From a virus, in IMG/VR virus record IMGVR_UViG_2928611649_000001, positions 1-64,000 of that record: a stretch of 64,000 bases of DNA; one strand, 5' to 3'. The notes below the pieces were generated by a model. It was not told where the DNA came from, ran no database searches, and saw only the letters and a list, made by a program, of their open reading frames with translations. The translations under genes and the position numbers were made by a program. This document shows positions 1 through 64,000 of the stretch, one piece after another (positions within the stretch are counted from its first letter, which is position 1; the number at the start of each line of letters is the position of its first letter).

Positions 1-1110
1 TCATTTCGCACTTACTTTCTGCCATCCCTGTCCTCGCAGGTCGTCGTATCTCTCCGTCATGCTCGCTGATTTATGCCCAAGAATTGCCTGCGCGAAATCC
101 TTCCCGTATTGCTCACGATAAAGCCGTTCAGCCAAACTCCGTATTTCGTGGAACGTTGGCGCACTCCGACCCTCTTCAGGAACAATGCCAGCGGCGACGC
201 GCGCCGCGGTGAACGCGTTCGACAGGCTGTTGCTGTTGATGCGATCGCCGGGCTTAGCCTTTGCTACGTGACGCGTGTGGTGCACGAGGTATCGGCTCAG
301 GATATTGTCCCGACAGTCCTTGACCGCATCGTCGAGCGAGATGCCCAACGCGTCTATCCGAATCGACAGGTCAAGCGCCAGCCGCACCCGACCTTGGCCC
401 TTTCCCTGGATCACGTGCAGGAAGCCATCCCGCTTGTCGGCGGTTTTCATTTCAGCGATATCATCGCGGCGCTGGCCAGAGAGTAGGGCGAGGTTCATCG
501 CGCGCCGCAGCCAGATAGGCCCGAGGTCTCGTATCAGGAGGAACTGCTCCAGGCTTAGCCGCTCGCGCTTCACCACTCGGCTCGGCGTGTATGTGGCGGT
601 GACCGGGTTCCTGCCTTGCTCGATCAGCCCTTGCGTCTCCGCCATCCGAAACACGTCACTCAGGCGCGCGCGCAGGTTCATCGCGGTGGCAGCGCCAACA
701 CTCTGCTCGATCTCGATCAGGTATGGCGCCAGATGCGCGGTTGTCACCTCGGATATCCGCATCCAGGCGAAAGGCGCCTCAGTGATCCGCTTCAGGTACA
801 TGGTACAGCTGCGCAGGGTATTGTCGGCCGGCGGCAGCTTCGACTGCGACAGCCATAAATCCTTATACAGTGGCAGCCATTCGACCAGTTTATAGTCGGT
901 CTTCCCCAGCACCCAGTCAACGAGCGAGGATGGCTTCTTTGCCGCCAGTGCCGCATTTGCTGACCTGGCTTCAGCGAACGCGCGTGACTTTTCCTTTCCG
1001 AGCCCTTTCACCTTGCGGCTTTCTGGATTCATGAAATAGAAATATCCGGCCGTGTTCTGATAGAGATTCGGGGGAAACCCCCGATTCTTGGCCAGTCTGG
1101 TACGCCCCAT
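1..1110 (-). CDS. int: Tyrosine site-specific integrase (P4-like)
   Basis: 369 aa. The C-terminal catalytic region HxxR...Y (HEIRSLAERLY..MTERY) is present. The N-terminal arm-binding region looks P4-like. Confidence 0.85.
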   Translation of the reverse strand: MGRTRLAKNRGFPPNLYQNTAGYFYFMNPESRKVKGLGKEKSRAFAEARSANAALAAKKPSSLVDWVLGKTDYKLVEWLPLYKDLWLSQSKLPPADNTLRSCTMYLKRITEAPFAWMRISEVTTAHLAPYLIEIEQSVGAATAMNLRARLSDVFRMAETQGLIEQGRNPVTATYTPSRVVKRERLSLEQFLLIRDLGPIWLRRAMNLALLSGQRRDDIAEMKTADKRDGFLHVIQGKGQGRVRLALDLSIRIDALGISLDDAVKDCRDNILSRYLVHHTRHVAKAKPGDRINSNSLSNAFTAARVAAGIVPEEGRSAPTFHEIRSLAERLYREQYGKDFAQAILGHKSASMTERYDDLRGQGWQKVSAK

Positions 1111-1368
1111 TTAGTCTGCCTTGTAGACGGCCGCCGGCTTCACGCGCCAGATGCGGCCAATTTTCTCCGGCTGCGGATGGATCCGCCCTTCGTGAACCCA
1201 GCGCAGCAGCGTATTGTTGTGCGGCACCTTCGAGAAGGTCGTAGCAGCCCATTCCTGCAGAGTGATGAAGCGCGGCTTGATTCCGGTGCGTGCCTGGGCG
1301 ACTGGCTGACGCTCCAGTTCAAGCATCAATTCGGCAAGCCGCCGCTGTTCTTCTTTGCTGTACATCAT
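1111..1368 (-). CDS. Excisionase / AlpA-like small DNA-binding protein
   Basis: 85 aa, immediately upstream of int, with a winged-HTH-like sequence (IHPQPEKIGRIWRV). Confidence 0.5.
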   Translation of the reverse strand: MMYSKEEQRRLAELMLELERQPVAQARTGIKPRFITLQEWAATTFSKVPHNNTLLRWVHEGRIHPQPEKIGRIWRVKPAAVYKAD

Positions 1369-1691
1369 GGTGGCGTCTCCCGCACCGGCACCTGGCCAGG
1401 CGCATCGCTCGCTGCGAGAAGATCCCGGCGCGCTTTCCAGATCGCAGCTGATGCTGCGCGGTCGAGTGGCACTGCACCGCGCGCTATGGCGTCAGCGCGG
1501 CGGCTGGCGACGAGGTCGTAGTGCGGCGCCGCGCGCTTATCCTGAAACCAAGATCGGCGCATGCCTATCGCGGCGGCCATGGCGTGGAGATCGAACAGGT
1601 CGACCTGATCCGTGAACATGTGGCAGCTATCTACCTTCCGTCCGCGCAGTACCCAGCCCCATGGCTCCAGGTTGTCAACGTAGATAGCCAT
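1365..1691 (-). CDS. DUF4031-like phage protein
   Basis: 108 aa with an MAIYVDNL... N-terminus typical of DUF4031. Translationally coupled to neighbours. Confidence 0.45.
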   Translation of the reverse strand: MAIYVDNLEPWGWVLRGRKVDSCHMFTDQVDLFDLHAMAAAIGMRRSWFQDKRAAPHYDLVASRRADAIARGAVPLDRAASAAIWKARRDLLAASDAPGQVPVRETPP

Positions 1692-2008
1692 TACGCACCA
1701 CCTTTCAGTTCAACCCGCTTGCCGCAGTGATGGCAAAAGCTGACCCGGTTTTCTTTTGGGTCGCCATCAATGAAAGACCACAGTTCACCGCAGGAGCTTG
1801 CCCAGGTGCTTTCAATATTGGCGTCTGGCGACCATGCGCAGATGACTTGCTTCGCTTCAAGCAAATCGGCGACCTCCCGTTCCATCTGACGCGCCAAGGG
1901 CGTGATGTACTGGTGCACTTCCTGGAAGTACGTGGTCGACGTCAAGCTCGGGAACCGCATCGAGACTGCCTCGATGCACGCGTCGACGCGCGGCGTGCCG
2001 GCGCTCAT
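1691..2008 (-). CDS. Hypothetical protein with a C-terminal Cys/His cluster
   Basis: 105 aa. The CHHCGKR motif suggests a zinc ribbon. Confidence 0.4.
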   Translation of the reverse strand: MSAGTPRVDACIEAVSMRFPSLTSTTYFQEVHQYITPLARQMEREVADLLEAKQVICAWSPDANIESTWASSCGELWSFIDGDPKENRVSFCHHCGKRVELKGGA

Positions 2009-3732
2009 GCTGCACCCCCCCCAGTCTTGCCCTGCGAGCTTTTTAGCGCATCCAGCGCCTCGCCCGCGATCACCTGCGCCGGCGTGTCGCCGCTCACGTT
2101 CAATGCGATTCGGCGCAAGGCCTGCACCAACTCCGAATCTCCCTGAGCGGCATCGGCTCCTGGCGCTGGCTGTGCTGGCGATGGGTACAACGCAATGCGT
2201 TTTTCAAAGGCAAATTGAGTGACCGACTGGAATTGAATCATCATCGCTCTCAGCGCCATGATCGTTCCGAAAGTGATTTCCCCTCTGTCGTTCTCCCGTG
2301 CGCCCACATGCTCAGCCCACTGTGTCACAGTCCAGTTGATCCGCTCGGTCAACTTCTGCTCAAGCGCTGTTGGCTCGGCGTCTTCCGCCGCCACCTGTGC
2401 TGCTGACACAGCAGCAAGTAGTTCAAGTGATGCTTGCGTGATTGCCGCGTAAGCATCTTCGCCTTCAGGATCGCGCTGGTGCAGCATCATGCAGAAATTG
2501 GCGATGTCTACAGGATCACCCTTCATCACATGTTGGCAAAGCATAGCCGCCAAGTTTTCGATGCTGCATTGCTCCGGGTCATCCCATCCACTGCGGCCCT
2601 TTGCGCGGCTGGATAACATCTTCTCGCTCATAGCCTTAGCAAACTGCTCGATATGGTAGTCGTCACCGGACTTCGATCCATCTGACCGATGCCCTATAGC
2701 TGGCGCGCTCGGTGCTGAGGCTGGCTGCTGGCGGCTGGATAAATCGCCCATCGTGTAACGGCGCAGTTCAGCCAGCACCTTGGGTGCGTCTCTCTTCCTG
2801 TCGATGGACGAGCAAGCAGCGCCAATTAGACCGCGAGGCACGATTATCGGGTCTTCTATAGCGATCAGCGCCGCTTTCGCCTGTTCCTTGATACCAGCGA
2901 GATTCCGCGCAAACTGATGCAGCCATGCTGCGTTGACAGTGATCTGCCCGTCATCATGAACTTTCCCGCCCTTGGGGAAGGCGTCCTCGATAGTGTCGAA
3001 GGACGGTGCAGCTTGCGCATGCTGCTGTGGGGCGGCTGCGCGATCAGCCACTTCCAAATTGCGCCCGGCAGTGATGCCGTTTGCGTAAGCTTGCTGAACT
3101 GCCGTCGCCACTACTTGTGCGGTGTGTGCTTTTGCATCATGCAGGATAACTACGACTATCTCTGGAGATAAATCGCCTGCGTAGTACGTTTTATCGAGCG
3201 CTGACATATCCACCGTCACCACTGCCGCAGCAGGTACTGCTGGCACACCAACCGGCTTCGGCCACGCGAACTCGACGTGATCGCGGTTGTGCATCAGCCA
3301 ATTCCATTCGTCGCGCGTGAACCAGGCAACTGCGCCCATGTCCGACACACAGATACGCGCCGCCGGATCGTCCGTCATCATGACGTAGCCCGTCTTCGCA
3401 TAGCCATCGCGCTGCATGATGTCGTCGGTCTTGCGCTCGCACATCGGGCTGGTCGTCGCCACAGTGGCAGCGCGGCGCACCGCATGCACTTCCATCGCCT
3501 GGCTGCGTACGGTAGCGATCAGCTCCAGCACAGCGGCAGGGTTGGCGGCGGCGATGTAGTTGGCGTCCTTGCTGCTTGGCGCATGGTCCTCGTCGGAGAT
3601 CGGGTCCTTCGCGCCGTCGGCGTGGATCGACAGGCCGCGCGCGTACAGGTCGTCGTCGGTGATCTGCCGGGTGTACCAGGGGCCTGGCGTCGCAGCTTTT
3701 GCGTGCACTTCCAAATTTTCAATATCCAGCAT
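2005..3732 (-). CDS. Ead/Ea22-like early protein
   Basis: 575 aa. The N-terminus has ATPGPWY and IAAANPAAVLELI motifs characteristic of Ea22-like proteins. Confidence 0.45.
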   Translation of the reverse strand: MLDIENLEVHAKAATPGPWYTRQITDDDLYARGLSIHADGAKDPISDEDHAPSSKDANYIAAANPAAVLELIATVRSQAMEVHAVRRAATVATTSPMCERKTDDIMQRDGYAKTGYVMMTDDPAARICVSDMGAVAWFTRDEWNWLMHNRDHVEFAWPKPVGVPAVPAAAVVTVDMSALDKTYYAGDLSPEIVVVILHDAKAHTAQVVATAVQQAYANGITAGRNLEVADRAAAPQQHAQAAPSFDTIEDAFPKGGKVHDDGQITVNAAWLHQFARNLAGIKEQAKAALIAIEDPIIVPRGLIGAACSSIDRKRDAPKVLAELRRYTMGDLSSRQQPASAPSAPAIGHRSDGSKSGDDYHIEQFAKAMSEKMLSSRAKGRSGWDDPEQCSIENLAAMLCQHVMKGDPVDIANFCMMLHQRDPEGEDAYAAITQASLELLAAVSAAQVAAEDAEPTALEQKLTERINWTVTQWAEHVGARENDRGEITFGTIMALRAMMIQFQSVTQFAFEKRIALYPSPAQPAPGADAAQGDSELVQALRRIALNVSGDTPAQVIAGEALDALKSSQGKTGGGAA

Positions 3733-3733
3733 C

Positions 3734-3961
3734 TCAATTCTCCAAAACAGTTATGTCGCATGGGCGAACCGGCCCGGCGATGCCTTCCAGGTAGACGATC
3801 ATTTCCTCGTCACCCTTGTGCCAGCAGAAGCCGGCGATGAAGTACTTCAGGCCGCGGTACAAGACAGGCCGGCATTTCTGCTTGGCGCGGTGGATGCGCA
3901 TGTCGTGCTGCTCGACCAGGTCGCGCGGCGTCTCGACCGGCACCTGGTCGCGGGCGCTCAT
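3734..3961 (-). CDS. Hypothetical protein
   Basis: 75-aa ORF coupled to upstream and downstream genes. Confidence 0.3.
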   Translation of the reverse strand: MSARDQVPVETPRDLVEQHDMRIHRAKQKCRPVLYRGLKYFIAGFCWHKGDEEMIVYLEGIAGPVRPCDITVLEN

Positions 3962-4077
3962 GCCGCAGCCCAGATGCCGGCCACCATGCCGACAATGAAC
4001 ATCACGATCAGGGCGAGGGCGATGCGGGCCGCGTCAGGGCTGCGCTCGGCGTTCGGTACTTCGTCGTTGTCGGTCAT
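3958..4077 (-). CDS. Small membrane protein (39 aa, MTDNDEVPNAERSPDAARIALALIVMFIVGMVAGIWAAA)
   Basis: ATGA overlaps at both ends and a single hydrophobic helix. Not in the ORF track (<60 aa). Confidence 0.3.
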   Translation of the reverse strand: MTDNDEVPNAERSPDAARIALALIVMFIVGMVAGIWAAA

Positions 4078-4784
4078 GGTGTCACCCGACGAAATTCCAC
4101 GCACCAGACCCATGGGTTGTCCGCCCAACTACCCTCGCCGTTGATCTGCTCCCACAGCTGGCGGTAGGCGTTCACCGCCATCGACTCGCTCGGCGGGAAC
4201 GTCAGCTTCATACCGATGGCGACCGGTGTCAGGCCAATTCCCTCGGCCACTGCATCGATGTCGCTGATGTCATTCAGCCGCTCCGCGCGCACGCTGATGA
4301 TCTCCAGCAGGATGCGGCTGGCCCAGCGGGGCATGTGAATGCTTGGCGTCACCTTTGCGCTTGCACTAAGCAGCGCTGCGGCGCGCGAACATCCTTCCAC
4401 ACTGTAGCTGGCGCCGGGTGCGCGGGTGCGCTCAACCCAGTATTGGCCGGTTTCCGGTGTGACTGGCACGTCATGTCGGAACAGGCCACGCTGGTCACCA
4501 CTGCCGGCGAGCATTGAGCGAATACCGCTTTCACGCACCCATAGGCGATCGCCAGGCTGGCCGTATGGGAACTTACGCCCCTGAATCTCATCCGACGCGC
4601 CGAAAATCTCCGAGCCCGGCGCTTCATACCCGCCGTTTTTGATGACGGTAGGATTGTAGAGCCCGACGGTAGGGTTCCAGTATGGCCCAGGGTCTGGCTT
4701 GACGATTCGCCGCGTCTGCGTCTTGCTGCCGTCGAGCAGTGCGCGGACCATCGGCGAGGAGAACAAAATTGGCCGCTCTTTCAT
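4074..4784 (-). CDS. Conserved phage protein (MKERPILFSSPMVRALLDGSKTQTRR family, ASCH-like)
   Basis: 236 aa. The N-terminus matches a widespread prophage protein family. Confidence 0.45.
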   Translation of the reverse strand: MKERPILFSSPMVRALLDGSKTQTRRIVKPDPGPYWNPTVGLYNPTVIKNGGYEAPGSEIFGASDEIQGRKFPYGQPGDRLWVRESGIRSMLAGSGDQRGLFRHDVPVTPETGQYWVERTRAPGASYSVEGCSRAAALLSASAKVTPSIHMPRWASRILLEIISVRAERLNDISDIDAVAEGIGLTPVAIGMKLTFPPSESMAVNAYRQLWEQINGEGSWADNPWVWCVEFRRVTP

Positions 4785-5155
4785 GCCGCCACCTCGATCA
4801 GTTCCATCCGGATGCTGACCTCGTTATCGAAGTCTATCCGGTCGGCGCTCACCAGCTTGATGCCGTCCGATCCGTCCAGCAGCGGCCAACCTTCAACACC
4901 TTGCACGGCGAACTCGTGCACCGCGCCAAGGCCGCTGGAGATTTCTTCCGCCAGCGCCCGGCGGCAAAGCATGTTGAGCACAGCGACCACAACATCGTCG
5001 TCTGCTTCCGCCAGCCGGTCGTCGGCGCCGCTCCAAAACTCGTTAATCAGCGTGCACAGGGCGATCATCTCGTCGCTCTCAGGCGCGCGCACGTCGACGA
5101 CGACATCGCTACAGGTATCGTCGAAGGTAAGGGTGTATCGGGCCCAGGTAATCAT
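4781..5155 (-). CDS. Acidic hypothetical protein
   Basis: 124 aa, in-operon coupling. Confidence 0.4.
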   Translation of the reverse strand: MITWARYTLTFDDTCSDVVVDVRAPESDEMIALCTLINEFWSGADDRLAEADDDVVVAVLNMLCRRALAEEISSGLGAVHEFAVQGVEGWPLLDGSDGIKLVSADRIDFDNEVSIRMELIEVAA

Positions 5156-6330
5156 GCTGCCACCCCGGCCACGTTCGCCACCACGTAGACGCCCTGCGTG
5201 CTGCCGACCACGTCGGCGGCTTCCATGGCCTGCAGCAGGCTGGAGGCCCGGTTGTAGGTAATCCGCAGCACGCGCTGCACCAGCGATATCGACGCGCGGT
5301 CCTGCTCTCGCACCAGCGCCACGGCGGCCGGGTACAGTGGGTCGGTGGCACTGCCATCGCCATCCGGGATACCACCCAGCCGCATCACTGCGCGCTGCGG
5401 CTGCACCGGCTCGTCGCCGGCCGCCGGCCGCGTCACCGGAGGCTCGCCCTCAGCCACGCCGCCCAGCGCCTCGACCAGGTCCGCCAGCAGCTTGGCCAGC
5501 TCGCCGCTGACCAGCGCGAAGTCGCCATCGAAGCGCTCAGCGTCGTCCTTGGCGTAGTTTTTCTCCGTCAGCACATCCAACAGCTTCACCGACTTGACGG
5601 CCAGGCTCTGGTCCAGCACGAAGCTGATCTTGCTATCCCATGTCATGGCCAGGCGGATGCACTGCTTCCCGGCGGCGATGTGGCGGCGCAACTCGTCCGC
5701 CTCGAGCGTGTGGCGCTTCCACTGCACCTGGGCCTTGCTCTCGCCGGTCGCCTGCAGGGTGGCGTCCATGTCGACCGTGAAGCCGGCTGGCGCATCGTCC
5801 GCCTGCAGCCACTCGGTCATCACGCCCACCGGTGAGCGCTGCACGCGCAAGCTCTCGACCGGGAACTTGTCGACGGCCTTGAGCAGCAACCTGATGACCT
5901 GGTCCGCCTTCGCCGGGCTGGCCGCGCCCACCACCAGCCATCCGTTGACCGGGTCGATCCAGACCCAAGTGCTGTCGCGCTTGGGGAATGCGCGCGGCAG
6001 CAGTTCGTCGGCGACGCGCTCGCGCAACTCCTTCATCGCCTTCTTGCCGGGCGCGAAGCCTTGCGCTTCTTCCATCTCGGCGGCGCGCGCCTTCGTCACC
6101 TGGTTGATGACGGCCGCCGGAAGCACCTTGGACTCGGTCGTGAGCTTCAGCAGGAACTGGCCGTTGATGACGTGGACCAGCTCGCCGGCCGGGCGCGGCG
6201 GCTCCCAGCCCTCGCGCAGCAGTTCGTTGCTGCCGGCCGGCGCGAAGGCCTGCTGCGCCAGCATGCGGTTGAGGGACTCGGCCGAAGTCAGGAAGCCGGG
6301 CAGGCGGTACATCTGAAGATTCTTAAACAT
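5152..6330 (-). CDS. rdgC: RdgC-like recombination-associated protein fused to a C-terminal FtsK-gamma winged-helix domain
   Basis: The N-terminus MFKNLQMYRL... is RdgC-like over ~300 aa. The C-terminal ~60 aa (DPLYPAAVALVREQDRASISLVQRVLRITYNRASSLLQAMEAADVVG) matches the FtsK gamma KOPS-binding domain. Confidence 0.6.
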   Translation of the reverse strand: MFKNLQMYRLPGFLTSAESLNRMLAQQAFAPAGSNELLREGWEPPRPAGELVHVINGQFLLKLTTESKVLPAAVINQVTKARAAEMEEAQGFAPGKKAMKELRERVADELLPRAFPKRDSTWVWIDPVNGWLVVGAASPAKADQVIRLLLKAVDKFPVESLRVQRSPVGVMTEWLQADDAPAGFTVDMDATLQATGESKAQVQWKRHTLEADELRRHIAAGKQCIRLAMTWDSKISFVLDQSLAVKSVKLLDVLTEKNYAKDDAERFDGDFALVSGELAKLLADLVEALGGVAEGEPPVTRPAAGDEPVQPQRAVMRLGGIPDGDGSATDPLYPAAVALVREQDRASISLVQRVLRITYNRASSLLQAMEAADVVGSTQGVYVVANVAGVAA

Positions 6331-7513
6331 GGTCAGCCTTTTGTTGGGTTGGGGAAGGGCGGCGATAGGTTTTGGTTAGGCCGCCGTTGACGCTGTGGCC
6401 GCGCCGGAGTACTGCGCGCGCCAGCGCCGCCCGGTCGCTGCGGCTGCTGAGCGACTGTCCGAGCAGGCCGAAGTAGCTGTTGGCGGATGCGAACACCTCG
6501 TCGGCGTCGATGCGAAGCACGCGGTTGACGGCCTGGCGGACGGTGCGGCGCCGGGTGCGCGTGTTCCATGGCTTGATGACGTGGCCGACGAAGTCGATCC
6601 CGCGCGCGACCGGCTGCAAGATGGTCTTGGTCGGGTTCAGGTTCGCGTGCAGCACGCCGGGCAGGAAGGTGTTGATGTCCGTCAGCGCGGCGTTCAGCCA
6701 CTGCGGCGACTCGTGCAGCAGCACGAAGTCATCCACGTAGCGGATGTAGTGCTGGGCGCGCACGCGGTGCTTCACGTGCTGGTCCAGCGCATCGAGGTAG
6801 ACGTTCGCGAAGAACTGTGATGACAAATTCCCGATGGGAAGTCCGCGGTGGGCCGGGTGGTTGGCCAGCCGCTTGTGCGCCGGAACCAGCGCCAGCAACT
6901 CCGGCGCGCCGCGCAGTTCGAAGTTCTCACGAGGGTCATGGAACAGAATGGTTTCGGCCAAGGCCAGCCACCAGGGCTCCGTGATCCGCGCCGCCAGCTG
7001 GCCGTGCAGCACTGCCTTGTCGATGGCGACGAAGAAGTTGGCGAGGTCGCATTTCAGATACCAGACTGGCTTCGACCAGTTCTGGCTGATGCTGCGCACT
7101 TTCGCCTCCAGGCGGCCGGCGGCGTACAGCGTGCCACGGCCCGGGATGCATGCGCAGGTATCTGGAATGAATGAGGCGTAGAAGCGCGGCGCCACGTGGT
7201 TGTACAGCACATGGTGCACGATACGGTCGGGGAAGTCAGCAGCCCAGACCTCGCGCGGCTTGGGGCGGGTGACGATAAAGCAGACCGAGGTGCCGGGCTT
7301 GTACGAGCCGTCGATCAGTTCGTCGTACAGCTGGATCAGGTTGCGCTCAAGGTCCTGCTCGAACACGAGAGCGCTGGGGGTATTGCGCTTGTGGCGCCGG
7401 CAGTCGAAGTACGCGACTACCAGCTCCTCAAAAGAGAAGTCTGCATCGGGTTGATCTGCGGACGGCGCGCGCGGCGCCGGCATACGACTTGTGGTTGTTG
7501 TTCTGGTTGCCAT
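6323..7513 (-). CDS. Diversity-generating retroelement reverse transcriptase
   Basis: 396 aa. It has the YVDDFV catalytic box and LPIGNLSSQFFANVYL (the DGR-specific SQ in place of QG in motif 4). It lies directly downstream of avd and the TR. The annotated start overlaps the TR 3' end. Confidence 0.85.
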   Translation of the reverse strand: MATRTTTTSRMPAPRAPSADQPDADFSFEELVVAYFDCRRHKRNTPSALVFEQDLERNLIQLYDELIDGSYKPGTSVCFIVTRPKPREVWAADFPDRIVHHVLYNHVAPRFYASFIPDTCACIPGRGTLYAAGRLEAKVRSISQNWSKPVWYLKCDLANFFVAIDKAVLHGQLAARITEPWWLALAETILFHDPRENFELRGAPELLALVPAHKRLANHPAHRGLPIGNLSSQFFANVYLDALDQHVKHRVRAQHYIRYVDDFVLLHESPQWLNAALTDINTFLPGVLHANLNPTKTILQPVARGIDFVGHVIKPWNTRTRRRTVRQAVNRVLRIDADEVFASANSYFGLLGQSLSSRSDRAALARAVLRRGHSVNGGLTKTYRRPSPTQQKADHV

Positions 7514-7562
7514 TGTCGAAGTTCTGGTTCCAAGCGTTAGTCGGGTAGTCGGCGTGCTGCGT
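7454..7562 (-). repeat. DGR template repeat (TR), ~107-109 bp, AAC-rich on the coding strand
   Basis: The coding strand reads CAGCACGCCGACTACCCGACTAACGCTTGGAACCAGAACTTCGACAATGGCAACCAGAACAACAACCACAAGTCGTATGCCGGCGCCGCGCGCGCCGTCCGCAGAT. It matches three VRs, with mismatches almost exclusively at TR adenines. Confidence 0.85.
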
Positions 7563-7733
7563 CAATTCGTACTATCTACGTCGCCCCGGAGAAGGCTCTC
7601 GGCCGATCAGCGGGGTAACTGCGCCAGGCCTTCCCGAACACCGTCGGGCGGTTCCTGTGATGCGCGTGGCGGTGGCCTCGTGAGCCAGCGGTACGACCAG
7701 ATTAAAATTGCACAGACCTGAATGCCGTAGCGG

Positions 7734-8093
7734 TCAGGTAGCGGGCAACGATGCGGGCTTCTTCCCACGCCATCCATTGGCCTGCCGGCCGATGCTGCTG
7801 GTGATCGCGATTGCCGCGGCATACTGCGCAAGCGAGATCAGCTTCAGGTCCGTCGCCAGCCTGAACAGCAACTCCGTTACCTGGACGTGCTCGATGAGCT
7901 TGTTCAGGTAGGGCACCTTGTCGATCGCCACGTTTGCGCGATAGACGAGGGTGGAGAGCTCCAGGCATTCGGCGTTGATCTTCTGGCCGACCGTCGTTTT
8001 GAAATCTCGGCGCATGTTCTTGATGAGATTCATCGCCAGGAGCATCAGCTCGTAGGTCGCCTTGTAGATCGGCAGGTCTTTGTGGAGGGCCAT
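7734..8093 (-). CDS. avd: DGR accessory variability determinant (Avd)
   Basis: 119 aa, helical and basic at the C-terminus. Position is canonical: between the target gene/VR and the TR-RT. Confidence 0.7.
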   Translation of the reverse strand: MALHKDLPIYKATYELMLLAMNLIKNMRRDFKTTVGQKINAECLELSTLVYRANVAIDKVPYLNKLIEHVQVTELLFRLATDLKLISLAQYAAAIAITSSIGRQANGWRGKKPASLPAT

Positions 8094-8113
8094 GGGTTCC
8101 TTAAATTACTAAA

Positions 8114-8524
8114 TTACTGAATTGGCAATCTGCGGACGGCGCGCGCGGCGCCGGCATACGACTTGCGGAGGTAGTTCTGGTAGCCATCGTAGAAGTACTG
8201 GAGCCAAGCGTTAGTCGGGTAGTCGGCGTGCTGCTCGCAGGACCAGTAGTAACGTGGCTTGAAGTGCGACTTCAGGTTGGCGATCAGCAGGCTCTGCTGA
8301 CGACGAGTGGGCAGTACGCCGCCGTTCTTCTCGGCCCACGCCATCGACTTGTCCCAGTCCGCATCCAGCAACTCGCCCGGCAGCAGGAAGACATGCTCAT
8401 CTGGTGCGCCGTTCTCGCCCAGCAGCAGACCGGAGTAGGTCTCGCCCGGTTTCAGGTTCTCTACCAGAAACTGGCGCTTGCTCGCCGCCATCAGCGATTC
8501 GATTTCTGCGGTATTCGATTGCAT
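8114..8524 (-). CDS. DGR target protein 1 (C-type lectin / DUF1566-like fold), VR at its 3' end
   Basis: Start trimmed to MQSNTAEIESL, which has an AGGAGA RBS; the ORF track gives 8114..8713. The C-terminus LPTRRQQSLLIANL...YWSCEQHADYPTNAWLQYFYDGYQNYLRKSYAGAARAVRRLPIQ is encoded by VR1. Confidence 0.7.
   Translation of the reverse strand: MQSNTAEIESLMAASKRQFLVENLKPGETYSGLLLGENGAPDEHVFLLPGELLDADWDKSMAWAEKNGGVLPTRRQQSLLIANLKSHFKPRYYWSCEQHADYPTNAWLQYFYDGYQNYLRKSYAGAARAVRRLPIQ
8128..8234 (-). repeat. DGR variable repeat VR1
   Basis: 10 mismatches to TR. 9 are at TR adenines; 1 is a G-to-T (GAC to TAC). Confidence 0.8.
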
Positions 8525-8541
8525 TGCTTCTCCTTGGTGAT

Positions 8542-9003
8542 TTAGCCGCGTGGCGGCGATTCGTGAAATTCGACGCCCATCTGGCCGCCAAACGCGTGAA
8601 TCTGTTCCATGTACTGGGCGAAGCCCTTGACCGTCAGGTCGGTCGAACTGCCGATCAGCACCGGCTGGCCGCCCGGGTCGAAGTCCCACTTGCGGTACTT
8701 CTCGTCCTTGCACAGCTCCGGGTCATATTCATCCGGCAGGAACTGCTGCTTGAAGTACTCGTGCCAGATTTCGGCGCTGTACTGGCGCTCGTCGCTCCAG
8801 CACTGCTCGGCGATGTCCTTTAGCGGCCCAGCCCACATACGGGCATTCTGGTCAAGCTTCCGCGCCTTCACTTCCTCGCGCACCAGCAACTCCAGCGGGC
8901 GCTCAGCATCCAGCGGCACGTTGCGGAGCAGGGCGATTGCGCGATCAACCTGCTCCTGGCCGCGCAGCAGCAACTTGCGCTGCTCGAACTTCTGGCGGGT
9001 CAA
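8542..9003 (-). CDS. ninB: NinB/Orf-family recombination mediator
   Basis: LDQNARMWAGPLKDI and IHAFGGQMGVEF align with lambda NinB (LDQNRKLWA ... IQAFGTERGVKW). Confidence 0.7.
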   Translation of the reverse strand: MTRQKFEQRKLLLRGQEQVDRAIALLRNVPLDAERPLELLVREEVKARKLDQNARMWAGPLKDIAEQCWSDERQYSAEIWHEYFKQQFLPDEYDPELCKDEKYRKWDFDPGGQPVLIGSSTDLTVKGFAQYMEQIHAFGGQMGVEFHESPPRG

Positions 9004-9031
9004 GGCGGTACTCCCGCTGTGCTGTGCGCGG

Positions 9032-9661
9032 TCATGCTGGCACCGCCTCGGCCGCCGGCTGCTTGGCCGCGTCGTACTTCTCGATGCCCCAGGCTAGTGC
9101 GTAGCAGCACCAGACGATGCTGTGCGTGTACTCGGTCATGTCGTTCTCGAACAGATCGGTGAACGTCCAGCCATACGGGCGCTTCGGGTTGCTGCGCGGA
9201 TCGTGGCAGAAGTCGTAGGCAGCGTATTGAGCGCGGTCGCCGCCGTCCTCCAGCATGCGTAATACCTCATCGTCCACCGCTTCCCAAAGTTCACGGCGCC
9301 CAGCCTTGTCGAGTGCGCCGCTTTCCTTCGCGCTGCGCATCCAGCCGATGCGGTAATCATTGATGACGCGCTTGAACTTGGCCTCATCGAACTGCTTGAC
9401 CTTGCCTCCACCCCGATTGCCATCGACAGCGATCAGCTTCTCGGTCCAGTAGCCCAGGTTGATGCTCAGCGATCCATCAGCGCGGCGCGGCTTGCGGAAG
9501 AACTCGAACATGTCCGCCGTGCGCTCGAACACGTAGGTACCCATGTCGCCTGTGTAGCAGAGGTGGCCGGGCCAGGTGATCAGGTCGAAGTACTGGTTGC
9601 TCGTGCCCGGCTCCTTGAAGCGGACGTGGCGGCCCACACCGTCGTCGCGGATCACGATCAT
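9032..9661 (-). CDS. Hypothetical phage protein
   Basis: Start trimmed to MIVIRDDG. The upstream part of the track ORF is an Arg-rich GC artefact. Confidence 0.4.
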   Translation of the reverse strand: MIVIRDDGVGRHVRFKEPGTSNQYFDLITWPGHLCYTGDMGTYVFERTADMFEFFRKPRRADGSLSINLGYWTEKLIAVDGNRGGGKVKQFDEAKFKRVINDYRIGWMRSAKESGALDKAGRRELWEAVDDEVLRMLEDGGDRAQYAAYDFCHDPRSNPKRPYGWTFTDLFENDMTEYTHSIVWCCYALAWGIEKYDAAKQPAAEAVPA

Positions 9662-9711
9662 TTCGTGCTTGGCGACGTCGCCCAGGAACTGCTCTTCGGT
9701 GCAGGCGGCGC

Positions 9712-10437
9712 TCACGGTGCCACCGGCGCCAAGTCGGCCACGTCGATCACGATGCCACGGCAGTACGGCGTGCCGTCCTCGATGATCTCGAAGGTGGCAT
9801 GCGGCACGTCGGTATGGTAGGTCCAGCTGTAGCCCGGCTCGGCCGCCCACATCGCCTCGACCTTGCGGGTCGCCGGCTCGCGCGCGAAGTAGTCCTTGAG
9901 CTCTGCGTCCTCCTCGATGTTCTCGCGCTCCGGCAGCACGCCCTTGGCGTCGATCAGCGCGGTGCCGCCGCCGTAGCAATCGAACTCGCTGTTGGTCGCT
10001 CCTCGGAACTCCATCAGGTCGTCGCTGGCGCCGAAGATCACCAGCAGGCCGGCCGCTTTGGCCTGGCCCTGCTCGTCCTTCGTCAGGCCGAACGGATATT
10101 CGCGGCCGGACAGCGATGCAGCGAGCTGGTCGCGGTACGGGCGGTGTGTGGGCGCGGCGGCTACCGGCGCCGCCAGCGCCGCCGCATCCAACTTCACGAA
10201 CGGGAACAGATCCGGAAACTTCTTGATGCGCTGGATGAAGAACGAGCCCGCCGATTCGGCAGCCTGGAACTCGGCGAACATCGCGGCGTCGACGTTCTGG
10301 TAGTGGTAGGTGTCCACCACGCCGGTTTTCTTCGGGTGGAACTGGATGGCCAGCAGGTTCAGTTCTGGCGAGTGGCCGTAGGCCGCAAACTGCGAACTGT
10401 TGACCGGCTGCATGGTGATGGATGGGGTGGCGCTCAT
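9712..10437 (-). CDS. KTSC-domain-containing phage protein
   Basis: N-terminus KTGVVDTYHYQNVDAAMFAEFQAAESAGSFFIQRIK is KTSC-like. Confidence 0.45.
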   Translation of the reverse strand: MSATPSITMQPVNSSQFAAYGHSPELNLLAIQFHPKKTGVVDTYHYQNVDAAMFAEFQAAESAGSFFIQRIKKFPDLFPFVKLDAAALAAPVAAAPTHRPYRDQLAASLSGREYPFGLTKDEQGQAKAAGLLVIFGASDDLMEFRGATNSEFDCYGGGTALIDAKGVLPERENIEEDAELKDYFAREPATRKVEAMWAAEPGYSWTYHTDVPHATFEIIEDGTPYCRGIVIDVADLAPVAP

Positions 10438-10461
10438 GGTGATCTCCTGGTGGTGGGCGGA

Positions 10462-11919
10462 TTAGGCGGCGTACTTGACGCGGACAGTGTCGACGTGGCG
10501 TTGGATGGCAGCGCAGATGCGCGGGAAGTCGGCGTCGTGATACAACTTGGCGGCCCTGTCGGTGTCCGCTGGCGCGAAGCCGAGCGACAGCAGGCCGTCG
10601 GCGCTGATTGCCAGCGGAGCGATGCGCTCGTTGATCTGGCCGAGGCGCAGCGTGGGCGGCGTGTACTCGGCATCGACCACGTCATCAGCCGGGGCTACAT
10701 CAGCGAACAGGCCGGCGGACACTAAATCAGTGGCGAGGTCAGCCAGGCGGCCATGATCGGCCAGCGCTGCGGCCTGGCCATCGGCAACCACGTTCGCCGC
10801 TGCCGCGCTGGCGGCGCTCGCGTTCGCCGCGGCAATCGCTGCTTCGCGGGTGGCGGCCTGCTGCTGGCCGGCGGCGCGCTCGTTGGCTTGGCGCTCGGCG
10901 GTGATGGTGGCCTGCTGCGCTTCCATCTGGCGTTTCGTCTCGGCAGCGACGCGGGCCTGCTCAGTGGCTTCGCGCTCGGCTTGGGCTGCGGCCTGCTGGG
11001 TGGCCAGTTCGGCGCGCTGGCGGTCGATCTCAGCTTGCGCCAGACGATTGGCCTCGGCCTGGGCGTCAGCCTCAGCCTTCAGCTTTGCGGCTGCGGCCTC
11101 ACGTTCCCGCAGTGCTGCGGCTTCCTGTTCGGCGGCCAGCGCGGCCAGACGGTCAGCTTCGGATTTCTGCTCGGCGGCGACGCGGTCGGCCTCCACTTGT
11201 GTCAGGCGGGCACGTTCGGCGGCGGCTTCGCGCAACTGGGCCAACTCGGCGCGCTCGGCCGCGATGCGGGCCGCTTCTTCTTCGCTACCCAGCGCGGCGG
11301 CGCGGGCGGCAGCCAACTTGGTCATCACCTCGGTGCGCGCCGTCAGCGCTGCATCCAACATGGTGCCGAACGACTCGCCCGGCACGTCGGTTTCTAATTC
11401 GGCGATCATGGCGGCTATGTCGGCAGAGGACTTGCCGACGGCTTCCAGCGGCAGCTCGCGGATGGCGACGATGCGCAGGCGGATGCGCTCCTGGCGCTCG
11501 ACTTCGGCCTTCTTCAGGTCATCCTTGCGCTTCTCCTCGGCCTTGATGGCGGCGTCGAACTTGGCTTCGTACGGCAAGACTGCGGTTTTCAGCTCGGCGT
11601 ATGAGGTGTCCAGGAGCTTGCCGATTTCCAGAATCGGGGCCTTGCGGACTACACGGGCCTTCTCGCCAGCTACCCGCACATCGTCGCGGAAGGCGGCGCG
11701 GTACTTGACCGCGATCTCCATGCCGGCCGTGGTGCTGGCGTCCGGCGTGATCGTGTCGGCCTCGGCCTTCAGGATGGCGAACTTTTCGTTGAAGGGCTTG
11801 AAGACCTCGGCGACGTACTTGGCCGGGTCCAGGGTGATCAGCTGGCTGGTCGCCGGTACGACGCCGGATTGGGTTGCGACGGCGCCGACTGCTTCGTTTT
11901 CTGCGGGATGGTTGTTCAT
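10462..11919 (-). CDS. Coiled-coil phage protein (Ala/Glu/Gln-rich central region)
   Basis: 485 aa. Globular N- and C-terminal regions flank a ~200-aa AEQ-rich coiled coil. It is adjacent to the RecT/exonuclease module. Confidence 0.45.
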   Translation of the reverse strand: MNNHPAENEAVGAVATQSGVVPATSQLITLDPAKYVAEVFKPFNEKFAILKAEADTITPDASTTAGMEIAVKYRAAFRDDVRVAGEKARVVRKAPILEIGKLLDTSYAELKTAVLPYEAKFDAAIKAEEKRKDDLKKAEVERQERIRLRIVAIRELPLEAVGKSSADIAAMIAELETDVPGESFGTMLDAALTARTEVMTKLAAARAAALGSEEEAARIAAERAELAQLREAAAERARLTQVEADRVAAEQKSEADRLAALAAEQEAAALREREAAAAKLKAEADAQAEANRLAQAEIDRQRAELATQQAAAQAEREATEQARVAAETKRQMEAQQATITAERQANERAAGQQQAATREAAIAAANASAASAAAANVVADGQAAALADHGRLADLATDLVSAGLFADVAPADDVVDAEYTPPTLRLGQINERIAPLAISADGLLSLGFAPADTDRAAKLYHDADFPRICAAIQRHVDTVRVKYAA

Positions 11920-12686
11920 GCTGCTTCCTTCATTCGTAAGAGCGTTTCGTTGTAGGTAACCAATTTTTCAAACTCGGCCAGTTCTTCGACCATCTGGTCG
12001 ATGTACTCGTCGTCGCGCTGGAAGGTGCGCAGCCAGAGGTGCTTGTCGATGATTTCCAGGGCGGGGCAGTACAGGCAGAAGTCCCACCACCGGCGCCCGG
12101 TGATCCACATGCAGCCCTGCACCTGGTCCATGAACTCGCTGGCGTCGTTCTCGATGTATATCCGCTGCAGCCGCTCCGGTGAGATCAGGCACTTATATTC
12201 GCTGCCACCGTCGCGCCCGACCAGCCCGTCGGCGCTGGCGCCGAACAGTCGATCCTCGGTGATGACGAATCCGGCGCGCTCCACCATGTGACCACTGGCA
12301 ATCTCGTGTTCCCGGCGCGCCGCTGGCTCCAGTTCGTGGCCGCGCCGCATGGCGTAGGTTTCGAAGCTCTCATCCAGGGGCATGCCACTGATCCGCTCGA
12401 TGGCCAGGCGGAATGCGTAGGCCTTGGCTGCTTCCGAGAAATCGCCGACCGGCAGCCCCTCGATGGCGCGCTGAATACACTCGGCCTTCGGTGTTGCGCG
12501 GTAGCCGGCAATCTCACGTGCGTAGCCCTCGCTCATGCCTTGCCGGATCGCCGTGACGTACGCCTGCTGCTTTTCGTCCAGGCCGCCGGTACGCGAGCGG
12601 GCCACCACGAACATGCTGGCGGTGATCACGCCGGCGCGGGCCTGGTGCCATTCAGCTGAACCCTGGTCGCAGTTCAGGACGATCAT
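11916..12686 (-). CDS. YqaJ-type viral recombination exonuclease (PD-(D/E)xK)
   Basis: CDQGSAEWHQARAGVITASMF matches the YqaJ domain signature. Directly downstream of recT. Confidence 0.7.
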   Translation of the reverse strand: MIVLNCDQGSAEWHQARAGVITASMFVVARSRTGGLDEKQQAYVTAIRQGMSEGYAREIAGYRATPKAECIQRAIEGLPVGDFSEAAKAYAFRLAIERISGMPLDESFETYAMRRGHELEPAARREHEIASGHMVERAGFVITEDRLFGASADGLVGRDGGSEYKCLISPERLQRIYIENDASEFMDQVQGCMWITGRRWWDFCLYCPALEIIDKHLWLRTFQRDDEYIDQMVEELAEFEKLVTYNETLLRMKEAA

Positions 12687-13819
12687 TGGGCGGCTCCGGC
12701 GGCCTCGGCGCGCGCCTTCAGGGTTGGGTAGTGCTCAGCCAGGCCATCCTGCGTGGCCGGCGACAGGCGGCCCCATGCATCATTGAACAGGTCCAGCCCT
12801 TCGTCGGCCAGCGCGCTGAAGTCCGCCAAGATCGCTTGCATGTCCTCCGACAGTGGACGGGCGGCGCCGGCGGTTGGCTCGGCGTCGAAGGTGCGCGCTT
12901 GGTCGGCGGCGTTGGCGTCAGCCTTCCATCCGTCGTGGAATGCGGCCAGGGCCTTGCGGTTCGGCGTGCCGGCCTCGGTCCAGAATTTCTGGTATGCGGC
13001 GACGCCCTTGGAGGCGGCCATCTTTGCCTGCTTGATCAATTCATCTGATGCTTCTGGCGCTGGCGCGGCGCTGGCGATTTGTTTGGCTGCCGGCGTGATA
13101 TCGCGGATTTCCCGGTTGACTTCTTCCAACTCGTCAGGGGTGTAGACGCCCAGAATCACGTCCGGCGCATACAGGCGACTCCAGCGCTTGACCGCCAGAT
13201 ATCCCAGTTGCTGCTTCGGGTCGGTCGCCCACAACGGAGAGTTGCGCACGCTGGCCTGCACCAGCAGCAACTCCAGGTAGCGTGGCTCGGTCTCGCCGCG
13301 CAGGGTTGCCCACACGCGCACGCCGCAGCCGTCCTCGGCGCGCATGTCGTAGTCGGGCACACGGTACTGGTAGGCTTTTTTATAATCCTTGTCGCCGTAT
13401 TTACCCTTGGCTGGCGCGTCCATGACCTTGGTTTTGCCGATGATCTTTTCCCATGGGCCATACCACTCGTAATTGAAGCGATCGAGTGTGACGCCGCTGG
13501 CTTGAATCGCAGCATTCACCAGCTGCGCCTCGTAGCCCAGCGTGCCGTTGACCAGGTGGGTTTTCTGCGCCACGGCGTATGGATTCATGCGCCATTGCAT
13601 TGCCTGCATGACGATGGCGGCGCAGTCGGCTGGACTGCCTTTCAAGTGGTCTGGTATGGTCGTGCGCGCCTTGGCCATGTGGTCGCCCAGACGCATAATG
13701 CTGTCCATGCTGGCGCCGTCGAGGATCAGCGACGCGCTGCTGGTGGCGACCATCGGCATATCGGCTGCCGGCGGCGCCAACTGCATGGCGGACTGCGATT
13801 CTTTGGTGACTGCATTCAT
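12683..13819 (-). CDS. recT: RecT-family ssDNA annealing recombinase
   Basis: QAMQWRMNPYAVAQKTHLVNGTLGYEAQL is a RecT core motif. Paired with the YqaJ exonuclease. Confidence 0.75.
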   Translation of the reverse strand: MNAVTKESQSAMQLAPPAADMPMVATSSASLILDGASMDSIMRLGDHMAKARTTIPDHLKGSPADCAAIVMQAMQWRMNPYAVAQKTHLVNGTLGYEAQLVNAAIQASGVTLDRFNYEWYGPWEKIIGKTKVMDAPAKGKYGDKDYKKAYQYRVPDYDMRAEDGCGVRVWATLRGETEPRYLELLLVQASVRNSPLWATDPKQQLGYLAVKRWSRLYAPDVILGVYTPDELEEVNREIRDITPAAKQIASAAPAPEASDELIKQAKMAASKGVAAYQKFWTEAGTPNRKALAAFHDGWKADANAADQARTFDAEPTAGAARPLSEDMQAILADFSALADEGLDLFNDAWGRLSPATQDGLAEHYPTLKARAEAAGAAQ

Positions 13820-13932
13820 CGTATTCTCCGTTGGAACTTCGTTATTTCTGCATCGAGCAGGGCAAGTCGTAAAGCGTGTTGCGGGCGGTGGCCGGCACGC
13901 AGGTTGCGCAGCGTGGCGCCGGCCAGTTGGGC

Positions 13933-14052
13933 GATGGCTGCTGTCAAGGCGGCACCTGCGCGTCGCGGCAGGCGCTCTCGGCGTCCGCGTGGGCCATGTA
14001 GGCGTAGCTGGCGCCGACGAACAGCAGCATCGCGGCGACGGTCAACCAATCA
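13933..14052 (-). CDS. Small membrane protein (39 aa MRLRDWLTVAAMLLFVGASYAYMAHADAESACRDAQVPP)
   Basis: GGAGG RBS 7 nt upstream. Not in the ORF track. Confidence 0.3.
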
Positions 14053-14274
14053 CGTAGCCGCATGGTCACCTCCTTGATCGGCCTGCTGGTGTTGCCCTGC
14101 GCGGTCGCGGCGCGCCTGCATCACCTTCCCCAGTTCGATATCACGCTGGACGCGGCCGACACCCAGGCCCTCCAGCGCGATCTCCATCAGGCGCAGTTGG
14201 CGCGTCACGCGGTGGTTTGGTTCGCGGCAGAGACGGATGATCTTGTACAGAGCTTTTTGGGCATTGGTGGTCAT
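14050..14274 (-). CDS. Small hypothetical protein (MTTNAQKALYKIIRLCREPNHRVTRQL...)
   Basis: C-terminal 74 aa of the track ORF 14050..14595. GGAG RBS before the internal ATG. The upstream part is a GC artefact. Confidence 0.35.
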   Translation of the reverse strand: MTTNAQKALYKIIRLCREPNHRVTRQLRLMEIALEGLGVGRVQRDIELGKVMQARRDRAGQHQQADQGGDHAAT

Positions 14275-14407
14275 GGCATCTCCACTGGTGGGATTGCAAG
14301 GTCGACCAGCCACTGGGCCAGCAGGACCAGCAGGCAGACGGAGCCCAGCATCAGGCGAGGGTGGCGGCTGGTCCAGCAGCCTGGCGCGCCGAAGAGGAGG
14401 CGGGCGA

Positions 14408-14641
14408 TCACGGCGCAACTCCTTCACGGCTGACCAGCTTCGGCGCCGGCGCGTTGCGGTTCGTGCGCTCGATCTCGCGCAGGGCGTAGGTGCTGCCCGT
14501 GGCGATGCGGTCGCTGGCGTCCAGGTTGCCGCCGGTGATTGCGCCCAGCAGGCCGCTGTCCTGGTACTCGTAGTCCATCGCGGCGAAGACGGCAAGGCGC
14601 GAGTCGCGGCCGGCGGTCATGTGGTTGGCGGCGGTGTTCAT
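14408..14641 (-). CDS. Hypothetical protein (MNTAANHMTAGRDSRLAVFAAMDYEYQDSGLLGAITGG...)
   Basis: ATGA start overlaps the stop of the radical SAM gene. Confidence 0.35.
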   Translation of the reverse strand: MNTAANHMTAGRDSRLAVFAAMDYEYQDSGLLGAITGGNLDASDRIATGSTYALREIERTNRNAPAPKLVSREGVAP

Positions 14642-15579
14642 GCGGCGCTTTCCACTTCGCGAGGCGCATGCACGATTGGGAATGTGCGGCCGACGCTCGG
14701 GCGGGCCAGTTCCGGGTTGTTGCGCATCCAATCCTGTACAAACCACAGTTGACCGCAACCGCCGCCGATGTCGTCCTGGCCGGCCGGATCAAAGCAGCGG
14801 GTCGAGTAGCCGTAGGCGCCGAGCTTGCCCATGAAGTCGGTGGCCAGTTGGCGCTGGCGCACGTTCGCCGCCGCAACCGATTCATCGCGCTCACAGACCA
14901 CGGAGATGGTCGCCTGCCAGACATCCGGATCGAACATCGCATAGATGCGGTCGGCGTCGGCCTGAACCGTGTTGCCTTCGTGCGCGCGGTAGTTGAAGAA
15001 TGGCTGGCGCCCAGTAGCTACGAACCAGGCTTCGCCGGCCGCCGCGATCTGATGCAGGTTCAGCTTTGCCTTGAACGGCACCAGTGCGTCACGCGCAGCA
15101 TCGGTGCTTTCGTGCACGGAGAACTGGAGGCCAACAGCAGGCACCTCGACCGACAGTGCATTCACGCGCTCATAGTCCACGGCCGGCGCCGAGGTGCTGA
15201 TCAACAGCGAGAAGCGCGGGTACAACGCATGCAGCTGGCGGATGGCGTCGGCCAGGTGACCGAAGTTCAGCAGCGGCTCACCCATCGACATGAACATGAT
15301 CTGGCATTTCTCAACCTTGGCTGGGTCGATGTCGCGGTCGGCGAACAGGTGCTGAACCTGGCCAACGATCTCGTCGGCGGTCAGACTGCGCACGAACGCA
15401 TCGCCAGCGCCACAGAAACGGCAGCCGACAGGACAGCCGCTTTGCGTCGAGCAGCAGATGACGGTGCGTGCCTCGTAGGTCGGGTATTTGTACAGCACGG
15501 CTTCGGCGACGGCATTGCCGAAATCGAACACGTACTTGCTGACGTTCTGGTCGGTGGAATCGATGCGCTTCACTGCCAT
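14638..15579 (-). CDS. Radical SAM enzyme, RlmN/Cfr-like RNA methyltransferase family
   Basis: CSTQSGCPVGCRFC is a CX3CX2C cluster. IMFMSMGEPLLN matches the RlmN (V/I)FMGMGEPL block. The C-terminal GGGCGQL matches the RlmN second catalytic Cys (AACGQL). Start trimmed to MAVKRIDS with a GGAGA RBS. Confidence 0.65.
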   Translation of the reverse strand: MAVKRIDSTDQNVSKYVFDFGNAVAEAVLYKYPTYEARTVICCSTQSGCPVGCRFCGAGDAFVRSLTADEIVGQVQHLFADRDIDPAKVEKCQIMFMSMGEPLLNFGHLADAIRQLHALYPRFSLLISTSAPAVDYERVNALSVEVPAVGLQFSVHESTDAARDALVPFKAKLNLHQIAAAGEAWFVATGRQPFFNYRAHEGNTVQADADRIYAMFDPDVWQATISVVCERDESVAAANVRQRQLATDFMGKLGAYGYSTRCFDPAGQDDIGGGCGQLWFVQDWMRNNPELARPSVGRTFPIVHAPREVESAA

Positions 15580-15939
15580 GATGATCTCCTGTTGACTTCG
15601 TTGTTGGGGAGCGCGTAGGCCGCTCGCTGCCTGTGGTGTCCGGGCTACTTTCACTTTTACAGACTTGCCCGCTCAGCTTCACGGGGATTTCCGGGTCCGG
15701 GATCAGCTGGCCAGATTCAGTCATGCGGAAACCAACAGGGGAGGCGGCTAGCATGTGCGGTGCCGTATGTACGGCGCTGGCTCTGCGCTTTTGCTCGACC
15801 AGCTACAACCGGCCGCCTCCACTCTTGGCCCTGCGCTCACCTGGCGCAGCTCAGGGACCATGCTGATGTCTCAGGGCGCTTTTCGGGACGCCATTCCTGT
15901 ACCGGCTTGCCTACGGCGCCGGCCGACCGCTGTTTCTCG

Positions 15940-16323
15940 TTACGCGCCGCCGCGCATCCACTCGACGGCGATCATCTGCCGGCGGTTGCGCGCCCGGCAC
16001 TGCTCCGGATCAGCGCTGGCCGCGCGCTGCGCTGCCACGACCTGGGCCTCGGCCTCCTCGTCAGCCTGGCGCCGGGCCACCGCCAGCACTGCGTCACGGA
16101 AGGCGAGGCCGGTCAATTCCGCCGACGAGGTGAATGCTGCAATCAGCAGGGCGGCCAGTTGGCCGTTGTTCGCCAACTCCTCCAGCAGCCCGTTGGACAG
16201 GTCGCGGGTTGCGTCCTTGTCGCCGGCGATGACCGCGGCGCGGCGGCGCTGGAAGATGCTGGTGGACAGCTGCACCACGTAGCCGGCACAAACTTCCGCG
16301 CGCTCTTGAGCGTCCTGTTTCAT
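15940..16323 (-). CDS. Hypothetical protein
   Basis: 127-aa ORF. Its ATG overlaps the stop of the upstream small ORF (ATGA). Confidence 0.4.
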   Translation of the reverse strand: MKQDAQERAEVCAGYVVQLSTSIFQRRRAAVIAGDKDATRDLSNGLLEELANNGQLAALLIAAFTSSAELTGLAFRDAVLAVARRQADEEAEAQVVAAQRAASADPEQCRARNRRQMIAVEWMRGGA

Positions 16324-16470
16324 AGCTTGCTAACTGCGTTGTTGGGCAGAAGCTTCCAGCCAAGTTGGCTGCGGATTTCGGCCAACTCTGGCGGCGGCAG
16401 GCGCGACAGCGTGCGCTGCTGAAGCCACAGGCGGGTCTGTTGCTTGCTCGGGTGTGTGGTATGCGTCATG
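16320..16470 (-). CDS. Small conserved protein (49 aa, MTHTTHPSKQQTRLWLQQRTLSRLPPPELAEIRSQLGWKLLPNNAVSKL), paralog of 38572..38733
   Basis: GGAG RBS. It is homologous to a second copy elsewhere in the prophage. It lies immediately downstream of VR2. Confidence 0.45.
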
Positions 16471-16501
16471 ACTGGCTCCGGATCAGTTTTAAATTACTGA
16501 A

Positions 16502-17134
16502 TTACTGAATTGGCAATCTGCGGACGGCGCGCGCGGCGCCGGCATACGACTTGTGGTCGTTGCCCTGGCCGCCATTGTCGAAGACCTGGCCCCAAGCGCC
16601 AGCCGGGTAGTCGGCGTGCTGCGTGCTCGACCAGTACCACTCGTCGTCATCGAAGGCATCAGCGCCGCCGGCGCGGAAATTCTCGACCGTGGTCTGCATC
16701 GGTGATTCATCGGTGTAGGCGGTGCCCACTGGCAGGCTGCCCGGGTTCACGCCATCGATGCCATCGGCGTAGTTCTCGCGGTCGGTCGGTTTCAGGTGGC
16801 GGTATTGCAGCTCCTGCTGGTCGCGCGCCGGGATTGACCAGTCGCTGAAGCCGTTAGTCGTCAGCGCCAGGACGGCCAGCGCCAGTTCGCTGCCGGCGGC
16901 GGCCATGGCTTGGGTGTTCGACAGGCCGTCGGTGCGGCTCATGGCGCCAGCAACCAGGTCCAGCGACTCGTTCCATTTGCCGCGCAGCTCACCGGTAGCG
17001 CCGGCCGTGACGTTCGCGAACATCTGCCCGTTCTCGATCGTGATGCCGGTGAAGTAGCCGCCTTCGAGCGGTGCGCCGATGGCGGGGAGGGCGGAAGCTG
17101 CGAAGACTGGTGCTGCGGCGAGTGCTTGGTTCAT
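16502..17134 (-). CDS. DGR target protein 2 (DUF1566/C-type-lectin-like), VR at its 3' end
   Basis: 210 aa. WSIPARDQQELQY...EWYWSSTQHADYPAGAWGQVFDNGGQGNDHKSYAGAARAVRRLPIQ shares the C-terminal scaffold with target 1. Confidence 0.65.
   Translation of the reverse strand: MNQALAAAPVFAASALPAIGAPLEGGYFTGITIENGQMFANVTAGATGELRGKWNESLDLVAGAMSRTDGLSNTQAMAAAGSELALAVLALTTNGFSDWSIPARDQQELQYRHLKPTDRENYADGIDGVNPGSLPVGTAYTDESPMQTTVENFRAGGADAFDDDEWYWSSTQHADYPAGAWGQVFDNGGQGNDHKSYAGAARAVRRLPIQ
16516..16624 (-). repeat. DGR variable repeat VR2 (remote, ~9 kb from the TR)
   Basis: 12 mismatches to TR, all at TR adenines. Confidence 0.8.
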
Positions 17135-17856
17135 GAACGGCTCCTGTGGGTTATGGGGTGCTTCAGTGGCAAAGCCCGCTCGTGGCGGGCAGGGATCAGT
17201 CTTGCGGCGGGGTTCGCTCGGCGGTCCAGACGGAGTGGACGATGAGCGCGATGCCGGCAGCGGCGATCAAGGCAAGGGCGTAACCCATGGCGATCAGCCC
17301 AACGAAGCCGGAACGGCCACGGTCGAGAAGTCGAAGGCTGGTGCTGGACCGGCTACTGCTGCGAGTGCTGCGAGTTCTGCTGGGTTCATCGTGTTCTCCG
17401 TCGTGGTTGGTGTGTCGATGGAAAACAGTTTAGCAAACACTAAATCAGAACGTCAAGCAAATACTAAACTTTGTGATAAAATAATTTCGTCGTGTGAATT
17501 TTGCGACCGCCCACCGGGAAGATCAGAAACCGGCGGTGCTTTTTTCTCGCGCGTTTGCGTGGGTAGAGTTGACTTGTAGTGCTGTGTGGTAATAGTTTGC
17601 TGTGGTTGTATAAAAAACATAAAACCAAGCAGGGGATAAAAACACAGTTCATTGCGAAGCAATGGACGCCGCGCGGCGAGCGCATGTGTGATTGATTAGA
17701 TAAATGATGAGTCGTCGTGTAAGCAACCAACTTCAAGCTTTAGCTACTACGCGGGCGAATACCATAAAACAGAGTTTGCGTGGAAAAAGATACGACGTTT
17801 TGTAGACGATTTTTGAAGTGAAAGGCCGCTTGGCGGTCGCCCATCCTGGGCAAAAA

Positions 17857-17885
17857 AAATGCCTCGACTGGCGAGGCTGGAAGGA
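17857..17885 (-). terminator. Rho-independent terminator (GCCTCGCCAGTCGAGGC + T8), minus strand
   Basis: Perfect 6-bp stem followed by ATTTTTTTTG on the minus strand. Confidence 0.5.
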
Positions 17886-17891
17886 GTTGAT

Positions 17892-18116
17892 ATGCACCAA
17901 CTACATCAGGAAGATCGTCCTGGCGATGTGATGATCACGAGAACGTGTATTCCTTCCAAGGAATCCGGGACGCATCGATTGACGCAAGGAAATTTACCAG
18001 ATCCGTCCGGCCCTGGTATTGAAACCGGCCACGCCCATCTTGCGACGCCAGAACAACTGAAAGCCCTGGAAAAAGTGGTTGCGCGTCTGCCCGAGTCCTA
18101 TCTGAGTCCGAGCTAG
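17892..18116 (+). CDS. Hypothetical protein (MHQLHQEDRPGDVMITRTCIPSKESGTHRL...). Conflicts with the overlapping antisense ORF.
   Basis: Perfect GGAGG RBS 7 nt upstream. Low GC3. Overlaps 17935..18195 on the opposite strand. Confidence 0.3.
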   Translation: MHQLHQEDRPGDVMITRTCIPSKESGTHRLTQGNLPDPSGPGIETGHAHLATPEQLKALEKVVARLPESYLSPS

Positions 18117-18195
18117 TATTCATCGCAGAGGGTTTGACGATGACAATCGCAAAGGTCACCCCTTGCTCTTTGATAACCGCACCTTGAAATTTCAT
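17935..18195 (-). CDS. Hypothetical protein (MKFQGAVIKEQGVTFAIVIVKPSAM...). Conflicts with the overlapping antisense ORF.
   Basis: The minus-strand terminator lies just downstream. Low GC3. Confidence 0.3.
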   Translation of the reverse strand: MKFQGAVIKEQGVTFAIVIVKPSAMNTSSDSDRTRADAQPLFPGLSVVLASQDGRGRFQYQGRTDLVNFLASIDASRIPWKEYTFS

Positions 18196-18807
18196 GTTTT
18201 TCTTTCGTAGTTTTGGAATGCGCCCGCCGCCGGGAAGCAATCGGGCGCGTTTCATTGTAGCGAAATTGACAAGCTAAAATATCACCAATAGTCATTGGCT
18301 CCGCCGTAGCCGCACCGACTGCAGACGTAAAAAAAGCCAGCGCTGTGCGAGCCTGAGAAGGGGTTGTAAACCGTGGGGAAGAAGAGTAAATTCCGTCAGT
18401 GATGGCGGGCCGGCGCTAACCGACCCGCTTCCCACTAGGAAAGAATTCGATCAACGAGCACGTGCAAAATTGCTGCAAGCGCCCAGAGATTGATTTCCAC
18501 CTTTACTGCTTTGATCGTCAGTTTAAACATGGCAGAAGCCCTGTTTGCGCTGGCGGTACCGCCAACTGGTTGAGGGTTGGCTTATTTTTTAAAGTGCGGT
18601 TGCTTGCACTTCGCCTTGGCGCGCTGCAGCGTGCTTCGGCACCATGCTAGCGAAGTGATCCGCCCGCATGGCTCAGCTCAGTGGGTTCGATTATCCGGAA
18701 TCCACCGGGCTCTACCACCACGTCACCTTCCGCACCTTGCTGGATGCGGACATGGCTTGCGACCATGCTCTTTCGGCCCGCGCATCGGATGGCGCGCGGG
18801 CTATTCT

Positions 18808-19029
18808 TTACCCCAACTCAGCGTCGTCGCCCGCCAGACCGCCGCGCGTGCCGCCCTTGGCCAGCAGCTCGCCATCGACAAGGCCGCCCTTCGTGCCACT
18901 GGTGGCTAGCAGTTCATCGTCGACCAAGCCGCCAGTCCTTTTCGTGCCTCCGTTATCCGCCAGTTTTTTACCGTCAGGCTTGGCGACCGCGGGCGATTTC
19001 TTTGCTGGGACGTGGGATTTTTTGATCAT
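18808..19029 (-). CDS. Small protein with three KGGLVDxELLA tandem repeats
   Basis: GGAG RBS. 73 aa. Confidence 0.4.
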   Translation of the reverse strand: MIKKSHVPAKKSPAVAKPDGKKLADNGGTKRTGGLVDDELLATSGTKGGLVDGELLAKGGTRGGLAGDDAELG

Positions 19030-19147
19030 AGGCCACTCCTGCTAGTTGGATTCAAGGGGGAGTTTGTGCATTGCTCAGCTGCTGAACCCGCCAGCCAAGC
19101 GCTTGTGTAGCTGGCCGTGGCGCACCGGATGGTGCGCGGGCTATTTC

Positions 19148-19705
19148 TTATTTGGGACAATTTTCACGGATAAAGTCTACGGATTCTCTGAACCCCTTCA
19201 GGTCGATGTCCTCGCCCAGCATGCCGCCAATAATTGTTCCAATTTGAACTCGAAGTCTTTTCCCGTCATACAGCTGGTCAAAGTAAGGCTCCAGGATTAA
19301 CGAGCCCAAATCGCTTTCACTTTCGGTAGCCCTCTGCTGCCCTTGAGCAGGTTCATCATTGATCCGAACAGTGTAGTATTTCACTCCACCTCGGCCTCTC
19401 ATCGAAATGAAGAAATATCGCAACCCTCCCTGAATGTTCCAATCGCCCTTATACAACGCGACACACGACTTCTTGTCCGTCATTGCGTTGATGCTTTGGT
19501 CTACTGTCCAGAATCCGGAACGAAAGGCGGTCTTGGCTGTTGGAGTTGCCGCTTTGTTACTGGTAGAAGGCTTTTCTGTTGCAGCGCCGGTGTCATAACA
19601 AGCCAAGCGAGCCTTGTCAGCTTTAATGGATGCACAGTCTGCGCCAAAAGCGAGCACTGGCAGTGCGACGGTCGCCGTCAGAGTTAAGCGGAGAATGGGA
19701 TTCAT
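19148..19705 (-). CDS. Secreted protein (Sec signal peptide MNPILRLTLTATVALPVLAFGADC)
   Basis: 185 aa with an N-terminal signal peptide. Located in the low-GC island. Confidence 0.5.
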   Translation of the reverse strand: MNPILRLTLTATVALPVLAFGADCASIKADKARLACYDTGAATEKPSTSNKAATPTAKTAFRSGFWTVDQSINAMTDKKSCVALYKGDWNIQGGLRYFFISMRGRGGVKYYTVRINDEPAQGQQRATESESDLGSLILEPYFDQLYDGKRLRVQIGTIIGGMLGEDIDLKGFRESVDFIRENCPK

Positions 19706-19785
19706 CGAGTTCCTTGAGGCGGCAGATGCGTGCCGGGTCGCCCTGCAATTATAGGAAAATTGACAACTGGAAATCTATCGAATTG

Positions 19786-20478
19786 TCACGATCGATTTAC
19801 CATGTCCAGCACGGACTCATCGCGGCCTGCGGTGATCTCGGCGCACCTGGTGCGCAGCTTGTGTAGGACGGCCGGACCGATGCCTTTGAACGCGAGCAAC
19901 TGCTCGTCGCTGGCTTGGTCGATTCGCGCGGGCGTGTCGAGAGCCACATCCCACATCGCCAAAGCCGCATGATGGGGCAGGGTGGGCACGGTCGCCAAGA
20001 AGGTAGGGAAATAATGTTCGCATATTTCATCGACATAGTGTCCACTCAGTCCGCTGTATTTTGCCCATTCCGGCCGAGTGACTTCCGCACGCAATAAGCG
20101 GAGTCGCTCCCTTGCTGGAAGTCTCAACTCCACTACTTTGCGTAGAGCGATGAGAAATTGGGGATAGATCAGATCATAGCCATTTCTAATTGCCATCTCG
20201 AACGTCTGCCACCCAATGCCAGGATCATCCATATCTATGCCGATTTCACGCAGCGTCTTGAGCTTAGTCGACCAGTGGCCTTGATGTGAATTATCTGCAA
20301 ATTGCGGCGGGCAATAATTCAGGTCGTAGTGGCGGTACCCATGCCATTGCAGTACCGCTAGCGGGGTATCGAAGTGCAATGCGGCACGGAACTCAACGCC
20401 ATTGCATATTTCTGAATTGAGCCGTATTCCCTCAGCGCCGCCAGGCGAAATCTTGCTCCAGCATCTCCAAACCTTCAC
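19786..20478 (-). CDS. Hypothetical protein with a C-terminal helix-hairpin-helix (LLAFKGIGPAVLHKL)
   Basis: 230 aa. Confidence 0.4.
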   Translation of the reverse strand: MKVWRCWSKISPGGAEGIRLNSEICNGVEFRAALHFDTPLAVLQWHGYRHYDLNYCPPQFADNSHQGHWSTKLKTLREIGIDMDDPGIGWQTFEMAIRNGYDLIYPQFLIALRKVVELRLPARERLRLLRAEVTRPEWAKYSGLSGHYVDEICEHYFPTFLATVPTLPHHAALAMWDVALDTPARIDQASDEQLLAFKGIGPAVLHKLRTRCAEITAGRDESVLDMVNRS

Positions 20479-20496
20479 TCAACCCTCCGCGCAGCG

Positions 20497-20739
20497 TTAC
20501 TTGCTGGCCAGGTCGTGCATCTCCTTGACCAATGCTTTTGTCTCCGCACTGTCGCGCGCTAAAACGCGTAGCAAGTCGTAGATCGGGCCTGCTTGGAGCC
20601 GGTCGATAATCTCCGCGTTGAGCGTGCGGCCGTTGTACTCGGCGATCTCCATCAACTTGGCATGCAATTCTCTCGGGATTCGCAGCGATGTCTTAATGTA
20701 GTCGTCTTGCGTCGGCTTCTTGATGGGCGATTTGTTCAT
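20497..20739 (-). CDS. Arc/MetJ-type ribbon-helix-helix DNA-binding protein
   Basis: KTSLRIPRELHAKLMEIAEYNGRTLNAEIIDRL is a typical RHH. Confidence 0.5.
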   Translation of the reverse strand: MNKSPIKKPTQDDYIKTSLRIPRELHAKLMEIAEYNGRTLNAEIIDRLQAGPIYDLLRVLARDSAETKALVKEMHDLASK

Positions 20740-21049
20740 CGCCCAATTGTTTCTGACCCGCCAAGTTTTAGGCTAAAAACTCCTTCATAATGAAGGGTGA
20801 TTGTGAGAATCTGTTACTTTTCATTTCACAAGTAAAGGTTAAAAACCCCTCTACTTTTGATATGCAATCAAGGCAAACCTGTAATATAGTTAACACACTG
20901 TAAACATTTGATAGCAGAGTATTATGGAAAACTTACCCCGGATAGTTGCTGCATACGAGAAGATGGATAAGCAGGCACGCGACAAGTATGTATTGCGTAT
21001 GGAGCAGTCCGCCATCCGATACCCGATGCAGGTCCAGCAGCGTGCAAAT

Positions 21050-21436
21050 CTACGACTTGTTACTAATGAGAACCGGTGACTGAATTAGGCGCTCTGTTGC
21101 CTCGGCCTCATCTAAGATATCCCTCTGCCCCCGTTCACTAGTCGTTCGGAAGAGAGTTACCAAGTGCATTTCTTCTTCGTTCAACCAAGCGTAGAAAGGC
21201 GCGCGCGATGCGGGCGACTCGCGTGGCGGCTCAACTGGGCGCACATACTCCACGCCATCCGGCGTATCGAGATAACCGGCGCCCATCTTATATTTTTCCT
21301 CTAAGCGACGAGCGACCTTCTCCCCGAAGGAGCCATCCCCGCGCAATTGCGAAAAAAGACTCTTCTCTTGTTTTGGTATGCCGTTGTCGGCAACCCACTT
21401 GGCAAGGTTCGCTCTGCGAGTGTCAGTGATGTTCAT
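21050..21436 (-). CDS. CI-like phage repressor (HTH, no S24 peptidase domain)
   Basis: ANLAKWV..KSLFSQLRG..FGEKVARRLEEKYKMGAGYLD is a lambda/P22-type repressor HTH. Divergent from the cro-like gene. Confidence 0.55.
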   Translation of the reverse strand: MNITDTRRANLAKWVADNGIPKQEKSLFSQLRGDGSFGEKVARRLEEKYKMGAGYLDTPDGVEYVRPVEPPRESPASRAPFYAWLNEEEMHLVTLFRTTSERGQRDILDEAEATERLIQSPVLISNKS

Positions 21437-21507
21437 GCGCGCAGTTTAGTGTTTATTAAAGTAGTAATCACTTGACAGGTGGTTTAGCATTCACTAAACT
21501 CGCCTGC
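21437..21507. promoter_or_regulatory. Immunity-region divergent promoter/operator region with GTTTAG half-sites
   Basis: gtttagtg at ~21446. gtttagCATTCActaaac is an 18-bp palindrome at ~21489-21506. agtttagtg and cactaaact form an inverted pair. Confidence 0.45.
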
Positions 21508-21783
21508 ATGGACCTGAAAAAATACATCTCCGCCGAGCGCGGACGCGCCAAATCGCTTGCTGCCCACCTGGGCATCTCGCCTTCATTCCTTTCGCAAATC
21601 GCGGCAGGAACAGCGCCAGCTTCGCCATCCAGGTGCTTGGAGATCGAGAAGGGCACCGGCGGCCAAGTCACACGCAAGGACCTGCGCGAAGACTGGCGCG
21701 AAATCTGGCCCGAGCTCAAGCAATCCAACGCCAATCCCCAGCGCGCCACCACCCCGCGCAAGCCTGCGAAGGAAGTCGCATGA
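21508..21783 (+). CDS. Cro/YdaS-like HTH regulator
   Basis: LAAHLGISPSFLSQIAAG...CLEIEKGTGGQVTRKDLRED matches the YdaS/Cro family. Confidence 0.55.
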   Translation: MDLKKYISAERGRAKSLAAHLGISPSFLSQIAAGTAPASPSRCLEIEKGTGGQVTRKDLREDWREIWPELKQSNANPQRATTPRKPAKEVA

Positions 21784-21992
21784 AAACCGCTACCCAAGAT
21801 CACTTTTTGTGCGTCGTCATAGTCGCCGCTATCGCGGAAGCACGCCGCGCAGGCGATGACGTGAAAGTCGCCAGCGAGGCTGCCGCCAAGGCGTATGTGG
21901 CTGGACTAGTAGCGGCGGATGCGCCCGGCGAAAACAGCGGCGAGCGGGTTATCAGCGCTACGGGCCAGGTGGAATATCGCCCTCCGTCGTGA
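21780..21992 (+). CDS. Hypothetical protein
   Basis: 70 aa. ATGA overlaps the cro-like stop. Confidence 0.35.
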   Translation: MKTATQDHFLCVVIVAAIAEARRAGDDVKVASEAAAKAYVAGLVAADAPGENSGERVISATGQVEYRPPS

Positions 21993-22265
21993 GTAGTTTT
22001 TGCAGTTCCGCAATGGCTGTTCGAATCGGTATCTCCTGCAGCTTGGTGGAGTCCATTGGACCCTCAAGTGTCATTGGCCCCGTTATGTCGATTCTCACGT
22101 TGAGCCAGCCGAAGTCGTATGTGCCCGAAGTTTTGACTTTCCCGTTGATGAAAGTCGCAGTCATTTCTTTTTTGCAGTCCATGGGAGATCCCTTTGCAAG
22201 TTGTTGTGTGAGAACTGCAACTGTAACGCATTGGAATCTCCCGCCCATATTTTGGAAAGCACCAC

Positions 22266-22604
22266 ATGAGCAACCACGCCAATCTCGCCGCTGCACTGCT
22301 TGCTGCCTTCAGCCTCGACACAGACAAGGCCGACCCTGTCGCCATCGCCGATGCGCTGGCAACCGTGCTTGTCGCGTTCGCCGACCTGGTGCGCGGCCCA
22401 GCGCCGGTGTTTGCTGAGCTGGCCGCCGTCGAGCTGGCGCCGCTGCCAGGCCAGGCCGAACTGATCGCCGAGGTGCGCAATCTGATCTGCGAAATCCGCG
22501 CAGACCGCCAGGCGTTTGCCGAAGAGCGCAAGACCAACAACCGGCTGTTCCGTTCCTTCGTCGGCGGCATGCCAGGCGCCGAACACAGCGGCCTGCCGGG
22601 CTGA
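22266..22604 (+). CDS. Hypothetical protein
   Basis: 112-aa ORF. Confidence 0.3.
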   Translation: MSNHANLAAALLAAFSLDTDKADPVAIADALATVLVAFADLVRGPAPVFAELAAVELAPLPGQAELIAEVRNLICEIRADRQAFAEERKTNNRLFRSFVGGMPGAEHSGLPG

Positions 22605-22686
22605 CGCCGCTCACCGAATTCCGTATCACTGCCGGCCAGACCGCCGGCCTAAATCCTGAAATCCGCATCACTAAAGGAGCTGCATC

Positions 22687-22974
22687 ATGAACCACACCAT
22701 CAACCGCAAGCCCGACCCCCGCCTGCATCCCGTCAAGGTCTACCTTGGCGAGGAGGAGTTGGCGACCCTGCAAAGCCACTGCCATGCGATCGACACCACT
22801 TGCAGCGCTTTCCTCCGCAAGGTCGGCCTTCGTATCGCGTCAGCACACCAGCAGGTTATCCGCTACCCCGGGCGCCGTGAAGGTCCGAGTGCAGGCCTGG
22901 GCAGGGCCTTCTCGTTCCCGGGGCAGGGCGCCCGGCGCGTGCAGCGCGGCGCGTTGCGGCCGATGCGTTCCTGA
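22687..22974 (+). CDS. Ribbon-helix-helix-like regulator (VYLGEEELATLQSHCHAIDTTCSAFLRKVG)
   Basis: GGAG RBS. MobC/TraJ-like RHH pattern. Confidence 0.4.
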   Translation: MNHTINRKPDPRLHPVKVYLGEEELATLQSHCHAIDTTCSAFLRKVGLRIASAHQQVIRYPGRREGPSAGLGRAFSFPGQGARRVQRGALRPMRS

Positions 22975-23020
22975 AATAACCCGATCCGTACCGACCGGGC
23001 CACCAATCGATAGGGCTTCC

Positions 23021-23752
23021 ATGCGCCACCTGATTTCCACCGCAGCACTGATCATGACCAGCCGTGAAATTTCTGATCTTGTTGAATCACGCCACGACAA
23101 CGTGAAAATTGCCATTGAGCGGCTTGCTCACCGTGGCGTGATTCAACTTCCTGCAATGCAGGACGTCAAAAACGGCCAAGGCCAGACGGTGACTGAATAC
23201 CACATCGGAAAGCGCGACAGCTACGTCATCGTCGCGCAGTTATCGCCGGAGTTCACAGCGCGGCTAGTCGATCGCTGGCAGGAACTGGAGGCGGCGGTCA
23301 TCGCGCCGGCGGCGCCGGCCGAGCTGTCGCGCATGGAGTTGATCGAGCTGGCCATGGCCGCCGAGCGTGAGCGCCTGATGCTGGTGGCGCAGGTCGCCGC
23401 CGACGCGCCAAAGGTTGCCTTCGCTGAAGCGGTGCGCAACGTCGATGGCCTGTGCAGCTTGGAGAAGATCGCCAAGACGCTGGGCTGGGGCCGCAACCGC
23501 TTCATCGCGGCGCTGAAGGAGGCTAAGGTTTTGCAGGCCTCGCGTATCCCGTACCAGAAATACATCGAGCGCGGCTACTTCGAAGTAGTCGAGCAAACGC
23601 CGTGGGAGGACTCGAAGGGCGATTCGCACGCGTCGTTCACCACGATGGTCACCGGCGCCGGCCAGGTCTGGCTGGCGAAGAACTTCCAGCATGAGCGCCA
23701 CGTTGCGGCGCAGATGGCCGCCATCGGTACCACGCTCGTCGCCGCCCACTGA
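23021..23752 (+). CDS. Antirepressor (Rha N-terminal domain + KilA-C domain)
   Basis: LIMTSREISDLVESRHDNVKIAIERL is Rha-like. DGLCSLEKIAKTLGWGRNRFIAALKEAKVL is KilAC-like. Confidence 0.65.
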   Translation: MRHLISTAALIMTSREISDLVESRHDNVKIAIERLAHRGVIQLPAMQDVKNGQGQTVTEYHIGKRDSYVIVAQLSPEFTARLVDRWQELEAAVIAPAAPAELSRMELIELAMAAERERLMLVAQVAADAPKVAFAEAVRNVDGLCSLEKIAKTLGWGRNRFIAALKEAKVLQASRIPYQKYIERGYFEVVEQTPWEDSKGDSHASFTTMVTGAGQVWLAKNFQHERHVAAQMAAIGTTLVAAH

Positions 23753-23757
23753 AAGCA

Positions 23758-24053
23758 TGAACATGACAGATTTCAACCGCATCCCGGTTGGGCCGCTGCT
23801 TTCCCTGGCCCAGCTCTCGATCTCCCTGCACAAGGCGCAGAACGCCGTGGCTGTTGCTCGGTTCGACTATCTCGACCGCCTGAAGAAGTTCGAGCGCAAG
23901 CGCGGCGCTGTCGGCCGGCTCGACAAGAACAACGCCGCGCACGCCGCCGCCATCGCGTACACCGCTGATGAATACGAGGCGCTGCTGGCCGCGCGGCGCA
24001 ACGCCTACAACATCAAGCGCCGCTGGCAGAACGCCTGCCGCAAGTTCAACTGA
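23758..24053 (+). CDS. Hypothetical protein
   Basis: 98 aa. Confidence 0.35.
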
Positions 24054-24075
24054 AGCACCCAACCCGGAGACACGC

Positions 24076-24591
24076 ATGGATCACGCAGACGTACTACACA
24101 TCATCGAAGACCGCACCTTCACCGCGAAGATGGGCGAGCGCACCATCACCGGCCTGATGGTCGAAAGCACCTGGAACGGGCTGACGAACTACACCGCCGC
24201 CAACGGTGCGAACCTGGTGGTGCTGGACGCCGAGCGGCGCGTGGTCACCGGCAGCGCCGCGCTGCTGGTCCACTTGGGCCTGGGCGAGCCGCAGATCGGC
24301 GCCGAGTTCAGCGGCGGCATCTACGCCGGCCTGACCGAGGTTGACGGCAAGCCGGCGCGCCTGATCATGTTGCTTCCGCACGCCGTCGATGTGTCGTGGG
24401 ATACCGCGATGGACTGGGCGAAGCTGCAAGGCGGCCACCTGCCTACGCGCGCCGAGCAGCGCACTCTCATCGAGAACGTGAAGAGTCACTTTGAGCCCCG
24501 TTGGTATTGGTCCTGCGACCAGCACGCCGACTTCCCGTCTTACGCTTGGCTCCAGCTCTTCGGCAATGGCTACCAGGTCAGCTACCACTAG
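24076..24591 (+). CDS. DGR target protein 3 (DUF1566/C-type-lectin-like), truncated by a TAG stop inside VR3
   Basis: Start at MDHADVLHII with a GGAGA RBS. C-terminus LPTRAEQRTLIENVKSHFEPRWYWSCDQHADFPSYAWLQLFGNGYQVSYH*. The downstream frame continues SYAGAARAVRRLPI. Confidence 0.65.
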   Translation: MDHADVLHIIEDRTFTAKMGERTITGLMVESTWNGLTNYTAANGANLVVLDAERRVVTGSAALLVHLGLGEPQIGAEFSGGIYAGLTEVDGKPARLIMLLPHAVDVSWDTAMDWAKLQGGHLPTRAEQRTLIENVKSHFEPRWYWSCDQHADFPSYAWLQLFGNGYQVSYH

Positions 24592-24625
24592 TCGTATGCC
24601 GGCGCCGCGCGCGCCGTCCGCAGAT
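24520..24625 (+). repeat. DGR variable repeat VR3 (remote, ~17 kb from the TR, opposite strand)
   Basis: About 14 mismatches to TR, all at TR adenines, including AAG to TAG (Lys to stop). Confidence 0.8.
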
Positions 24626-24660
24626 TGCCAATTTAATCATTCAGTAATTTAGAGGACAAG

Positions 24661-25425
24661 ATGGCAAACGAAAACAACACCGGCGCCGCGCCCGGCGCAC
24701 TGCCGCCGCTGCCGAACCTGGCAAGGATGGCGCCACATGAACTGAATTCCGCGCTACTTGAGTTCGGCAGCGCCGCGTGGCACATGGGTCTCGACGTCGG
24801 GCTGGAGCATGCGCCAGCCGTCACCGACACCGGCTTGCTTGAGCTGCGCGACCACCTGGCCGCTGCAGCGCAAGACAACCAGGCGATCACGCTATCGCCT
24901 GTAGCTGCCAGCGCGCTGCATCACGCGATGACTACGCCGTCGGCAGCATCCAGCCCAGCCGGCGAGGCGATGCAAGAGGCGCGCGCGTCGCTGGATGAGG
25001 CCCTGGCCAGCGATGAGCTTCGCCAGTTGAAGGCTGAGGCGCAAGCGCTGGCCGCCGACGGCGCCAACTGGAGCATGCACGTCGGCTGCATGTTCTTTCT
25101 TGCCCTGATCGAGCGCATCGAATCGTTGGACACCAAGCCGGCCGGCTACATCGCCAGCCAGGACATGGTCAAGCTCGGCAACTGCCGCGCTGAGCTGTGG
25201 GCCGCGCCGCCAGCCGCCGATGCTGTGCCGGTATTCCTCGGCGCTCCAGCGGCGCCAGAAGGCTGGCAACTAGTGCCAAAGGTTCCGACGCCAGAAATGA
25301 TCATGGCTCTGGCCGTGCTGCCGGACATGGTCGACGGACGAATCATCCGGTACAGCATCGACAAGCTGCCAGATGCGTACGCCGCCATGCTCGCGGTTGC
25401 GCCAGCCGCCGGAACTCCGCCCTGA
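24661..25425 (+). CDS. Hypothetical protein
   Basis: 254 aa. Its RBS overlaps the conserved VR-downstream flank. Confidence 0.4.
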   Translation: MANENNTGAAPGALPPLPNLARMAPHELNSALLEFGSAAWHMGLDVGLEHAPAVTDTGLLELRDHLAAAAQDNQAITLSPVAASALHHAMTTPSAASSPAGEAMQEARASLDEALASDELRQLKAEAQALAADGANWSMHVGCMFFLALIERIESLDTKPAGYIASQDMVKLGNCRAELWAAPPAADAVPVFLGAPAAPEGWQLVPKVPTPEMIMALAVLPDMVDGRIIRYSIDKLPDAYAAMLAVAPAAGTPP

Positions 25426-25480
25426 CCGAATTTACCGGGCCGCCGCGCCCCGATCTGCGCGGCAATATATCGGAGAAATC

Positions 25481-26365
25481 ATGAATTTACCCAATCTGTC
25501 CGGCAAGCAAATCCGCAACATCGTAGTCGGCGCCGTCGTCGGCATCCTGTTGCTGTCGTTCTGGCCACTGAAGTCGGTCCCGACTGGCTCGCGTGGCGTA
25601 ATTACGCAGTTCGGCGCAATTAAAGGCGTCGAGCAGGAGGGGCTGGCCTTCGTGCCGCCTTGGCAGCGCCTGTCGATCTTCAGTATCCGCGCCGAAGAGG
25701 CGAGCATCGAGAATGCCGACGGCAGCACCGCCGACACCCAGCCAGTCAAGGTCAGCATGACGGTGCGCTACAGCATCGCCACCGACCGCGTCGCCGAGGT
25801 CTACGAGAAATACAGCCACGATGGCAACCTGGCCAGCTACGTGCAGACGGCGGCGGCCGAGGTATTCAAGGCAGTGACCGCACGCTACACGGCGCCGGAC
25901 CTGATCAGCAAGCGGTCCCAGGTCTCGGGCGACATCAGCGCCGCCCTGCGCGAGAAGTTGCGCCTGTACGGCGCCAGCGTGATCAATATCGACATGCGAA
26001 ATTTCTCGTTCGGCGGTAGCTACATGGCGGCCATCAACGAGAAGGTCACGCAAGAGCAGCTGCGCTTGGGCGCCGAGAATAAGCTGAAGACCGTCGAGGC
26101 CGAGCAAAAGCAGAAGGTGGCGATCGCCGAGGCTGAAGCCAAGGCGCTGTCAGCAAAGGCAGACGGCGAGGCCTACGCCAACCTGACGGTGGCCAAGGCC
26201 CAGGCCGAAGCCTTGCGAGTTCAAAACGCCGCGCTGGCGCAGAACAAAGACGTGCTGGAACTGCGCCGCATCGAGGTGGAGCAGACGAAGGCCAATCGCT
26301 GGGACGGCGTGTTGCCGACGACGATGTACGGCTCCGCCCCGATCCCGTTCCTGAATGCCAAGTAG
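25481..26365 (+). CDS. SPFH/band-7 (prohibitin/HflC-like) membrane protein
   Basis: N-terminal TM helix. SPFH core with a C-terminal coiled coil (EAEQKQKVAIAEAEAKA..). GGAGA RBS. Confidence 0.65.
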   Translation: MNLPNLSGKQIRNIVVGAVVGILLLSFWPLKSVPTGSRGVITQFGAIKGVEQEGLAFVPPWQRLSIFSIRAEEASIENADGSTADTQPVKVSMTVRYSIATDRVAEVYEKYSHDGNLASYVQTAAAEVFKAVTARYTAPDLISKRSQVSGDISAALREKLRLYGASVINIDMRNFSFGGSYMAAINEKVTQEQLRLGAENKLKTVEAEQKQKVAIAEAEAKALSAKADGEAYANLTVAKAQAEALRVQNAALAQNKDVLELRRIEVEQTKANRWDGVLPTTMYGSAPIPFLNAK

Positions 26366-26614
26366 ATGGGCAGCGAATCGCCCGAACGCGGCACGGTCGC
26401 CAAGTTGCTCGACTTCGTCAAGGCCGAGCGCGGCCTTATGAGTGACGCCGAGCTGGCGCGTGAGATGGGCTGCGACACGGCCTACGTGTGCAACCTGCGC
26501 AAGGAACGGATCGCCTTGTCTTCAAACACGATCCTGAACCTGCACATCAATTTCGGTATTGGCGTGCAGGAGATCTTCGACCGCTCCGGCCAGCAATTCC
26601 GCTGGGGCAAATAG
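26366..26614 (+). CDS. Small HTH protein
   Basis: LMSDAELAREMGCDTAYVCNLRKER. A terminator-like hairpin follows at ~26617-26640. Confidence 0.4.
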   Translation: MGSESPERGTVAKLLDFVKAERGLMSDAELAREMGCDTAYVCNLRKERIALSSNTILNLHINFGIGVQEIFDRSGQQFRWGK

Positions 26615-26697
26615 AAAAGCCGGCGTCCAGGCCGGCTTTGTACAGCAACTACAGAGGCAATGATGATACCACAAGAAAAAATCACGGCGGTGAATCC

Positions 26698-26880
26698 ATG
26701 ACGACCGCGAACTACCAAAGCACCAAGGTCGTCGAGGCCGCCAAGGACTGGCGCGTCACCGACAAAGCGGAGGCCGGTGCACCGCCGGCGGCGAAAGAGC
26801 AGGCGCGCAAGGAGCACCGTTTCAGCAAGCAGAAGCTGCGCGCCGCCGTCGACGAGCTGGCGAAGAAAGGTCAGCCATGA
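26698..26880 (+). CDS. Small hypothetical protein
   Basis: 60 aa, internal start of the track ORF 26488..26880. Confidence 0.3.
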   Translation: MTTANYQSTKVVEAAKDWRVTDKAEAGAPPAAKEQARKEHRFSKQKLRAAVDELAKKGQP

Positions 26881-27224
26881 CGCGCATCGTAAAAATATTC
26901 CCTCCGGCCGGTAGCCGCTCGCGCGCGTTGCTCATCGCACTTCAGCAAGGCCCTGGCACCTTCTACCAGGTGTGCGAGCGCGCCAACTTCGACATCGAGG
27001 ACTCCCGCCTTGAACTGGCCCTGCGCCACATCTTCGACCACATGATCGGCGGGAACGTGAGCTTGCGCGGCCTGACCTATTCGCTGACCGAAGATGCACG
27101 GATCTCGTTGGGCGAAGCGCCACCCGCGCCGTACGTTGGTCAGGTGGCCGGCCCAGCCTATCGAGGCACCGCCTATACCGCGCCCGTCAAGATTGCGCGC
27201 CGCGCTGCTGGAGCACACGCATGA
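26877..27224 (+). CDS. Hypothetical protein
   Basis: 115 aa, coupled to the methyltransferase gene. Confidence 0.4.
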   Translation: MTRIVKIFPPAGSRSRALLIALQQGPGTFYQVCERANFDIEDSRLELALRHIFDHMIGGNVSLRGLTYSLTEDARISLGEAPPAPYVGQVAGPAYRGTAYTAPVKIARRAAGAHA

Positions 27225-29617
27225 AGCGCGACGACTTCAATTTCGATCTGCTGCTGGGCGACCTTGCGGCGGGCGCGTCGACGCCGGTTCCAACGTCTCG
27301 GCCAGCAGGACCTCGTTCGCCGCGGCGCGTGAAGCGCGACTTCCTGACGCCGCAACTGGACCTGGGTCATGAGTTAATCATAGACAACTTTGCAGGCGGT
27401 GGCGGGACCAGCACCGGCCTGGAAGAAGCATTCGGCCGCCCGGTGGACATTGCGATCAATCACGACCCCGAAGCCCTGGCGCTGCACGCCATGAACCACC
27501 CGCTCACGAAGCACCTATGCGAGAGCGTTTGGGACGTCGACCCGATCAAGGTGACGAACAACCAGCCGGTCGGCTTGGTCTGGTTGTCGCCGGACTGCAA
27601 GCACTTCAGCAAGGCCAAGGGCGGCACACCAGTGGCAAAGAACATTCGCGGCCTGGCCTGGGTGACGCTGCGTTGGGCGGCGAAGTGCAAGCCGAGGGTG
27701 ATCATGCTGGAGAACGTCGAGGAGTTCAAAACTTGGGGGCCGCTGCTGGTGGACGCCGAGGGCAACTTCCGTCCAGACCCCTCGAAGAAGGGCAGGACGT
27801 TCGAAAGCTTCCTGCGCCAGCTGCGCGGCCACGGCTATACAGTCGACCACAAAGAGATGCGCGCCAGCGACTACGACACCCCGACGATCCGCAAGCGATT
27901 CTTCCTGGTTGCGCGGCGCGATGGCCTGCCGATCCGTTGGCCCGTGCCGACGAATGGCGCACCGACGTCCGCCGGCGTCCTGGCCGGTAACCTCGCGCCC
28001 TGGCGCACGGCCGCCGAGTGCATCGACTGGACCATCCCGTGCCCTAGTATCTTCGAACGCAAGCGGCCGCTGGCCGACGCCACACTGCGCCGCATCGCCA
28101 AGGGCATCCAGCGCTACGTGGTGGACGCGGAGACGCCGTTCATCATCGGGCAGGGCGGTCCGATCTATTCCGGCAAGCCGGTATCGGCCGATCAGCCGTT
28201 CGGCACGCTGACAACCGAGAATCACCGCGCCCTGGTCGTGCCCAGCATCGTACCGGTCACGCACCAGGGCGGCGACCGCAGCGAATCGGTTCATGAGCCG
28301 TTCCGCACAATCACCAGCGCCCAGCGGGGCGAGAAAGCGCTGGCCGTGGCCACGCTGGTGGATGCCGCGCACGGCGAGGTTTCGCCGAGCGGCGTCAAGC
28401 GCTGGGGGCCCGGCTGCAAGGATATTTCTACGCCACTCGGGACGGTGACGGCATCTGGCGGCAACGCAGCGCTGGTGACGGCATTCTTGAACGAACACGC
28501 CAATTCCAGCAATCAGCGCACGATGCCCGCCGACGAGCCGTTGCGCACCATCTGCGCCCAGGTCAAGGGTGGTCACTTCAGCGCCGTCTCCGCGACGCTA
28601 GTGGGCGTGGGCGGCCGTGCTGGGGAAAGCCGACCACGTGGCGCTAACGAGCCGGCGGCGACGATCACTGCGAAGGGCGATACCGCGATCGCCACTGCCT
28701 TCTTGGCGAAGCACTACACCGGTGTCGTTGGCTCTGATCTGGAAGACCCTCTCGGTACTGTGACCAGCTGCGACCACCACAGCCTGATAACTACACACAT
28801 CCAGCGCGACATGGGGCGAAGCGTCGGGCACCCTGCTGATGTACCGTTGGCAACCGTGACAGCTGGGGGCGGCGGAAAGGCGGCGTTGGTATCCGCTCAC
28901 ATTACCAAGTTCCGTACCGGCGCCACCGGCAGCGACATGAACTTGCCAGTGCCGACGATCACGGCGGGGCCCAAGGAGAACCCGGCCGGCGCACCGCACG
29001 CGCTGGGCATCGTCACCGCGCACATCGAGGCGATGTATTCGCAGAAGGGCGACGAATCACGCGGCCAGGACGCGCGCGAGCCGATCAAGACCGTCACGGC
29101 CAGCGCCCAGCACGCGGTGATGACCAGTAGCCTTGTGAAGCTGCGTGGCACCAGCAGCACGGCCAGTATGGATGAGCCGCTGCACACGGTCAGCGCCGGC
29201 GGCCAGCACCACGCCGAGGTGCGTGCCTTCTTGCTTGCGTACTACGGTACCGATCAGGACCAGTCGCCGAATTCGCCGCTGGCCACCGTGACGAGCCGCG
29301 ACCGCTTCGGCCTGGTTACCATCCAGGGCGTCGACTACCAGATCGTCGATATCGGTCTGCGCATGCTGGAGCCGGCCGAACTGTACCGCGCCCAAGGCTT
29401 CCCTGCCGCCTACGTGATCCGCGAAATCCCGGACCCGAAGCTGCTGTTCAAGGATGGGCATCAGGCCGATGGTAACCCATTGGATCTGCCGCGCGTGCCG
29501 CTGACGAAATCAGCCCAGGTGCGGATGTGCGGCAACAGCGTTTGTCCGCCGATGGCGCGGGCGCTGATCCAGGCGAACTTCATGCACGAGCGCGAGATGG
29601 GGACGGTCGCAGCATGA
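27221..29617 (+). CDS. DNA (cytosine-5)-methyltransferase with a greatly expanded target-recognition region (11 tandem TRD-like repeats)
   Basis: Motif I DNFAGGGGTSTG. PC motif PDCKHFSKAKG. ENVEEF is present. The C-terminal RMLEPAELYRAQGFPAAYVI matches the motif IX/X region. Between them are ~500 aa of repeats of the form (D/E)xPLxTVTAxGGxxALV. Confidence 0.8.
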   Translation: MKRDDFNFDLLLGDLAAGASTPVPTSRPAGPRSPRRVKRDFLTPQLDLGHELIIDNFAGGGGTSTGLEEAFGRPVDIAINHDPEALALHAMNHPLTKHLCESVWDVDPIKVTNNQPVGLVWLSPDCKHFSKAKGGTPVAKNIRGLAWVTLRWAAKCKPRVIMLENVEEFKTWGPLLVDAEGNFRPDPSKKGRTFESFLRQLRGHGYTVDHKEMRASDYDTPTIRKRFFLVARRDGLPIRWPVPTNGAPTSAGVLAGNLAPWRTAAECIDWTIPCPSIFERKRPLADATLRRIAKGIQRYVVDAETPFIIGQGGPIYSGKPVSADQPFGTLTTENHRALVVPSIVPVTHQGGDRSESVHEPFRTITSAQRGEKALAVATLVDAAHGEVSPSGVKRWGPGCKDISTPLGTVTASGGNAALVTAFLNEHANSSNQRTMPADEPLRTICAQVKGGHFSAVSATLVGVGGRAGESRPRGANEPAATITAKGDTAIATAFLAKHYTGVVGSDLEDPLGTVTSCDHHSLITTHIQRDMGRSVGHPADVPLATVTAGGGGKAALVSAHITKFRTGATGSDMNLPVPTITAGPKENPAGAPHALGIVTAHIEAMYSQKGDESRGQDAREPIKTVTASAQHAVMTSSLVKLRGTSSTASMDEPLHTVSAGGQHHAEVRAFLLAYYGTDQDQSPNSPLATVTSRDRFGLVTIQGVDYQIVDIGLRMLEPAELYRAQGFPAAYVIREIPDPKLLFKDGHQADGNPLDLPRVPLTKSAQVRMCGNSVCPPMARALIQANFMHEREMGTVAA

Positions 29618-29628
29618 CGCTCGCTTCG

Positions 29629-30210
29629 TCAATTACTCTGCGGCGGAAGGTTTGTGACTTCCATCTTAATTGCTTGGCGGCCGGAGAGCACCGCTTCAAT
29701 ACCGGATCTGATTGCATTTGCCTGATTCTCCAGGTTGTTGTGGGCTTCGGGGTTGTACCTACGCTCTCGCAATTCGAGTGCTTCAAAGTCGTAGCCCTGA
29801 GCGACTGCTATCGCAATAAGCAGTTCGTTGAATTTGTCGTCCCGACGCCGGAAGAGTCGATTGTGCTCATCCGGGGATGCATCTGTACCGAGATTTTCAG
29901 CGAGGGTCGCGAAGTATTCGTGCCATGCGCGCGTGACGTTCTTTTCGTCTTTGGTTTGATGACGCTCACCAGGCACAAGTCGGCCATAGAAGGCGATATC
30001 AATCATGTTGAGGGCCTGCACGTGCTCAGGCGAAAGGCGCGTTGCTCGTGTAGCCATGAGCGACCGGAAAATTCCTTCCTTCATCGAATTTTTTGCCTGG
30101 CTTCGTTCTATCCACTTTTGCGCCTGAACGGCTGCGACAGGGCCAATTACCGTTGCTAGGACTACGAGCCATTCGCCGAGTCGAACGGCTGGTTCAACTG
30201 CATCACTCAT
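29629..30210 (-). CDS. Membrane-anchored protein of unknown function (reverse-strand moron, low GC)
   Basis: Start at MSDAVEPAVRLGEWLVVLATVIGPVAAV with a GGAGGG RBS. One N-terminal TM helix. Opposite strand to its neighbours, with a local GC drop. Confidence 0.45.
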   Translation of the reverse strand: MSDAVEPAVRLGEWLVVLATVIGPVAAVQAQKWIERSQAKNSMKEGIFRSLMATRATRLSPEHVQALNMIDIAFYGRLVPGERHQTKDEKNVTRAWHEYFATLAENLGTDASPDEHNRLFRRRDDKFNELLIAIAVAQGYDFEALELRERRYNPEAHNNLENQANAIRSGIEAVLSGRQAIKMEVTNLPPQSN

Positions 30211-30243
30211 GTTGCCCTCCATTAATAGAAAGGCAAATATACC

Positions 30244-30690
30244 ATGCACTACACCCTGAACGAGGTCGACCGCCACCACCAGGTCAACATCAATGAATCC
30301 GCGCCACCGGTGTTGATCCCGAAGCGCTGCGTCTGCGGCAAGGCGGCTACTGCCAAGCAACTGGACCAGCACAGCAAGTGCGTCGCCTGCCAGCTGGCCG
30401 ACCGCGTCGCCACGCTGCAGCCGGAAGACTTGGCGATCCTGCGCCATATGGTGGGCGCGACGGATCACCACCCGCGTTCGCGCTGGGGCTTCCGCAACGA
30501 GTACTTGTGCAATCACCGCGACAAGCCGTCGATGGGGCGACTGATGTTGGCTGGCTTCGTCATCGCCGGCGATGCGATGCTTGTGTTGTCGCCATCGGAC
30601 CTGCGCTACTTCCACGCCACGGCGGCCGGATGTAAGTTGGCGGGCCTGCCGACGAAGCGCGCTTCCGTGGCGCTGGGAGCGCGGCCATGA
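30244..30690 (+). CDS. Hypothetical Cys-rich protein
   Basis: 148 aa. Confidence 0.35.
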   Translation: MHYTLNEVDRHHQVNINESAPPVLIPKRCVCGKAATAKQLDQHSKCVACQLADRVATLQPEDLAILRHMVGATDHHPRSRWGFRNEYLCNHRDKPSMGRLMLAGFVIAGDAMLVLSPSDLRYFHATAAGCKLAGLPTKRASVALGARP

Positions 30691-31091
30691 CGACCCTCTA
30701 CCTGGCCGGGCCGATGAGCGGAATCGTCGACGCTGACGGCGTTCCAAATTTGAACTTCCCACTGTTCAACGCCGAGGCCGCCCGCCTGCGCGCGCTGGGC
30801 TACACGGTCGTGAACCCGGCCGAGATCAACGGCGGCGCGGCCGAACTGGTGGCCTGCGCAGCCATGACGCCGGCCGAGCTCAAGGCCCACTGGCGCAAGT
30901 GCATGCGCCGCGACATCCCGGCCATGATGGAGTGCGACGCCATCGCGCTGCTGCCGAACTGGTTCAAGTCGAAGGGCGCCAAGCTGGAGGTGCGCATCGG
31001 CTCGGACCTCGATATGCCGATCAACATGGCGGCGGACCTGGTCGACCGGGTGTGGGATTTCTCGGATTTGGATTACGAGGAGGTGGCGTGA
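30687..31091 (+). CDS. DUF4406 (nucleoside 2-deoxyribosyltransferase-like) protein
   Basis: MTTLYLAGPMSGI...FPLFNAEAARLRALGYTVVNPAE. Confidence 0.55.
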   Translation: MTTLYLAGPMSGIVDADGVPNLNFPLFNAEAARLRALGYTVVNPAEINGGAAELVACAAMTPAELKAHWRKCMRRDIPAMMECDAIALLPNWFKSKGAKLEVRIGSDLDMPINMAADLVDRVWDFSDLDYEEVA

Positions 31092-31306
31092 TGCATTTCG
31101 ACGACACAATCCCCAGCCGCGCCGAAGCACGCCAAGATGCCCGCAAGCAGGCCCAGGCCGGCGCTGAGCGTGCACTGGCTGACGCCGACCGCCGCAACGG
31201 CGCGCTGATGCGCAAGGACTCGCGGATGGTGCGCCTGCTGAAGGCGTATTGCGCGGTGCCGGATGACGGGCGTGATGCATTCGTGGATCGGGCGGTGTCG
31301 CCGTGA
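31091..31306 (+). CDS. Hypothetical protein
   Basis: 71 aa, ATGA-coupled. Confidence 0.3.
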   Translation: MHFDDTIPSRAEARQDARKQAQAGAERALADADRRNGALMRKDSRMVRLLKAYCAVPDDGRDAFVDRAVSP

Positions 31307-31692
31307 AGCTCACAAAAGCTGAGCGTGCCACACTGGCCAGCATGTTCGTCGGCCGCTGCGCCTATTGCGGCGATCCGCTGGGCGGACGCTGGCACGCTGA
31401 CCACAAAGACCCAGTCCTGCGCGGTTATGCCGAGCCCAGCGCCGAAAATCCGACAGGCATCCTCCACACGCACCGTGATGTGATCGACAACATGATGCCG
31501 TCCTGCGCCCCCTGCAATCTGGACAAGGCCAGCTACACGCTGGAGCAGTGGCGAACGAAACTGGAAGGCTCGGCCGCATCGCTGACGCGCTACAGCTCGA
31601 CGTACCGGCATGCCTTCCGCTTCGGACTGGTGAGGCCGGTGGCCGAGCGCGTGACGTTCCACTTCGAGCGTGCCACCGAGGTGCAGCCTTGA
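31303..31692 (+). CDS. HNH endonuclease
   Basis: CAYCG...HADHKDP...CAPCN. Confidence 0.6.
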   Translation: MKLTKAERATLASMFVGRCAYCGDPLGGRWHADHKDPVLRGYAEPSAENPTGILHTHRDVIDNMMPSCAPCNLDKASYTLEQWRTKLEGSAASLTRYSSTYRHAFRFGLVRPVAERVTFHFERATEVQP

Positions 31693-32372
31693 TGCGTCGC
31701 AGCCCACTCAAGCCCGGTACCGGTTTTAAGAGCCAAGGTTTCGCGCGCGGCGAGCGCATCGAAGCCCGCGAGGTGACGAAGGTCAAGGTGGCGCGCGAGA
31801 AGAAGCACAAGTGCGCTGTGCGGACTTGCCGCGCCGAGTTCGTCCGGCCGCAGCCGTTCGTGACCTGGTGTTCGCCGGAATGCGGCGCCGCGCTGGCCAT
31901 GGCGAAGATCGAGAAGCAGCGCGCAGGCGCCGCGAAGGCGGAGCGCAAGGCCGACAAAGAGAAGCTGGCCAAGTTCAAGCGCAAGGCCGACCACGTCGCC
32001 GACTGCCAGAAGGCATTCAACGCCTGGGTGAGGTTCCGCGACCGGTTGGAGCCGTGCATCGATTGCGGCCGCCGCGCCGGCGCCGGCTCGCTCACCGGTG
32101 GCGCCTGGGACGCCGCTCACTACCTGTCGCGCGGCAGCCACCCGCACCTGCGCTTCGACGAGAGGAATGTGTTCGCCCAGCTCAAGGGCTGCAACCGGCC
32201 CGGCGGCACCACTGCGGCATCGTTTCGCGCCGGCGTCATCGCGCGCATCGGCCTGGCCGCCGTTGAGGCGCTGGAAGCCGACAACGATCCGCGCAAGTAC
32301 TCGGTCGACCAGCTGATCGCCATGACCGCGCACTACAAACAATTACTGAAAAACCTGAAAGCCGCTGCCTGA
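31692..32372 (+). CDS. ninG: NinG/Rap-like recombination endonuclease
   Basis: Multiple CxxC pairs (CAVRTC, WCSPEC, CIDCG). Position in the nin-like region. Confidence 0.5.
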   Translation: MRRSPLKPGTGFKSQGFARGERIEAREVTKVKVAREKKHKCAVRTCRAEFVRPQPFVTWCSPECGAALAMAKIEKQRAGAAKAERKADKEKLAKFKRKADHVADCQKAFNAWVRFRDRLEPCIDCGRRAGAGSLTGGAWDAAHYLSRGSHPHLRFDERNVFAQLKGCNRPGGTTAASFRAGVIARIGLAAVEALEADNDPRKYSVDQLIAMTAHYKQLLKNLKAAA

Positions 32373-32404
32373 CGGCGCCGGCATAACCATTGAACGGATG
32401 AGAC

Positions 32405-35044
32405 ATGAGTGCATTTAGCCCTGAAGAACAAAAATTGCTGATCCAGGCCGAGTACGGCCAGTTCTTGCGCGAGAAAATCAAGATGGCCCCGCTGAAGGGG
32501 TTCGACGTTCCGCTCGAGCAGATCAATCCTACTCTGAAGCCGCATACCCGTGACCTGGTGCGCTGGGGCCTGGCGGGCGGGCAGCGCGGCATCTTCGCCA
32601 GCTTCGGCCTACACAAGACCGCCACCAACATCGAAATCATGCGCCTGATCGGCGTTCACCGTCCGGGCCTGCGTCTGATCGTGCTGCCGCTGGGCGTACG
32701 CCAGGAGTTCGTGCGCGAGGCCGCGAAGCGCTTCACCGGCGAATACGCGGTCAAGCTGCAATTCATCCGGACGACCGCTGAAATGGTCGACCCGGGCGTG
32801 ATCTACATGACGAACTACGAGTCCGTCCGCGAAGGCAAGATCGATGTCGCGCTGTGCCGCGCGGTGGCGCTGGACGAGGCGGCCGTGCTGCGCAGCTACG
32901 GCAGCAAGACGTTCCAAGAGTTCCTGCCGATGTTCGAAAGCGTCGAGTTCAAGTTCGTGTTCACGGCCACGCCAAGCCCGAACCGCCTGAAGGAACTGAT
33001 CCACTACGCCGGGTTCCTGGGCGTGATGGACACCGGCCAGGCGCTGACCCGCTTCTTCCAGCGCGACAGCGAAAAGGCAGGGAACTTGACCCTCTACCCG
33101 CACAAGGAGCAGGAATTTTGGCTGTGGGTCGCCAGCTGGGCGGCCTACCTGCAAAAGCCGAGCGACCTGGGCCACTCCGACGAGGGTTATGCGCTGCCGC
33201 CGCTGGACCTGCGGGTGCACGAGCTGGCCAGCAACTACGACGCCGCTGGCGCCGAGAAGAACGGCCAGGGCCTGCTGATCCCGAATGTCGCCATGGGCCT
33301 GTCGGCCGCCGCCGGCGAGAAGCGCGAAAGCATGGCTGACCGCGTGGCCAAGGCCGTCGAGTTGGTGCTTGCGCGCGCCCCCGGCGAGCAGGCCATTGTC
33401 TGGTGCGACTTGAACGACGAGCAGCGCGCGTTGGAGAAGGCGCTGGCCGCCGCCGGCGTCACGGTTTCATCGCTGGATGGCAGCCAAGACCCGGACCACC
33501 GCGAGCAGCTGATGGACGACTGGCGCGAGCGGCGCACCGACGTGTTCCTGTCGAAGCCGGTGATGTACGGCGCCGGCCCGAACCTGCAGCAGTGCCAACT
33601 GATGATTTTCACGGGCATCGGCTTCAAGTTCGCGGACTTCATCCAGGCGATCCACCGCATCTTTCGCTTCGGCCAGGACGGCACCTGCCGTGTGCACATC
33701 CTGCATACCGAGGTTGAGCGCGCTGTGCTGGCCAGCCTGATGGAGAAGTGGCGCCTACACGACGACGCCCAGGCCATGATGGGCAATATCATCCGCACGT
33801 ACGGCCTGGACAAGCTGTCCATGCAGGACACGCTGGCGCGCACCATCGGCGTGCAGCGCCAGGTTGCCGTCGGCGAGCACTTCACCGTCGCGAACAACGA
33901 CTGCGTGCTGGAAGCGCTGGAACAGGCGGACAACTCGATGGGGATGATTCTGACTTCGATTCCATTCGGAAACATGTACGAATATTCACCGAGCTACAAC
34001 GATTTCGGCCACACACAGGACAATGCGCAGTTCTGGCGCCAGATGGATTTCCTGACCCCGCAGTTGCTACGCATCCTGCAGCCGGGCCGCATCTACGCTT
34101 GCCACGTGAAGGATCGCATCCTGTTCGGCAACGTCACCGGTGCCGGCATCCCGACGGTGAGCCCATTCCACGCTGAGGCGATCTTCCACGGGCTGAAGCA
34201 CCGCTTCGACTACATGGGCATGATCACGGTCGTGACCGACGTGGTGCGCGAGAACAATCAGACCTACCGCCTGGGCTATTCCGAGGTCTGCAAGGACGGC
34301 ACGAAGATGGGCGTCGGCATGCCCGAGTACATCCTGCTGTTCCACAAGCCGCAGACCGACCGCTCGCGCGGCTACGCCGATACGCCAGTCACCAAGGCAA
34401 AGCCGCTGTGCCAGGGAGATGACGGCACGCCGGTGGACTTCGATCGCACGCTGCCGCCAATTCCCGGCACCGGCTACACCGTCGCGCGCTGGCAGGTCGA
34501 CGCGCATGCGTTCTGGCGATCGGGCGGCAACCGCCTGCTGGGCGCGGCGGAGCTGGCCTCCTATGGGCCGGCAAAACTGGCGAAGATGTTCACCGAGCTG
34601 TCGCTGACCAATGTCTACGACTACGAACTGCATGTCGGCGTCGGCGAGCACATGCTGGCCAACAAGGCGCTGCCGGCCACCTATATGAGCCTGGCGCCCG
34701 GCAGCAGCGATCCGATGGTATGGCATGACATTGTCCGCATGCGCACCTTGAACGGCGAGCAGTCGGCGCGCGCGGTCGAGAAGCATGTTTGCCCATTCCA
34801 GGTTGATGTCGTCGACCGCCTGATCCTGCGCTACACGAACCCGGGCGAGAAGGTCTATGACCCGTTCAGCGGCCTCGGCACGGTACCGGTGCGTGCGGTG
34901 AAGCTGCGCCGCTACGGCGGCGGGTCCGAGCTCAGCACCAGCTACTTCGCCGACCAGGTGCACTATTGCCAGGCGGCCGAGCGCGAAATCAGCATCCCGA
35001 CGTTGTTCGACCTGGTGGCGCTCGACCAGAAGAACGCATCGTGA
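32405..35044 (+). CDS. Fusion protein: SNF2/superfamily-2 helicase N-terminal half plus beta-class N6-adenine/N4-cytosine DNA methyltransferase C-terminal half
   Basis: The C-terminal half has MILTSIPFG (a DPPY-like motif IV) followed by DPFSGLGTVP (motif I FxGxG). The N-terminal ~450 aa is helicase-like. Confidence 0.65.
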   Translation: MSAFSPEEQKLLIQAEYGQFLREKIKMAPLKGFDVPLEQINPTLKPHTRDLVRWGLAGGQRGIFASFGLHKTATNIEIMRLIGVHRPGLRLIVLPLGVRQEFVREAAKRFTGEYAVKLQFIRTTAEMVDPGVIYMTNYESVREGKIDVALCRAVALDEAAVLRSYGSKTFQEFLPMFESVEFKFVFTATPSPNRLKELIHYAGFLGVMDTGQALTRFFQRDSEKAGNLTLYPHKEQEFWLWVASWAAYLQKPSDLGHSDEGYALPPLDLRVHELASNYDAAGAEKNGQGLLIPNVAMGLSAAAGEKRESMADRVAKAVELVLARAPGEQAIVWCDLNDEQRALEKALAAAGVTVSSLDGSQDPDHREQLMDDWRERRTDVFLSKPVMYGAGPNLQQCQLMIFTGIGFKFADFIQAIHRIFRFGQDGTCRVHILHTEVERAVLASLMEKWRLHDDAQAMMGNIIRTYGLDKLSMQDTLARTIGVQRQVAVGEHFTVANNDCVLEALEQADNSMGMILTSIPFGNMYEYSPSYNDFGHTQDNAQFWRQMDFLTPQLLRILQPGRIYACHVKDRILFGNVTGAGIPTVSPFHAEAIFHGLKHRFDYMGMITVVTDVVRENNQTYRLGYSEVCKDGTKMGVGMPEYILLFHKPQTDRSRGYADTPVTKAKPLCQGDDGTPVDFDRTLPPIPGTGYTVARWQVDAHAFWRSGGNRLLGAAELASYGPAKLAKMFTELSLTNVYDYELHVGVGEHMLANKALPATYMSLAPGSSDPMVWHDIVRMRTLNGEQSARAVEKHVCPFQVDVVDRLILRYTNPGEKVYDPFSGLGTVPVRAVKLRRYGGGSELSTSYFADQVHYCQAAEREISIPTLFDLVALDQKNAS

Positions 35045-35256
35045 CCCGCCGCCACGCACTCACTGATACCCAGGTGCGCGAAGTCTTCGCCGCCCACCAG
35101 TCCGGTGTGCGCGGCGCCGGCTACCAGTCGCTGGCGCGCCGGTTCGGCGTCGGGGTGTCCACCATCCGCGACATTTTGACCTGCCGTTCGGCCTACGCCA
35201 CGGGCAGATGCGCGCCGTCTGCACGCGCCACCGCGCAAGGAGCCGCCCATGCTTGA
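35041..35256 (+). CDS. Small HTH protein (GTG start)
   Basis: RRFGVGVSTIRDIL is an HTH. Confidence 0.3.
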   Translation: MTRRHALTDTQVREVFAAHQSGVRGAGYQSLARRFGVGVSTIRDILTCRSAYATGRCAPSARATAQGAAHA

Positions 35257-35782
35257 CCAGAGTTTTCAAGTGGCGACGCTGACCCCATTCCAGCAGGTGA
35301 CCGCGCAGCTGAAGGAGGCGCTGCGCGAGAACGCCGAGCTGAAGGCGCAGATCAAGGTGCTGACGGCGGCGCCGGCCGGCGGCAAGCCGAAGCGCGCGCC
35401 CAAGGCCCTCAAGGCATCTGGCGACTACCCGCCCGAGTTCCTTGCCGCCTACGACGCCGGCCGCAAGTGGCGCACAGGCTCGACCCTGCCGGCCGCATTC
35501 ACTGCGTGGAGCGCGCGCATCAAAAAGGGCGACGCCGACACAGCTGCGACGATCATCGCCCGCACCGCCGAGTACGCGGCCTTTTGCATCGCCACCGGTA
35601 CCGAAAAGAAAATGGCGCAGACCTTCTTCGGGCCGGGTGAGTATTGCCTGGCTGAGTGGCCCATACCGTCGGCGCCGGCCGCGCGCGGCGGCAAGTTCGA
35701 CCCAGTAGCGCACGTCAACCAAGGCAGCATGCCGCCACAAGGAGACTGGTTCGATGGAATTATCGACATCACACCACGCTGA
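35249..35782 (+). CDS. Hypothetical protein
   Basis: 177 aa. Confidence 0.4.
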   Translation: MLDQSFQVATLTPFQQVTAQLKEALRENAELKAQIKVLTAAPAGGKPKRAPKALKASGDYPPEFLAAYDAGRKWRTGSTLPAAFTAWSARIKKGDADTAATIIARTAEYAAFCIATGTEKKMAQTFFGPGEYCLAEWPIPSAPAARGGKFDPVAHVNQGSMPPQGDWFDGIIDITPR

Positions 35783-36515
35783 CGGGCCGTCCGTTTGGCT
35801 GATGCCGCGCCCGAAGCTGGGAGGGAGAACGATTCTCGACGAACTGTTCAACCGGTTCGATGGGTCGTACGCTGGGACGTGGAAGGCCAAATTCAGCGGC
35901 CCGCAATCGATCCAGAACTGGAAGGACGCATGCGCGCGGGTATTTGACAGGGAAGGCCTGACGCTGTCGCAGGTCGCGGCCGGATTTGAGGCGTACGAGC
36001 GCCTGTACCCGACTTGGCCGCCGACGGCGCAGGAGTTCGCCAACATCTGCAATCCGCCGGTCGACCCAGTGGCCGCCTACCACGAAGCACTGTCCGGCCT
36101 GGAGGCGCGCGGTAAGGGTGAGCAAGGCGCTTGGTCGCACCCGGCGATCTTCTGGGCCGCGTCCGGCATGCGCATCGAGTTGGCCAGCCAGCCCGGCCAG
36201 TTCATGAAGGAGCGCTGGGCGGCAGCCCTGAAGGCGCAGCTGGCGCGCGGCACGTGGGAGCCGATCCCGGAGCCGCGCGTGCTGCTGCCGGCGCCCGGCA
36301 AGTCGCCGACGTCGCAGGAGGACGCGCAGCGCATGCTGGCCAAGCTCGGCGCCCAAGGCATCACGAAGACGGCCAAGAGCGACATCGACGGCAAGCGCTG
36401 GGCGAAACGGATCATGGAGCGGTTCGAGCGCGGCGACCGGTCGCTGAAGGCTTTTCAGATCAAGGAGGCGCGGATTGCGCTGGGCATCAAGACCGATAAC
36501 GAGGAGGAATCGTGA
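35754..36515 (+). CDS. Hypothetical protein (possibly replication-associated)
   Basis: 253 aa. Confidence 0.35.
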   Translation: MELSTSHHADGPSVWLMPRPKLGGRTILDELFNRFDGSYAGTWKAKFSGPQSIQNWKDACARVFDREGLTLSQVAAGFEAYERLYPTWPPTAQEFANICNPPVDPVAAYHEALSGLEARGKGEQGAWSHPAIFWAASGMRIELASQPGQFMKERWAAALKAQLARGTWEPIPEPRVLLPAPGKSPTSQEDAQRMLAKLGAQGITKTAKSDIDGKRWAKRIMERFERGDRSLKAFQIKEARIALGIKTDNEEES

Positions 36516-36928
36516 AAAAGCCACGCAAATACCAAGGCGCCGCCGTCTCGCCGCTGATCGTATTGGCCTCCAAGCAGTTGGTAGGGCAGGGCGATACCGA
36601 CCAAATCGCGCTACCGCTCCTGATCCACTTCGACGGCGCCAAGCGCGGGCGCGGCTCGGTGGCCGCACACCGGTTCTTGACGACGCACCTGATCATCGCG
36701 TCAGCCATCGCCACCGGTACTGGGCTCAAAGCCATGCATGCCCAGGTGGTCGCCGCCTATGCCGCGCTGACGAAGGCGGCCGAGCGCCCCACGAAAGAGC
36801 TCGACCTGACGACCAGCGAATACGCGACGATCCGCAAGGCCATCGCCTCCTACCTGCACGTGCTGCCGCAAATCGAAGTGGGGCTGATGATGTTTGCGAC
36901 CGGGCACGCCGCCAAGGTGCTGGCGTGA
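36512..36928 (+). CDS. Hypothetical protein
   Basis: 138 aa. Confidence 0.35.
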   Translation: MKKPRKYQGAAVSPLIVLASKQLVGQGDTDQIALPLLIHFDGAKRGRGSVAAHRFLTTHLIIASAIATGTGLKAMHAQVVAAYAALTKAAERPTKELDLTTSEYATIRKAIASYLHVLPQIEVGLMMFATGHAAKVLA

Positions 36929-37119
36929 ACGCGCCACTCAGCCGAGACGAGCTCCTGGCCGTGCTACTCGCGCCGGCGCGCCGCGATCCCGAACCGAGCC
37001 GCGCGCTGCCAGCAGCAGCCTACCGCGACCCGGCGCAGAGCGTGCAACTGGAGGCCGAGAAAGCGAAGCCGGCGCGAAAGAAACCCAGACCGCCAAAGGT
37101 GAATAAGAAATGGCGATAG
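36925..37119 (+). CDS. Small basic protein (GTG start)
   Basis: 64 aa with a Lys/Arg-rich C-terminus. Confidence 0.25.
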   Translation: MNAPLSRDELLAVLLAPARRDPEPSRALPAAAYRDPAQSVQLEAEKAKPARKKPRPPKVNKKWR

Positions 37120-37190
37120 TTGTAGGTTTCACCAATTACATTTCGATTTTGCTGTGTTAACCTTTGGCATTCTTCCCCGGAGCAACTCAC

Positions 37191-37748
37191 ATGGGCTTTG
37201 CCGATAAGTACGTTTGGGCCTTGGGCGCCAGCACATTGCAGGACGACGAGACACACCACGCGACCGAGCCGCTGTTTGCCGCGGCAGTCGCTGACACCGT
37301 CGGCATCGGCATCGGGGCGCTGCTGTCGCGCGTCAAGTTCGCCGACGGCTCGATCAGCAAGGTCTTCGAGTCCGGCACGCAGAACCTGCCGCACTTGATC
37401 CGCACATGGTCGGCGCTGGTGGCGCAAAAGGGCGAGGAGCGCAAGTGGGTGAAGATTCGCGCCGAGTGGGATGTCGCCGCCGCGTCCGCGCTCTATGCGC
37501 GCGTGGCTCAGCGCTCGCTGGCGCACTGGCTCGACGGCAAGTGCAAGGCATGCTGCGGCACCGGCGTGACGGCCGAGCGGCGCATCTGTCAGACCTGCAA
37601 GGGCAACCGCGCCGAGGAAATCACTGGGCAGGGCTTCGAGGCCAACCTGGTCAAGGACATGATCAGCGAGCTGGATGGCCTGCTTCAAGCGCACAACGCG
37701 CGCGCCGCCGCCCGGTTGCGCCGCGAGCCCGCCGGGTCGATTCTCTGA
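37191..37748 (+). CDS. Q-like late-gene antiterminator candidate (zinc finger CKACCGTG...CQTCKG)
   Basis: GGAG RBS. Position is between the nin-like genes and the packaging genes. Has a four-Cys zinc finger. Confidence 0.4.
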   Translation: MGFADKYVWALGASTLQDDETHHATEPLFAAAVADTVGIGIGALLSRVKFADGSISKVFESGTQNLPHLIRTWSALVAQKGEERKWVKIRAEWDVAAASALYARVAQRSLAHWLDGKCKACCGTGVTAERRICQTCKGNRAEEITGQGFEANLVKDMISELDGLLQAHNARAAARLRREPAGSIL

Positions 37749-37792
37749 CCCTCGACATTATCACGAAGTTCTATCTCTAGAGGCCTCGCGCA

Positions 37793-38308
37793 ATGAGCAT
37801 CAGCCAGTCCCGATTCGAAGCCATTTTCAGCGGCCAGAGCTCCGTCGCAAAGAAGGTCTATGACGCCGTCCCGATTTCCGAAAGCTGGAACGTGAAGCGG
37901 ATCACCGCCGAACTGATTCGCCAAGGCACCGGCCAGGACCCACGCACCATCGCCGGCTGCCTCGACACGCTGAAGCGGTCCGGGCTAATTAATGAACTGC
38001 TGCGCGGTGAATTTCGCCGCGAGTCGGTCAAGGAAGTGACTGTCAAGAAAGTGGAGGTCGAAGTGAACTCGAAGCCTGTAGGTGTTCCAACCCCTGAGGC
38101 GCCCGCGCCGGTCTTGCAACCAGGCGTATCGCCGATGGATGTCCTAGGCCATCTGGCCGCACGTGCCGCCGCGTTGTCGCAGATGGCGCGCAACCTGTGC
38201 GCCGACATCGAGAATGCAGCCGTCGAGATTCAGCAGCACGTGGAGAGCGTCGAGCAAGATACGCAAAAGTTCAAGCAGTTGCAGTCGCTCCTGAAAAGCA
38301 TGAGCTGA
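37793..38308 (+). CDS. Hypothetical protein
   Basis: 171 aa. Confidence 0.4.
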   Translation: MSISQSRFEAIFSGQSSVAKKVYDAVPISESWNVKRITAELIRQGTGQDPRTIAGCLDTLKRSGLINELLRGEFRRESVKEVTVKKVEVEVNSKPVGVPTPEAPAPVLQPGVSPMDVLGHLAARAAALSQMARNLCADIENAAVEIQQHVESVEQDTQKFKQLQSLLKSMS

Positions 38309-38513
38309 TTTTATTTTCGAAAGTTGTAGATTTCTACATTGCGCGGCGTTGATATGCGTTGATATGATGGAGGCCTTAAATACTTTCTGCGTGTCGTAAT
38401 GCGGGCTCACAAGCCCCACCGCTAGCAGGGATTTGCGAGTTGTGTCAGCCGTGATGCTGCCGCTCGCCTGTACGACCCGCCCACTTCGCAGATAGCGCTG
38501 GGGCAAAAATCCA

Positions 38514-38546
38514 AAGCCCGCGCCGCAAGGTTCGCGGGCTTTTTCA
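38514..38546 (+). terminator. Rho-independent terminator (GCCCGCG..CGCGGGC + T5)
   Basis: aaagcccgcgccgcaaggttcgcgggcttttt. Confidence 0.55.
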
Positions 38547-38571
38547 TTCGGCGCCACACCGCAAGGCTGCC

Positions 38572-38733
38572 ATGACGAACACGACGCACCCGAGTAAGCA
38601 ACTGGTCCGCGACTATCTCGACGCGCGCACGCGCTCCACGGAGCCGCCGCCCACGCCCGCCGAGGTGCGGCGTGAGCTCGGCTGGGATCTAATCCCCGCG
38701 AACCGCCAGCCGGACCGCGCCGACGAACCGTAA
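38572..38733 (+). CDS. Small conserved protein (53 aa MTNTTHPSKQLVRDYLDARTRSTEPPPTPAEVRRELGWDLIPANRQPDRADEP), paralog of 16320..16470
   Basis: Shares MT(H/N)TTHPSKQ...PP..AE(I/V)R..LGW.L(L/I)P.N with the copy downstream of VR2. Confidence 0.45.
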   Translation: MTNTTHPSKQLVRDYLDARTRSTEPPPTPAEVRRELGWDLIPANRQPDRADEP

Positions 38734-38768
38734 GCCGCCCGGCCAGCGCGGCACCCGAGAGGATTCAC

Positions 38769-39056
38769 ATGATTACCCCAACCGTGGGCCGCAAGGTCTG
38801 GTACCGCCCGAACGCATACGACAAACTGGGCCCGGGCGGCATGCAAGCCTATGGCGAGCAGCCGTGCGATGCAACCATCGTCGCCGTGCATTCGAATGCG
38901 CTGGTCAACTTGGCAATCTTCGACCACAACGGCAATCTGCATAAGCGCACCTCCGTGACGCTGCTGCAGGACGATGCCAAGGCGAACGAGGGAGCATCGT
39001 ACGCCGAATGGATGCCGTACCAAACGACCCAGGCCGCGAAGCACGCAGCCGAATAG
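38769..39056 (+). CDS. Hypothetical protein
   Basis: 95 aa, GAGAGG RBS. Confidence 0.45.
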   Translation: MITPTVGRKVWYRPNAYDKLGPGGMQAYGEQPCDATIVAVHSNALVNLAIFDHNGNLHKRTSVTLLQDDAKANEGASYAEWMPYQTTQAAKHAAE

Positions 39057-39288
39057 AACTGGCCGGCCGCGTGAGCACACCGCGCCACCCAGCAACGGAG
39101 GTGCGCCATGAAGTAGCCTCGCCCAAGACATTTTAGAAAGAGCACCCAGCCGGGCGCCGCCTTCGGGCCGCGCGCCAAACCGGCCGCCAGGACGCTGTAA
39201 CCAGGCACCCAATTCGCTGTACCTGCGGTAGCCCCGACGTTACGACAACGGGCGAGAGCGCAGGGCGGCAAGTAGCACCAGTGTCACC

Positions 39289-39376
39289 GGAAGCATGGCT
39301 GAGAGGCCGAAAGCAACGGCTTGCTAAGCCGCACGCTCGCAAGGGCGCCCAGGTTCGAATCCTGGTGCTTCCGCCA
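39289..39376 (+). tRNA. tRNA-Ser (anticodon GCU), type II with a long variable arm
   Basis: GGAAGCA...TGCTTCC acceptor stem. CCAGG-TTCGAAT-CCTGG T arm. Anticodon loop TTGCTAA. 3' GCCA. Confidence 0.7.
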
Positions 39377-39381
39377 GTTTT

Positions 39382-39455
39382 GCGGGTGTAGCTCAATGGC
39401 AGAGCTGACGCTTTCCAAGCCTATGACCAGGGTTCGATTCCCTGTACCCGCTCCA
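39382..39455 (+). tRNA. tRNA-like, probable tRNA-Gly (UCC) with an imperfect anticodon stem (possibly degenerate)
   Basis: GCGGGTG...TACCCGC acceptor stem. CAGGG-TTCGATT-CCCTG T arm. Loop TTTCCAA. The anticodon stem GACGC/GCCTA pairs at only 3 of 5 positions. Confidence 0.45.
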
Positions 39456-39530
39456 GTGTCTCCCGCCCAGCTCGCGCTGGTCGTTCGCCGCCGCGCGCCA
39501 GTCGCCGGTGGCTTTTTTATTTGAGGTGGC

Positions 39531-39668
39531 CATGGGCCTTGATTTCGACTTGCGTGGCTTCGTGATCTTCTGCGTGCTGGCCGGCGCCGCTGTCGCGACT
39601 GCGCTCATCTACGGCCTGCCGTGGCTGTGGTCAGCCATCAAACCGCTGCTGCACGCGGCATCGGCATG
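39531..39668 (+). CDS. Small membrane protein (45 aa), first of three ATGA-coupled small ORFs
   Basis: GAGGTGG RBS. One TM helix (FVIFCVLAGAAVATALIYGLPWLW). Confidence 0.35.
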
Positions 39669-40072
39669 AGTCTCCTCGCCGCCATGATGATCCTGTGGAG
39701 CGTTGACCGCCCCGCACCGGTGCCGGCCGCTCCGGCCTCGCCGAACGCATCCTGGCCGTACCGGGCGCCGGCATGAGTGCCGCCGAGAACTGGGCGAACC
39801 AGAAGGTGAACACCGTCATCTGGCGCGCCGACATCGACACTTCCCGTCGGTGGATTTCGATCTGCTGCCAGCTGCTGCGCATGCAGCGCGACATCGTGCA
39901 ACGCAGGATTCAAGGGCCCGGCTCCGGCAAGGCGAGATAGATCACGTGCTGCCGCCAGCGCGCTTCCAGTGGCGGTCAATAACGGGCGCAGTCGTCGTCG
40001 AGCAAGAGCCGGAAGTCCTCCGCAGAACACCGCGGTCTGTTACGGACCGGGCGGCGACAACAAGGACTCACA

Positions 40073-40318
40073 TGAACCAGCACCAGCACCCTTCGAACAA
40101 CGACGTCCTCGGCGCACCGAAAGGCTGGGACCAGGATGAAGTTCCATGCCGGGCCCTGCCGATCACCCGCGTCAGCTACGACGGCATCGCTGCCGTGATG
40201 TCCTACTGGAAGCCGACCGCCGACGAACTGGCCATGCTCAACGCCGGCGGCTCGGTCGCGCTGTCGATCATCGGCACCACGATGCCGCCGGTGATGCTGG
40301 CGGTCGACCCGGCGTAAG
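40073..40318 (+). CDS. Hypothetical protein
   Basis: 81 aa. Confidence 0.3.
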
Positions 40319-40470
40319 CGCATGGAATTCGTCCACTTCAAGGTATTCGAGGGAAGAGACGCCAAAGGCCGCCCGATCAGCGCATGGTCGTTCTATGCAC
40401 GCAGGACGGAATGGAGGCGCGGCTTCGTTGTAGCGCTTGGCCCATACCGGTTCGCGCTGCTCGCCGGCTG

Positions 40471-41109
40471 ATGGCTGCGAAGAAGCCCGTCGCGCCCGGC
40501 CAGACCAGGCCGATGCCGCCCGAAAGCTTCACCGACGCACTGAGCGCCCGCTACATGCCGGCGCCCGAAGTGCTCAAGTGGGTCCGCGCCGAGATCCTGA
40601 CCGAAGGCGGCCAACTGCACAATCCCGACCACGAGCACCTTGAGTACGCCGACATCCAGTTCCTCTGGGCGCCGGAAGGCTTCAACAAGCAGGGCCGCAC
40701 GGTGCTGGGCCAGTGCGAAGAGGTCACATTTCGCTGCGGGCCATGGCAGAAGGGCCGCCAGCAACAACAGATGGCCGACTGGTTCGGCATGGTGCCGCAG
40801 TTCCTGATCACCCTGGACGCGAGCTACTGCCTCACCTGCAGCGACGTCGAGTTCTGCGCGCTTGTCGACCACGAGCTCTACCACGCAGCGCAAGAGCTGG
40901 ACGAGTTCGGGCAACCGGCGTTCAACAAGTACGGGCTGCCTAAGCTCTGCATGCGAGGACATGATGTCGAAGAGTTCATCGGCGTGGTCCGCCGCTACGG
41001 CCCAGGCGTCGATGTGCAGCGCCTGATCGATGCCGCCAAGGGCGCGCCGGAGGTGGCGAAACTTAATATTGCGAGGGCTTGCGGTACGTGTCTGCTGAGA
41101 GCGGCTTGA
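40471..41109 (+). CDS. Putative phage metallopeptidase (HExxH: DHELYHAAQ)
   Basis: HELYH motif. Typical location upstream of the terminase. Confidence 0.5.
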   Translation: MAAKKPVAPGQTRPMPPESFTDALSARYMPAPEVLKWVRAEILTEGGQLHNPDHEHLEYADIQFLWAPEGFNKQGRTVLGQCEEVTFRCGPWQKGRQQQQMADWFGMVPQFLITLDASYCLTCSDVEFCALVDHELYHAAQELDEFGQPAFNKYGLPKLCMRGHDVEEFIGVVRRYGPGVDVQRLIDAAKGAPEVAKLNIARACGTCLLRAA

Positions 41110-41141
41110 CCTTGACATGCCCTTGACGGAAGGCAACTCCC

Positions 41142-41621
41142 ATGGCGGCACTCAAGGATGACGTGAAAGCCTTCATCGTGCAGGCCCTGGCGTGCTTCGA
41201 TAAGCCTACACAGGTTGTCGCGTCGGTCAAAGAGCAGTTTAAGCTCGATGTCACACGTCAGCAGGTGGAGGCTTACGACCCGACCAAATACGCTGGCCGG
41301 ACGCTGAATCTCAAGTGGAGCACGCTGTTTAACGACACGCGCAAGCGCTTCCGTGAGGATACCGCGGACATTGGCATTGCCAGCCGCGCCGGCCGTCTGC
41401 GCGCACTTGACCGCATGGCAGGAAAGGCTGAGGACAAGGGCAACATCCCGCTGGCGATCCAGATCATCAAGCTGGCCGCCGAGGAAGTGGGCGACGTCTA
41501 CGTGAATCGCCGCCTGGACGCGCCCAAAGCACCCGTCGGTACGCAAGAGGGCGGAATTCCGGCCGCTGCCGAGTATGTGCTGAAGCCTGACGAAGATGTC
41601 CCAGAACAGCCCGTACTCTGA
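41142..41621 (+). CDS. terS: Terminase small subunit (DUF2280-like)
   Basis: KAFIVQALACFDKPTQVVASVKEQFKLDVTRQQVEAYDP. Immediately precedes terL. Confidence 0.6.
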   Translation: MAALKDDVKAFIVQALACFDKPTQVVASVKEQFKLDVTRQQVEAYDPTKYAGRTLNLKWSTLFNDTRKRFREDTADIGIASRAGRLRALDRMAGKAEDKGNIPLAIQIIKLAAEEVGDVYVNRRLDAPKAPVGTQEGGIPAAAEYVLKPDEDVPEQPVL

Positions 41622-42915
41622 TCCGCCGATAGCGCTGACGCCGAAGCAGGCGAACATCTACTGCTGGGGCTGGCAGAAAAAGGCGCGCTTCCGCGATGCG
41701 GTTTGCGGCCGTCGCTTCGGCAAGACGTTCCTGGGCAAGGCTGAGATTCGCCGCGCTGTGCGTCTGGCCGCGAGTTGGGGCGTCAGCGTTGAAGATGAGA
41801 TCTGGTATTGCGCGCCGACGTTCAAGCAGGCGAAGCGCGTGTTCTGGCGCCGCCTCAAGCAGGCGATCCCGGCCAGCTGGCGAGCAAGCAAGCCGAACGA
41901 TACCGAGTGCTCGATCACCACCAAGGCCGGTCACGTCGTTCGCATCGTCGGCCTGGATGCTTACGACAACCTGCGCGGCTCTGGCCTGTTCTTCGCGCTG
42001 GTCGATGAGTGGGCGGATTGCCCATATGCGGCCTGGGAAGAAGTGCTACGCCCGATGCTCTCCACCTGCAAGTTCACCATCAACGGTGAGCAGCGGGTCG
42101 GCGGCCACGCGCTGCGCATCGGAACGCCGAAGGGCTTCAACCACTGCTACGACAGCTACCTGGACGGACAGGGCCGTGAGCCCGACCACAAGAGTTGGCT
42201 GTACACCTCGGTCGACGGCGGCAACGTGCCGGCGGAAGAGATCGAAGCCGCGCGCCGGAAGATGGACCCGCGCACGTTCCGCCAGGAGTACTTGGCGAGC
42301 TTCGAGAACTACCAGGGCGTCATCTACTACTGCTTCGACCGCCGGAAGAATCACACGGACGATACGGTCAAGGCTGGCGATGCGCTGCACATCGGCATGG
42401 ACTTCAACGTCGGGAAAATGGCCGCGGTGGTCTACGTGATCCGCGACGACCTGCCGCGTGCGGTGGACGAGTTTGCCGACGTGTTCGACACGCCGGCGAT
42501 GATCCAAAAGATCAAAGACCGCTACCAGCAGGCAGGCCAGCTGCATACCATCGCGGTGTACCCGGATGCCTCCGGCCAGAATCGTAAAACCAGCGGCGCG
42601 AGCGAGTCGGACCTGTCGCTGCTGCGCACGGCTAAATTTACCGTGGTCGTCGACCCGACCAATCCGGCAGTCAAGGATCGCATCAACAGCATGAACGCCA
42701 TGCTGTGCAACACCTACGACGAGCGCCGCTTCCTGGTCAACACGAACAAGTGCCAGAAATACACGCTCTGCCTTGAGCGCCAGATCTACGACGACAAGGG
42801 GGAGCCGGACAAGAAGGGTGGCTTCGACCACATGAACGACGCAGGCGGCTACTTCATCACGAAGCGCTGGCCGGTCGTCAAACGCACCGCATCGGTGAGT
42901 GCGATGCCAAAATAG
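41596..42915 (+). CDS. terL: Terminase large subunit
   Basis: Walker A VCGRRFGKT. 439 aa. Confidence 0.85.
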   Translation: MSQNSPYSDPPIALTPKQANIYCWGWQKKARFRDAVCGRRFGKTFLGKAEIRRAVRLAASWGVSVEDEIWYCAPTFKQAKRVFWRRLKQAIPASWRASKPNDTECSITTKAGHVVRIVGLDAYDNLRGSGLFFALVDEWADCPYAAWEEVLRPMLSTCKFTINGEQRVGGHALRIGTPKGFNHCYDSYLDGQGREPDHKSWLYTSVDGGNVPAEEIEAARRKMDPRTFRQEYLASFENYQGVIYYCFDRRKNHTDDTVKAGDALHIGMDFNVGKMAAVVYVIRDDLPRAVDEFADVFDTPAMIQKIKDRYQQAGQLHTIAVYPDASGQNRKTSGASESDLSLLRTAKFTVVVDPTNPAVKDRINSMNAMLCNTYDERRFLVNTNKCQKYTLCLERQIYDDKGEPDKKGGFDHMNDAGGYFITKRWPVVKRTASVSAMPK

Positions 42916-42937
42916 TTATGCAGAAAAAGAGGGCTCC

Positions 42938-44377
42938 ATGAGCGATGTGCGCACACAATCGGATGAGGCGGCAGAGCTGAACGCCGGCACTCCGCTGGTC
43001 AAGGCGCTGCTCGGCGGGACGAAGGCGATGCACGCCGCTGGCAGTAAGTACATGCCACGCCAGCCTCGCGAGGACCAGGAAGACTGGCAATACCGCCTGG
43101 ACACGGCCACACTGTACCCAGCCTTTGAGCGCACCGTCGAAGTCTTGGCCGCCAAGCCATTTAGCAAGCCGCTGAAGCCTGCGGACGATACCCCGGCGCG
43201 CATGAAGCCGTGGGTGGATAGTATCGATGTCGTGGGCAAGAAGGGGCGGAATCTCCATACATTCGCGTCCGCCATCTGCCAGGATGCTATCGCATATGGT
43301 TTCTGCGGCATTCTGGTCGACTATCCGAAAGTCCAGAACATCCGGACCAAGGCCGACGAGATCGCATCAGGCGCCCGTCCATACTTCGTGCACGTCCGCA
43401 GTGAATCCATTCTCGGCTGGCTGCCTGCCGACGCGCAAAGCGTGGAAGAACTGACGCAGCTGCGCCTTCTGGAATCAGCCTCGGTTGCTGACGGTGAGTT
43501 CAACAGCAAATGCATCGAGCAGGTGCGCGTCCTCGGTCGCGGAACCTGGCAGGTGTGGCGCAAGGCTGAAACTGGAAACAAGGAGTGGGCAGTCCACGAC
43601 GAGGGAACAACGACGATCAGCACCATTCCATTCGTGCCCGTCTACGGAAAGCGCAAGGGCTTCATGTGTGCGACGCCACCAATGATGCCGCTCGCCGAGC
43701 AGAATAAGGACCACTGGCGCGAATCGAGCGATCAGCGTGACAGCGTGCGGTTCTGCCGCAAGCGCATGCTGGTCTTCATCGGCGCCGAGCCGGAAGGCGA
43801 AGTCACTGCCGCGTCGAACTACTTTGTGAAGCTGCCACAGGGGTCGGACGCGAAGATCCTGCAAGGGTCCGCCGAGGCTGTGAAGATTGGCCGTGACGAG
43901 ATCAATACGATCGAAGAGCAGATGCGCCAGTCCGGATCGGAGATGCTTGTCATCCGGCCCGGCAAGGTCACAGCGACGCAAACGACATCTGAAAATCAAG
44001 GCAACCTTTGCGCGCTGCAACAGATTGCCTTCGATCTCGACGATTCGCTGAATACAGCCCTGCAGCTGATGGCTGAATGGGTGGGGGAATCGCAAGGCGG
44101 GCACGTCGCGGTATTCAAGGACTTCGGCGCGGCGACATTGGCCGAGGCAAGCGCTGATCTGCTGCTTAAGGCGACGTTGGCCGGCGAGATGTCAAAGGAA
44201 TCGCTGCACGAGGAACTGCAGCGGCGCGGTATTCGCTCGGGAGAAATCACCTGGGAGGAAGAGAAGAAGCGCATCGAGGCTGACCGTGAACTGGACGGCA
44301 TGCCGCAGTTTTCGGTGCCGATGCCTGGAGCTCCGGCGCCGACCCCTTCGCCAACGCCAGCCGCAGCGGCTGAATAA
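42938..44377 (+). CDS. Portal protein
   Basis: Position after terL. ~480 aa. Pro-rich C-terminal tail. Confidence 0.7.
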   Translation: MSDVRTQSDEAAELNAGTPLVKALLGGTKAMHAAGSKYMPRQPREDQEDWQYRLDTATLYPAFERTVEVLAAKPFSKPLKPADDTPARMKPWVDSIDVVGKKGRNLHTFASAICQDAIAYGFCGILVDYPKVQNIRTKADEIASGARPYFVHVRSESILGWLPADAQSVEELTQLRLLESASVADGEFNSKCIEQVRVLGRGTWQVWRKAETGNKEWAVHDEGTTTISTIPFVPVYGKRKGFMCATPPMMPLAEQNKDHWRESSDQRDSVRFCRKRMLVFIGAEPEGEVTAASNYFVKLPQGSDAKILQGSAEAVKIGRDEINTIEEQMRQSGSEMLVIRPGKVTATQTTSENQGNLCALQQIAFDLDDSLNTALQLMAEWVGESQGGHVAVFKDFGAATLAEASADLLLKATLAGEMSKESLHEELQRRGIRSGEITWEEEKKRIEADRELDGMPQFSVPMPGAPAPTPSPTPAAAAE

Positions 44378-45519
44378 TGAGCGCCCTCGAAGAGTGGCTG
44401 CTTGAGGCGCTGCTCGGCAACGGCATAAAGATGCTGCGCGTCGAGGCCGAGATCAAGGCCAAGGTGCTGGCCCTGCTGATCCTGATGCAGAAGGATCTGG
44501 TCGGGGCGCTGGCCAACGCTGGCGAGCTGTCCGAGATGGGCAAGGCCGCCAAGGCGACGGTGCTGCGCGAGTCCAACGCGCTGATCGCCGACTACTACGG
44601 CCGGGCGCAGCTGCAGGTCGACCTGTACGGCATCGCCGAGGTCGAATCGCTGGGCGTGAAGAAGGCGCTGGCCAGCGTGATCGAGCGCGCGGCCGGGCCG
44701 GCTGGCGTCGAGGTGCGGCTGGGCATCGGCATCCCGAGCGAAGGCTACCTGCGCAAGCTGGCCAGCGACGTGCTGATCCAGGGCGCGCCGTCGAAACAGT
44801 GGTGGTTGCGCCAGCAGCTGGACACGCAGTTCAAGGTGACGAACGAGATCCGCATCGGCGCCGCCCAGGGCGAGACGAACGCGCAGATCATCAAGCGCAT
44901 CGTCGGTCAGGAGGTAACGGTCAAGCCGGCCGCGCCGACGGCCAAGGGGCCTGCGGTACCGGAATTGGTGCCGGGTGTGCCGGGTGTGATGCCGCTGGCG
45001 CGCAAGAACGCCGCCGCCATCGTGCAGACGAGCATGGCGACCGTCTCCGCCGCCGCGCGCCGCGCCACGCTGGAGCTGAATAAGGACATCACTAACGGCA
45101 TCATGCAGGTGAGCGTTCTCGATTCGCATACTTCGACGACCTGCATCGCCTACAGCGGCGCGTGCTGGGACTGGGACTATCAGCCAATCAACGGCAACGA
45201 CCTGCCATACCTGTCGGGCGTGCCGCGACACTGGAATTGCAGGAGTATAGAAATTGCAATTCTTAAGACACTGCGCCAGATGGGCATCGACATGGATGAG
45301 CCAGACCCCGGTCAGCGCGCCTCGGCCGCCGGCCCGATCAGCGCCAAGACGACGTTTGCGGAGTTCCTCAAGGCGATGGGCCCGGCCTACCAGAATGAAA
45401 CGCTGGGACCGGGCCGCGCAGAACTGTTCCGCGCCGGCAAGCTGACGCCGCGCGACTTGGTGAACATGGACGGCCGCCCGATGAAGCTGTCGGAACTCAA
45501 GGTGCTGCACTCGAACTGA
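44377..45519 (+). CDS. Head morphogenesis / minor capsid protein (SPP1 gp7 / Mu F-like)
   Basis: Position after the portal. 380 aa. Confidence 0.6.
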   Translation: MSALEEWLLEALLGNGIKMLRVEAEIKAKVLALLILMQKDLVGALANAGELSEMGKAAKATVLRESNALIADYYGRAQLQVDLYGIAEVESLGVKKALASVIERAAGPAGVEVRLGIGIPSEGYLRKLASDVLIQGAPSKQWWLRQQLDTQFKVTNEIRIGAAQGETNAQIIKRIVGQEVTVKPAAPTAKGPAVPELVPGVPGVMPLARKNAAAIVQTSMATVSAAARRATLELNKDITNGIMQVSVLDSHTSTTCIAYSGACWDWDYQPINGNDLPYLSGVPRHWNCRSIEIAILKTLRQMGIDMDEPDPGQRASAAGPISAKTTFAEFLKAMGPAYQNETLGPGRAELFRAGKLTPRDLVNMDGRPMKLSELKVLHSN

Positions 45520-45533
45520 TGTAGAATCGCCGG

Positions 45534-45743
45534 ATGACATTCGATGCCAAAACCCTGCTGGCCGCGCCGCTGGTCGACCTCACTGTCGACGGGCTGGCCG
45601 CTGCGCTGGCGACGCTCCAGGCGGCCGGCTTCGGCGGTGCTGGCGTGAAGCTGCCGGGCGGCGCGCCGGTCCGCAAGCTGAACCTGGCTGCGCACGGCGA
45701 GCAGGCCGCGCATTTCGTACTGACCGATGGAGCTCTAAAATGA
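45534..45743 (+). CDS. Hypothetical protein
   Basis: 69 aa. Confidence 0.3.
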   Translation: MTFDAKTLLAAPLVDLTVDGLAAALATLQAAGFGGAGVKLPGGAPVRKLNLAAHGEQAAHFVLTDGALK

Positions 45744-45931
45744 AAATGACCGTCGACGAACTAATCGCGAAGCTGCAGGAGATTTCTGCTGCCGGCGCTG
45801 GACAGTTGCCCGTGGAAGTGCACAAGAATGAGGCGTACGGCTCTTTTGATGTTGAAGTCTCGGTCCAGCCTCCTCGCATCGGTGTGCACGGCCCAATCCC
45901 GGCACGCGTCTGTATCGACCCCGCTGATTAA
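45740..45931 (+). CDS. Hypothetical protein
   Basis: 63 aa. A terminator follows. Confidence 0.3.
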   Translation: MKMTVDELIAKLQEISAAGAGQLPVEVHKNEAYGSFDVEVSVQPPRIGVHGPIPARVCIDPAD

Positions 45932-45949
45932 AGCCAGTCATCAATAAAC

Positions 45950-45985
45950 CCAACCCGCTCCGGCGGGTTTTTTTACGCCCACAGA
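45950..45985 (+). terminator. Rho-independent terminator (CCCGCTCCGGCGGG + T7). A second hairpin with a T-run lies ~30 nt downstream.
   Basis: cccgctccggcgggttttttt. Confidence 0.55.
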
Positions 45986-46090
45986 TTTATCTGACCGCCC
46001 TCGAGGTGGTTTTTTTATGCCGCAAGCGGACGCGACGCGGTGCACGGCCGGAAGGCCATTCGATAGGGCGGATGCCCGGAAAGCTCTCAA

Positions 46091-46885
46091 ATGAAACTGA
46101 AACTCGACGCAAATGGCAATGTGGTGGTACAGGACGGCAAACCAGTGTACGTGCTGGACGACGGGCGCGAGATCGCGCATGACGCCGCTGCAACCGTAGC
46201 GAAGATTTCCAGCCTGAACGGCGAGGCAATGAGCCACCGCCAGGCCAAAGAGGCTGCCGAAGCCGCCCTGAAGCCATTCAAGGATGCGGGCATCGAAGAC
46301 CCTGCCGCCGCTGCGGCTGCGCTGCAGACCGTCGCGAACATCGCCTCGGGCGACCTGACGACCGCAGCTAAAGTGCAAGAGATTCGCGACGCCGCAACCC
46401 GCTCGGCGAACGAAGCTGTCGCCACTGCCACCCGCGCGGCTGAAGAGAAGCAGCGCGCGCTGACCGAGCAGAACACCAAGCTGACGCAGGACCTGAACAA
46501 TCACATCGTAGGTGGCAGCTTCACCGGCTCGAAATTCATCGCCGACAAGATGGCCATCCCCGCCGACATTGCCCAGAAGGTGTTCGGCGACCGGTTCAAG
46601 GTCGACAACGGCAAGCTGGTCCCTCTCGATGCTGCTGGCAACCCTATATTTTCGGCTACCAACCACGGCAACCATGCCGACTTCGATGAAGCCATCCAGG
46701 TGATGGTCGCCCAATACCCGAACAAAGACATGATCCTGAAGGGCTCCGGCGCTTCCGGCGGTGGCGCTTCCGGTGGTGGCGCCGGTGCTGCCGGCGGCAA
46801 GTCCATCAGCCGCGCTCAGTTCGACGCCATGGACGGCGCCTCCCGCGCTGCCGCAATGAAGGGCGGCGCCACGATCAGCGACTAA
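46091..46885 (+). CDS. Scaffolding protein candidate
   Basis: 264 aa, helical, Gly-rich C-terminus. Precedes the major capsid gene. Confidence 0.5.
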   Translation: MKLKLDANGNVVVQDGKPVYVLDDGREIAHDAAATVAKISSLNGEAMSHRQAKEAAEAALKPFKDAGIEDPAAAAAALQTVANIASGDLTTAAKVQEIRDAATRSANEAVATATRAAEEKQRALTEQNTKLTQDLNNHIVGGSFTGSKFIADKMAIPADIAQKVFGDRFKVDNGKLVPLDAAGNPIFSATNHGNHADFDEAIQVMVAQYPNKDMILKGSGASGGGASGGGAGAAGGKSISRAQFDAMDGASRAAAMKGGATISD

Positions 46886-47042
46886 GTCGCAACACCTGCT
46901 TCATCAGGCCCGCTACGCGCGGGCTTTGTTGTATCTGCATCACTGCAATTCCTTTGCCGGCGCCTGGATGGGCAAGCCGGTGCTTTGGGCTGGATGGCCT
47001 GTCTGCTTTGAAACCCCAAACCACCAACTGAAAGGCAATACC

Positions 47043-48398
47043 ATGAAGATGATCCTCTTCGCAGTCGCCGCCATCATCGCGCTGGCCCTGGTCCCCGTTG
47101 TTCAACTGTTCGCTGACGTTACCGGCGTCGGCCATGGTGCTGCGCTGACCACCAGCCTGCACGGCAAGGCGTTCGCCGAGATCGCACGCGCCCACTTCCA
47201 AAACTACATGGCTAACACCGGCATGCAGATGGGTATACTGACCCTGAACGGCCTGATTCCAACCATTTACGAAGCGATGGACACGGTATCCCGTGAACTC
47301 GTCGGCTTCATTCCTGCTGTATCCCGAGATTCCACGGCAGCTCAGGCCGCCGTCGGTCAGGTGGTGATGTCGCCGGTTGTCGGTGCTTTGCCAGCTGAAG
47401 ACCTGGTAGCCGCCGCATATGCTGACGTCGCACCGTCGCGCACCATCGGCAACGTGCAGATGACCATCAGCAAGGCACGCTCCGTTCCGTTCGGTATCAC
47501 CGGCGAAGAAACGCGCGGCTTGCAAAGCTCCGGCACGCTGGGCACTATCAATCGTGACAGCATCGTCCAGGCGTTTCGCACCCTGACGAACGAAGTCGAG
47601 ACCGACCTGGCTGCGCTGCACATTTACGCATCCCGCGCATACGGCACGTTCAACGTCACCCCGTTCGGCACTGCTGCCGACCTGAGCGACTTCGCCCAGT
47701 CCCGTAAGATCCTGGACGATAATGGCGTGCCGCAGTCGGACCTGCACATGGTGATGGGTTCGTCGGCTGTGGCCAACATTCGCGGTAAGCAATCGGGCCT
47801 GTTCAAGGTGAACGAGGCCGGCAGCGACGACCTGCTGCGTCGCGGCGCGCTGGGTTCGGTGGAAGGTTTCGACCTGCATAATTCCGGCCAGGTGAAGAAA
47901 GCCGTCACCGCTGGTACTGGCGCCTCCGCCACGACCAATGCCGCAGGCTATGCCGTCGGCGCGACGACCATCACACTGGCCTCGGCCGGAACTGGCGCGG
48001 CGATCGCAGGCGACATCATGACCGTGGCGGGCGACACCGAGAAGTATGTGATCGTCACCGGTGACACTGACGTGTCGAACGGCGGCACCATCGTTATCGC
48101 TGAACCAGGTCTGCAAAAGGCAATCCCGGCCTCTGCCACCGCCCTGACCCTGATCGCGGCCACCACTCGCAACATGTTCTTCCATCGCTCGGCCATCCAA
48201 CTGGCAACCCGGGCGCCGGCCATGCCGGAAGGCGGCGACTCGGCGGATGACGTGGTGCTGATCACCGATCCTTATTCGGGTATCACCTACGAGTTCTGCC
48301 TGTACCGCGGCAAGCGCTCGGTCCGCTGGGAGGTCAATCTGGCCTGGGGCGTGAAAGCTGTAGCGCCTCGCCACATCGGCCTGCTGATCGGCGCGTAA
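47043..48398 (+). CDS. Major capsid protein
   Basis: 451 aa. Position after the scaffold. Confidence 0.6.
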   Translation: MKMILFAVAAIIALALVPVVQLFADVTGVGHGAALTTSLHGKAFAEIARAHFQNYMANTGMQMGILTLNGLIPTIYEAMDTVSRELVGFIPAVSRDSTAAQAAVGQVVMSPVVGALPAEDLVAAAYADVAPSRTIGNVQMTISKARSVPFGITGEETRGLQSSGTLGTINRDSIVQAFRTLTNEVETDLAALHIYASRAYGTFNVTPFGTAADLSDFAQSRKILDDNGVPQSDLHMVMGSSAVANIRGKQSGLFKVNEAGSDDLLRRGALGSVEGFDLHNSGQVKKAVTAGTGASATTNAAGYAVGATTITLASAGTGAAIAGDIMTVAGDTEKYVIVTGDTDVSNGGTIVIAEPGLQKAIPASATALTLIAATTRNMFFHRSAIQLATRAPAMPEGGDSADDVVLITDPYSGITYEFCLYRGKRSVRWEVNLAWGVKAVAPRHIGLLIGA

Positions 48399-48465
48399 GC
48401 GCGACCTGCGCTCACATCAACCTGCTCAGCGGCCAGCGCCGTTGAGCATCTACCGCGAGAACAAC

Positions 48466-48885
48466 ATGTCCACCACGATAAAAATCAAATCCACCCATCC
48501 AGCATCGCAAGGCCCGTTCGTCATCATCGAGCGCGCCAACTTCAATCCCGAGTTGCACGAAAAGTACGACGACGGCAGCGACGATGGCGACCTGCCTGAG
48601 CACGTGCCGACCATGGCTGAACTGCTGGCCGCCCGCGATCAGCTGCAAGCTCGCGCACGCGAGCTGGACGCCGAGGCTCAGCGTGTCGCGGACCAGACTG
48701 TTGCAAACGAAGCCGAGGCCCAGCGCCTGGCTGACTTGGCCGCCGCCGCTGCCGCCGCATCCACCGTGCCGGCCGAGATCGCCGCCATGAGCAAAGACCA
48801 ACTGCAAGCCGCGCTGACCGAGAAGGGTGTCGCGTTCCCGGCAGCCGCCAACAAAGCCGACCTGATCGCGCTGCTGACCGCGTAA
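48466..48885 (+). CDS. Hypothetical head-associated protein with a C-terminal HeH/Rho-N-like motif
   Basis: MSKDQLQAALTEKGVAFPAAANKADLIALL. Confidence 0.4.
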   Translation: MSTTIKIKSTHPASQGPFVIIERANFNPELHEKYDDGSDDGDLPEHVPTMAELLAARDQLQARARELDAEAQRVADQTVANEAEAQRLADLAAAAAAASTVPAEIAAMSKDQLQAALTEKGVAFPAAANKADLIALLTA

Positions 48886-48910
48886 TCCACGCCGTCCCAA
48901 TCGTCTGCCC

Positions 48911-48940
48911 GCCGTGCGCGGGCTTTTTTCGCCCCAACGC
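48911..48940 (+). terminator. Rho-independent terminator (GCCCGCCGTGCGCGGGC + T6)
   Basis: Follows the highly expressed capsid region. Confidence 0.55.
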
Positions 48941-48951
48941 CGAGAGCATCC

Positions 48952-50712
48952 ATGACCATCACCACCACGATCAAAGCAGGCGACTCGCCGCAGACCATCA
49001 CGCTGCACGAGGGCAAGGCGCTGACGCTGACCGGCGCAGCTGGCGCCGTCGGTGTCGCGTACCAGCTCGACCTGGTGCTCGGCGGCACGAACTCGGTGAA
49101 GTCATGGGCGGTCGGCACTGGCGCACTGCCGCAGATCGGCCCCTACTCCGGCACGCAGAATATCCTGATCACCTGCACCGCAGGTAGTATTAATGCGACG
49201 GTGGGGGATGCGGCAGTGACGAATTCAGCCACCATCGCAAATCTCGGGAATACCTCGATCGTGCACGCTCCGCGCACCCTGCTGCTGGCTAGCGATTCCA
49301 TCGGCGCCATTTCCGAGGTCATTCTCGGCGCCACGTCGGTGGTGGACAATGGTGACGGTACCGGCACTGCGACCAAGGGGAGCACTTGGGGCGCCAGCGT
49401 CGGTGAGCCGATCCGCATCTGCTCCGCGACTACCAAGACTTTGAATGTGATGGACAGCTACATCTCGGCGATCACCAACGGCGGTAACTCGCTGGTGTTC
49501 CCACTGGGCGGCCGTACATCAACCGTGACATCGCCGTCCACACCGAGCGTGGTGTTCCCAAACCGACGTGGCTCACGCGGCTACCTGAACGCCATGGAGA
49601 TGTTCCTGGGCATTTCGTTCAAGACGACGTGGTGCGGCGTGGCGGGCGCTACGTCCACACAGATCAACACGCTGCTCAACGAGACGCCTCAGACCGGCCT
49701 GTACGATGTTGGTGTTTTTGAGCTCGGCATGAATGACGTCTACTCGGCGCTGCTGGACACGGTTACAGCCTGGCCTCTGCTGAAAGCAGCCATCGACAAC
49801 GTGCGCGGCCGGTGCGGAACGCTGCTGGCCCTCCCTATTCCCCCGCGCGACAGCAGCAGTGGGCAGTGGACGGCGCAACGCCAGACCTATCATACCCAGC
49901 TGAATCGCCTGATCTACGACTACGTGCTGTCCATCGGTGGTTACTTCATCGACACCTGGAAAGCGATGCAGAACGGCGTGACCTATGTGAATCCCGCCGC
50001 GACCAACCCGGACCCATTGACGGCATTCATGTTTGACACGACCCATCCGGCATGGCCAGGCGCATTGGCGATAGGCCGAGCTATGGCCACTCCGCTATTA
50101 CCTCGCATGGGCGCGCCAGGCTGGCAGCCATCGCACGCCAACATGCTGCTGGCGGACAGTGGAAACCTGCTGACCGATGCGGCATTCGCGGTTGATACCA
50201 ACGCCGATGGTGTCTCTGATGGCTGGGCCTTAGTCAGCACCACGGCCAATATGAGCGTCGTTCCCAGTCGCGTACAGCGCACCATCGCCACGGATGGTGA
50301 TGGTGTGGGTTACAACCAGAAACTGCTGTGCAACTACGGAACTGCTACCGGCACTGCTTCTACCAAATTCAGTAAGGCCGGCATGCAAGCGCTGGTTGCT
50401 TCGTATGTTGGGCAAAAGGTGCAGTTCAAGCTGCCATTCTCGCTCACTGGCGCTGTCGGCCTGATCGGTCTGGAGCTGACGATTATGGGTACACTCCCGA
50501 ACAGCCAGAGCTGGCAGATCTACGGGAATGCGCTCGACAGCAGCGCCAAGGCCATCACCGGATCGTTGGCCGGAACGCTGATGACGCCAGAGGCAATTGT
50601 TCCGGCGGGGCTTACGAATCTCGATATATGGGTTCGCCCCTACTTCAATTCGACGCAGACAGCAGACATGACGCTGTTGCTGTGGCAGCCGGATCTGCGC
50701 ATAGCCAGCTAG
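48952..50712 (+). CDS. SGNH/GDSL-family hydrolase domain protein (putative virion-associated esterase)
   Basis: LLLASDSIG is block I GDSx. GMNDV is block III. DTTHPA is block V DxxH. Confidence 0.55.
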   Translation: MTITTTIKAGDSPQTITLHEGKALTLTGAAGAVGVAYQLDLVLGGTNSVKSWAVGTGALPQIGPYSGTQNILITCTAGSINATVGDAAVTNSATIANLGNTSIVHAPRTLLLASDSIGAISEVILGATSVVDNGDGTGTATKGSTWGASVGEPIRICSATTKTLNVMDSYISAITNGGNSLVFPLGGRTSTVTSPSTPSVVFPNRRGSRGYLNAMEMFLGISFKTTWCGVAGATSTQINTLLNETPQTGLYDVGVFELGMNDVYSALLDTVTAWPLLKAAIDNVRGRCGTLLALPIPPRDSSSGQWTAQRQTYHTQLNRLIYDYVLSIGGYFIDTWKAMQNGVTYVNPAATNPDPLTAFMFDTTHPAWPGALAIGRAMATPLLPRMGAPGWQPSHANMLLADSGNLLTDAAFAVDTNADGVSDGWALVSTTANMSVVPSRVQRTIATDGDGVGYNQKLLCNYGTATGTASTKFSKAGMQALVASYVGQKVQFKLPFSLTGAVGLIGLELTIMGTLPNSQSWQIYGNALDSSAKAITGSLAGTLMTPEAIVPAGLTNLDIWVRPYFNSTQTADMTLLLWQPDLRIAS

Positions 50713-51899
50713 TCATCCCCACCTGCTAGCTTTCCTTTGCCTCGTTTATGTTTATTTAAGAATGGTCGGATTTCTGCCCACGCTGCCTTAAGTATTCGGT
50801 CGTATTCCAGGGCACGTTGCTGCTGCTCAAGAGTAGAAAGTATGGCCGTGACATCGGCTTTGCTATCAAGTACTTCCCCAAATTTCTGCTCAACGTTTGC
50901 AACAACTTCAATCGCAAGCGGAAGTACGTCGTCGATTGTAAGCGGCGGATGATTTCCTTCCATGGCAAGCGTTTGCATCATTACGAGAACCCAGCTCATC
51001 CTAATCGGGAGCGGAGGATGGGTCTTACCAATTGCAATCTCTCCGTCCCATGGGGATGGGTTCAGCATCCGGAAAAAGGTATATCCAGCGATAACGGTGG
51101 AGGAAACAACAGCCTGCACCGTGCCATATAGGCAGTGCTGTGCGAGCGATCTGAAATAAGTATTCAAATCTGCAACACTAGCGTTTGCGTTGAGTATAGG
51201 TAACTCAGCATCTTGGTATTCGGCCAATCTGCTTAGGCCCCATTGGAGTTGGATTAACACTGCATTGCAGTCCGCGTCCATTTCTAGGGCCTGGCGGTAC
51301 AACCAATCCGGCGCTTCTTCGGTGTTAATCATTTCAATCATTTGTGTTTGCCGGAAAGTATTAACGAGTTCTAGATGACCGTTCTTCACATGGGCGAATT
51401 CATGGCGGATCAGAAATTCCATAGATGCAATTGCCATTTGATGGGCACAAAAATATCTAAGAATATCGGAACAGGTTAGTCCATCAGCGCTGACGTACCG
51501 TGGATCGATTTGTATACTTTTCCAGTTTTCGCCCGGTAGATCAGGGATAGACCCGACATCGAGAGAATCGGGCGAGGCATATAGCGCTACAAACCAACTG
51601 AATGCAGTAATTATTGAGCCTGAATAGATTCCAATGAGATCGGTCTCGCTTGGCCCAGCTTTAGTGGCGTAACAGGTTGCGTTTGAATTCTCGTTTGATA
51701 TCACCTCTAGCACGAGAGGACGTTGACCGTCGAGATAAAAGTGCCTTCGCATAGTCTCGCATGAATTGCGAAAGATCGGAATGCTCTGACTTATTGCCGC
51801 CACGTGCCCGGCTGGCATCCAGTCTGCGGGTTCGAACCTGCCGCCCTTGCTGGCAATAAAGCGCTCGAGTTCTTCATTGTAGGTTTCTTCAATTGCCAT
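50709..51899 (-). CDS. Reverse-strand moron: 396-aa protein with an HExxH motif (LIRHEFAHVKNGH), low GC
   Basis: Opposite strand within the head-tail operon. AT-rich relative to flanks. HEFAH resembles ImmA/IrrE-type zinc peptidase motifs. Confidence 0.5.
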   Translation of the reverse strand: MAIEETYNEELERFIASKGGRFEPADWMPAGHVAAISQSIPIFRNSCETMRRHFYLDGQRPLVLEVISNENSNATCYATKAGPSETDLIGIYSGSIITAFSWFVALYASPDSLDVGSIPDLPGENWKSIQIDPRYVSADGLTCSDILRYFCAHQMAIASMEFLIRHEFAHVKNGHLELVNTFRQTQMIEMINTEEAPDWLYRQALEMDADCNAVLIQLQWGLSRLAEYQDAELPILNANASVADLNTYFRSLAQHCLYGTVQAVVSSTVIAGYTFFRMLNPSPWDGEIAIGKTHPPLPIRMSWVLVMMQTLAMEGNHPPLTIDDVLPLAIEVVANVEQKFGEVLDSKADVTAILSTLEQQQRALEYDRILKAAWAEIRPFLNKHKRGKGKLAGGDD

Positions 51900-51937
51900 C
51901 GTCGCCTCTAATAAACTTGACCATTGGGAATATTATT

Positions 51938-52459
51938 ATGGCACTAAATGTCGAAACCGGCGCCGGCCTGGCGAATGCCGAGAGCTACATCTCGGTCGCG
52001 GACGCGACGACTTACCACGCGAACCTCGGCAACTCCGCATGGGCGGCGCTGGCGTCCGACACCGTGCGCGAGCAGCTCTTGCGCCAAGCGACCGAGTACA
52101 TGGTTGGCCAGTACCGCGACAACTGGAAGGGTCAGCGCACGAGCGCCACGCAGGCGCTGGACTGGCCGCGCTACAACGTGCAACTTCCCGATGTCGGCAT
52201 TGGCCGATATCCCGCCTACGTCCAGCCCAACGTCGTCCCGGTCGAGGTGGCGAACGCCTGCGCCGTTCTGGCGCTGCAAGCCATCAGCGGCCCGCTGGCG
52301 CCGAACCTGGAACGCACCATCAAGCAGGACACGGTCGGCCCGCTGACGACAATCTACGCTGATGGGGCTCCAGAGCGGCCGCGCTACACGGCCGTCGACA
52401 ACATGCTGAAGGTGTACTTGGCCGGATCGGGCACGTCGGGAAGGTTGGTACGCGGATGA
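51938..52459 (+). CDS. Head-tail connector / adaptor candidate
   Basis: Position only. 173 aa. Confidence 0.4.
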   Translation: MALNVETGAGLANAESYISVADATTYHANLGNSAWAALASDTVREQLLRQATEYMVGQYRDNWKGQRTSATQALDWPRYNVQLPDVGIGRYPAYVQPNVVPVEVANACAVLALQAISGPLAPNLERTIKQDTVGPLTTIYADGAPERPRYTAVDNMLKVYLAGSGTSGRLVRG

Positions 52460-52896
52460 GCGCCAGCCCGAACATGCACCGCGAGGCCTTCAACCTTCTG
52501 TGCGAAGACCTGATCTACCAAGGCATGTCGCGTGCGGTCTGGTCCAGTTTGGTCTTTCCGGATTGTGTGGTCAAGGTGGAAGATCGCCGGGGCTATTTCC
52601 AAAACGTCGTTGAATGGGAAACCTGGCAGCGCGTCAAGGATACACCGATGGCGCGATGGTTTGCCCCCTGCCGGTGGATCAGCCCAAACGGGGCAATTCT
52701 GGTAATGGAGCGCACGCGCGCGGCCGGCGATGCCCAATATCCCGAAAAGATGCCGGCCTTCCTGTGTGACTTCAAGCGTCGCAATTATGGAATGCTGGGC
52801 GCCGATCTGGTTTGCCACGACTACGGGACGAATATGTTGTTCGAGAACGGCATGACGAAACGCATGGTTGGCGCCAACTGGAGTGACGGTGCATGA
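52456..52896 (+). CDS. Hypothetical structural protein
   Basis: 146 aa. Confidence 0.35.
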   Translation: MSASPNMHREAFNLLCEDLIYQGMSRAVWSSLVFPDCVVKVEDRRGYFQNVVEWETWQRVKDTPMARWFAPCRWISPNGAILVMERTRAAGDAQYPEKMPAFLCDFKRRNYGMLGADLVCHDYGTNMLFENGMTKRMVGANWSDGA

Positions 52897-53276
52897 GCGA
52901 CTACGCCACCAAAGCCAAGAATGCCGACGCGACGTTCCGCCGCAGCGGCCAGCTGCTGACACTGACCTACAAGCAGCCCGGCACCTACGTCGGCGGCGCG
53001 CAGATTCCGGGTGTGCCCATCGTGAAACAGGCCTGGGGAATCGAAACCGGCGTCACCGCGCGCGACCTTGGCGTGGGCGTCATCAACGGCACGCTGATCA
53101 AGTCCGGTGACCGCAAGATCATGATGTCCGCGCTGGATAGCGCCGGCGCAGCATTGCCACAGATGAAGAACGAGGACCTGGTGCTGGCCGGCGGCGTGAC
53201 CTACTCGGTCAAGAACGTCGACAAGGTGGCGCCCGGCGGCGTGGTCGTCATGTGGCAGCTGGTCGGCCGCGTCTGA
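52893..53276 (+). CDS. Hypothetical structural protein
   Basis: 127 aa. Confidence 0.35.
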   Translation: MSDYATKAKNADATFRRSGQLLTLTYKQPGTYVGGAQIPGVPIVKQAWGIETGVTARDLGVGVINGTLIKSGDRKIMMSALDSAGAALPQMKNEDLVLAGGVTYSVKNVDKVAPGGVVVMWQLVGRV

Positions 53277-53866
53277 TGGGCACGTTTGCGCTGCAGATTC
53301 GCGCATGGGTGGACAAGACCAAGGGCGATCTGGACACCGCTGTGCGCTACTGTGCGATGGCGGTCGACGGAAAGCTGATGTACCGCTCACCGGTTGGCGA
53401 CCCGACAAAATGGAAGGTGAACCCCAATAAGCCGAAGGTCTTCGGCAAGTTCAGCGCCGTAGGACCAAAGGCGAACTGGCAGATGGGCTTCATGAGCGGA
53501 GGAGCGTCAACATACCGCACATCCGGTGCCGGCTATGTTGGCGGGCGCTTTCGTGGCGCGTGGATGGTTTCCATTGGCACGCCAGATAATTCCGTCGGCA
53601 CTGCACTGGACACGGAGGGCAGAGCAACACTGGAGGCCCACAAGGTGATCATCGCCGCGGCAAAGGCTGGCGATGTTATCCATTTCCGCAACAACATGCC
53701 CTATGCGGATCGCCTGGAAAAGGGGTGGTCCCAACAGGCTCCTCTTGGCATGGTCGCGTTGACCGTGGTCGAGTGGCAAACGATCGTCGATAACGTCGTC
53801 AACGGCATACGCGCCGGCACCAGTGCAGCAGAATTCGCGCAAGGCTTCGAGACCTATTCCCTATGA
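53276..53866 (+). CDS. Head-tail joining / neck protein candidate
   Basis: 196 aa, ATGA-coupled. Confidence 0.4.
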   Translation: MGTFALQIRAWVDKTKGDLDTAVRYCAMAVDGKLMYRSPVGDPTKWKVNPNKPKVFGKFSAVGPKANWQMGFMSGGASTYRTSGAGYVGGRFRGAWMVSIGTPDNSVGTALDTEGRATLEAHKVIIAAAKAGDVIHFRNNMPYADRLEKGWSQQAPLGMVALTVVEWQTIVDNVVNGIRAGTSAAEFAQGFETYSL

Positions 53867-54276
53867 GTATTCCAAATATCCGCAACGCGTTGGAGCAGGC
53901 GCTGGCCAGCATCTCGCCGGCGATCGACATCGTGCACGAGAACGGCGAGCGGTACGAGCCTCAGGAAGGCGTGCCGTACTGCGAGGCCTACCTGATGCTG
54001 GCCGAGCCGAGCAACCCAACGGTTGGCGAGCACTTCTACCAGGAGAGAGGCATTCTGCAGGTCAACCTGCAATACCCACCTCTGGCGGGCACCTTGGCAT
54101 GTGCTCAGCAGGCTGAGTTGATCCGGGCGCTCTTCAAGCGCGGGGCTGCCTTCACCGACGGCGGCGTAACCGTGCAGATCGACCGTACCGCCGAGATCGG
54201 CGCTGGCGATCAAGTTGAAGGGCGCTGGAAGCAGATCGTCAGGGTCCGCTGGCACGCCGACATCTTTACCTCATAA
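53863..54276 (+). CDS. Tail terminator / completion protein candidate
   Basis: 137 aa, immediately before the major tail gene. A terminator-like hairpin with a T-run lies at ~54281-54305. Confidence 0.4.
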   Translation: MSIPNIRNALEQALASISPAIDIVHENGERYEPQEGVPYCEAYLMLAEPSNPTVGEHFYQERGILQVNLQYPPLAGTLACAQQAELIRALFKRGAAFTDGGVTVQIDRTAEIGAGDQVEGRWKQIVRVRWHADIFTS

Positions 54277-54355
54277 ATCACCGAAGCCGCCGCAAGGCGG
54301 TTTTTTCATTCCGGCTCGCCATGTGCGGGCCTTTTTCATTTCTGAAAGGCTTCAC

Positions 54356-55561
54356 ATGTCCGCTACTGCAAATGGCATCAACACCCTGCTGGTGATCGGC
54401 AAGCAATCCGCCGAGGGCACTAAGGCCCTGGTCGGCAGCGGCCAACTCTACCCACGCGTGACCGCGTCGTTCGACACCGACGCCGACAAATACTCGTCCA
54501 ACGAGATCGACCCGAGTCAACAGCAGGGCGACACCCGCCTGGGTAACTTCCGCACCAGTGGTGATATCAAGGGCGAGGCCTCCTGCGGCTCCTACGCGAT
54601 CCTGATGGCTGCGCTGATGCGCCGCGACTTCACCGCCGGCGGAGTCACCACCGCGCAGGTCACCATCTCCTCGGCGGCTGGCGGCTTCGTTCGCTCGGCG
54701 GGCTCCTGGTTGTCCGATGGTCACCGCGCCGGCACAGTGGTGCGCGCCGCCGGCTTTGCAACCACCGGCGTGCCGAACAACGCGAAGAACTTCTTCGTCA
54801 CCAGCGTCACCGCGCTGAACCTGAACGGCCAGTTCCTGGACGGCTCGACCTGCGCCGTGAAGGCGGCCGGCGACACCGTGACCATCACCGCCACCGGCAA
54901 GCGCACCTATACGCCGCTGACCGGCCACACCACCGACTGGTTCACCGCTGAAATCCAGAGCCCTGACATCACTGTTTTCCGCAGCTTCGTCGACCAGCTG
55001 GTGAGCAAGATGGACATGGCCGTGCAGCCGAACGGCATGACCAGCTGCGACTTCACCTTCATGGGCAAGCGCGAAGACCCAACCCTCGGCGCCGCCTACT
55101 TCACCTCCCCGGCGGCCACGCCTAGCACCGGTAAGTTCTCCGGGGCCACGGCCATGCTGTCGGTCGCTGGCGTTCCCTCGCTGATCTGCACCGGCATGTC
55201 CGTCTCGATGGATGGCCAGGTGAAAATCGACCCGGTCATCGGTTCGAAGTTCGCCACTGCGGCATCGCGCGGCAAGGTCGTTGGCACCGGTCAGTTCACC
55301 GTCCTGATGCAGGACAGCACCTACCTCGACTACTTCAAGGCCGAGACCGAAGTATCGCTGGCCTACGCCATGGCCGCGAGCAATGCGGCGCTCGCCGATG
55401 TCATGACGCTGGCCGCTGGTCGCATCAAGATCACTTCGGCCAAGGTCGACGACGGCGAGAAGAACAAGATCGTCACCTGCCAGTTCGACATCTTGCGCTA
55501 CAAGGGCAGCGACCTGCAGCACGAGCTGACCACCCTGGCGATCCAAGACACCACTCTGTAA
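54356..55561 (+). CDS. Major tail (tube) protein
   Basis: 401 aa. Position before the chaperone and tape measure. Confidence 0.55.
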   Translation: MSATANGINTLLVIGKQSAEGTKALVGSGQLYPRVTASFDTDADKYSSNEIDPSQQQGDTRLGNFRTSGDIKGEASCGSYAILMAALMRRDFTAGGVTTAQVTISSAAGGFVRSAGSWLSDGHRAGTVVRAAGFATTGVPNNAKNFFVTSVTALNLNGQFLDGSTCAVKAAGDTVTITATGKRTYTPLTGHTTDWFTAEIQSPDITVFRSFVDQLVSKMDMAVQPNGMTSCDFTFMGKREDPTLGAAYFTSPAATPSTGKFSGATAMLSVAGVPSLICTGMSVSMDGQVKIDPVIGSKFATAASRGKVVGTGQFTVLMQDSTYLDYFKAETEVSLAYAMAASNAALADVMTLAAGRIKITSAKVDDGEKNKIVTCQFDILRYKGSDLQHELTTLAIQDTTL

Positions 55562-55679
55562 TCCGGCCGTTCGGCCACCACTCACGGCGCAAGCCATCCC
55601 CAGCACCGACCGGTCGCTGTCGCCTTCGCGGGCGCGGCGGCCGGCACGGGCACATATTTCCCCGCGAAAGGTACTACCC

Positions 55680-56180
55680 ATGAACGCTGCTCAAACCATC
55701 GCCGCTGTCGGCTTCGATATCCTGAACTTGACCACTCCTGTTGATCTGGCCGCGCCGGTCACTTTCGACGTGAACGTGCTGTTCAACGACGACGGCGACG
55801 CGATCGCCAGCCTGGTCATCGTCGGCAAGAATAGCCCCGAATACCAGGCCGAAAGCCATGCCCTGCGCGCCGAGGGTCACAAGCGCGCGGCGAAGCGCCA
55901 AACCGCCATCGATGCCAAGACCGACGAGGGTGCTGTGAAGCTGGTCGACCTGATCGACGGCAATCAAGAGCGCCTGGCGCTGGCCGTTGTTGTGGGCTGG
56001 AAGGGCTTCACCAGCGCCGGCGTCGAAGTGCCGTTCGATAAGGCGCTCGTAAAACAGGGCTTCGCCAAGTATCCAACCTGGGTTGATCTGATCTCCGCCG
56101 CGCTGGCTGTGGACGCAAATTTTATGAAGCTCTCGTCGCCAACCTCCTTGCCTTCGCCAAACACCAGTTCGAACGAATAA
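55680..56180 (+). CDS. Tail assembly chaperone (gpG-like)
   Basis: 166 aa. Followed by an overlapping -1 frame ORF. Confidence 0.6.
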   Translation: MNAAQTIAAVGFDILNLTTPVDLAAPVTFDVNVLFNDDGDAIASLVIVGKNSPEYQAESHALRAEGHKRAAKRQTAIDAKTDEGAVKLVDLIDGNQERLALAVVVGWKGFTSAGVEVPFDKALVKQGFAKYPTWVDLISAALAVDANFMKLSSPTSLPSPNTSSNE

Positions 56181-56482
56181 GCAAGGCCGCCGACGGCAAC
56201 GCAGTCGGTGATCACGTTGATGCCGCTAAGCGTCACCCGCTCTACAAGGCGGATGACGCGCCGGCGGCGCCTGAGGTGCCGCTGGAGCTTGAATACCTCT
56301 GGCTGCTGTTCCTCAAGCTCAGCCGCAAGAGGCAGAACGGTATGGGGCCAAACCCCATCACCAGCGAGGAAGTTCTCGCCTGGTGCACCCGCCAGCAGGT
56401 CGTGCTCACCCCATCCGAACACACGGTCATCGACCAAATCGATGACCTGTTCCTGTCGCAACAATACAAGAAGGAAAAGTGA
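55680..56482 (+). CDS. Tail assembly chaperone G-T fusion produced by a programmed -1 ribosomal frameshift at A_AAT_TTT (~56117-56123)
   Basis: The -1 frame is open from the slippery heptamer to 56482. The frame-2 ORF 56276..56482 encodes a T-like domain (LEYLWLLFLKLSRKRQNGMGPNPITSEEVLAW). Confidence 0.5.
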
Positions 56483-59400
56483 TGCCTGATATCGCCTCAA
56501 TCGGACTCGGCATGGATTCGCGGCCTGTTGTGGAAGGCACTAAGGCACTTGATGCCCTTGGTGCGTCCGCAACAGCTGTAGAGCCGAAGATCGATAAGGT
56601 CGCCAAGGCGGCGGATGGAATGAGCGAGGCGAGCGCCAAGGTCTGGCGTTACGGCACCGATGCGGCTAAGGCGGTTGAGGCGCTGGGCGCGGCGAGTGCG
56701 CGCACCGGAGAGCGCACCCAGGCCACCAATGGCCAGATGTCCGACACGGCCAAGATCATGCAAGCCCAGGCCACCGAGGCGCGCGCAGCAGCCCAGGCCA
56801 ACGTCGCGCTGGGGGCCTCCTCTCAGCAGATGACCATCGGCTCCCAGCTCTTCATCGAGAAGCTACGCGAGCAGGCCGCCACAGTGGGCATGAGCCGCTC
56901 GCAGCTGGCCGCCTATCAAGCGGCGCAGCTGGGCGTCTCGCGGGAGGCTGAGGCCTCCGTGGCAAAGCTGAAGGCCTACGAGGAAGCGATCAAAGGGGCG
57001 GCCGATGCTAAAGCTCAGGCGGCGAAGCAGACCAACGTACTGACCGACGCCATCAAGATCCTGGCGGCTGGCTACGGCGCACTGAAGCTGACCGAATACA
57101 TCAAGGACGCCGCGCTGCTGGCCGCGCGTTACGAGACGCTGGGCATCGTGTCGACCGTCGTCGGCAAGAACGCTGGCTACACCAAGACGCAGATGGACAC
57201 GGCCACCGACGCCATCGCGCGTCAAGGCATCACCATGATCGAGTCGCGCCAGTCGGCAATCAAGCTGGTGCAGGCACACGTCGACCTGACCAATGCGACC
57301 GGCCTGGCCCGAATCGCGCAGGATGCCGCGGTGATCGGCAACATCAATTCGTCCGAGGCCTTCGACCGCCTGGTCAACGGCGTCGCTCGCGGCAACACCC
57401 TGATCCTGCGCAACATCGGCATCAACGTGAACCTGCAGGCGGCGTATCAGCAGATGGCGGCCGAGCTTGGCAAGAGCACGAAAGAGCTGACCGAGAACGA
57501 GCGGGTGCAGGCGCGCCTGAACGCCGTGCTCGAACGCGGGACCGACATCGCCGGCACCTACGAGGCCTCGATGGACACGGCCGGCAAGCAGCTGAAGTCC
57601 ATGCAGCGCTACACCGAGGACCTGAAGACCGTCATCGGCGAGACCTTCACCGAGGTGCTGACCATCGGCGTCATGGCGCTGACCGACCACCTCAAGGACG
57701 CGAACAAGGAAGTCAACGAGCTCTCAAAGAATCAGCAACTGCACGAGTGGGGCCGCTCCTTGGCTGACGTGTTCATCTGGGTTGCGAACAAAGTCGGCAA
57801 TGCCACGACACTGCTGCAGCAAGCATCGGCATGGGCTGACCACAAGTCCGCGCGCGATGACATCGACTCGAAGTACAAAGGCCTGGCTAACGACAACGCC
57901 AAGAACTCCAGTTTCTGGGATATCGGCTTCTCCGATTCCGGGAAGCGCCTGGCTGCCGCAAAGGCCGCCGAAATGGCGGAGGAGAACGTCGCTTACGTGA
58001 CCCAGCAGGCAAAGCTTGCCGGGCAATACGACGCCTTCGCAAAGGCGGGCGCCGAGCGCGAAACCGTGATGACGGCCAAGCACAAGGCCGAGGCAGACGC
58101 ACGCCTGAAGGTCGATACCGATTATGCGGAGAAGTCGCGTGCGGTGCAGGTTGCATACGCCGGGTACAGCCTGAAAATCCAACAGGATGCCCAGATGGCG
58201 CTGGCCAAGTCCGTGTACGTCGGCACTCCAACGTTCCGTGATACCGAAGGCCGTGAGCCGAAGGCAAAGGTCAATCAGGTCGAGAGTACCGAGTTGGCGG
58301 ACCGGCTCGCCCGCATCCAGGACCTGGTCGGCGCCGAGAAGCAGATGTACGACACCATGTCGAAGATGGACGACATGTTCCATGCCGCCGGAAAGATGGG
58401 TGACGCCGAGTATTACCAGAACAAGCGCGACTACGCGGCCGCCGCGGCGAAGGACCAGATCGACGGCTACACCAAGCAGATCGCTGACCTGCGGGCGTAC
58501 CACAACGCGACCGCTGCTGAGGCGGCGAAGCATGCCAAGCAGATCAACGACATCGAGGCGAAGCGCGCGGCCGCCGGCGTGAATGCGCAGGATGAGCAGA
58601 ACCTCCTGACCGCCAAGGAATCCCTGCGCCTGGATGCGATTGCATCCGCATCCGAGGATGCCACAAATAAATACCTCGCCGGCCTGGATCAAGAGGCTAA
58701 AAAACTGGAAGAGTCGAACGCCGCGCACGAAACATCGAAGGGTGCCGTCGAGCGCGAGAACATCGCCCGCCTGGATGCTGCCATCGCGGCCCAGCAGCAG
58801 TTCATGGCCGAGCAGGTGCTGTTCGGCGCCACCGACGCCGAGTTGGCGCAGGCGCCAGTCATCCTGAAATATCTGGAGGACGTGCGCGCCGCGCGTGCGC
58901 GCATTGCCGCAGGCATGGATCAGCAGCAGGCCGGCCAGTTCAAGGACAAGATGGCCGACCAGGCGATCAAGGATTGGCAGCGCGCTGGCCAGAGCATCGC
59001 CGATAGCCTGACGTCCGCCTTCGGCGCCGGCGGCAAGGCACTGGGCGGCATGTTCCAGGCATATGCCAAGGGCATGGAAGGGCAGCTGCGCGCGCAGAAG
59101 GACCTGGCCCTCGCCAAGAAGCAGGCCGATGACGATCCGGCAAAGATCGAGGCGATCAACCGCGCCCAGCTGGCCGGTGCCCAATCGCAGATCCAAGGCT
59201 ACGCCGGCATGACGTCCGCTGCCCAGGGATTCTTCGCTGAGGGCTCGCGCGGCTACCAGGCCATGCACGCAGCGACCGTGGCGTTGCAGGGCGCCGAGAT
59301 TGCGCTCAGCCTGATCAAAGGCGTCAACGCGGTGCTGACGCAGGGTGAGGGTGATCCCTACTCGGCGTTCGTTCGCATGGCCGCCATGGCCGCCATCGTG

Positions 59401-62400
59401 ACTGGCCTGGGCGTTGCGCTCAGCGGCGGTGGTGGCGGTGGTGGCGGGCAGTCGGCCGCCGACGTCCAGAAAGCACAAGGCACCGGTTCGGTGTTCGGCG
59501 ACAGCTCCGCGAAGTCGGACTCGGTGCGCCATTCGATCGAGCAGATGTCGGCGAATACCGACCTGCTGGTCCCGATCAACCAGGGCATGCTGACGTCGCT
59601 CAAGGCGATCGAGGCGTCGATGGTTGGCCTGACCAACCTGGTGGTGCGCACGCCGGGCGTCACCGACGGCACCAACATGGGCATCCAGACCGGCACAATC
59701 GGCAAGTCGACTGGGGCATCCATCGCCGCCGGCGCGCAGGTTGGCTCGATGATCGGCGGTTATATCGCTGGCCCCGTAGGCATGATGGTCGGCGCCATCG
59801 GTGGGGCAATCGTCGGCGGCCTCAAAAGCATCTGGGGCAAGACGACTCAGAACATTGTTGATTCCGGCCTTCAGTATGGCGGCAGTGTGCGTAGTCTCCA
59901 GGACGGGAAGGGCTTCGACCAGTACGCCAGCGTGGATACCACGAAGTCGAGCTTCTTTGGCCTGTCGAAGAGCACCAGCAACTCCGTGCAGACCCAGGGC
60001 TTGAATGATGAGCTGTCGAAGCAATTTGGCCTGATCTTCACGAACCTGGACAAGTCCCTGCAGGCCGCATCGGTGGCACTGGGCGGCTCGGCCGCCGACG
60101 TGACCAAGGTGCTGGACGGCCTGACGCTGGAAAGCACCAAGGTCTCGCTCAAGGGGCTGACCGGCACGGCGCTGACCGATGCGCTGAACTCGGTCATTTC
60201 GAAATCGATGGACGACATCGCGTCGGCCGCCTTCCCGCAGATGGACCAGTTCCGCAAGGTGGGCGAGGGTTATGCCGAGACCGTCATGCGTATCGCCGGC
60301 GACTACGCCAAGCTCGACTCGATCCTGGCTGCTACCGGCACGACGTTCGGCCCGGTAGGCATGGCCAGCCTCGCTGCGCGCGAGCACCTGATCGAGCTGG
60401 CCGGCGGCATCGACCAGCTGAACAGCCAGACGAACTCGTTCTCGCAGAACTTCCTGTCGAAGGCCGAGCAGCTGGCGCCGGTGCAGAAGTACGTCACCGA
60501 CCAGCTGGCCGCCATGGGCCTGCAGAGCCTGACCACGCGCGACCAGTTCAAGGACTACGCGCTGGGCCTAGCCAACTCCGGCGCTCTCGCCACCGACGCC
60601 GGCGCGCAGCAGTACGCCTCGCTGATGGCTCTGTCTGAAGCCTTCGCCAAGACCCATGCCGCCACGGTCGACCTGACTAAGTCGGAGCAGGAAGTTGCTG
60701 ACGAGCGCACCGACCTGCAGAACAAGCTCGACGATCTGACGATGTCGCAGGCGCAGTTGGCGGAGAAAGCTGAGAAGGCGATTTCATCCCACAACCTGGC
60801 GCTATACCAGCAGGTACAGGCTGCCGAATTGCTGGAGAAGAAACGCGCGATGGAAATCACGCTCATGGAGCTGACGGGCGACAAGGCTGGCGCGCTGGCG
60901 GCGAACCGCGCAACTGAACTCGCCGGCATGTCGGCGGCGTTGCGTCCGACGCAAGAGCTGATCTACGCCCAGCAGGATTTGGCCGCGGCAACACAGGAAA
61001 CGGCCACCATCCTCGGCCTACAAGCTCAAATGTACGCTGCCAACGGCGACAAAGTCAGCGCGGCAGCGGTTCTGGAACAGCAGCATGCAGCATCGCTGGT
61101 TGGCCTCACTCCGGCGGTGGCGGCCGCAACGCAGGCCACCTGGGCTGCGCAGGCTGCTGAGAAGGCGAAAAAGGATGCTCTGGACGAGTCGAACGCGATC
61201 CTCGGATTGCAAGCCCAGTTGCTTGCATCCACCGGTGATAAGGCCGGCGCCGCCGCAGTGCTGGAGCAGCAACACATCAACGCCTTGACCGGCCTGACAC
61301 CCGCCGTCGCTCAAGCCACCAAGGAACTGTGGGCAGCGCAGGCGGCCGAGAAATTCCATGCGGACGCCATGGCAAATCGTTCGGCGGTACTCACGCAGCA
61401 GGCCGCCTACTACACGACCATCAACGACAAGGCCAGCCTGGCCCGCGTCACCGAAGATCAGCGCACCGCGTCGCTTGTCGGTCAGACCGCCGAGGTTGCG
61501 AACTGGACGCGCATGGCATGGGCTGCAGCGGATGCCGAGAAGGCGCGCACCAACGCGCTGGCGGAATCGAACGCGATATTGCAGCTGCAGGCGCAAACTG
61601 CCGCCGCAACCGGTGACCAGGCTGCCGCGGCTGCGGTTCTTGAGCAGCAACATACCAATGCCATGATTGGCTTGTCGCCGGCCGTAGCGGATGCTACTCG
61701 GACGATGTGGGCCGCCGAGCAGGCTGCGAAGGCCAAGGCCAGTGTTGATAGCTTGACCGTCGAACTCCTCAACGCTCAAGGGTTGTCGCAGGAGGCTGTC
61801 AACCTGCAGCGCCGGGCGGAGATTGCCGCCCTCTCGGACACTGAGCGCGCGCTCAAGGAGTCCACTTATGCGGCGATCGACAAGGCCAAGACGGGCAGCC
61901 TGCAAGTTCAGCTTCTGCAAGCGCAGGGCAATGATGCGGCGGCCACCGTCCTTCAGCGTCAACAAGCGCTTGCCGCACTCGGCGTTCAGGATCGCGCCCT
62001 TCAGCAGGCAATTTACGACGCGCAAGACAAGCATGTAGCTGACCAACAGGCCGCTCAGGTTGCTGCGGCCATGGCTCAGGCCCAGCAGCAGGCGGCCGAG
62101 GAGTCGAAGCGCGCTGCCGAGGCGCTGAAATCCGCATGGCAGGGCCTGACCGATTCGATCACCGATGAGGTGAAGCGTATCCGCGGCCTGATCGATGGTG
62201 GTGGTGAGCAGTCCTACGCCAGTTCGCAGGCGGCATTTGCCATCGCGACGGGGCAGGCGCGCTCCGGCGATCAGGACGCGGCGAAGTTGCTGCCAAGCCT
62301 GTCGAAAGCGATGCTCGACCTGGCGGAAGCCAACGCCGTGACGTCGTTCGATCTGCGCCTGGCGCGCGCGCAGGCAGCAGCAAGCCTGACGCAGACCAAC

Positions 62401-62727
62401 AGCATCATTGCCGCGCAGTTCGGCTTGAAGGTGCCGAGCTTCGACGTCGGCACCGACTACATAAGCCAGACAGGCCTGGCCCTTGTGCATCAGGGCGAAT
62501 CGATCACGCCTGCTGCGTCCAACCGTCCGTACACGCAATCGAACGCCGGCGGCGGCAACGCCGAACTGGTGGCCGAGATTCGCGCGCTGCGTGCGGAAGT
62601 GGCTGCACTTCGCAGCGACAACTCGACATGGAGTGCGCCTATGGGGCGCGACATGAAGCGCGTGGCTGACACGCTGGAAATTGTCACCGATGGCGGCAAC
62701 GCCATGCGCACGAAAGAGGAGGCGTAA
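56479..62727 (+). CDS. Tail tape measure protein (2082 aa) with internal ~50-aa tandem repeats
   Basis: Size and position. Repeats of ILGLQAQ..GDK..AAAVLEQQH..L.GLTPAVA.AT...WAAQAAEK occur about 4-5 times around 61000-61700. Confidence 0.85.
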   Translation: MMPDIASIGLGMDSRPVVEGTKALDALGASATAVEPKIDKVAKAADGMSEASAKVWRYGTDAAKAVEALGAASARTGERTQATNGQMSDTAKIMQAQATEARAAAQANVALGASSQQMTIGSQLFIEKLREQAATVGMSRSQLAAYQAAQLGVSREAEASVAKLKAYEEAIKGAADAKAQAAKQTNVLTDAIKILAAGYGALKLTEYIKDAALLAARYETLGIVSTVVGKNAGYTKTQMDTATDAIARQGITMIESRQSAIKLVQAHVDLTNATGLARIAQDAAVIGNINSSEAFDRLVNGVARGNTLILRNIGINVNLQAAYQQMAAELGKSTKELTENERVQARLNAVLERGTDIAGTYEASMDTAGKQLKSMQRYTEDLKTVIGETFTEVLTIGVMALTDHLKDANKEVNELSKNQQLHEWGRSLADVFIWVANKVGNATTLLQQASAWADHKSARDDIDSKYKGLANDNAKNSSFWDIGFSDSGKRLAAAKAAEMAEENVAYVTQQAKLAGQYDAFAKAGAERETVMTAKHKAEADARLKVDTDYAEKSRAVQVAYAGYSLKIQQDAQMALAKSVYVGTPTFRDTEGREPKAKVNQVESTELADRLARIQDLVGAEKQMYDTMSKMDDMFHAAGKMGDAEYYQNKRDYAAAAAKDQIDGYTKQIADLRAYHNATAAEAAKHAKQINDIEAKRAAAGVNAQDEQNLLTAKESLRLDAIASASEDATNKYLAGLDQEAKKLEESNAAHETSKGAVERENIARLDAAIAAQQQFMAEQVLFGATDAELAQAPVILKYLEDVRAARARIAAGMDQQQAGQFKDKMADQAIKDWQRAGQSIADSLTSAFGAGGKALGGMFQAYAKGMEGQLRAQKDLALAKKQADDDPAKIEAINRAQLAGAQSQIQGYAGMTSAAQGFFAEGSRGYQAMHAATVALQGAEIALSLIKGVNAVLTQGEGDPYSAFVRMAAMAAIVTGLGVALSGGGGGGGGQSAADVQKAQGTGSVFGDSSAKSDSVRHSIEQMSANTDLLVPINQGMLTSLKAIEASMVGLTNLVVRTPGVTDGTNMGIQTGTIGKSTGASIAAGAQVGSMIGGYIAGPVGMMVGAIGGAIVGGLKSIWGKTTQNIVDSGLQYGGSVRSLQDGKGFDQYASVDTTKSSFFGLSKSTSNSVQTQGLNDELSKQFGLIFTNLDKSLQAASVALGGSAADVTKVLDGLTLESTKVSLKGLTGTALTDALNSVISKSMDDIASAAFPQMDQFRKVGEGYAETVMRIAGDYAKLDSILAATGTTFGPVGMASLAAREHLIELAGGIDQLNSQTNSFSQNFLSKAEQLAPVQKYVTDQLAAMGLQSLTTRDQFKDYALGLANSGALATDAGAQQYASLMALSEAFAKTHAATVDLTKSEQEVADERTDLQNKLDDLTMSQAQLAEKAEKAISSHNLALYQQVQAAELLEKKRAMEITLMELTGDKAGALAANRATELAGMSAALRPTQELIYAQQDLAAATQETATILGLQAQMYAANGDKVSAAAVLEQQHAASLVGLTPAVAAATQATWAAQAAEKAKKDALDESNAILGLQAQLLASTGDKAGAAAVLEQQHINALTGLTPAVAQATKELWAAQAAEKFHADAMANRSAVLTQQAAYYTTINDKASLARVTEDQRTASLVGQTAEVANWTRMAWAAADAEKARTNALAESNAILQLQAQTAAATGDQAAAAAVLEQQHTNAMIGLSPAVADATRTMWAAEQAAKAKASVDSLTVELLNAQGLSQEAVNLQRRAEIAALSDTERALKESTYAAIDKAKTGSLQVQLLQAQGNDAAATVLQRQQALAALGVQDRALQQAIYDAQDKHVADQQAAQVAAAMAQAQQQAAEESKRAAEALKSAWQGLTDSITDEVKRIRGLIDGGGEQSYASSQAAFAIATGQARSGDQDAAKLLPSLSKAMLDLAEANAVTSFDLRLARAQAAASLTQTNSIIAAQFGLKVPSFDVGTDYISQTGLALVHQGESITPAASNRPYTQSNAGGGNAELVAEIRALRAEVAALRSDNSTWSAPMGRDMKRVADTLEIVTDGGNAMRTKEEA

Positions 62728-63779
62728 TGCCAGTTGAATCGGACTTTCGCATCATCCGCCCGCTGTCGATGACGGATGCACTGCTGAGCAGCAGCACTGT
62801 CCCGGAGATCAAGGAGGTGGAATGGAGTAGCGGTTCCACGTATGGCCTTGGTGATGTGCGGGGCGTCTCCGGCGCAAACAACTCTCAGCAGGTATATCAG
62901 TCGCTGGCGGCAGCCAATACAAACCATGCACCAGCCAGCTCGCCGGCATGGTGGAAGCCCATGGGTCTGGTGTATGGGACCTACTCTTCGGGCGCCACCT
63001 ACGCGCTGGGCGACATCGTTACCGTGATCACAGCAAACTCCCATCTGCTGTACCAGTCGGTGATCGCCGCCAACGTCGGAAATCCTGTGTCGGACGTGAC
63101 GAAGTGGACGGTTGTTGGCGCGACCAACCGCTGGCTCATGTTCGATAAATCGGTGCAGAGCCAGACGGTTGCTCCACGGAGCATTACCCAGGTCATCACG
63201 CCGGGGGCGCTCGTCAACACCATCACGCTCCTCAATATCACCGGCGCCAGCGCCACCGTTTCCCAGGCGGTGAGCGGGTACAGCAAAACAAAGCGGTTGC
63301 TGAGCCATGACGTGCTGAACTGGTACGACTGGTACTACGAGGATCTGACCCAGCTGACAGACGTGGTTTTCGATGACGTCCCACCATACCCGGACAGCGC
63401 GCTCACCATCACCGTGGACAACGGCACCGTCGATGCGGGCCTGGGCTGCTGCTTCATCGGCAAGAGCCGAACCATTGGCAGCACGCAGTGGGAACTCACC
63501 GGTGGCGTCCTCAGCTATTCCACCAGCAAGGAGGAGTTGGGCGTCATCACGATGGTCAAGCGCGCAAACGCAAAGCGCCTGAATTTCGAAGTCCGAATCA
63601 ATCTTGGCTTCGAGGACGAGGCATACAGGCTGCTCACGCAATACACCGACGTGGAGATCGTGATCATCGCGACGTCTTCCTACGCCATGGGCTTGGCCTA
63701 CGGCTTCCTGGGGCAATGGAGCGTCCCTATTTCCAACAGCGGAAAAACCGCACCAATCGAATTCCGGGCCCTCACATGA
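62727..63779 (+). CDS. Distal tail / minor tail protein candidate
   Basis: 350 aa, immediately after the tape measure gene. Confidence 0.45.
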   Translation: MPVESDFRIIRPLSMTDALLSSSTVPEIKEVEWSSGSTYGLGDVRGVSGANNSQQVYQSLAAANTNHAPASSPAWWKPMGLVYGTYSSGATYALGDIVTVITANSHLLYQSVIAANVGNPVSDVTKWTVVGATNRWLMFDKSVQSQTVAPRSITQVITPGALVNTITLLNITGASATVSQAVSGYSKTKRLLSHDVLNWYDWYYEDLTQLTDVVFDDVPPYPDSALTITVDNGTVDAGLGCCFIGKSRTIGSTQWELTGGVLSYSTSKEELGVITMVKRANAKRLNFEVRINLGFEDEAYRLLTQYTDVEIVIIATSSYAMGLAYGFLGQWSVPISNSGKTAPIEFRALT

Positions 63780-64000
63780 CGATTACGCAAGTTATTACCC
63801 CGCTCCCGGCTAATCCGGATCCGGCTGTCGATGGCGCAGAGCAGTTCAGCATCAAGGCTGCTGCGAGCGTGCTCGCCCAGAAGGCCATGGTGCCCGAGCT
63901 GAACACGATGACCGCGCAGATGAATACGACCGCCAGCCAGGTCACTACTGACGCTGCCACGGCTACGGCCCTGGCGGCTGCGGCGGCCGCATCGGCCATG
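63776..64000 (+). CDS. Tail protein, 5' partial (continues beyond the window)
   Basis: ATGA-coupled start. Truncated by the window end. Confidence 0.4.
   Translation, partial: MTITQVITPLPANPDPAVDGAEQFSIKAAASVLAQKAMVPELNTMTAQMNTTASQVTTDAATATALAAAAAASAM

Follow-up and report, generated by a model that had tools for sequence, protein, structure and literature searches.

The window analyzed here (the whole 64,000-nt stretch, positions 1 to 64,000 of IMG/VR record IMGVR_UViG_2928611649_000001) contains an open reading frame on the minus strand at 14638..15654. This frame encodes 338 aa when read from a GTG at 15654 and 313 aa when read from an ATG at 15579. We prefer the ATG because a Shine-Dalgarno sequence read from the letters (AGGAG, 15586..15590, minus strand) lies 7 nt 5' of it and because the homologues start at the same position in the alignment. 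The coding sequence thus spans 14638..15579 (minus strand, stop codon included), in agreement with the first-pass annotation, and encodes a short RlmN/Cfr-like radical SAM protein as judged from the reading frame, homology and fold. An NCBI entry annotated as ‘radical SAM protein [Duganella violaceipulchra]’ is 100% identical to it.

The window carries an integrase gene (1-1110) and genes for RecT, YqaJ, NinB and an anti-repressor, and it further encodes terminase, portal, major head and tape measure proteins. These genes confirm the prophage location proposed earlier, and the prophage is complete. The radical SAM gene is part of its early-left operon and lies beside the RecT/YqaJ recombination module. 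A search for a sigma-70-like promoter of its own found none, terminator-like sites are no more frequent than in shuffled sequences, and the gene is probably transcribed as a member of the early-left operon. No Rfam cis-regulatory RNA or riboswitch reached the gathering threshold near the gene in the window or in nine NAD-linked loci of the family. A conserved small partner frame overlapping the stop codon, as seen in the window and in some phages, was rejected since the downstream frames are not homologous between loci.

The protein contains the three motifs on which its first description was based, namely C49-PVG-C53-RF-C56, F96-MSMGEPLLN-105 and G272-GGCGQL-278. The C49-x3-C53-x2-C56 codons (15412..15435, minus strand, as for all further residues) specify the putative ligands of the radical SAM [4Fe-4S] cluster. 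They align with C125/C129/C132 of E. coli RlmN, are invariant in the alignment and are kept in 336-337 of 337 family members. The two mechanistic cysteines are found as well, each in 337/337 members: C42 (15454..15456) aligns with RlmN C118 and Cfr C105 and would resolve the covalent intermediate, while C275 in GGGCGQL (14755..14757) aligns with RlmN C355 and Cfr C338 and would carry the methyl group. The AF2 model (pLDDT 86.7, pTM 0.87; residues 297-313 predicted disordered with pLDDT <50) has the fold of a class A radical SAM methylase, with a partial (beta-alpha)6 barrel, a beta extension and a C-terminal loop bearing the methyl-Cys.

In a Foldseek search against the PDB, the best 11 matches are all RlmN/Cfr (E 1e-18 to 1.5e-10), and the next fold class is viperin (E 5e-5). 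The NCBIfam RlmN model matches with E 2e-25. The top solved structure is a Sphaerobacter thermophilus radical SAM methyltransferase annotated as probable RlmN (6FZ6; sequence E 2.6e-17, fold E 1.1e-18, TM 0.73), which shares 26% identity but is a longer chain (366 aa, match from residue 106) with an N-terminal region present. Matches to the QueE, NrdG and MiaB subfamilies are marginal (E 0.04-0.13) and were rejected. The RlmN/Cfr matches are far stronger than chance would give. By sequence and modeled fold, the protein belongs to the class A radical SAM methylases of the RlmN/Cfr superfamily, as originally suggested, with no competing radical SAM subfamily among the best matches. Since both mechanistic cysteines are kept as well, the refuting conditions named in the first-pass annotation (best homology to another subfamily, loss of the second catalytic Cys) do not apply.

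The N-terminal accessory domain, already noted as missing, is indeed not encoded. Matches begin at about position 76 of the RlmN model, the beta-extension strands are the first element of the AF2 model, and the residues preceding window residue 8 number 87 in RlmN versus 7 in the window protein. In RlmN and Cfr this HhH2 domain anchors rRNA or tRNA, and in Cfr it binds helices H91/H92 (PMC13001441). E. coli RlmN (3RF9/3RFA; tRNA complex 5HR6/5HR7; TIGR00048) shares the fold (Foldseek E 6e-17 to 1e-13, TM ~0.7), the CX3CX2C and MGEP SAM motifs and the three-strand beta extension before the barrel, but sequence identity is 22-25% and the HhH2 domain of ~70-85 residues is present in RlmN only. 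The barrel strand beta-6 carries IPWNP in RlmN and (V/I)C-x-x-D in the short proteins. The Cys of the latter motif, C229 (14893..14895), lies at the end of the strand and is invariant (337/337), whereas RlmN and Cfr have other residues there. A further Cys at position 198 marks the core family, in addition to the C-terminal tail (14638..14745, delimited by alignment and pLDDT), which consists of a WFVQDWM helix followed by P-LA-PS-G...VH-P. This tail is kept in the core family and missing in a more divergent branch.

The substrate loop differs as well. The basic residues R344/K345/R347 of RlmN are replaced by F263, D or N264 and A266. F263 (14791..14793) is invariant in 337/337 members, whereas true RlmN representatives retain Arg at the R344 position. 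The corresponding Cfr residues R327 and S328 become Phe and Asp/Asn, and R327 contacts the target nucleotide in Cfr (PMC13001441). The position of Cfr N288 is not conserved as Asn, although the alignment of this strand shifts by 2-3 residues between runs. Relative to Cfr and Cfr(B) (PDB 9P0P; cryo-EM complex PMC13001441), the basic alpha5/beta6 loop insertion is missing along with HhH2. Tyr32 and Arg38 are conserved and align with residues of the RlmN/Cfr nucleotide pocket, with Tyr32 corresponding to Cfr Tyr97, a contact to the target ribose (PMC13001441). The catalytic region is acidic in most members (net charge -3 to -13; RlmN has -2 and Cfr(B) has +2), which is only suggestive as an argument about RNA binding.

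None of the family-specific cut-offs is reached. The RlmN models (TIGR00048 / PRK11194) score 89.5 bits against a cut-off of 290 (TIGR00048) and 62.6 against 633 (NF008396), and the Cfr models (TIGR04432 / NF000424) give 71.8 against 550, 73.9 against 530 and 71.6 against 468. On sequence grounds the protein is no orthologue of RlmN or Cfr, since it reaches 89 bits rather than 290, lacks the HhH2 domain and has an invariant Phe in place of the substrate-contacting Arg.

The window protein belongs to a large, strongly conserved and mostly phage-borne family of short proteins (~290-315 aa, starting at the beta extension) that lack the N-terminal domain and are spread over many phyla. We define the core family by at least 45% identity and used 337 members for residue counts. 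The window protein carries the complete family signature (Y30, Y32, R38, C42, C229, F263, D/N264, C275). At least 336 of 337 relatives share it, with D or N at 264, and it persists among short forms down to ~32% identity. In JGI and UniRef these proteins are labeled ‘23S rRNA (adenine2503-C2)-methyltransferase’. Some members have N-terminal extensions, in which no Pfam domain was found. A fusion to an HD domain was seen once, in a more distant form. We found neither a description of the family nor a radical SAM partner of NAD salvage in the openly readable literature.

The genomic neighborhood was surveyed in 117 family loci, counting NAD genes within 8 kb. Thirteen neighbor families occur in at least six loci, and nine of these are NAD+ genes (Nampt, PncA, PncB, NadD, NadE, NadM-Nudix, Prs and Nudix-NrtR). 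An NAD gene is found within 8 kb in 31/117 loci and within 300 bp in 23/117. The linkage extends over 14 of 45 lineages (clustered at 70% identity) and occurs in every identity tier, including a protein 76% identical to that of the window whose gene lies 19 bp from Nampt. Several arrangements have overlapping codons, such as PncB-PncA-rSAM-Nudix/NrtR, PncB-rSAM-NadE, NadM-Nudix-rSAM-Nampt, Prs-Nampt-rSAM and NadA-rSAM, and PncC and NAD kinase are also found among the NAD-linked arrangements. One rSAM-Nudix fusion, followed by Nampt and an NMNAT-like gene, represents a single cluster on one contig. Apparently cellular copies reside in Preiss-Handler operons, with MetRS and TatD as the flanking genes in Saccharibacteria.

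About 70% of the loci have no nearby NAD gene, which counts against the NAD-type reading proposed below. The window is one of them, with no NAD gene across the whole 64 kb, and in phages ANB28, Arash, Ahp1 and a 462-kb jumbo phage a range of 7-10 kb around the gene is likewise free of NAD genes. Co-location without a shared pathway could account for some of the linkage, because many large phages carry Nampt (22-33%; PMC9503650) and accessory genes of phages cluster in islands.

tRNA or tmRNA genes are present in 26/117 loci, and in loci L012 and L014 and in phage ANB28 the family gene lies inside a tRNA array. In phage Arash it is located between RNA ligase genes, and the window prophage itself encodes two tRNAs. 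This context would fit an RNA adenine C-methyltransferase like RlmN or Cfr, placing m2A or m8A on A2503, on tRNA position 37 or on phage tRNAs, and thereby remodeling translation or shielding tRNAs from anticodon nucleases. The characterized homologues are all RNA methyltransferases of the RlmN/Cfr type, the catalytic cysteines and the pocket-aligned Tyr32/Arg38 are kept, and the very high conservation over phyla would fit a universal target. We nevertheless consider this function distinctly unlikely. It conflicts with the sub-cut-off scores, the missing domain for folded RNA and the loss of the basic loop residues. The tRNA linkage, real in some large phages, is loose beside the NAD linkage (six loci have a tRNA within 1 kb, whereas 23 have an NAD gene within 300 bp) and was rejected as the main theme, and the cellular copies reside in NAD operons rather than in ribosome or tRNA operons. 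Moreover, the hosts already own an RlmN, whose action on naked rRNA takes place during assembly (PMC13001441), and proteins closer to Cfr, those of the clostridial ‘Cfr-like’ clade (ClCp, C. sporogenes), leave A2503 unmethylated both in vivo and in vitro (PMC5062987). The members of that clade are full-length and cellular and were compared with the short family at the superfamily level, and in them annotation by homology is no guide to activity. The activity on A2503 or A37 put forward in the first-pass annotation thus finds no support in the scores, the domain content, the Arg to Phe replacement or the gene context, which is one of NAD+ rather than translation. An effect on antibiotic susceptibility, raised there as well, is therefore unlikely.

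No close homologue was found among the 72,556 plasmids of PLSDB. Plasmids are the usual carriers of cfr genes, and the best plasmid matches are genuine rlmN and cfr genes with at most 32% identity, so that plasmid-borne relatives and a cfr-like mobility were rejected. For resistance surveillance the outcome is reassuring, a hidden phage-borne cfr being unlikely here.

We propose instead that the enzyme acts on a nucleotide of the NAD type and not on rRNA or tRNA, as an optional accessory to NAD+ reconstitution and counter-defence by the phage. Such a substrate is suggested because the RNA-binding domain is missing and because the family recurs within NAD+ salvage operons, and we assign this reading a probability of roughly 0.45. 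The protein would be a stand-alone class A radical SAM methylase, that is, the RlmN/Cfr catalytic core minus the RNA-docking domain. By homology, a first SAM would methylate Cys275 and a second would be cleaved at the iron-sulfur cluster held by C49/C53/C56, yielding a 5'-deoxyadenosyl radical that converts the S-methyl of Cys275 into a methylene radical. The latter would attack an electron-poor heteroaromatic ring at an sp2 carbon, after which Cys42 would resolve the covalent intermediate and leave a C-methyl group. The family context points to a soluble nucleotide of the NAD pathway as substrate, most likely through the adenine ring of NAD+, ADP-ribose or a derivative, and less likely through the pyridine ring. 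In the window prophage the early-left operon would supply the enzyme, which would work alongside the NAD enzymes of the host. The reading frame, motifs, fold, family distribution and gene linkage are observations, and mechanism, substrate and biological role are inferred.

A more specific version of this proposal is rather doubtful, namely that the family represents the first class A radical SAM methylase acting on a free nucleotide cofactor. NAD+, ADP-ribose or a signal derived from NAD would be C-methylated at its adenine or nicotinamide ring, and the modified dinucleotide would resist, inhibit or misdirect NADase-based immunity. Against both versions, no class A radical SAM methylase is known to act on a small molecule. 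If true, the family would be a previously unrecognized third component of phage NAD+ counter-defence, which some Saccharibacteria and Actinomycetota would employ as well within their NAD salvage operons. Enzymes as slow as these could not convert a millimolar NAD pool, which speaks against bulk NAD as the target.

A slow enzyme would be better suited to a target of low abundance. The same neighborhood data would also be obtained if the targets were adenine-containing immune signals (cADPR isomers, cyclic oligoadenylates or cGAMP-type molecules), ADP-ribosylated macromolecules or NAD-capped RNA, and if NAD adjacency merely reflected a shared counter-defence island. Macro domains in four loci and Nudix domains in ~21 are consistent with such targets, and RyDEP, whose gene is inserted in the NARP1 operon, processes an ADPR-based signaling nucleotide (PMC13232231). 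We regard this alternative as quite improbable, since the cellular copies in Preiss-Handler operons with MetRS and TatD flanks in Saccharibacteria favor a metabolic link, the window protein matches no PADLOC defence component, and its sequence carries no evidence for a specific signal. Adenine C-methylation of phage DNA as an anti-restriction genome modification is highly improbable. The gene does lie beside the RecT/YqaJ module in the window, and C5 DNA methyltransferases recur in four loci, but the protein is acidic without a nucleic-acid-binding domain, its cellular copies reside in NAD operons and, across the loci, replication or modification genes are not consistently associated with it. 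Moreover, we know of no C2- or C8-methyladenine in DNA.

Under the proposed NAD-type function, the family resembles the accessory genes of NARP1 (Adps+Namat) and NARP2 (Nampt+Nmnat), as it occurs within or beside Prs-Nampt and NadM-Nudix, Nampt pairs in the way RyDEP does, whose action on an ADPR-based nucleotide (PMC13232231) serves as a precedent for this function. Fold and chemistry are unrelated to those of RyDEP and the NARP accessory genes, and the short family, unlike the NARP modules, is also found with PncA/PncB/NadD/NadE of the Preiss-Handler pathway, and in most loci by itself. The NARP1/2, NARP3, RyDEP and viral NAD-ADPr survey papers that we searched mention no radical SAM component. 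RlmN is a housekeeping gene, whereas the short family is phage-borne and NAD-linked, and our analysis suggests that the 23S rRNA methyltransferase label takes homology too far, in hundreds to thousands of entries from phages and metagenomes. Should the NAD link prove functional, RlmN/Cfr chemistry would extend from RNA to a soluble cofactor and a new enzyme class would enter the contest over NAD+ that phages and NADase defences wage (Thoeris, SIR2-HerA, DSR and others), which is at present explained by NARP1-3 and signal-degrading enzymes.

We found one incongruence in the window copy itself. Position 198 lies where barrel strand beta-5 ends at the active site. Of 337 relatives, 335 have Cys there, the two exceptions being the window sequence and the identical database entry, which have Arg (codon CGC, 14986..14988). 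CGC is a single transition away from TGC, and the more distant short forms have Ile or Val at this position, never Arg. The window copy may thus be impaired or decaying cargo, whatever the function of the family, which we consider unlikely. The tolerance of Ile/Val suggests that the Cys is perhaps not catalytic, and Arg198 could be an assembly or sequencing error. Moreover, the reading frame is full length, its ribosome-binding site is intact and every catalytic residue is present, and its GC content at third codon positions (0.76) falls within the range of the adjoining prophage genes.

On the minus strand, the ORF of the rSAM gene spans 14638-15654 from a GTG codon and 14638-15579 (313 aa) from an ATG codon. 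Because an AGGAG sequence lies 7 nt upstream of the ATG and the relatives of the protein begin at the same residue in the alignment, the shorter form proposed in the first-pass annotation is the right one. The motifs quoted there were also recovered, specifically C49-PVG-C53-RF-C56, FMSMGEPLLN (residues 96-105) and GGGCGQL (residues 272-278). The NCBI entry 'radical SAM protein [Duganella violaceipulchra]' is identical to the rSAM protein.

Pfam gives only a marginal Radical_SAM domain (30.3 bits). The top NCBIfam matches are RlmN (TIGR00048, E 2e-25) and, at E about 1e-20, the Cfr models; no other radical SAM subfamily competes with them in this search. Among solved structures, the nearest are those of a Sphaerobacter RlmN-like enzyme, E. 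coli RlmN and Cfr (E 3e-17 to 9e-14). From 37 diverse relatives, AlphaFold2 gave a confident model (pLDDT 86.7, pTM 0.87). In the PDB, RlmN/Cfr structures take all of the first 11 places among the matches to this model (E 1e-18 to 1.5e-10, TM up to 0.73), viperin being the next fold class (E 5e-5). We aligned the family (the rSAM protein and its short RlmN-like relatives) with E. coli RlmN, Cfr(B) and a PRK14464-type protein. C42 (RlmN C118), C49/C53/C56 and C275 (C355) are invariant, as are the MGEP, S-T, S-x-H and R163 positions. The gene and its placement in the RlmN/Cfr superfamily therefore stand: RlmN/Cfr is the best match in both sequence and fold, and both mechanistic cysteines (C42, C275) are kept, so that neither a better fit to another subfamily nor loss of the second cysteine was found. 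The enzyme very probably uses the ping-pong methylation mechanism of RlmN and Cfr.

The function proposed at first, methylation of rRNA or tRNA with an effect on antibiotic susceptibility, is the less likely reading. Equivalog scores for RlmN and Cfr all fall three- to tenfold short of the cut-offs. The N-terminal accessory domain is indeed missing, since the first element of the rSAM protein is the three-strand beta extension and the HhH2 domain is lacking; in the cryo-EM structure of Cfr with rRNA, helices H91/H92 are anchored by this domain, which the paper calls crucial for binding rRNA (PMC13001441). RlmN (R344), Cfr (R327) and PRK14464-type proteins have an Arg in the C-terminal substrate loop, whereas all 337 family members examined have Phe. 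Likewise, K345 of RlmN (S328 of Cfr) is replaced by Asp or Asn and R347 by Ala, and the beta-6 motif reads (V/I)C-x-x-D instead of IPxNP. The family has an extra invariant cysteine (C229), the core family additionally C198, and a WFVQDWM tail. Long RlmN-type proteins with N-terminal domains, exemplified by P0239, P0253 and P0261 from an exhaustive search for representatives, keep Asn and Arg at the positions of C229 and F263. The net charge of the catalytic region, mostly -3 to -13 in the family versus -2 in RlmN and +2 in Cfr(B), also counts against RlmN/Cfr identity but is only suggestive. A clostridial Cfr-like clade cannot methylate A2503, the 23S rRNA target of RlmN and Cfr (PMC5062987).

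Among the 120 closest clusters, identity is 74-100% and length 307-341 aa; proteins of about 295 aa form a second branch, which is likewise abundant. With 50% clustering, 76 representatives were found at E ≤ 1e-30, beyond which the scores pass gradually into those of other short RlmN-like proteins and of true RlmN. In IMG/VR, 38 viral contigs carry a family member, as do isolated lytic phages of Stenotrophomonas, Xanthomonas, Salmonella, Vibrio and Aeromonas and also a 462-kb jumbo phage. Of about 185,000 bacterial species genomes, only 79 have one. These bacterial copies span Proteobacteria, Actinomycetota, Bacteroidota, Bacillota, Saccharibacteria, Planctomycetota and others, and copies from distant bacteria such as Mycolicibacterium are 58-70% identical to the betaproteobacterial copy of the window. 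The Saccharibacteria copies look cellular rather than prophage-borne because they are flanked by MetRS and TatD. A plasmid search found no close relative, PADLOC gave no match, and PHROGs only a weak one to a family of unknown function.

When all ORFs of 117 family loci were clustered, nine of the 13 neighbour families found in at least six loci were NAD+ genes, with identities confirmed by Pfam: Nudix-NrtR (13 loci), Nampt and PncB (12 each), PncA and NadD-like (nine each), NadM-Nudix and Prs (eight each), and glutamine-dependent (seven) and ammonia-dependent NadE (six). A Macro domain lies near the rSAM gene in four more loci. An NAD gene is located within 8 kb in 31 of the 117 loci (27/91 when at least 3 kb is available on each side) and within 300 bp in 23; a tRNA lies within 1 kb in six. 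Grouped at 70% identity, 14 of 45 lineages have NAD genes nearby, 11 of them within 300 bp, and the linkage is seen in every identity tier. In one locus (L007), Nampt is 19 bp away from a gene whose product is 76% identical to the window protein. The rSAM gene often sits within the NAD cluster with overlapping codons, in varying orders: PncB-PncA-rSAM-Nudix/NrtR (Ornithinimicrobium), PncB-rSAM-NadE...NadD-PncC-NadK-Nudix/NrtR, PncA-PncB-NadE-rSAM, NadM-Nudix-rSAM-Nampt, Prs-Nampt-rSAM (Vibrio phage PS17B-2) and NadA-rSAM. One member is an rSAM-Nudix fusion, followed 2 nt downstream by a Nampt-family gene and then an NMNAT-like gene; this fusion is rare (one cluster, one contig). The best-supported reading, with a probability of about 0.45, is that the family is a stand-alone class A radical SAM methylase acting on an NAD-type nucleotide in an NAD-centred phage-host conflict.

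About 70% of the loci have no nearby NAD genes, including phages ANB28, Arash and Ahp1, the jumbo phage, and the window, where none occurs within 64 kb. Some co-location is to be expected by chance, since large phages commonly carry Nampt (22-33%; PMC9503650) and accessory genes cluster. The rSAM gene of several large phages lies within tRNA arrays or near RNA ligases, a context compatible with RNA methylation by this enzyme, which we nevertheless consider unlikely. Rfam revealed no riboswitch near the rSAM gene in the window or in nine NAD-linked loci, and no partner ORF is conserved across the family loci. For these reasons, we only infer the NAD-type nucleotide as substrate. RyDEP, a formerly unknown gene inside the operon of the phage NAD+ reconstitution pathway NARP1, hydrolyses cADPR signals and feeds NAD+ synthesis (PMC13232231), and is a useful precedent. 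Among the open-access papers and preprints searched, those on NARP1/2, NARP3 and RyDEP (PMC13232231) and a broad survey of viral NAD-ADPr systems mention no radical SAM, RlmN or Cfr component, and a truncated or viral clade is absent from those on RlmN/Cfr phylogeny. The family-level NAD linkage appears unreported, and it yields a clear, testable prediction.

Several loci show further features. In L099, the NAD cluster that holds the RlmN-like gene also encodes a second, small radical SAM protein (233 aa; 10824-11522, plus strand), located between NadE and NadD. P0237 (759 aa) joins a more distant short RlmN-like domain (about 27-33% identity) to a dNTPase-like HD phosphohydrolase with HD_assoc, a further nucleotide-metabolism fusion in the wider clade. 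Phage tmRNA genes lie a few kb from the rSAM gene, beside tRNA arrays, in IMG/VR loci L008, L012 and L028. An SPFH/Band-7 (prohibitin-like) gene is nearby in six loci, including L040 (Stenotrophomonas phage ANB28) and L051; in the GenBank records of two related phages the rSAM match itself is labelled 'prohibitin family protein', apparently through a slip in annotation.

Residue 198 of the window copy is Arg (CGC). Cys (TGC) occupies this position in 335 of 337 relatives, the other two being the window sequence itself and the identical database entry; in more distant short forms the residue is Ile or Val. The change may impair the window copy, or it may reflect a wrong base call at this codon; the rest of the protein is intact.

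The window is almost entirely prophage. To the left of the rSAM gene are an integrase (1-1110), an RdgC-FtsK-gamma fusion, a reverse transcriptase, NinB, YqaJ exonuclease and RecT; to the right, an anti-repressor, DNA methyltransferase, helicase, terminase, portal, major head and tape measure. Near 21.4 kb, divergent ORFs that resemble a repressor and Cro, recognized from their translations only, place the gene in a putative leftward early operon; no promoter or terminator of its own was found in the window sequence. Immediately upstream are a 127-aa ORF (15940-16323, minus strand), without a match in Pfam, PHROGs or PADLOC, and a 210-aa protein (16502-17134, minus strand) with a weak Lcl_C/phrog_4245 match. 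Two low-GC stretches (~17200-22000 and ~50000-52000; 0.52-0.55 versus about 0.63-0.65) are probably morons or foreign inserts. Confident ORFs are few in the first; they include a signal-peptide-like one of 185 aa (19148-19705) as well as the putative pair of repressor and Cro. tRNAs Ser(GCT) and Gly(TCC) (39289-39455, plus strand) separate the replication and packaging modules.

The reverse transcriptase (RVT_1; 6323-7513, minus strand) matches phrog_1423 (E 7e-116) and, in PADLOC, a generic RT and weakly DRT UG4. Directly upstream lies a full-length RT-15 RNA (RF03018; 7560-7750, minus strand; 163 bits, gathering score 82), forming a pair of RT and structured ncRNA in the early-left operon. 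The adjoining gene (5152-6330, minus strand) encodes an unusual fusion of full-length RdgC (E 2e-103) with a C-terminal KOPS-binding FtsK-gamma domain. Two further early-operon proteins, of 485 aa (10462-11919, minus strand) and 315 aa (9032-9979, minus strand), match only phrog_16469 and phrog_4657, both of unknown function; in family locus L001, the gene call divides the region equivalent to the latter into a KTSC-domain protein and another ORF.

Follow-up and report, generated by a model that had tools for sequence, protein, structure and literature searches.

A DGR with three targets in a Duganella prophage

We analysed a window of 64,000 nucleotides (positions 1 to 64,000 of IMG/VR record IMGVR_UViG_2928611649_000001) and identified a complete diversity-generating retroelement (DGR) within a prophage of Duganella violaceipulchra, made up of a reverse transcriptase (RT), an Avd-like gene, one template repeat (TR) and three variable repeats (VRs; Table 1). 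Between 8524 and 6323 on the minus strand the components follow the canonical DGR order of target 1, Avd-like gene, TR and RT, and each of VR1 to VR3 forms the end of a small gene for a DUF1566/Lcl_C C-type-lectin-like protein. The RT matches Pfam RVT_1 at 52.4 bits (cut-off 29.6). The Avd-like protein is matched over its full length by both Pfam bAvd (E 1.6e-9, 38.6 bits, just below the cut-off of 40) and NCBIfam DivGenRetAVD (E 1.7e-15, 57 bits, below the cut-off of 80) and is encoded in the canonical place between target 1 and the TR; the assignment is significant, though under both curated thresholds, and we count Avd among the components present. The two in-frame ATGs of the RT gene (7513 and 7483) both fall within the TR, which overlaps the 5′ end of the RT gene (7454-7513, minus strand), so that the GC-rich invariant segment also codes for the RT N-terminus.

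Table 1 Features of the DGR and of the truncated target gene in the window
Feature	Position	Strand	Basis or remark
DGR reverse transcriptase	6323..7513	-	Pfam RVT_1; IGNLSSQ and YVDD motifs
TR core, 30 adenines	7454..7559	-	repeat alignment; AAG at 7490..7488
Avd accessory protein, 119 aa	7734..8093	-	Pfam bAvd, NCBIfam DivGenRetAVD
Target gene 1, full length, 136 aa, ending ...RKSYAGAARAVRRLPIQ	8114..8524	-	repeat alignment, Pfam, AlphaFold, Foldseek
VR1	8233..8128	-	AAG at 8164..8162
Target gene 2, full length, 210 aa, ending ...HKSYAGAARAVRRLPIQ	16502..17134	-	repeat alignment, Pfam
VR2	16621..16516	-	AAG at 16552..16550
Target gene 3, truncated, 171 aa, DUF1566/Lcl_C-type	24076..24591	+	ORF from ATG 24076, Pfam match
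VR3 core, 106 nt homologous to TR	24520..24625	+	repeat alignment
Premature TAG codon in VR3	24589..24591	+	aligns with AAG (Lys) of TR, VR1 and VR2
Orphaned in-frame tail, SYAGAARAVRRLPI, then original TAA at 24634-24636	24592..24636	+	translation
VR-specific AT-rich 3′ flank of VR3, AGATTGCCAATTTAATCATTCAGTAATTTAG	24622..24652	+	flank alignment; putative IMH-like target-recognition element
AT-rich flank after VR1	8131..8098	-	flank alignment; equivalents in L002 and L019
AT-rich flank after VR2	16519..16486	-	flank alignment; equivalents in L002 and L019

The target proteins behave like members of the Lcl_C/DUF1566 family and are related to it, although the Pfam gathering threshold of Lcl_C (PF07603, 34.9 bits) is not reached by target 1 (23.2 bits), target 2 (29.8 bits) or target 3 (17.9 bits). 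The match extends to position 117 of the 117-position profile in targets 1 and 2 and to position 102 in target 3. NCBI names the target proteins DUF1566, many of their homologues carry precomputed PF07603 hits, and the fold predicted for target 1 matches the PDB entry 8q4e. No obvious signal peptide was seen in the three proteins when read by eye. Located on both strands, their genes are spread across some 16.5 kb within the early region of the prophage (window 5152-29617) and are not tail-fibre genes; among their neighbours are genes for an RdgC-like recombination protein (5152-6330), NinB (8542-9003), the anti-repressor Ant (22745-23752) and a large DNA methyltransferase (27221-29617).

The 3′ ends of the VRs carry two kinds of shared sequence. 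A 35-mer occurs in exactly three copies in the window, at 24598-24632 (+), 8121-8155 (-) and 16509-16543 (-), none being expected by chance, with a shorter fourth copy at about 7454-7559 (-), that is in the TR; the GC-rich 34 nt that follow the TAG codon in VR3 are identical in the TR and in all VRs. An AT-rich flank then follows all six VRs of two Duganella prophages and is absent after the TR. Its consensus is AGATT-N3-CAATTCAGTAATTCAGTAATTTA(A/G), with a tandem TCAGTAAT motif, and it includes the natural stop codon; the copy after VR3 shows lineage-typical differences. No sequence was conserved beyond it in the flank alignment. It is probably a VR-specific targeting (IMH-like) element. All of the DGR features open to testing were found at this locus, namely the RT, TR/VR pairs, Avd, C-terminal VRs and a GC-rich segment joined to a VR-specific 3′ element.

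A nonsense codon at a TR adenine in VR3

VR3 differs from the other repeat copies in carrying a stop codon where they carry Lys. The plus strand at 24580-24600 reads AGC TAC CAC TAG TCG TAT GCC, the in-frame TR reads AAC AAC AAC CAC AAG TCG TAT GCC, and at the codon pair of the stop site VR1 has CGC AAG, VR2 CAC AAG and VR3 CAC TAG. The TAG is in frame with the ORF of target 3, for which the ATG at 24076 is the likely start, and the protein ends ...GNGYQVSYH*, whereas those of VR1 and VR2 terminate in ...KSYAGAARAVRRLPIQ. Target 3 therefore lacks its last 15 residues, K plus the 14 encoded in frame behind the stop. The identities of the TR and the three VRs, the conversion of AAG to TAG at an adenine of the TR, the protein end ...VSYH and the 14 residues left behind the stop had all been proposed in an earlier note on this DNA, and the repeat alignment and translation bear them out. 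Within the observed mutagenised zone AAG is the sole codon convertible to a stop by one adenine substitution. The GC-rich invariant segment lies 8 nt downstream of it. An AGA codon further 3′ sits at the boundary of TR/VR homology, and its first adenine is unaltered in 33 of 33 related VRs.

We assessed the TAG allele from assemblies and protein records. In an independent Logan assembly of run SRR15045043 an 8-kb contig runs from VR3-specific sequence into CAC TAG TCG and breaks 28 nt later, inside the shared repeat. The identical 171-aa protein is on record as MBV6321941.1 and MCP2007065.1 in GenBank and as a RefSeq WP record, under the name 'DUF1566 domain-containing protein [Duganella violaceipulchra]'. 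TAG is absent from every other repeat copy in the window (TR, VR1 and VR2), so the stop was not borrowed by mis-assembly between repeats. Sense alleles may nevertheless be present in the culture as a minority.

Comparison of the 106-nt core, with its 30 TR adenines, showed that differences between the TR and the VRs fall almost exclusively on adenines. All 14 mismatches of VR3 lie on TR adenines (hypergeometric P about 1e-9), as do all 12 of VR2 and nine of the ten of VR1, giving 35 of 36 across the three VRs. The T of the TAG is among the 14 adenine-templated changes of VR3, a pattern far beyond chance. The sole non-adenine difference in the window is a G to T at 8191 (-) in VR1, where the TR has GAC and VR1 TAC, which hints at some time having passed since the last homing into VR1. 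Between the two sister prophages the VRs differ at adenine positions, lending indirect support to the view that mutagenic homing may be ongoing in the D. violaceipulchra prophage.

Relatives of target 3 carry a sense codon at the site. The closest relative is a syntenic prophage in Duganella sp. BJB475 (loci L002, L003 and L019), whose orthologue of target 3, P0002 (186 aa, 81 % identity), reads CTC AAG TCG and ends ...KSYAGAARAIRRSFI. Nine further protein homologues and L034, the one extra locus retrieved by a metagenome scan (sense AAG), also have Lys followed by the tail, so that all 11 full-length relatives found (184-213 aa) retain Lys where the earlier note had suggested looking for sense codons. 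P0010 (168 aa), from the soil catalogue entry SRR5471030_2033565, ends exactly one residue before the conserved Lys; it comes from a protein-level assembly with no DNA on record and may represent a second, independent Lys-to-stop allele. Exact-pattern scans of viral contigs and of genome contigs for the invariant 3′ segment gave no match, nor did a protein-pattern scan of genome contigs, and blastn against GenBank phages returned weak matches only, to Burkholderia phages at about 70 % identity over the VR.

We assembled a set of 19 related DGRs, 17 of them viral-contig loci found with the RT as bait and two found via a target search, and paired each TR with its own VRs. Sixteen of the 17 viral-contig relatives have an upstream TR and adenine-mismatched VRs, while in the remaining one (L026) no VR match was found; over 45 TR/VR pairs there were 558 adenine mismatches vs 31 non-adenine mismatches. 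An in-frame AAG is present at the equivalent site in most of the 19 TRs, several of which have hypervaried AAC on both sides. The 36 VR codons that lie opposite a TR AAG in these DGRs comprise 31 AAG, three GAG, one ATG and a single TAG, which is that of VR3 in the window. The site is thus changed in VR2 of the BJB475 prophage (TR AAG, VR2 GAG, an adenine to G) and in three more relatives, and together with the 14 adenine-templated differences this gives strong support to the origin by mutagenic homing claimed in the earlier note. In related DGRs of the same RT clade (L017, L023, L032, L033, L005 and L008) three or four VRs per TR are common. The VRs of L017 lie at 3861-3967, 4545-4653, 8580-8688 and 9255-9363, and in the first of these 6 of 19 mismatches are non-adenine, which suggests that it may belong to a decaying target.

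Stops at this codon were rarer than expected. In a slightly narrower count of 34 TR-AAG/VR codons the first adenine was changed in 12 % for AAG vs 68 % of VRs for AAY (Fisher P 1e-10), and the first adenine of AAY became T in 22 % of VRs. Had AAG changed as AAY does, and without selection, about 7.6 of the 34 codons should have become TAG; one was seen (P = 0.002), and stops are about 7-fold rarer than expected in the related elements. This depletion is consistent with purifying selection against both stops and the loss of Lys. The reduced change at AAG may also partly reflect an intrinsic bias of the RT rather than selection, because the BPP-1 enzyme converted AAG or AAA to a stop in about 1 % of cDNAs vs the 6-7 % expected under uniform misincorporation (PMC12875486).

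Other origins for the TAG fare less well against these data. An ordinary spontaneous A-to-T point mutation arising after homing, independently of the retroelement, is very unlikely: no single substitution can be assigned to a mechanism with certainty, and VR1 does contain a non-DGR change, but the VR3 core has zero non-adenine mismatches in 106 nt, the site is DGR-mutable in four relatives, and a DGR RT would turn AAG into TAG in something of the order of 1-20 % of events, many orders of magnitude above the spontaneous rate. The four near-identical repeat copies, with 34 identical nt after the TAG codon and a short-read contig that breaks within that shared segment, could invite a sequencing or assembly artefact. 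Mis-joining of repeats was rejected, however, since it could not import a codon found in no other copy and since the Logan contig joins VR3-unique sequence to the TAG; given also that the 171-aa protein is present in two GenBank submissions, we regard an artefact as highly improbable. It is scarcely credible that the TAG is read through or recoded and a full-length 186-aa protein still made. The tail behind the stop is in frame and undamaged, but an intact tail is expected in any case from a TR-templated segment, and P0002, the orthologue in the sister prophage, itself naturally ends in TAG. Stop-codon reassignment or suppression was likewise rejected, as TAG is an ordinary stop in the window, where it ends 13 of 53 long ORFs, and no suppressor tRNA was found there, the only tRNAs being tRNA-Ser (GCT) and tRNA-Gly (TCC). 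The two tRNA genes adjoin each other at 39289-39455 (+) and may be phage-encoded or mark an attachment site. That the TAG of VR3 is a DGR-generated nonsense allele is thus strongly supported: the stop is templated by a TR adenine, the remaining differences of VR3 are confined to adenines, orthologues are full length, and the tail is intact and in frame.

Truncation of target 3 and its possible reversal

The consequences of the stop were evaluated from a family alignment of 88 sequences, using the residue numbering of target 1, and from structure prediction. The residue at the stop site is Lys in 66 of the 88 family members and V, T, R, I, E, L, Q or N in the other 22, so that the Lys position itself is not essential and only the tail downstream of it is. 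The tail, ...(R/A)ARAVRRLPI, is found in 88 of 88, with A127, R128, V130, R131 and R132 invariant or nearly so. Among related TRs the Arg and Ala codons of the tail vary synonymously, which argues that its conservation is at least partly at the protein level and does not only reflect a need for the DNA in homing.

The AlphaFold model of target 1, built on the same alignment, reached a pLDDT of 96.2 and a pTM of 0.87; the Lys is residue 121, and strands at 125-127 and 130-134 lie after it. The best Foldseek match of this model in the PDB was the C-terminal domain of Legionella Lcl (8q4e, E 1e-4), with domains of C-type lectins ranking next. For P0002 the model was unusable (16-sequence alignment, pLDDT 46), and a PDB sequence search with this protein gave nothing significant. 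By homology to its paralogue target 1, truncated target 3 is predicted to lack the final two β-strands of the C-type-lectin-like fold. The N- and C-terminal strands of this fold pair with each other at the domain base. Because the last strands would be lost together with this pairing, we consider the truncated protein probably unstable or inactive, as judged from the paralogue model and the conservation of the tail, and the VR3 allele would most likely be null.

The stop lies in a part of the gene that homing may renew. In the BPP-1 system cDNA integration begins at the boundary between the GC-rich segment and the IMH and always rewrites the 3′ end of the VR. If the same holds here, the TAG would date from the last homing into VR3 and would be replaced in the next round, in most cases by a sense codon. 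The RT, Avd and TR are intact, as are the GC-rich segment and the VR-specific 3′ flank, and VR3 is free of non-adenine decay; by analogy with BPP-1 it is plausible that a later round of homing could repair the stop. We propose that a TR transcript is reverse-transcribed with random misincorporation opposite adenines and that the cDNA replaces the VRs at the 3′ ends of the three paralogous DUF1566/Lcl_C genes. During the most recent homing into VR3 the first adenine of AAG would have been copied as T, giving TAG. With the stop inside the segment that homing overwrites, the next homing into VR3 would most likely restore a sense codon, and the null allele may persist meanwhile because the prophage is silent (repressed) and selection on target 3, which has two paralogues beside it, is weak. 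Taken as a whole, this account, in which DGR homing made the TAG and the resulting allele is likely null and likely repairable, is in our judgement highly probable.

A different view of the same event is that the truncation is a selected or tolerated OFF state, with a stop-prone Lys kept in the TR as part of a DGR-driven phase variation. Most of the 19 related DGRs keep AAG in their TR, P0010 stops at exactly the same residue, and the tail and all cis elements are intact behind the stop. Lys, however, has only the codons AAA and AAG, so any TR that needs Lys is stop-prone by necessity, and the depletion of TAG, one in 34 against about 7.6 expected, is the signature of purifying selection and not that of a switch in use; the stop of P0010, moreover, is a putative one, deduced from a protein-level soil assembly. 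We therefore regard an OFF state as unlikely. The further proposal that the conserved Lys (AAG), placed where the mutagenised zone ends on its 3′ side, is a built-in reversible OFF switch, acting on top of diversification, seems distinctly unlikely. Were it true, one of the paralogous targets would be silenced via TAG in a few percent of homing events and reactivated by a later one, and P0010 would be another instance of such a switch.

Comparison with known DGRs

The element resembles the DGR of Bordetella phage BPP-1 (brt, avd, TR and the mtd VR) in its order of target, avd, TR and RT, in the adenine-specific differences between TR and VR, in having the VR at the C-terminus of a protein with the C-type lectin fold and in the GC-rich invariant segment at the VR 3′ end followed by a VR-specific flank. 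It differs in having three targets, two of which lie 8 and 16 kb away and one of which is on the opposite strand, in the overlap of its TR with the start of the RT gene, and in that no BPP-1-like GC-rich hairpin is apparent downstream of the Duganella VRs in the flank alignment read by eye. The Duganella targets are also small DUF1566 proteins encoded in the prophage early region, whereas the BPP-1 target is a tail-fibre receptor-binding protein.

In its target domain class the element is like the Legionella pneumophila DGR with LdtA (DUF1566 / CLec2 'category d', PMC5758913), and the best PDB match of the target 1 model is likewise a Legionella protein domain. Short proteins with DUF1566 as their only domain make up about half of the category d targets (Wu et al. 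2018, PMC5758913). Unlike LdtA, a surface lipoprotein, the Duganella targets lack an obvious signal peptide by eye, and they score below the Pfam gathering threshold of Lcl_C. We place the Duganella element among the DUF1566/CLec2 category d DGRs (Wu et al., PMC5758913).

The use of one TR for several dispersed targets is shared with the Treponema denticola DGR of TvpA and its paralogues (PMC4891356), although the targets of the latter have FGE-sulfatase-type CLec domains, are mostly lipoproteins and are chromosomal, whereas those of Duganella lie in a prophage. Lys codons of the Treponema TR are hypervaried, and the authors noted this as an escape from the AAY stop-avoidance rule; truncated 'suspicious' targets were listed for the same DGR, and no specific truncation was traced to a TR adenine (PMC4891356).

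It is a standard statement of the literature, stressed in DGR reviews, that placing TR adenines in AAY codons prevents nonsense outcomes. Stops in VRs are not mentioned by Roux et al. 2021 (PMC8144416), and DGR surveys drop targets with premature stops (PMC5758913); surveys and annotation pipelines that do so may discard recently active elements. The conversion of AAG to a stop by a DGR RT has been both predicted and quantified, in vitro and in E. coli (PMC12875486), so the case of VR3 is not a new mechanism. The stop in VR3 is a natural example of this predicted and measured side effect of DGRs, and involves no new kind of system. The Duganella locus provides a clean natural counter-example to the AAY rule, in which one Lys codon of the TR yielded a self-inflicted nonsense allele, and the related elements supply natural data, on a small scale, on what Lys in a TR costs, which complement the recent measurement on the BPP-1 RT.

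Follow-up and report, generated by a model that had tools for sequence, protein, structure and literature searches.

How many DNA targets can one cytosine methyltransferase serve when its recognition region is a tandem array? The question is raised by a gene in the window, that is, the 64,000-nucleotide stretch analysed here (IMG/VR record IMGVR_UViG_2928611649_000001, positions 1 to 64,000). An open reading frame at 27221..29617 (+ strand, 798 aa) encodes a C5-cytosine DNA methyltransferase, for which a first-pass annotation had proposed eleven target-recognition domains (TRDs). The ATG at 27221 overlaps the stop codon of the upstream gene. The NCBI annotation uses a GTG start at 27329, giving a 762-aa protein, which agrees with the N-termini of homologues.

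The gene lies in the early/replication region of a Duganella prophage. The window contains genes for Ant, HTH, NinG/Rap, helicase, and a replication initiator and loader, together with TerL, portal, major capsid protein, tail, integrase and RecT. Neighbours of the methyltransferase gene in the early operon are HTH, DUF6680, DUF4406, NinG/Rap and helicase-MTase genes; the DUF4406 gene resembles a nucleoside 2-deoxyribosyltransferase. No restriction endonuclease family was detected among the neighbouring prophage genes, so no partner restriction enzyme is apparent there. We read the element as a temperate siphovirus-like prophage of Duganella and the enzyme as an orphan C5-cytosine DNA methyltransferase.

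That the protein is a phage (prophage) C5-cytosine methyltransferase is confirmed by intact catalytic motifs and by Pfam PF00145, which scores 84.4 bits against the whole protein (gathering threshold 22; E 1.3e-23) and aligns only through profile positions 3-168, at aa 53-239. PHROG DNA-methyltransferase families match the protein at E about 1e-96; the NCBIfam model TIGR00675 'dcm' falls below its curated cutoff (67.2 versus 100.65 bits). The N-terminal catalytic (AdoMet-binding) domain, supported by PF00145, AlphaFold2 and Foldseek, occupies 27368..27940 (+; aa 50-240) and holds motifs I-VIII. Its predicted structure has pLDDT above 90 and retrieves 3g7u, DNMT1, M.HaeIII (1dct) and M.HhaI at E about 1e-11 and probability 1.00. 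Taken together, these data show an intact catalytic core of the usual C5-MTase fold.

Motifs I, IV and VI lie within the first ~170 residues, as expected from the first reading. Motif I, DNFAGGGG (AdoMet binding; 27383..27406, +; aa 55-62), is invariant in one alignment (A1) and nearly invariant in another (A3). Motif IV, SPDCKHFS (27587..27610, +; aa 123-130), contains the catalytic Cys126 and aligns to PPCQGFS of 3g7u; its Asp-Cys, in place of the usual Pro-Cys, is a family-specific dipeptide. Motif VI, LENVEEF, is at 27707..27727 (+; aa 163-169), and motif VIII, TIRKRFFLVARR, at 27884..27919 (+; aa 222-233), with RxR present as RKR. Cys126, ENV and RxR are invariant across 137 diverse homologue sequences. 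On the C-terminal side, motif IX, RMLEPAELYRAQGFP (29360..29404, +; aa 714-728), aligns with SPbeta RKLSPLECWRLQAF. Motif X, MCGNSVCPPMA (GNSV), follows at 29525..29557 (+; aa 769-779), and the isolated C-terminus matches Pfam positions 297-320, corresponding to motif X, at 21.4 bits. The string originally labelled motif IX/X is thus motif IX and not X; it ends 70 aa before the C-terminus and not at the extreme end.

Between motifs VIII and IX, the slot in which C5-MTases carry their target-recognition domain, is an array of 11 tandem units of 32-45 aa, about 35 aa per module. The repeat count stands on two grounds. A vectorised BLOSUM window count, independent of any motif, finds 206 similar 12-mer pairs, all within aa 321-700, against a shuffle mean of 8.9 and maximum of 20 (50 shuffles). 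In leave-one-out HMMs, all 11 units are retained at 9.8-30.1 bits, against shuffle maxima of 3.7-11.5 (200 shuffles each); unit 8 is the weakest (9.8 bits, shuffle maximum 5.1). BLASTP of the array against itself returned the diagonal alone, which is uninformative. The array contains neither DNA-level repeats nor low complexity. Its length, earlier put at ~500 aa, is about 390 aa (aa 325-716), with residues 170-324 holding motifs VII/VIII and a conserved non-repeat segment. This segment, RTAAECIDW...LADATLRRIAKGI...PFIIGQGGPIYS (27941..28192, +; aa 241-324), precedes the array and is nearly invariant in close and diverse homologues. Over aa 241-320 there are 18 covered positions, a self-similarity close to background, whereas 20-aa blocks of the array have 40-600 each.

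All units are on the + strand. Unit 1 (type g, QPFGTLTT...THQGGDRSESVH) spans 28193..28294 (aa 325-358). Close relatives have type E or F in place of unit 2 (type W; 28295..28426, aa 359-402). Unit 3 (type K, tail EHANSSNQR; 28427..28534, aa 403-438) has unit 4 (type G, EPLRTICAQVKGGHF...GVGGRAGESRPR; 28535..28648, aa 439-476) as its near-obligate partner. Four units vary in presence among close relatives: unit 5 (type M; 28649..28744, aa 477-508), unit 6 (type C; 28745..28840, aa 509-540), unit 7 (type L; 28841..28942, aa 541-574) and unit 8 (type N, with a longer loop, PKENPAGAPHALG; 28943..29077, aa 575-619). Unit 9 (type l; 29078..29173, aa 620-651) precedes the family-wide constant penultimate unit 10 (type A, H.AEVRAFL.YYG; 29174..29272, aa 652-684). 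Unit 11 (type B; 29273..29368, aa 685-716), the constant last unit, runs into motif IX and occupies the place that the TL element has in ordinary C5-MTases.

Analysis of the units shows a constant scaffold carrying variable loops. In order, the scaffold runs from one beta-strand through P-x-x-T-[VIL]-T and a Gly-rich turn to another beta-strand. P-x-x-T-[LIV] occurs in 11 of 11 units, and positions P2, T5, T7, G10, strand 14-16, L20 and G25 are constant among types. Each module has two type-specific loop blocks (positions 9-13 and 19-28), one on either side of the T-[VIL] dipeptide; R, Q, N and H are frequent in the type signatures, and loop identity within a type is far above that between types. 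A TRD reads DNA through two loops either side of the TL dipeptide (PMC2790894). The order of elements in each module is that of Loop 1, TL and Loop 2 in M.HhaI.

The history of the array is recorded in its relatives. Each window unit has a particular counterpart in proteins of no more than about 60% identity, against which it scores 97-157, while its scores against siblings in the same array are only 35-61; across the family, intra-protein pairs have a median normalised score of 0.17, and best inter-protein matches one of 0.64. At the level of sequence, the units are old, distinct types, nearer to units of distant proteins than to their siblings. Recent duplication is ruled out as the origin of the array, the siblings being the least similar pairs and DNA repeats being absent. 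Units were typed by average linkage because single linkage chained all of them into one cluster, and the family-wide vocabulary comes to roughly 100 types. These are arranged in 148 architectures among 150 proteins, with 87 type pairs occurring in both orders; close relatives show 56 architectures among 120. Proteins with cores 90-98% identical to that of the window enzyme differ by single units. Natural indels are multiples of one unit (31-34, 66, 75-77, 101 and 111 aa), and both ends fall within the conserved strand, at offsets from +12 to +18. An in-register loss therefore removes a whole module: strand, type-specific loop, PLxT[VIL]T, Gly loop and strand. This shows, from sequence comparison, that modules move as whole cassettes, being gained, lost, exchanged and put in new order through in-register recombination in the conserved strand. 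The expectation of independent exchangeable units, drawn from the multispecific Bacillus phage enzymes, is in evolutionary terms upheld by these mosaic arrays.

The family is large and widely distributed, with more than 2600 clusters at 50% identity matching at E<=1e-30 and members in phages of Proteobacteria, Myxococcota, Actinobacteria and Firmicutes. Members include those of E. coli phages Eeyore and Flotzy, prophages of 13 complete E. coli genomes, Burkholderia phage BgManors32 and Myxococcus phage Mx4, and the module vocabulary is common to the cultured Burkholderia, E. coli and Myxococcus phages. Unit number among 149 diverse relatives ranges from 1 to 12 (mode 6-8), and 24 of the 149 have nine or more; eleven is thus high for the family, not the exception it was first taken to be.

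Some positions are far less free. Of 111 occurrences of type A, 97 are penultimate, and all 105 occurrences of type B are last. Near-obligate neighbours are K-G (K then G in 21 of 23), E-D, and H-V (every V follows H). Phages of Myxococcus, E. coli and Burkholderia all carry the E-D signature, TLVQTGYGERxGQxPR...PLGTVVAGGxKHA. Since nearly every member ends in the same pair of units, that pair cannot encode variable specificity. Because of this constancy and of the near-obligate neighbours, the number of independent specificities is probably well below 11, and the count of eleven TRDs is not sustained.

Do the units resemble known TRDs? No statistically detectable similarity to the TRDs of M.HhaI or SPbeta was found. 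The proposed likeness to the M.HhaI TL recognition loop is no better than that of shuffled sequence: M.HhaI 235-267 against the array gives a Smith-Waterman score of 30, reached by 218 of 1000 shuffles, and the family-wide comparison does no better. Unit and module profiles do not detect M.HhaI (module profile, -1.9 bits). Against SPbeta MtbP the unit HMM scores -2.2 and -0.3 bits, and the module HMM 3.1 bits, below a shuffle maximum of 5.1; BLASTP aligns window aa 685-727 with MtbP 358-395 at E 0.012. The unit profile has no match among PDB sequences at E<=10, which is uninformative for a 32-position profile. An eye-catching match of GQGGPIYS (aa 310-317) to M.HhaI GQGERIYS is not significant. 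In mini constructs trimmed in silico (core plus units 10-11, or unit 11, plus C-terminus), Pfam positions 3-168 alone align, so the identity of unit 11 with the canonical TL element is unconfirmed by profile.

Structure prediction lends no support to independently folding TRDs, with array pLDDT at 20-65 across two alignments. With 76 close homologues, AlphaFold2 gave a mean pLDDT of 42.8 and an array below 50; with 137 diverse homologues, the core exceeded 90 and the array lay at 20-65. These values are not evidence of disorder, because mosaic shuffling scrambles the alignment (3360 columns). Given such confidence in the array, the Foldseek search of the PDB was limited to the core and recovered the core alone.

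The closest functional precedents are the Bacillus phage methyltransferases (M.SPRI, M.phi3TI, M.rho11sI, M.SPbetaI, M.H2I and M.phiBssHII). These too are phage- or prophage-encoded, with one catalytic core and without a partner endonuclease. Several tandem T-[LIV] modules lie between their motifs VIII and IX, the modules vary among related phages, and the last abuts motif IX. Multispecific Bacillus phage enzymes have about 2-5 specificities, and modules of ~32-35 aa would be at the small end of Bacillus TRD sizes. The family here has 3-12 modules (11 in the window enzyme), shorter and more regular, with a far larger vocabulary (about 100 types) and a far wider host range. It is a separate sequence family: BLASTP finds similarity to SPbeta MtbP in the core (25% over 114 aa) and at motif IX only. 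In the Bacillus enzymes, tandem multiple TRDs confer multiple targets (PMC8936443); multispecificity is demonstrated there and putative in the family of the Duganella enzyme.

By analogy with the SPR, phi3T and SPbeta enzymes, the protein may be a multispecific anti-restriction methylase with fewer than 11 specificities, a reading we regard as evenly poised. Several variable modules would function as alternative TRDs and by turns bring different short DNA sequences to a single catalytic site that serves them all. The enzyme would then methylate several unrelated motifs, probably fewer than 11. Expressed from the prophage early/replication operon, it could pre-protect replicating phage DNA against a variety of Type II restriction enzymes of the host. 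In the literature searched, neither a description of this methyltransferase family nor methylation data for the enzyme or its relatives was found; PMC3483164, PMC11954522 and PMC8112702 do not bear on the family. Counted against multispecificity are the two invariant units and the unusual Asp-Cys variant of motif IV. The near-obligate pairs K-G, E-D and H-V also count against it and suggest cooperative, not independent, modules.

Such cooperation is the basis of a rather unlikely alternative, in which the tandem hairpins together form a single large, beta-rich domain that binds DNA at one target (long, degenerate or very short) and the units tune specificity or affinity. The constant terminal AB units, together with the K-G and H-V linkages, suggest cooperative packing; members with just one or two clearly functional units are lacking (the shortest have 3-5); and the units are short (32-35 aa), with no detectable homology to autonomous TRDs. 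A cooperatively folded domain is, however, hard to fit to 148 architectures in 150 proteins, to 87 type pairs found both ways round, and to single units that come and go where cores are 90-98% identical. AlphaFold2, usually confident on solenoids and propellers, gave neither here, which is a weak argument since the alignment is scrambled by mosaicism. If the array is one cooperative domain, its extreme mosaicism itself needs explanation.

Free variation in unit number is also what dispensable sequence would show. Specificity could be set only by whichever module or modules lie closest to the catalytic core or to motif IX, making the enzyme mono- or bi-specific and the other units inert relics or flexible spacer, like the 'pseudo-domains' of Bacillus enzymes. 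Pseudo-TRDs in Bacillus phage MTases were reportedly described by Lange and co-workers in 1991, and the low predicted-structure confidence of the array points the same way. Inert spacers would nonetheless be expected to decay, not to retain about 100 discrete conserved types whose signature residues persist across phyla, as in E-D, and whose loops are much more alike within types than between them; the array also lacks DNA-level repetition and low complexity. This makes relic modules improbable. Least credible, to the point of being very improbable, is a different C5 chemistry or substrate (another group, ssDNA or replication intermediates), with the array serving substrate handling. It would draw on the family-invariant S-P-D-C-K-H-F-S, with Asp and not Pro before the catalytic Cys and Lys and not Gln after it, on the C5-carboxymethyltransferase 8yf3 among the PDB sequence and fold matches, and on the nearby DUF4406 gene. 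The best matches, however, are ordinary C5-methyltransferases (3g7u, E 6.5e-8, against 5e-4 for 8yf3), the remaining catalytic motifs are all canonical, and the window showed no genes for hypermodification (TET/5mYOX, glycosyltransferases).

The monospecific enzymes M.HhaI and M.HaeIII, whose DNA complexes are solved, share the catalytic fold of the window enzyme, and M.HhaI also shares the element order of its recognition region: variable loop, T-[LIV], Gly-rich loop, strand and motif IX. They differ in having one recognition element against eleven here, and Pro-Cys in motif IV. Their recognition regions lack detectable sequence similarity to the array, and here the Pfam profile stops at motif VIII, whether or not the protein is trimmed in silico. 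Among solved structures, the top match in both sequence and fold is 3g7u (prophage CP-933R putative DNA methyltransferase of E. coli O157:H7), which is likewise prophage-encoded; unlike the window enzyme, it has 376 aa and an ordinary-sized recognition region without a tandem array, and it aligns over the catalytic domain only (aa 53-236). As in Type I HsdS and phase-variable TRD shuffling, specificity cassettes appear to be exchanged by recombination in conserved flanks. The analogy is evolutionary only, HsdS being a separate specificity subunit with two TRDs that serves amino-methyltransferases.

The family of the Duganella enzyme is distinct from that of the multispecific Bacillus phage enzymes and much larger. 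The new result is evolutionary: by sequence, old and distinct unit types are combined in mosaic arrays. If the modules are independent TRDs, multispecific self-methylation would not be confined to a few Bacillus phages and would represent a widespread combinatorial anti-restriction strategy in phages of Proteobacteria, Myxococcota and Actinobacteria. A more tentative proposal, somewhat doubtful at present, is that each cassette type specifies one short DNA motif, with 3-12 cassettes per core, reshuffled through in-register recombination; the Duganella enzyme would then recognise ~8-10 motifs. If true, this exceeds any characterised methyltransferase, and the map of type to motif would be a readable, engineerable recognition code for cytosine methylation. 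Because PacBio detects 5mC poorly, 5mC motifs are under-characterised, and the cassette library offers a route to these specificities, in which typed modules combined with methylomes would assign a motif to each module type. Such assignments could help to predict phage host range and supply designer methyltransferase parts. Tractable systems are Eeyore, Flotzy, the E. coli prophages, BgManors32 and Mx4.

The methylase ORF occupies 27221..29617 on the + strand and encodes 798 aa, exactly as the first-pass annotation had placed it. Its ATG at 27221 overlaps the stop codon of the upstream gene, as ATGA; NCBI holds the identical protein as a 762-aa "DNA cytosine methyltransferase" of Duganella violaceipulchra, with a GTG start at 27329 that agrees with the consensus N-terminus of the homologues. 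The Pfam PF00145 profile aligns from its position 3 to 168 with aa 53-239, at 84.4 bits against a cutoff of 22. Two PHROG families named "DNA methyltransferase" give E values of about 1e-96, and one of these aligns in six separate stretches. The phage C5-methyltransferase core is intact, with motifs I (aa 55-62), IV (aa 123-130), VI (aa 163-169) and VIII (aa 222-233) in the N-terminal part and motifs IX (aa 714-728) and X (aa 769-779) near the C-terminus. Motif IV (27587-27610, + strand) reads S-P-D-C-K-H-F-S, placing Asp where Pro usually precedes the catalytic Cys and Lys where Gln usually follows it. This octapeptide is invariant in 76 close sequences, and its key residues are invariant in 137 diverse ones.

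An array of 11 cassettes occupies the slot of the target-recognition domain (TRD). When the protein is compared with itself by a motif-free BLOSUM62 window method, 206 similar 12-mer pairs are found (mean 8.9 and maximum 20 in 50 shuffles), essentially all of them within aa 321-700. Eleven units of 32-45 aa, spanning aa 325-716, align to xPLxTVTAxGxxALVxAxL, and P-x-x-T-[LIV] is present in 11/11. By leave-one-out HMM the units score 9.8-30.1 bits, as compared to maxima of 3.7-11.5 bits for 200 shuffles of each unit. The 11 tandem repeats first proposed from the sequence are thus real; the region that they fill, put at ~500 aa in that proposal, spans about 390 aa, as aa 241-324 form a conserved segment without repeats. 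Repetition at the DNA level was looked for across the array and none was found. In two AlphaFold2 runs the array has pLDDT values of 20-65, and in the second run the core exceeds 90. The low values are no evidence for disorder, because mosaicism scrambles the alignment on which the prediction draws. Foldseek recovered the catalytic core alone.

Comparison with close relatives identifies the natural module. In pairwise alignments, gaps of 31-34, 66, 75-77, 101 and 111 aa correspond to whole multiples of the unit, and both ends of the gaps lie within the second strand, aALVxAhl, which is conserved, at unit offset +12 to +18. Segments aa 490-521, 525-558 and 557-597 exemplify single modules removed naturally in this register. 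Each gain or loss therefore involves a cassette made of: a strand; a type-specific tail loop; (E)PLxT(V/I/L)T; a Gly-rich loop; and a strand. Per-position analysis agrees. P2, T5, T7, G10, the strand at 14-16, L20 and G25 are common to all types. At positions 9-13 and 19-28, conservation holds within a type and not between types. The resulting type signatures are Arg-, Gln-, Asn- and His-rich, for example TLvQtGYGER.GQaPR, GvGGRAGQS.Pr, TEHANaS.qR and KLrGTC.dGQ.

These cassettes are ancient, discrete, conserved types that are swapped in register. Each unit of the window protein matches one particular unit in proteins of ~60% identity or less with local scores of 97-157, as compared to only 35-61 against its own siblings. 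Across the family, the median normalised score is 0.17 for unit pairs within a protein and 0.64 for the best match between proteins. That sibling units are far less alike than their counterparts in other proteins indicates that the units are old and distinct types, and the low sibling similarity rules out recent duplication as their source. Average-linkage clustering sorts the units into about 128 types, and duplicates within a protein number only 6. Written with one letter per type, the window protein is g-W-K-G-M-C-L-N-l-A-B. The final pair A-B, units 10 and 11 here, terminates the arrays of nearly all members, type A being second to last in 97 of its 111 occurrences and type B holding the last place in all 105 of its own. 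Mosaics precede A-B, for instance in KGCAB, EDCAB, MCAB, KGCIAB and FEDMCLlAB, and 148 distinct architectures occur among 150 proteins. Both orders are seen for 87 type pairs, which requires shuffling and not only nested deletion. Some neighbours are nearly obligate: G follows K in 21 of 23 cases, D follows E in 29 of 39, and H precedes every V. Array turnover is also recent: 120 close relatives display 56 architectures, and proteins with catalytic cores 90-98% identical to that of the window protein differ from it in whether they carry individual units (M, C, L, N), in having W or E at position 2, or in an inserted WD. Arrays of such close homologues include gEKGCLNlAB, gEKGMCNlAB and gEKGNlAB. 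Cultured phages reuse the same types (BgManors32, stEDHVAB; Eeyore, SNXEDIA(+); Mx4,.EDCAB), and the E-D signature is kept across the hosts of all three.

The family is large. A word-indexed protein search returned at least 8000 matches, and an exhaustive search of 50%-identity representatives returned 8081 clusters when E<=1e-3 was required and 2611 when E<=1e-30 was required, the proteins being 379-1113 aa long. By tblastn the methylase matched 541 phage records, in 124 cases over nearly its full length, from hosts including Burkholderia, Ralstonia, Pseudomonas, Aeromonas, Klebsiella, Escherichia, Citrobacter, Pectobacterium, Myxococcus and Mesorhizobium; the many matches in Gordonia and Mycobacterium phages may be partial. 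With the protein already annotated and its family so extensive, the gene as such is unremarkable. When the unit HMM was rebuilt on 718 units taken from diverse members, it again counted 11 units in the window protein and 1-12 in 149 representatives (mode 6-8), 24 of which carry nine or more. Eleven, which the first-pass annotation considered exceptional, therefore lies at the upper end of a family trait and is no outlier.

The order of elements in the module is the same as in M.HhaI (sequence taken from the PDB): Loop 1 (GQGER), nine residues, TL, Loop 2 (SAYGGG), a strand, and motif IX. A two-loop recognition model has been described for the M.HhaI-type TRD (PMC2790894). Statistically, similarity of the module to characterised TRDs is undetectable. 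The unit profile has no match among PDB sequences, and the scores of the unit HMMs for SPbeta MtbP are negative. On SPbeta, an HMM in the module register reaches 3.1 bits, where shuffles have a 99th percentile of 0.2 and a maximum of 5.1; on M.HhaI it scores -1.9 bits. The best alignment to M.HhaI pairs GQGERIYS with GQGGPIYS and is matched in score by 218 of 1000 shuffles, so that the resemblance to M.HhaI originally claimed does not hold. The sole pairwise support comes from BLASTP, in which unit 11 together with motif IX aligns to SPbeta 358-395 (E 0.012), a match owed largely to motif IX. The Pfam alignment grew no longer when the variable units were removed in silico. As a separate matter, SPbeta mtbP (28716-30047 in its own record) carries a Cys-rich insertion in the catalytic domain, CSNCSHEH...CPKC, with weak matches to zinc-ribbon families; the window protein lacks it.

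Based on the arrangement of the sequences, the cassettes may be alternative recognition modules of a multispecific, anti-restriction enzyme, a reading to which we give an even chance. If so, the enzyme probably has fewer than 11 specificities, since A and B are constant, some types are paired, and Bacillus enzymes carry inert pseudo-domains. Those pseudo-domains also illustrate how most units could be inert with one or two modules active, which we consider unlikely. That the array instead forms one cooperative DNA-binding domain is somewhat more plausible, if still doubtful. The invariant Asp-Cys of motif IV hints at non-standard chemistry or a non-standard substrate, a very improbable explanation overall.

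As compared to the multispecific phage methylases, recognition by alternative cassettes would extend the concept to a different and far larger family. In the literature searched, neither the family nor its methylation specificity is described, and the combinatorial cassette architecture, with its family-wide vocabulary and in-register turnover, appears to be undescribed there. This architecture places the recognition logic of C5-methyltransferases within direct test in tractable E. coli phages and prophages.

The entire window is prophage, with an integrase (4-1110, minus strand), RecT, a RecE-like exonuclease, and terminase, portal, head and tail genes. The rightward early operon encodes Ant, an SPFH protein, an HTH protein, the methylase, DUF4406, NinG/Rap, a helicase, and a replication initiator and loader. 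No restriction endonuclease is present among the neighbouring genes checked, making this an orphan phage methylase within a replication module. The SPFH/Band-7 protein (25373-26365, +; Pfam 105 bits; PHROG "lipoprotein") lies upstream of the methylase. Directly downstream, a DUF6680 gene (29632-30198, -; E 9.6e-46) runs leftward within the otherwise rightward operon, a moron-like placement, and two genes downstream is the DUF4406/nucleoside 2-deoxyribosyltransferase-like protein (30687-31091, +; Pfam 71 bits; phrog_355). An 879-aa protein (32405-35044, +) fuses an SNF2-type helicase (Helicase_C, aa 316-423) to an N6/N4 amino-methyltransferase domain (PF01555, aa 514-848, 37.7 bits, cutoff 26.7), and thus represents a second prophage DNA methylase, 2.8 kb downstream of the C5 enzyme.

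The leftward early operon contains a reverse transcriptase gene (6326-7513, minus strand; RVT_1 52.4 bits; phrog_1423 E 6.6e-116), which adjoins a gene (5155-6330, minus strand) whose product joins an RdgC exonuclease-like protein to an FtsK-gamma DNA-binding domain; the locus could be a retron, Abi or DRT-type element. Between the two early operons, 18000-22000 is a low-GC island (53-55%, about 63% elsewhere) whose mostly unannotatable ORFs are probably immunity-region or moron genes. Two tRNA genes, Ser(GCT) at 39289-39376 and Gly(TCC) at 39382-39455 (both +), separate the early and late modules. In Escherichia phage Eeyore, the homologue (1668-4932; 645 aa, at least 7 units) adjoins a PAPS-reductase-like gene. 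In 13 of 5426 complete E. coli genomes, the homologue lies beside a phage N6-adenine methyltransferase; in these prophages the two kinds of methylase, C5 and N6, seem to go together.

Follow-up and report, generated by a model that had tools for sequence, protein, structure and literature searches.

A Lit-related zinc metallopeptidase gene inserted antisense between head and neck genes of a Duganella prophage: a candidate single-gene abortive-infection moron

The 396-aa open reading frame described here lies on the minus strand of a 64,000-nt stretch of viral DNA (positions 1 to 64,000 of IMG/VR virus record IMGVR_UViG_2928611649_000001; in the following, the window). With moderate confidence we regard it as a horizontally acquired single-gene moron of a Duganella prophage, which encodes a cytoplasmic, gluzincin-type zinc metallopeptidase with a catalytic core distantly related to Lit. 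Most likely the gene is anti-phage cargo of the prophage and represents a large branch of the Lit family; the reading that fits best is a one-gene moron for an abortive-infection or exclusion protease. Lit is the cell-death peptidase of the e14 cryptic prophage of E. coli K-12 (Peptidase U49 in MEROPS and Pfam, PF10463); it aborts T4 infection and was among the first abortive-infection systems for which both the trigger, a capsid peptide, and the target, EF-Tu, became known. Lit of E. coli cuts EF-Tu at Gly59-Ile60, and does so only in the presence of bound Gol peptide; the mechanism is known for this protein alone (PMC3014915).

The preliminary description of the window had reported a 396-aa minus-strand frame, AT-rich relative to its neighbours and interrupting a plus-strand structural operon, and all three statements proved accurate, the frame lying exactly as claimed (Table 1). 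Its GC content is 0.483, that of the window 0.623; GC3 is 0.48 in the frame and 0.72-0.83 in the adjoining genes. A GC content this low is reached by only 0.11% of windows of the same length (z = -3.7), the lowest GC of the whole 64 kb falls within the frame, and in 100-bp steps the GC content falls at 50700 and rises again at 52000. The interruption of the operon is literal: the letters CTAG at 50709-50712 are common to the stop codons of the frame and of the upstream plus-strand gene, giving a 4-bp overlap, while on the other side a gap of 38 bp separates its ATG from that of the head-tail adaptor gene Ad1. It is the sole antisense gene of the late operon; between position ~22.7 kb and the window's end, all remaining ORFs with coding-type GC3 and a phage annotation are located on the plus strand. 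The Shine-Dalgarno-like sequence listed in Table 1 has its counterpart in the Duganella callida homologue, which displays AGGAGGAGG at the equivalent position. Promoter and terminator, named in the preliminary description as features to be checked, were both not recognised: consensus scans, which are weak evidence in a betaproteobacterium, gave neither a minus-strand consensus promoter nor, for either strand, a terminator, and a permissive search within the 200 nt 5' of the frame found no sigma-70-like promoter.

Table 1. Coordinates of the inserted gene, its motifs and its borders in the window.
Feature	Position	Strand	Remarks
Left border, 586-aa head-module protein	48952..50712	+	N-terminal stretch of ~90 aa conserved, C-terminus variable
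Inserted AT-rich segment, 1225 bp	50713..51937		Between the stop of the 586-aa gene and the Ad1 ATG; one gene only
ORF, 396 aa, ATG start	50709..51899	-	Gene for Lit-related (U49/M48-like) zinc metallopeptidase; predicted soluble, acidic
HP...R motif, H294-P-P-L-P-I-R300	51000..51020	-	R300 invariant; P295 in 78/81, H294 in 72/81
Glutamate helix motif ExxAD, E206-M-D-A-D210	51270..51284	-	E206 and D210 invariant; A209 in 80/81
Active-site helix motif HExxHxxxGH, LIRHEFAHVKNGH, residues 163-175	51375..51413	-	H166, E167, H170, G174, H175
Shine-Dalgarno-like GAGG	51905..51908	-	6-9 nt 5' of the ATG; read from the sequence
Right border, head-tail adaptor Ad1	51938..52459	+	phrog_477, E 9.5e-46

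A foreign insertion had been proposed at this place, and the comparison with related prophages upholds it. Their loci were anchored on Ad1 by a genome scan with a two-sequence Ad1 alignment, a single Ad1 protein having found nothing. In six of these prophages (L062, L063, L069, L009, L010, and L076), whose Ad1 is 59-90% identical to that of the window, the site is empty, with no gene between: the upstream stop either overlaps the Ad1 ATG or lies 2-10 bp away from it. Because relatives have an empty site at this junction, the segment in the window is a precise 1.2-kb insertion. The ATG assigned to Ad1 agrees with the start of its homologues. The 586-aa protein on the left border matches phrog_6102, a lipase (E 1.5e-8), and reaches 30.3 bits against the cut-off of 32.9 with Pfam Lipase_GDSL_2, a sub-threshold GDSL/SGNH-like match; across the lineage, its conservation is confined to the N-terminus. 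Among the head genes are a scaffold gene and one for an SPP1 gp7-like protein. Only one of the other Ad1-anchored prophage loci contains a family member; carriage in the lineage amounts to 2 of about 100 distinct prophages. At the same junction related prophages have other antisense cargo, and the alternatives seen in the lineage are Lit-like peptidases, HNH proteins, and PEP-CTERM surface proteins.

An exhaustive HMMER search revealed a family of 279 clusters at 50% identity with a length of about 380-390 aa, where a word-indexed homologue search had given only the protein itself and one weak match. Among 81 sequences of this family, H166, H170, G174, H175, E206, D210, and R300 are invariant. 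The HExxH sequence had been noted before as a putative zinc metallopeptidase motif, and it is in fact no chance match, given that H166 and H170 are invariant and that E167 is found in 80 of the 81 homologues. A zinc metallopeptidase is also supported by a confident structural model, which shows a gluzincin fold with the HExxH helix and, further downstream, the Glu helix. This model is based on a multiple sequence alignment, the single-sequence AlphaFold model being unusable (pLDDT 43). From what is known of gluzincins and M48 peptidases, E206 is presumed to be the third zinc ligand. The N-terminus of the protein, MAIEETYNEELERF, is acidic; the 19-residue hydropathy maximum is 1.73, with one window above 1.6 compared to 40 in HtpX, and neither a signal peptide nor a transmembrane segment was seen by hydropathy or at the N-terminus. 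A secreted or membrane protease was ruled out on these grounds. A head-maturation protease was ruled out as well, since the gene is antisense, since the closest relatives lack it, and since homologues also occur outside phages.

Profile comparison pointed to Lit as the closest characterised relative. The alignment of the family with 27 Lit sequences by hhalign reached 94.6%, a value short of 99% (E 6.6e-8), over 187 columns with about 13% identity, bringing the HExxHxxxxH, ExxAD, and HP..R motifs into register: H166, E167, H170, and H175 align to Lit H160, E161, H164, and H169, E206, A209, and D210 to Lit E181, A184, and D185, and P295 and R300 to P233 and R238 of the Lit motif T231-H232-P233...R238. 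Invariant among Lit homologues are H169, E181, A184, D185, P233, and R238. It extends as far as residue 299 of the query, which corresponds to residue 247 of Lit. With matched single-sequence targets, the family profile gave 68.6% for Lit versus 22-24% for HtpX, BepA, and LoiP, the latter across 16-26 columns only. An HMM built from Lit sequences matched 28 of the 81 members at E<=1e-3, and the PADLOC Lit model matched 32 of them (best 2.3e-7); for the 396-aa protein itself, the PADLOC match has an E of 0.004 and covers 51 of 290 model positions. The closest homologue bears the UniRef name 'Peptidase U49'. Pfam U49 (PF10463.15) missed the 396-aa protein even at E<=10 and, at E<=0.01, all 81 members; precomputed PF10463.16 matches are present in some homologues only. 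Altogether, the catalytic core appears to be remotely homologous to Lit and, at a still larger distance, to M48 peptidases.

Both Lit and the protein described here are single-gene, prophage-borne HExxH zinc peptidases, and in both a convincing transmembrane segment is absent according to hydropathy. They differ, however, in several features. Lit has the architecture of a single-domain protein of about 295 aa, with 297 aa in Lit itself and 285-336 aa in its homologues, whereas the 396-aa protein has about 100 extra helical residues at its C-terminus and a different N-terminus; its gene is antisense within a structural operon and not next to an integrase, and its host is a betaproteobacterium. 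The preliminary description had suggested an anti-phage or abortive-infection-type cargo, a suggestion that gains from the relationship to Lit; the defence function itself we infer from this homology and from the context.

Members of the family occur as single genes, either in prophages or in chromosomal islets of small size, and at every locus examined they are AT-rich compared to their flanks. The syntenic D. callida prophage carries one in the same slot, and this allele is 31.6% identical to that of the window whereas the structural proteins are 52-92% identical, a divergence as expected for arms-race cargo. Another member adjoins the integrase of Microcystis phage Mwe-Yong1, and further ones are located beside a capsid/ClpP remnant and beside a NACHT gene, though on chromosomes the neighbours are mostly ordinary housekeeping genes and not recognisable defence islands. 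No plasmid homologues were found, phage matches at the DNA level were uninformative, and literature searches revealed no defence phenotype for any family member. With the morons of temperate phages the gene shares its deviant composition, its precise presence or absence at a gene junction, and the alternative cargo in relatives. The classical definition of a moron also includes an own promoter and terminator, which were not recognised here, and the gene is tightly packed between its neighbours.

Other functions have to be weighed against that of an anti-phage protease. Peptidases of the M48 family (PF01435), such as HtpX, BepA, LoiP, and Ste24 (e.g., PDB 3c37 and 6sar), have the same gluzincin fold with its two characteristic helices, and the nearest structural neighbours of our model are in fact generic M48 peptidases rather than defence proteins. 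The 396-aa protein scores 19.6 bits with the Pfam M48 model, against a cut-off of 20.3, and at E<=0.01 only 10 of the 81 members are matched. We nevertheless consider it unlikely that the gene encodes an ordinary M48-type housekeeping or lysogenic-conversion enzyme uninvolved in phage-phage conflict, whose resemblance to Lit would reflect the shared M48-like catalytic core only. HtpX, Ste24, BepA, and LoiP are membrane-embedded or envelope-targeted, whereas the 396-aa protein shows no such targeting, and they are encoded by conserved housekeeping genes, whereas the present family is mobile, AT-rich, patchy in its distribution, single-copy, and fast-diverging. Furthermore, under matched conditions the family profile favours Lit over the E. 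coli M48 enzymes, and the match reaches the N-terminal sheet region. That the gene no longer functions and is decaying after an old insertion is very improbable: no promoter or terminator was identified, but the frame is intact and of full length, every invariant family residue is kept, the ribosome-binding site is good, and the family alignment yields a confident model.

Regulatory proteolysis is a common mode of action for HExxH metallopeptidases of mobile elements. ImmA/IrrE (M78) and CapP, which are such peptidases, respond to an infection or damage signal, and their partner is an adjacent HTH repressor (ImmR, DdrO, or CapH). A protease of this type would cleave a transcriptional repressor on a stress or infection signal, for example in the control of prophage induction or to turn on another gene set, without killing the cell. 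Two of the 81 members indeed match PADLOC capP weakly (E about 0.006), and a small HTH gene is found just upstream, on the same strand, in two homologous loci (HTH_3 in L146 and MarR in L004-L006). The insertion in the window, however, consists of one gene with no HTH partner, both neighbours being virion genes, and at the majority of homologous loci an adjacent HTH gene is missing as well; with no Pfam M78/ImmA match, and with Lit and M48 as neighbours in profile and fold, we regard this function as improbable. Little probability can likewise be assigned to a protease that benefits the phage, either during its lytic growth or in overcoming the immunity of the host; it might, for example, degrade a defence protein or remodel other proteins of the host. 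The position inside the structural module would fit such a function, phage-encoded zincin and M48-like proteins exist (BFVD matches), and proteases are plausible tools of counter-defence. On the other hand, the gene is antisense to the late operon, rarely carried, and absent from the closest relatives; nothing in the head genes of the prophage suggests that this protease is needed, and homologues are found in chromosomal islets without nearby phage genes.

For the preferred reading, an abortive-infection or exclusion protease, a mode of action can be outlined by analogy with Lit. The protease would be produced in the lysogen and held latent. Upon infection by a second phage, an abundant late phage protein would form a complex with an essential host protein, as a capsid segment does with EF-Tu in the case of Lit, and this complex would be the substrate; cleavage of the host protein would halt translation, and the cell would die without phage release. 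Sibling lysogens, and their prophage with them, would thereby be shielded. In the active site, zinc is probably bound by His166, His170, and Glu206, with Glu167 as the putative catalytic base. The approximately 100 additional C-terminal residues, which are not present in Lit, represent a candidate sensor or substrate-docking module. Due to its antisense position inside the late operon, the gene could be silenced by late transcription of the prophage itself when the latter enters lytic growth. A more far-reaching proposal, which we consider unlikely, is that the ~380-aa family forms a distinct class of suicide proteases sensing capsid or other late proteins, in which the C-terminal helical domain would recognise triggers other than T4 Gol, the host target would be another than EF-Tu Gly59-Ile60, and the antisense placement at the head-neck junction of Duganella prophages would let late transcription shut the gene off by convergent transcription. 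If true, such a convergent shut-off would allow a phage to carry an Abi gene with a capsid trigger and yet escape the problem of self-targeting.

To our knowledge, Lit has so far been essentially a one-protein paradigm from E. coli. Our data suggest that Lit has an uncharacterised sister family, much larger and with longer proteins (~380 aa), in Proteobacteria and some phages, which present defence-annotation profiles barely graze. Should its members prove to be proteases triggered by phages, more capsid-sensing immune proteins would be known, and new triggers and targets could come to light. The head-neck junction, which is empty in some prophages and holds alternative antisense cargo in others, is a clean natural experiment, useful for studying how a moron is gained and how it coexists with late transcription.

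Judged by sequence and profile comparison, the product of the open reading frame (ORF) appears to be a divergent, longer variant of the Lit-type, prophage-borne cell-death peptidases and not something categorically new; no characterised member of its family was found in the literature. The ORF has a GC content of 0.483, compared with 0.623 for the window; its third-position GC is 0.48, that of its neighbours 0.72-0.83. Just 0.11% of the 1191-bp windows across the 64 kb reach this AT content (z = -3.7), and the lowest GC value overall falls within the ORF. Reading frame, composition and motif agree with the preliminary description of a 396-aa, AT-rich minus-strand ORF with an HExxH motif. An identical protein is recorded from Duganella violaceipulchra as 'hypothetical protein'. 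The gene has a good ribosome binding site (GAGG, 51905..51908); a check for its own promoter and terminator had also been suggested, and our scans recognised neither a consensus promoter nor a terminator.

The flanking plus-strand genes form a siphovirus-type late operon, which the ORF interrupts in antisense, as had been proposed. Packing is extreme: the ORF and the upstream plus-strand gene have their stop codons in one shared CTAG (50709-50712), and the divergent ATGs of the ORF and of Ad1, the head-tail adaptor gene directly to its right, are just 38 bp apart. We compared 131 loci anchored on Ad1 homologues, taken from genomes and IMG/VR. In the closest gene-free relatives (L062, with an Ad1 90% identical, L063, L069, L009, L010, and L076), the upstream gene stops 2-10 bp short of the Ad1 ATG or runs into it. 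Because the upstream gene abuts Ad1 there, the window holds a 1225-bp insertion (50713..51937), which contains exactly one gene; the empty sites in these six relatives and the deviating GC content speak for the foreign insertion suspected earlier. In L062, L063, and L010, where the distance is 2-10 bp, Ad1 is likely to be translationally coupled to the upstream gene, while in the window it must start independently after the insertion, at a weak GGGA-type site in the insertion-derived AT-rich segment 51900..51937. The upstream 586-aa protein, encoded after the major head gene, is conserved across the lineage only in its N-terminal ~90 aa; the remainder is variable and here includes a sub-threshold GDSL/SGNH hydrolase region, a pattern consistent with a fibre or decoration protein attached to the head whose C-terminal domains can be exchanged.

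Coordinates of the features in the window and of the genes occupying the head-neck slot in related loci
Feature	Position	Strand	Remark
798-aa protein with C5-cytosine methylase domain	27221..29617	plus	
879-aa protein with Helicase_C and N6/N4 methylase domain	32405..35044	plus	
tRNA Ser(gct)	39289..39376	plus	inside phage region, upstream of packaging genes
tRNA Gly(tcc)	39382..39455	plus	adjoins tRNA Ser(gct)
Large terminase	41596	plus	
Portal	42899	plus	
SPP1 gp7-like head morphogenesis protein	44377	plus	
Scaffold	46091	plus	
Major head protein	46926	plus	
Small HeH-domain protein	48442	plus	
586-aa head-module protein	48952..50712	plus	GDSL-like region
ORF	50709..51899	minus	ATG start, 396 aa; antisense, between 586-aa head-module gene and Ad1
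HExxH-containing motif LIRHEFAHVKNGH	51375..51413	minus	ORF residues 163-175
Head-tail adaptor Ad1	51938	plus	real ATG
phrog_4301 protein	52456..52896	plus	146 aa
Head closure Hc1	52893	plus	
Neck1	53252	plus	
Tail terminator	53863	plus	
Tube-like protein	54215	plus	
Tail assembly chaperone	55680	plus	
2082-aa ORF in tape-measure position	56479..62727	plus	D. callida counterpart with Pfam TMP_2
PEP-CTERM slot genes	L061:6287-6904, L068:6264-6923, L072:6276-6953, L085:6311-6913, L016:6309-6833, L021:6210-6866, L023:6239-6904	minus	just upstream of Ad1
Other slot occupants	L074:6152-6982, L081:3186-3986, L132:2276-2749, L039:6039-6926	minus	HNH_5 and Cys-rich proteins

Scanned with the family HMM, the Ad1-anchored loci yielded just one other prophage with a member, that of Duganella callida (L011 = L073 = L002), in the same slot and the same antisense orientation. 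Structural proteins of the two prophages share 52-92% identity (TerL 92%, MCP 64%, Ad1 64%, Hc1 74%), whereas the two peptidase genes are merely 31.6% identical; the D. callida gene is likewise AT-rich (GC 0.455 vs ~0.63). A different AT-rich antisense ORF adjoins Ad1 in about 15 further prophages, alternative occupants being PEP-CTERM-anchored (PF07589) secreted proteins, HNH_5 proteins, and a Cys-rich protein. The slot is a hotspot with the classical presence/absence pattern of morons. The PEP-CTERM occupants carry the sorting motif at the C-terminus (E ~1e-10); they are proteins of the cell surface or associated with exopolysaccharide, delivered by the prophage, and may serve as lysogenic-conversion cargo. 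Those of L074, L081, L132, and L039 are ~270-aa proteins with an HNH_5 domain (PF14279, E 2e-10) and a Cys-rich protein of 295 aa that matched no family; none matched a PADLOC model, and they may be uncharacterised defence or exclusion genes.

Further features of the window deserve mention. The phrog_4301 gene between Ad1 and Hc1 (GC 0.578, product without Pfam match) occurs only sporadically in the lineage, also in L062, L063, L031, and L044; its product is 88% identical in L017, against only 48% for the neighbouring Ad1 and 30% for Hc1. The gene looks like a separately mobile sense-strand cassette. A second AT-rich stretch (17300..22400, GC 0.50-0.55) with minus-strand ORFs directly precedes a Rha/ANT antirepressor gene at 22745 and may harbour additional accessory or immunity genes; its ORFs 19148..19705, 19786..20478, and 21050..21436 have no Pfam match. 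The two large DNA-modification proteins are phage-encoded and likely serve anti-restriction functions.

Scanned as a single sequence, the query protein gave only marginal matches to Pfam Peptidase_M48 (19.6 bits, cut-off 20.3) and PADLOC Lit (E 0.004), none to NCBIfam, and no meaningful one to PHROGs or PDB sequences. An exhaustive HMMER search yielded 279 cluster representatives at E<=1e-3 (67 at E<=1e-10), mostly of 370-400 aa, matching over the full length and 25-31% identical to the query. Based on the residues conserved in an alignment of 81 sequences, invariant (H166, H170, G174, H175, E206, D210, and R300) or conserved to at least 90% (E167, D208, A209, P295, R277, E337, and W374), the family signature reads HExxHxxxGH ... 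ExDAD ... HP....R. The AlphaFold model built with the family alignment is confident (pLDDT 89.3, pTM 0.92), displaying a sheet of three strands, the HExxH helix (residues 146-172), a 'glutamate helix' (198-229), and a C-terminal region made up of helices. Conservation and model thus strengthen the earlier suggestion of a zinc metallopeptidase motif; H166, H170, and E206 would be the zinc ligands and E167 the catalytic base. Foldseek found no whole-chain equivalent in the PDB; of the viral models, a single one matched over the full length, that of an uncharacterised metagenomic myovirus protein of 428 aa (E 8e-8, TM 0.57). The absence of a TM segment and the acidic N-terminus predict a cytoplasmic location for the family protein of the window.

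Remote homology, proposed as a check along with structure prediction, pointed to Lit of the E. coli K-12 e14 prophage. The PADLOC Lit model matched 32 of the 81 members (best 2.3e-7) and Pfam M48 ten (best 8e-5). Profile-profile comparison with a Lit alignment of 27 sequences, started from the K-12 protein, gave 94.6% probability (E 6.6e-8, 187 columns, query 59-299, Lit 41-247), all invariant core residues of Lit being in register: H160/E161/H164/H169 correspond to H166/E167/H170/H175, E181/A184/D185 to E206/A209/D210, and H232-P233...R238 to H294-P295...R300. With matched single-sequence targets, the family profile reached 68.6% for Lit (63 columns) against 22-24% for HtpX/BepA/LoiP (16-26 columns); as Lit itself aligns to LoiP (86%), the family, Lit, and these M48 enzymes belong to one superfamily. 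Two findings speak against strict Lit membership: hmmscan with PF10463.15 gave no U49 match at E<=0.01 for the query or the other sequences of the 81-member alignment (nor at E<=1 for P0003, P0005, and P0006 rescanned singly), and the query is ~100 aa longer than Lit. We therefore call it Lit-related rather than Lit; its family is best placed beside that of Lit, as a sister, among the M48-like gluzincins. Annotation sources disagree on U49, as precomputed PF10463.16 matches exist for the homologues P0003, P0005, P0006, P0009, and P0016 (loci L002, L004, L007, L144, and L148; strong for P0003 and P0016), all within the 81-sequence alignment; in UniRef the homologue from D. callida is listed as 'Peptidase U49'.

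Each member examined is a single gene, AT-rich compared with its flanks (0.42-0.46 vs 0.54-0.63). Besides the syntenic D. callida prophage, members adjoin the integrase of the temperate Microcystis phage Mwe-Yong1 (annotated 'peptidase family M48'), a capsid/ClpP remnant, and a NACHT gene, whose 658-aa product is encoded just upstream on the same strand (L148:2639-4615, member 4925-6130). Several lie in small chromosomal islets flanked by housekeeping genes, in Serratia and MAGs; a plasmid search found none. At two loci a small HTH gene lies just upstream on the same strand, Xre-type HTH_3 in L146 (7592-7897, member 8001-9176) and MarR in L004 (7517-7963, member 8001-9155). Such neighbourhoods may indicate a tie to defence islands in certain lineages and a dedicated regulator in others.

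Lit itself, a zinc protease with an HExxH motif, stays latent until production of the T4 major head protein, whose Gol segment binds to EF-Tu; Lit then cuts the complex between Gly59 and Ile60, whereupon translation stops and the infection is aborted (PMC3014915). Given its homology to Lit, its organisation as a single gene, its carriage by a prophage, its AT-richness, and its rapid divergence, the Duganella gene most likely serves the same kind of phage-triggered suicide proteolysis, which would protect the lysogen population; we give this slightly better than even chances. An ordinary enzyme of the M48 type or a conversion factor, in either case with no part in phage conflict, is improbable, given that envelope targeting is absent and the profile favours Lit over the M48 controls. 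Slightly less probable, and equally so, are two further roles. An ImmA/CapP-like regulatory protease would be expected to have the HTH partner that is absent at the window locus, and a protease for the phage's own lytic cycle or counter-defence sits poorly with an antisense gene that the closest relatives lack and whose homologues also occur outside phages. The intact frame and the retention of all invariant residues make a dead remnant very unlikely.

The abortive-infection reading put forward in the preliminary description is backed as far as sequence analysis goes. In a Lit-like mechanism, the gene would be expressed in the lysogen and the protease kept latent; a late phage protein would act as the trigger and a translation factor as the substrate. 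More speculatively, the extra C-terminal domain might be a sensor, and the antisense position might allow late transcription of the prophage itself to shut the gene down at induction. The most useful by-products are the definition of the family, with its invariant residues and model, and a well-defined moron hotspot at the head-neck junction.
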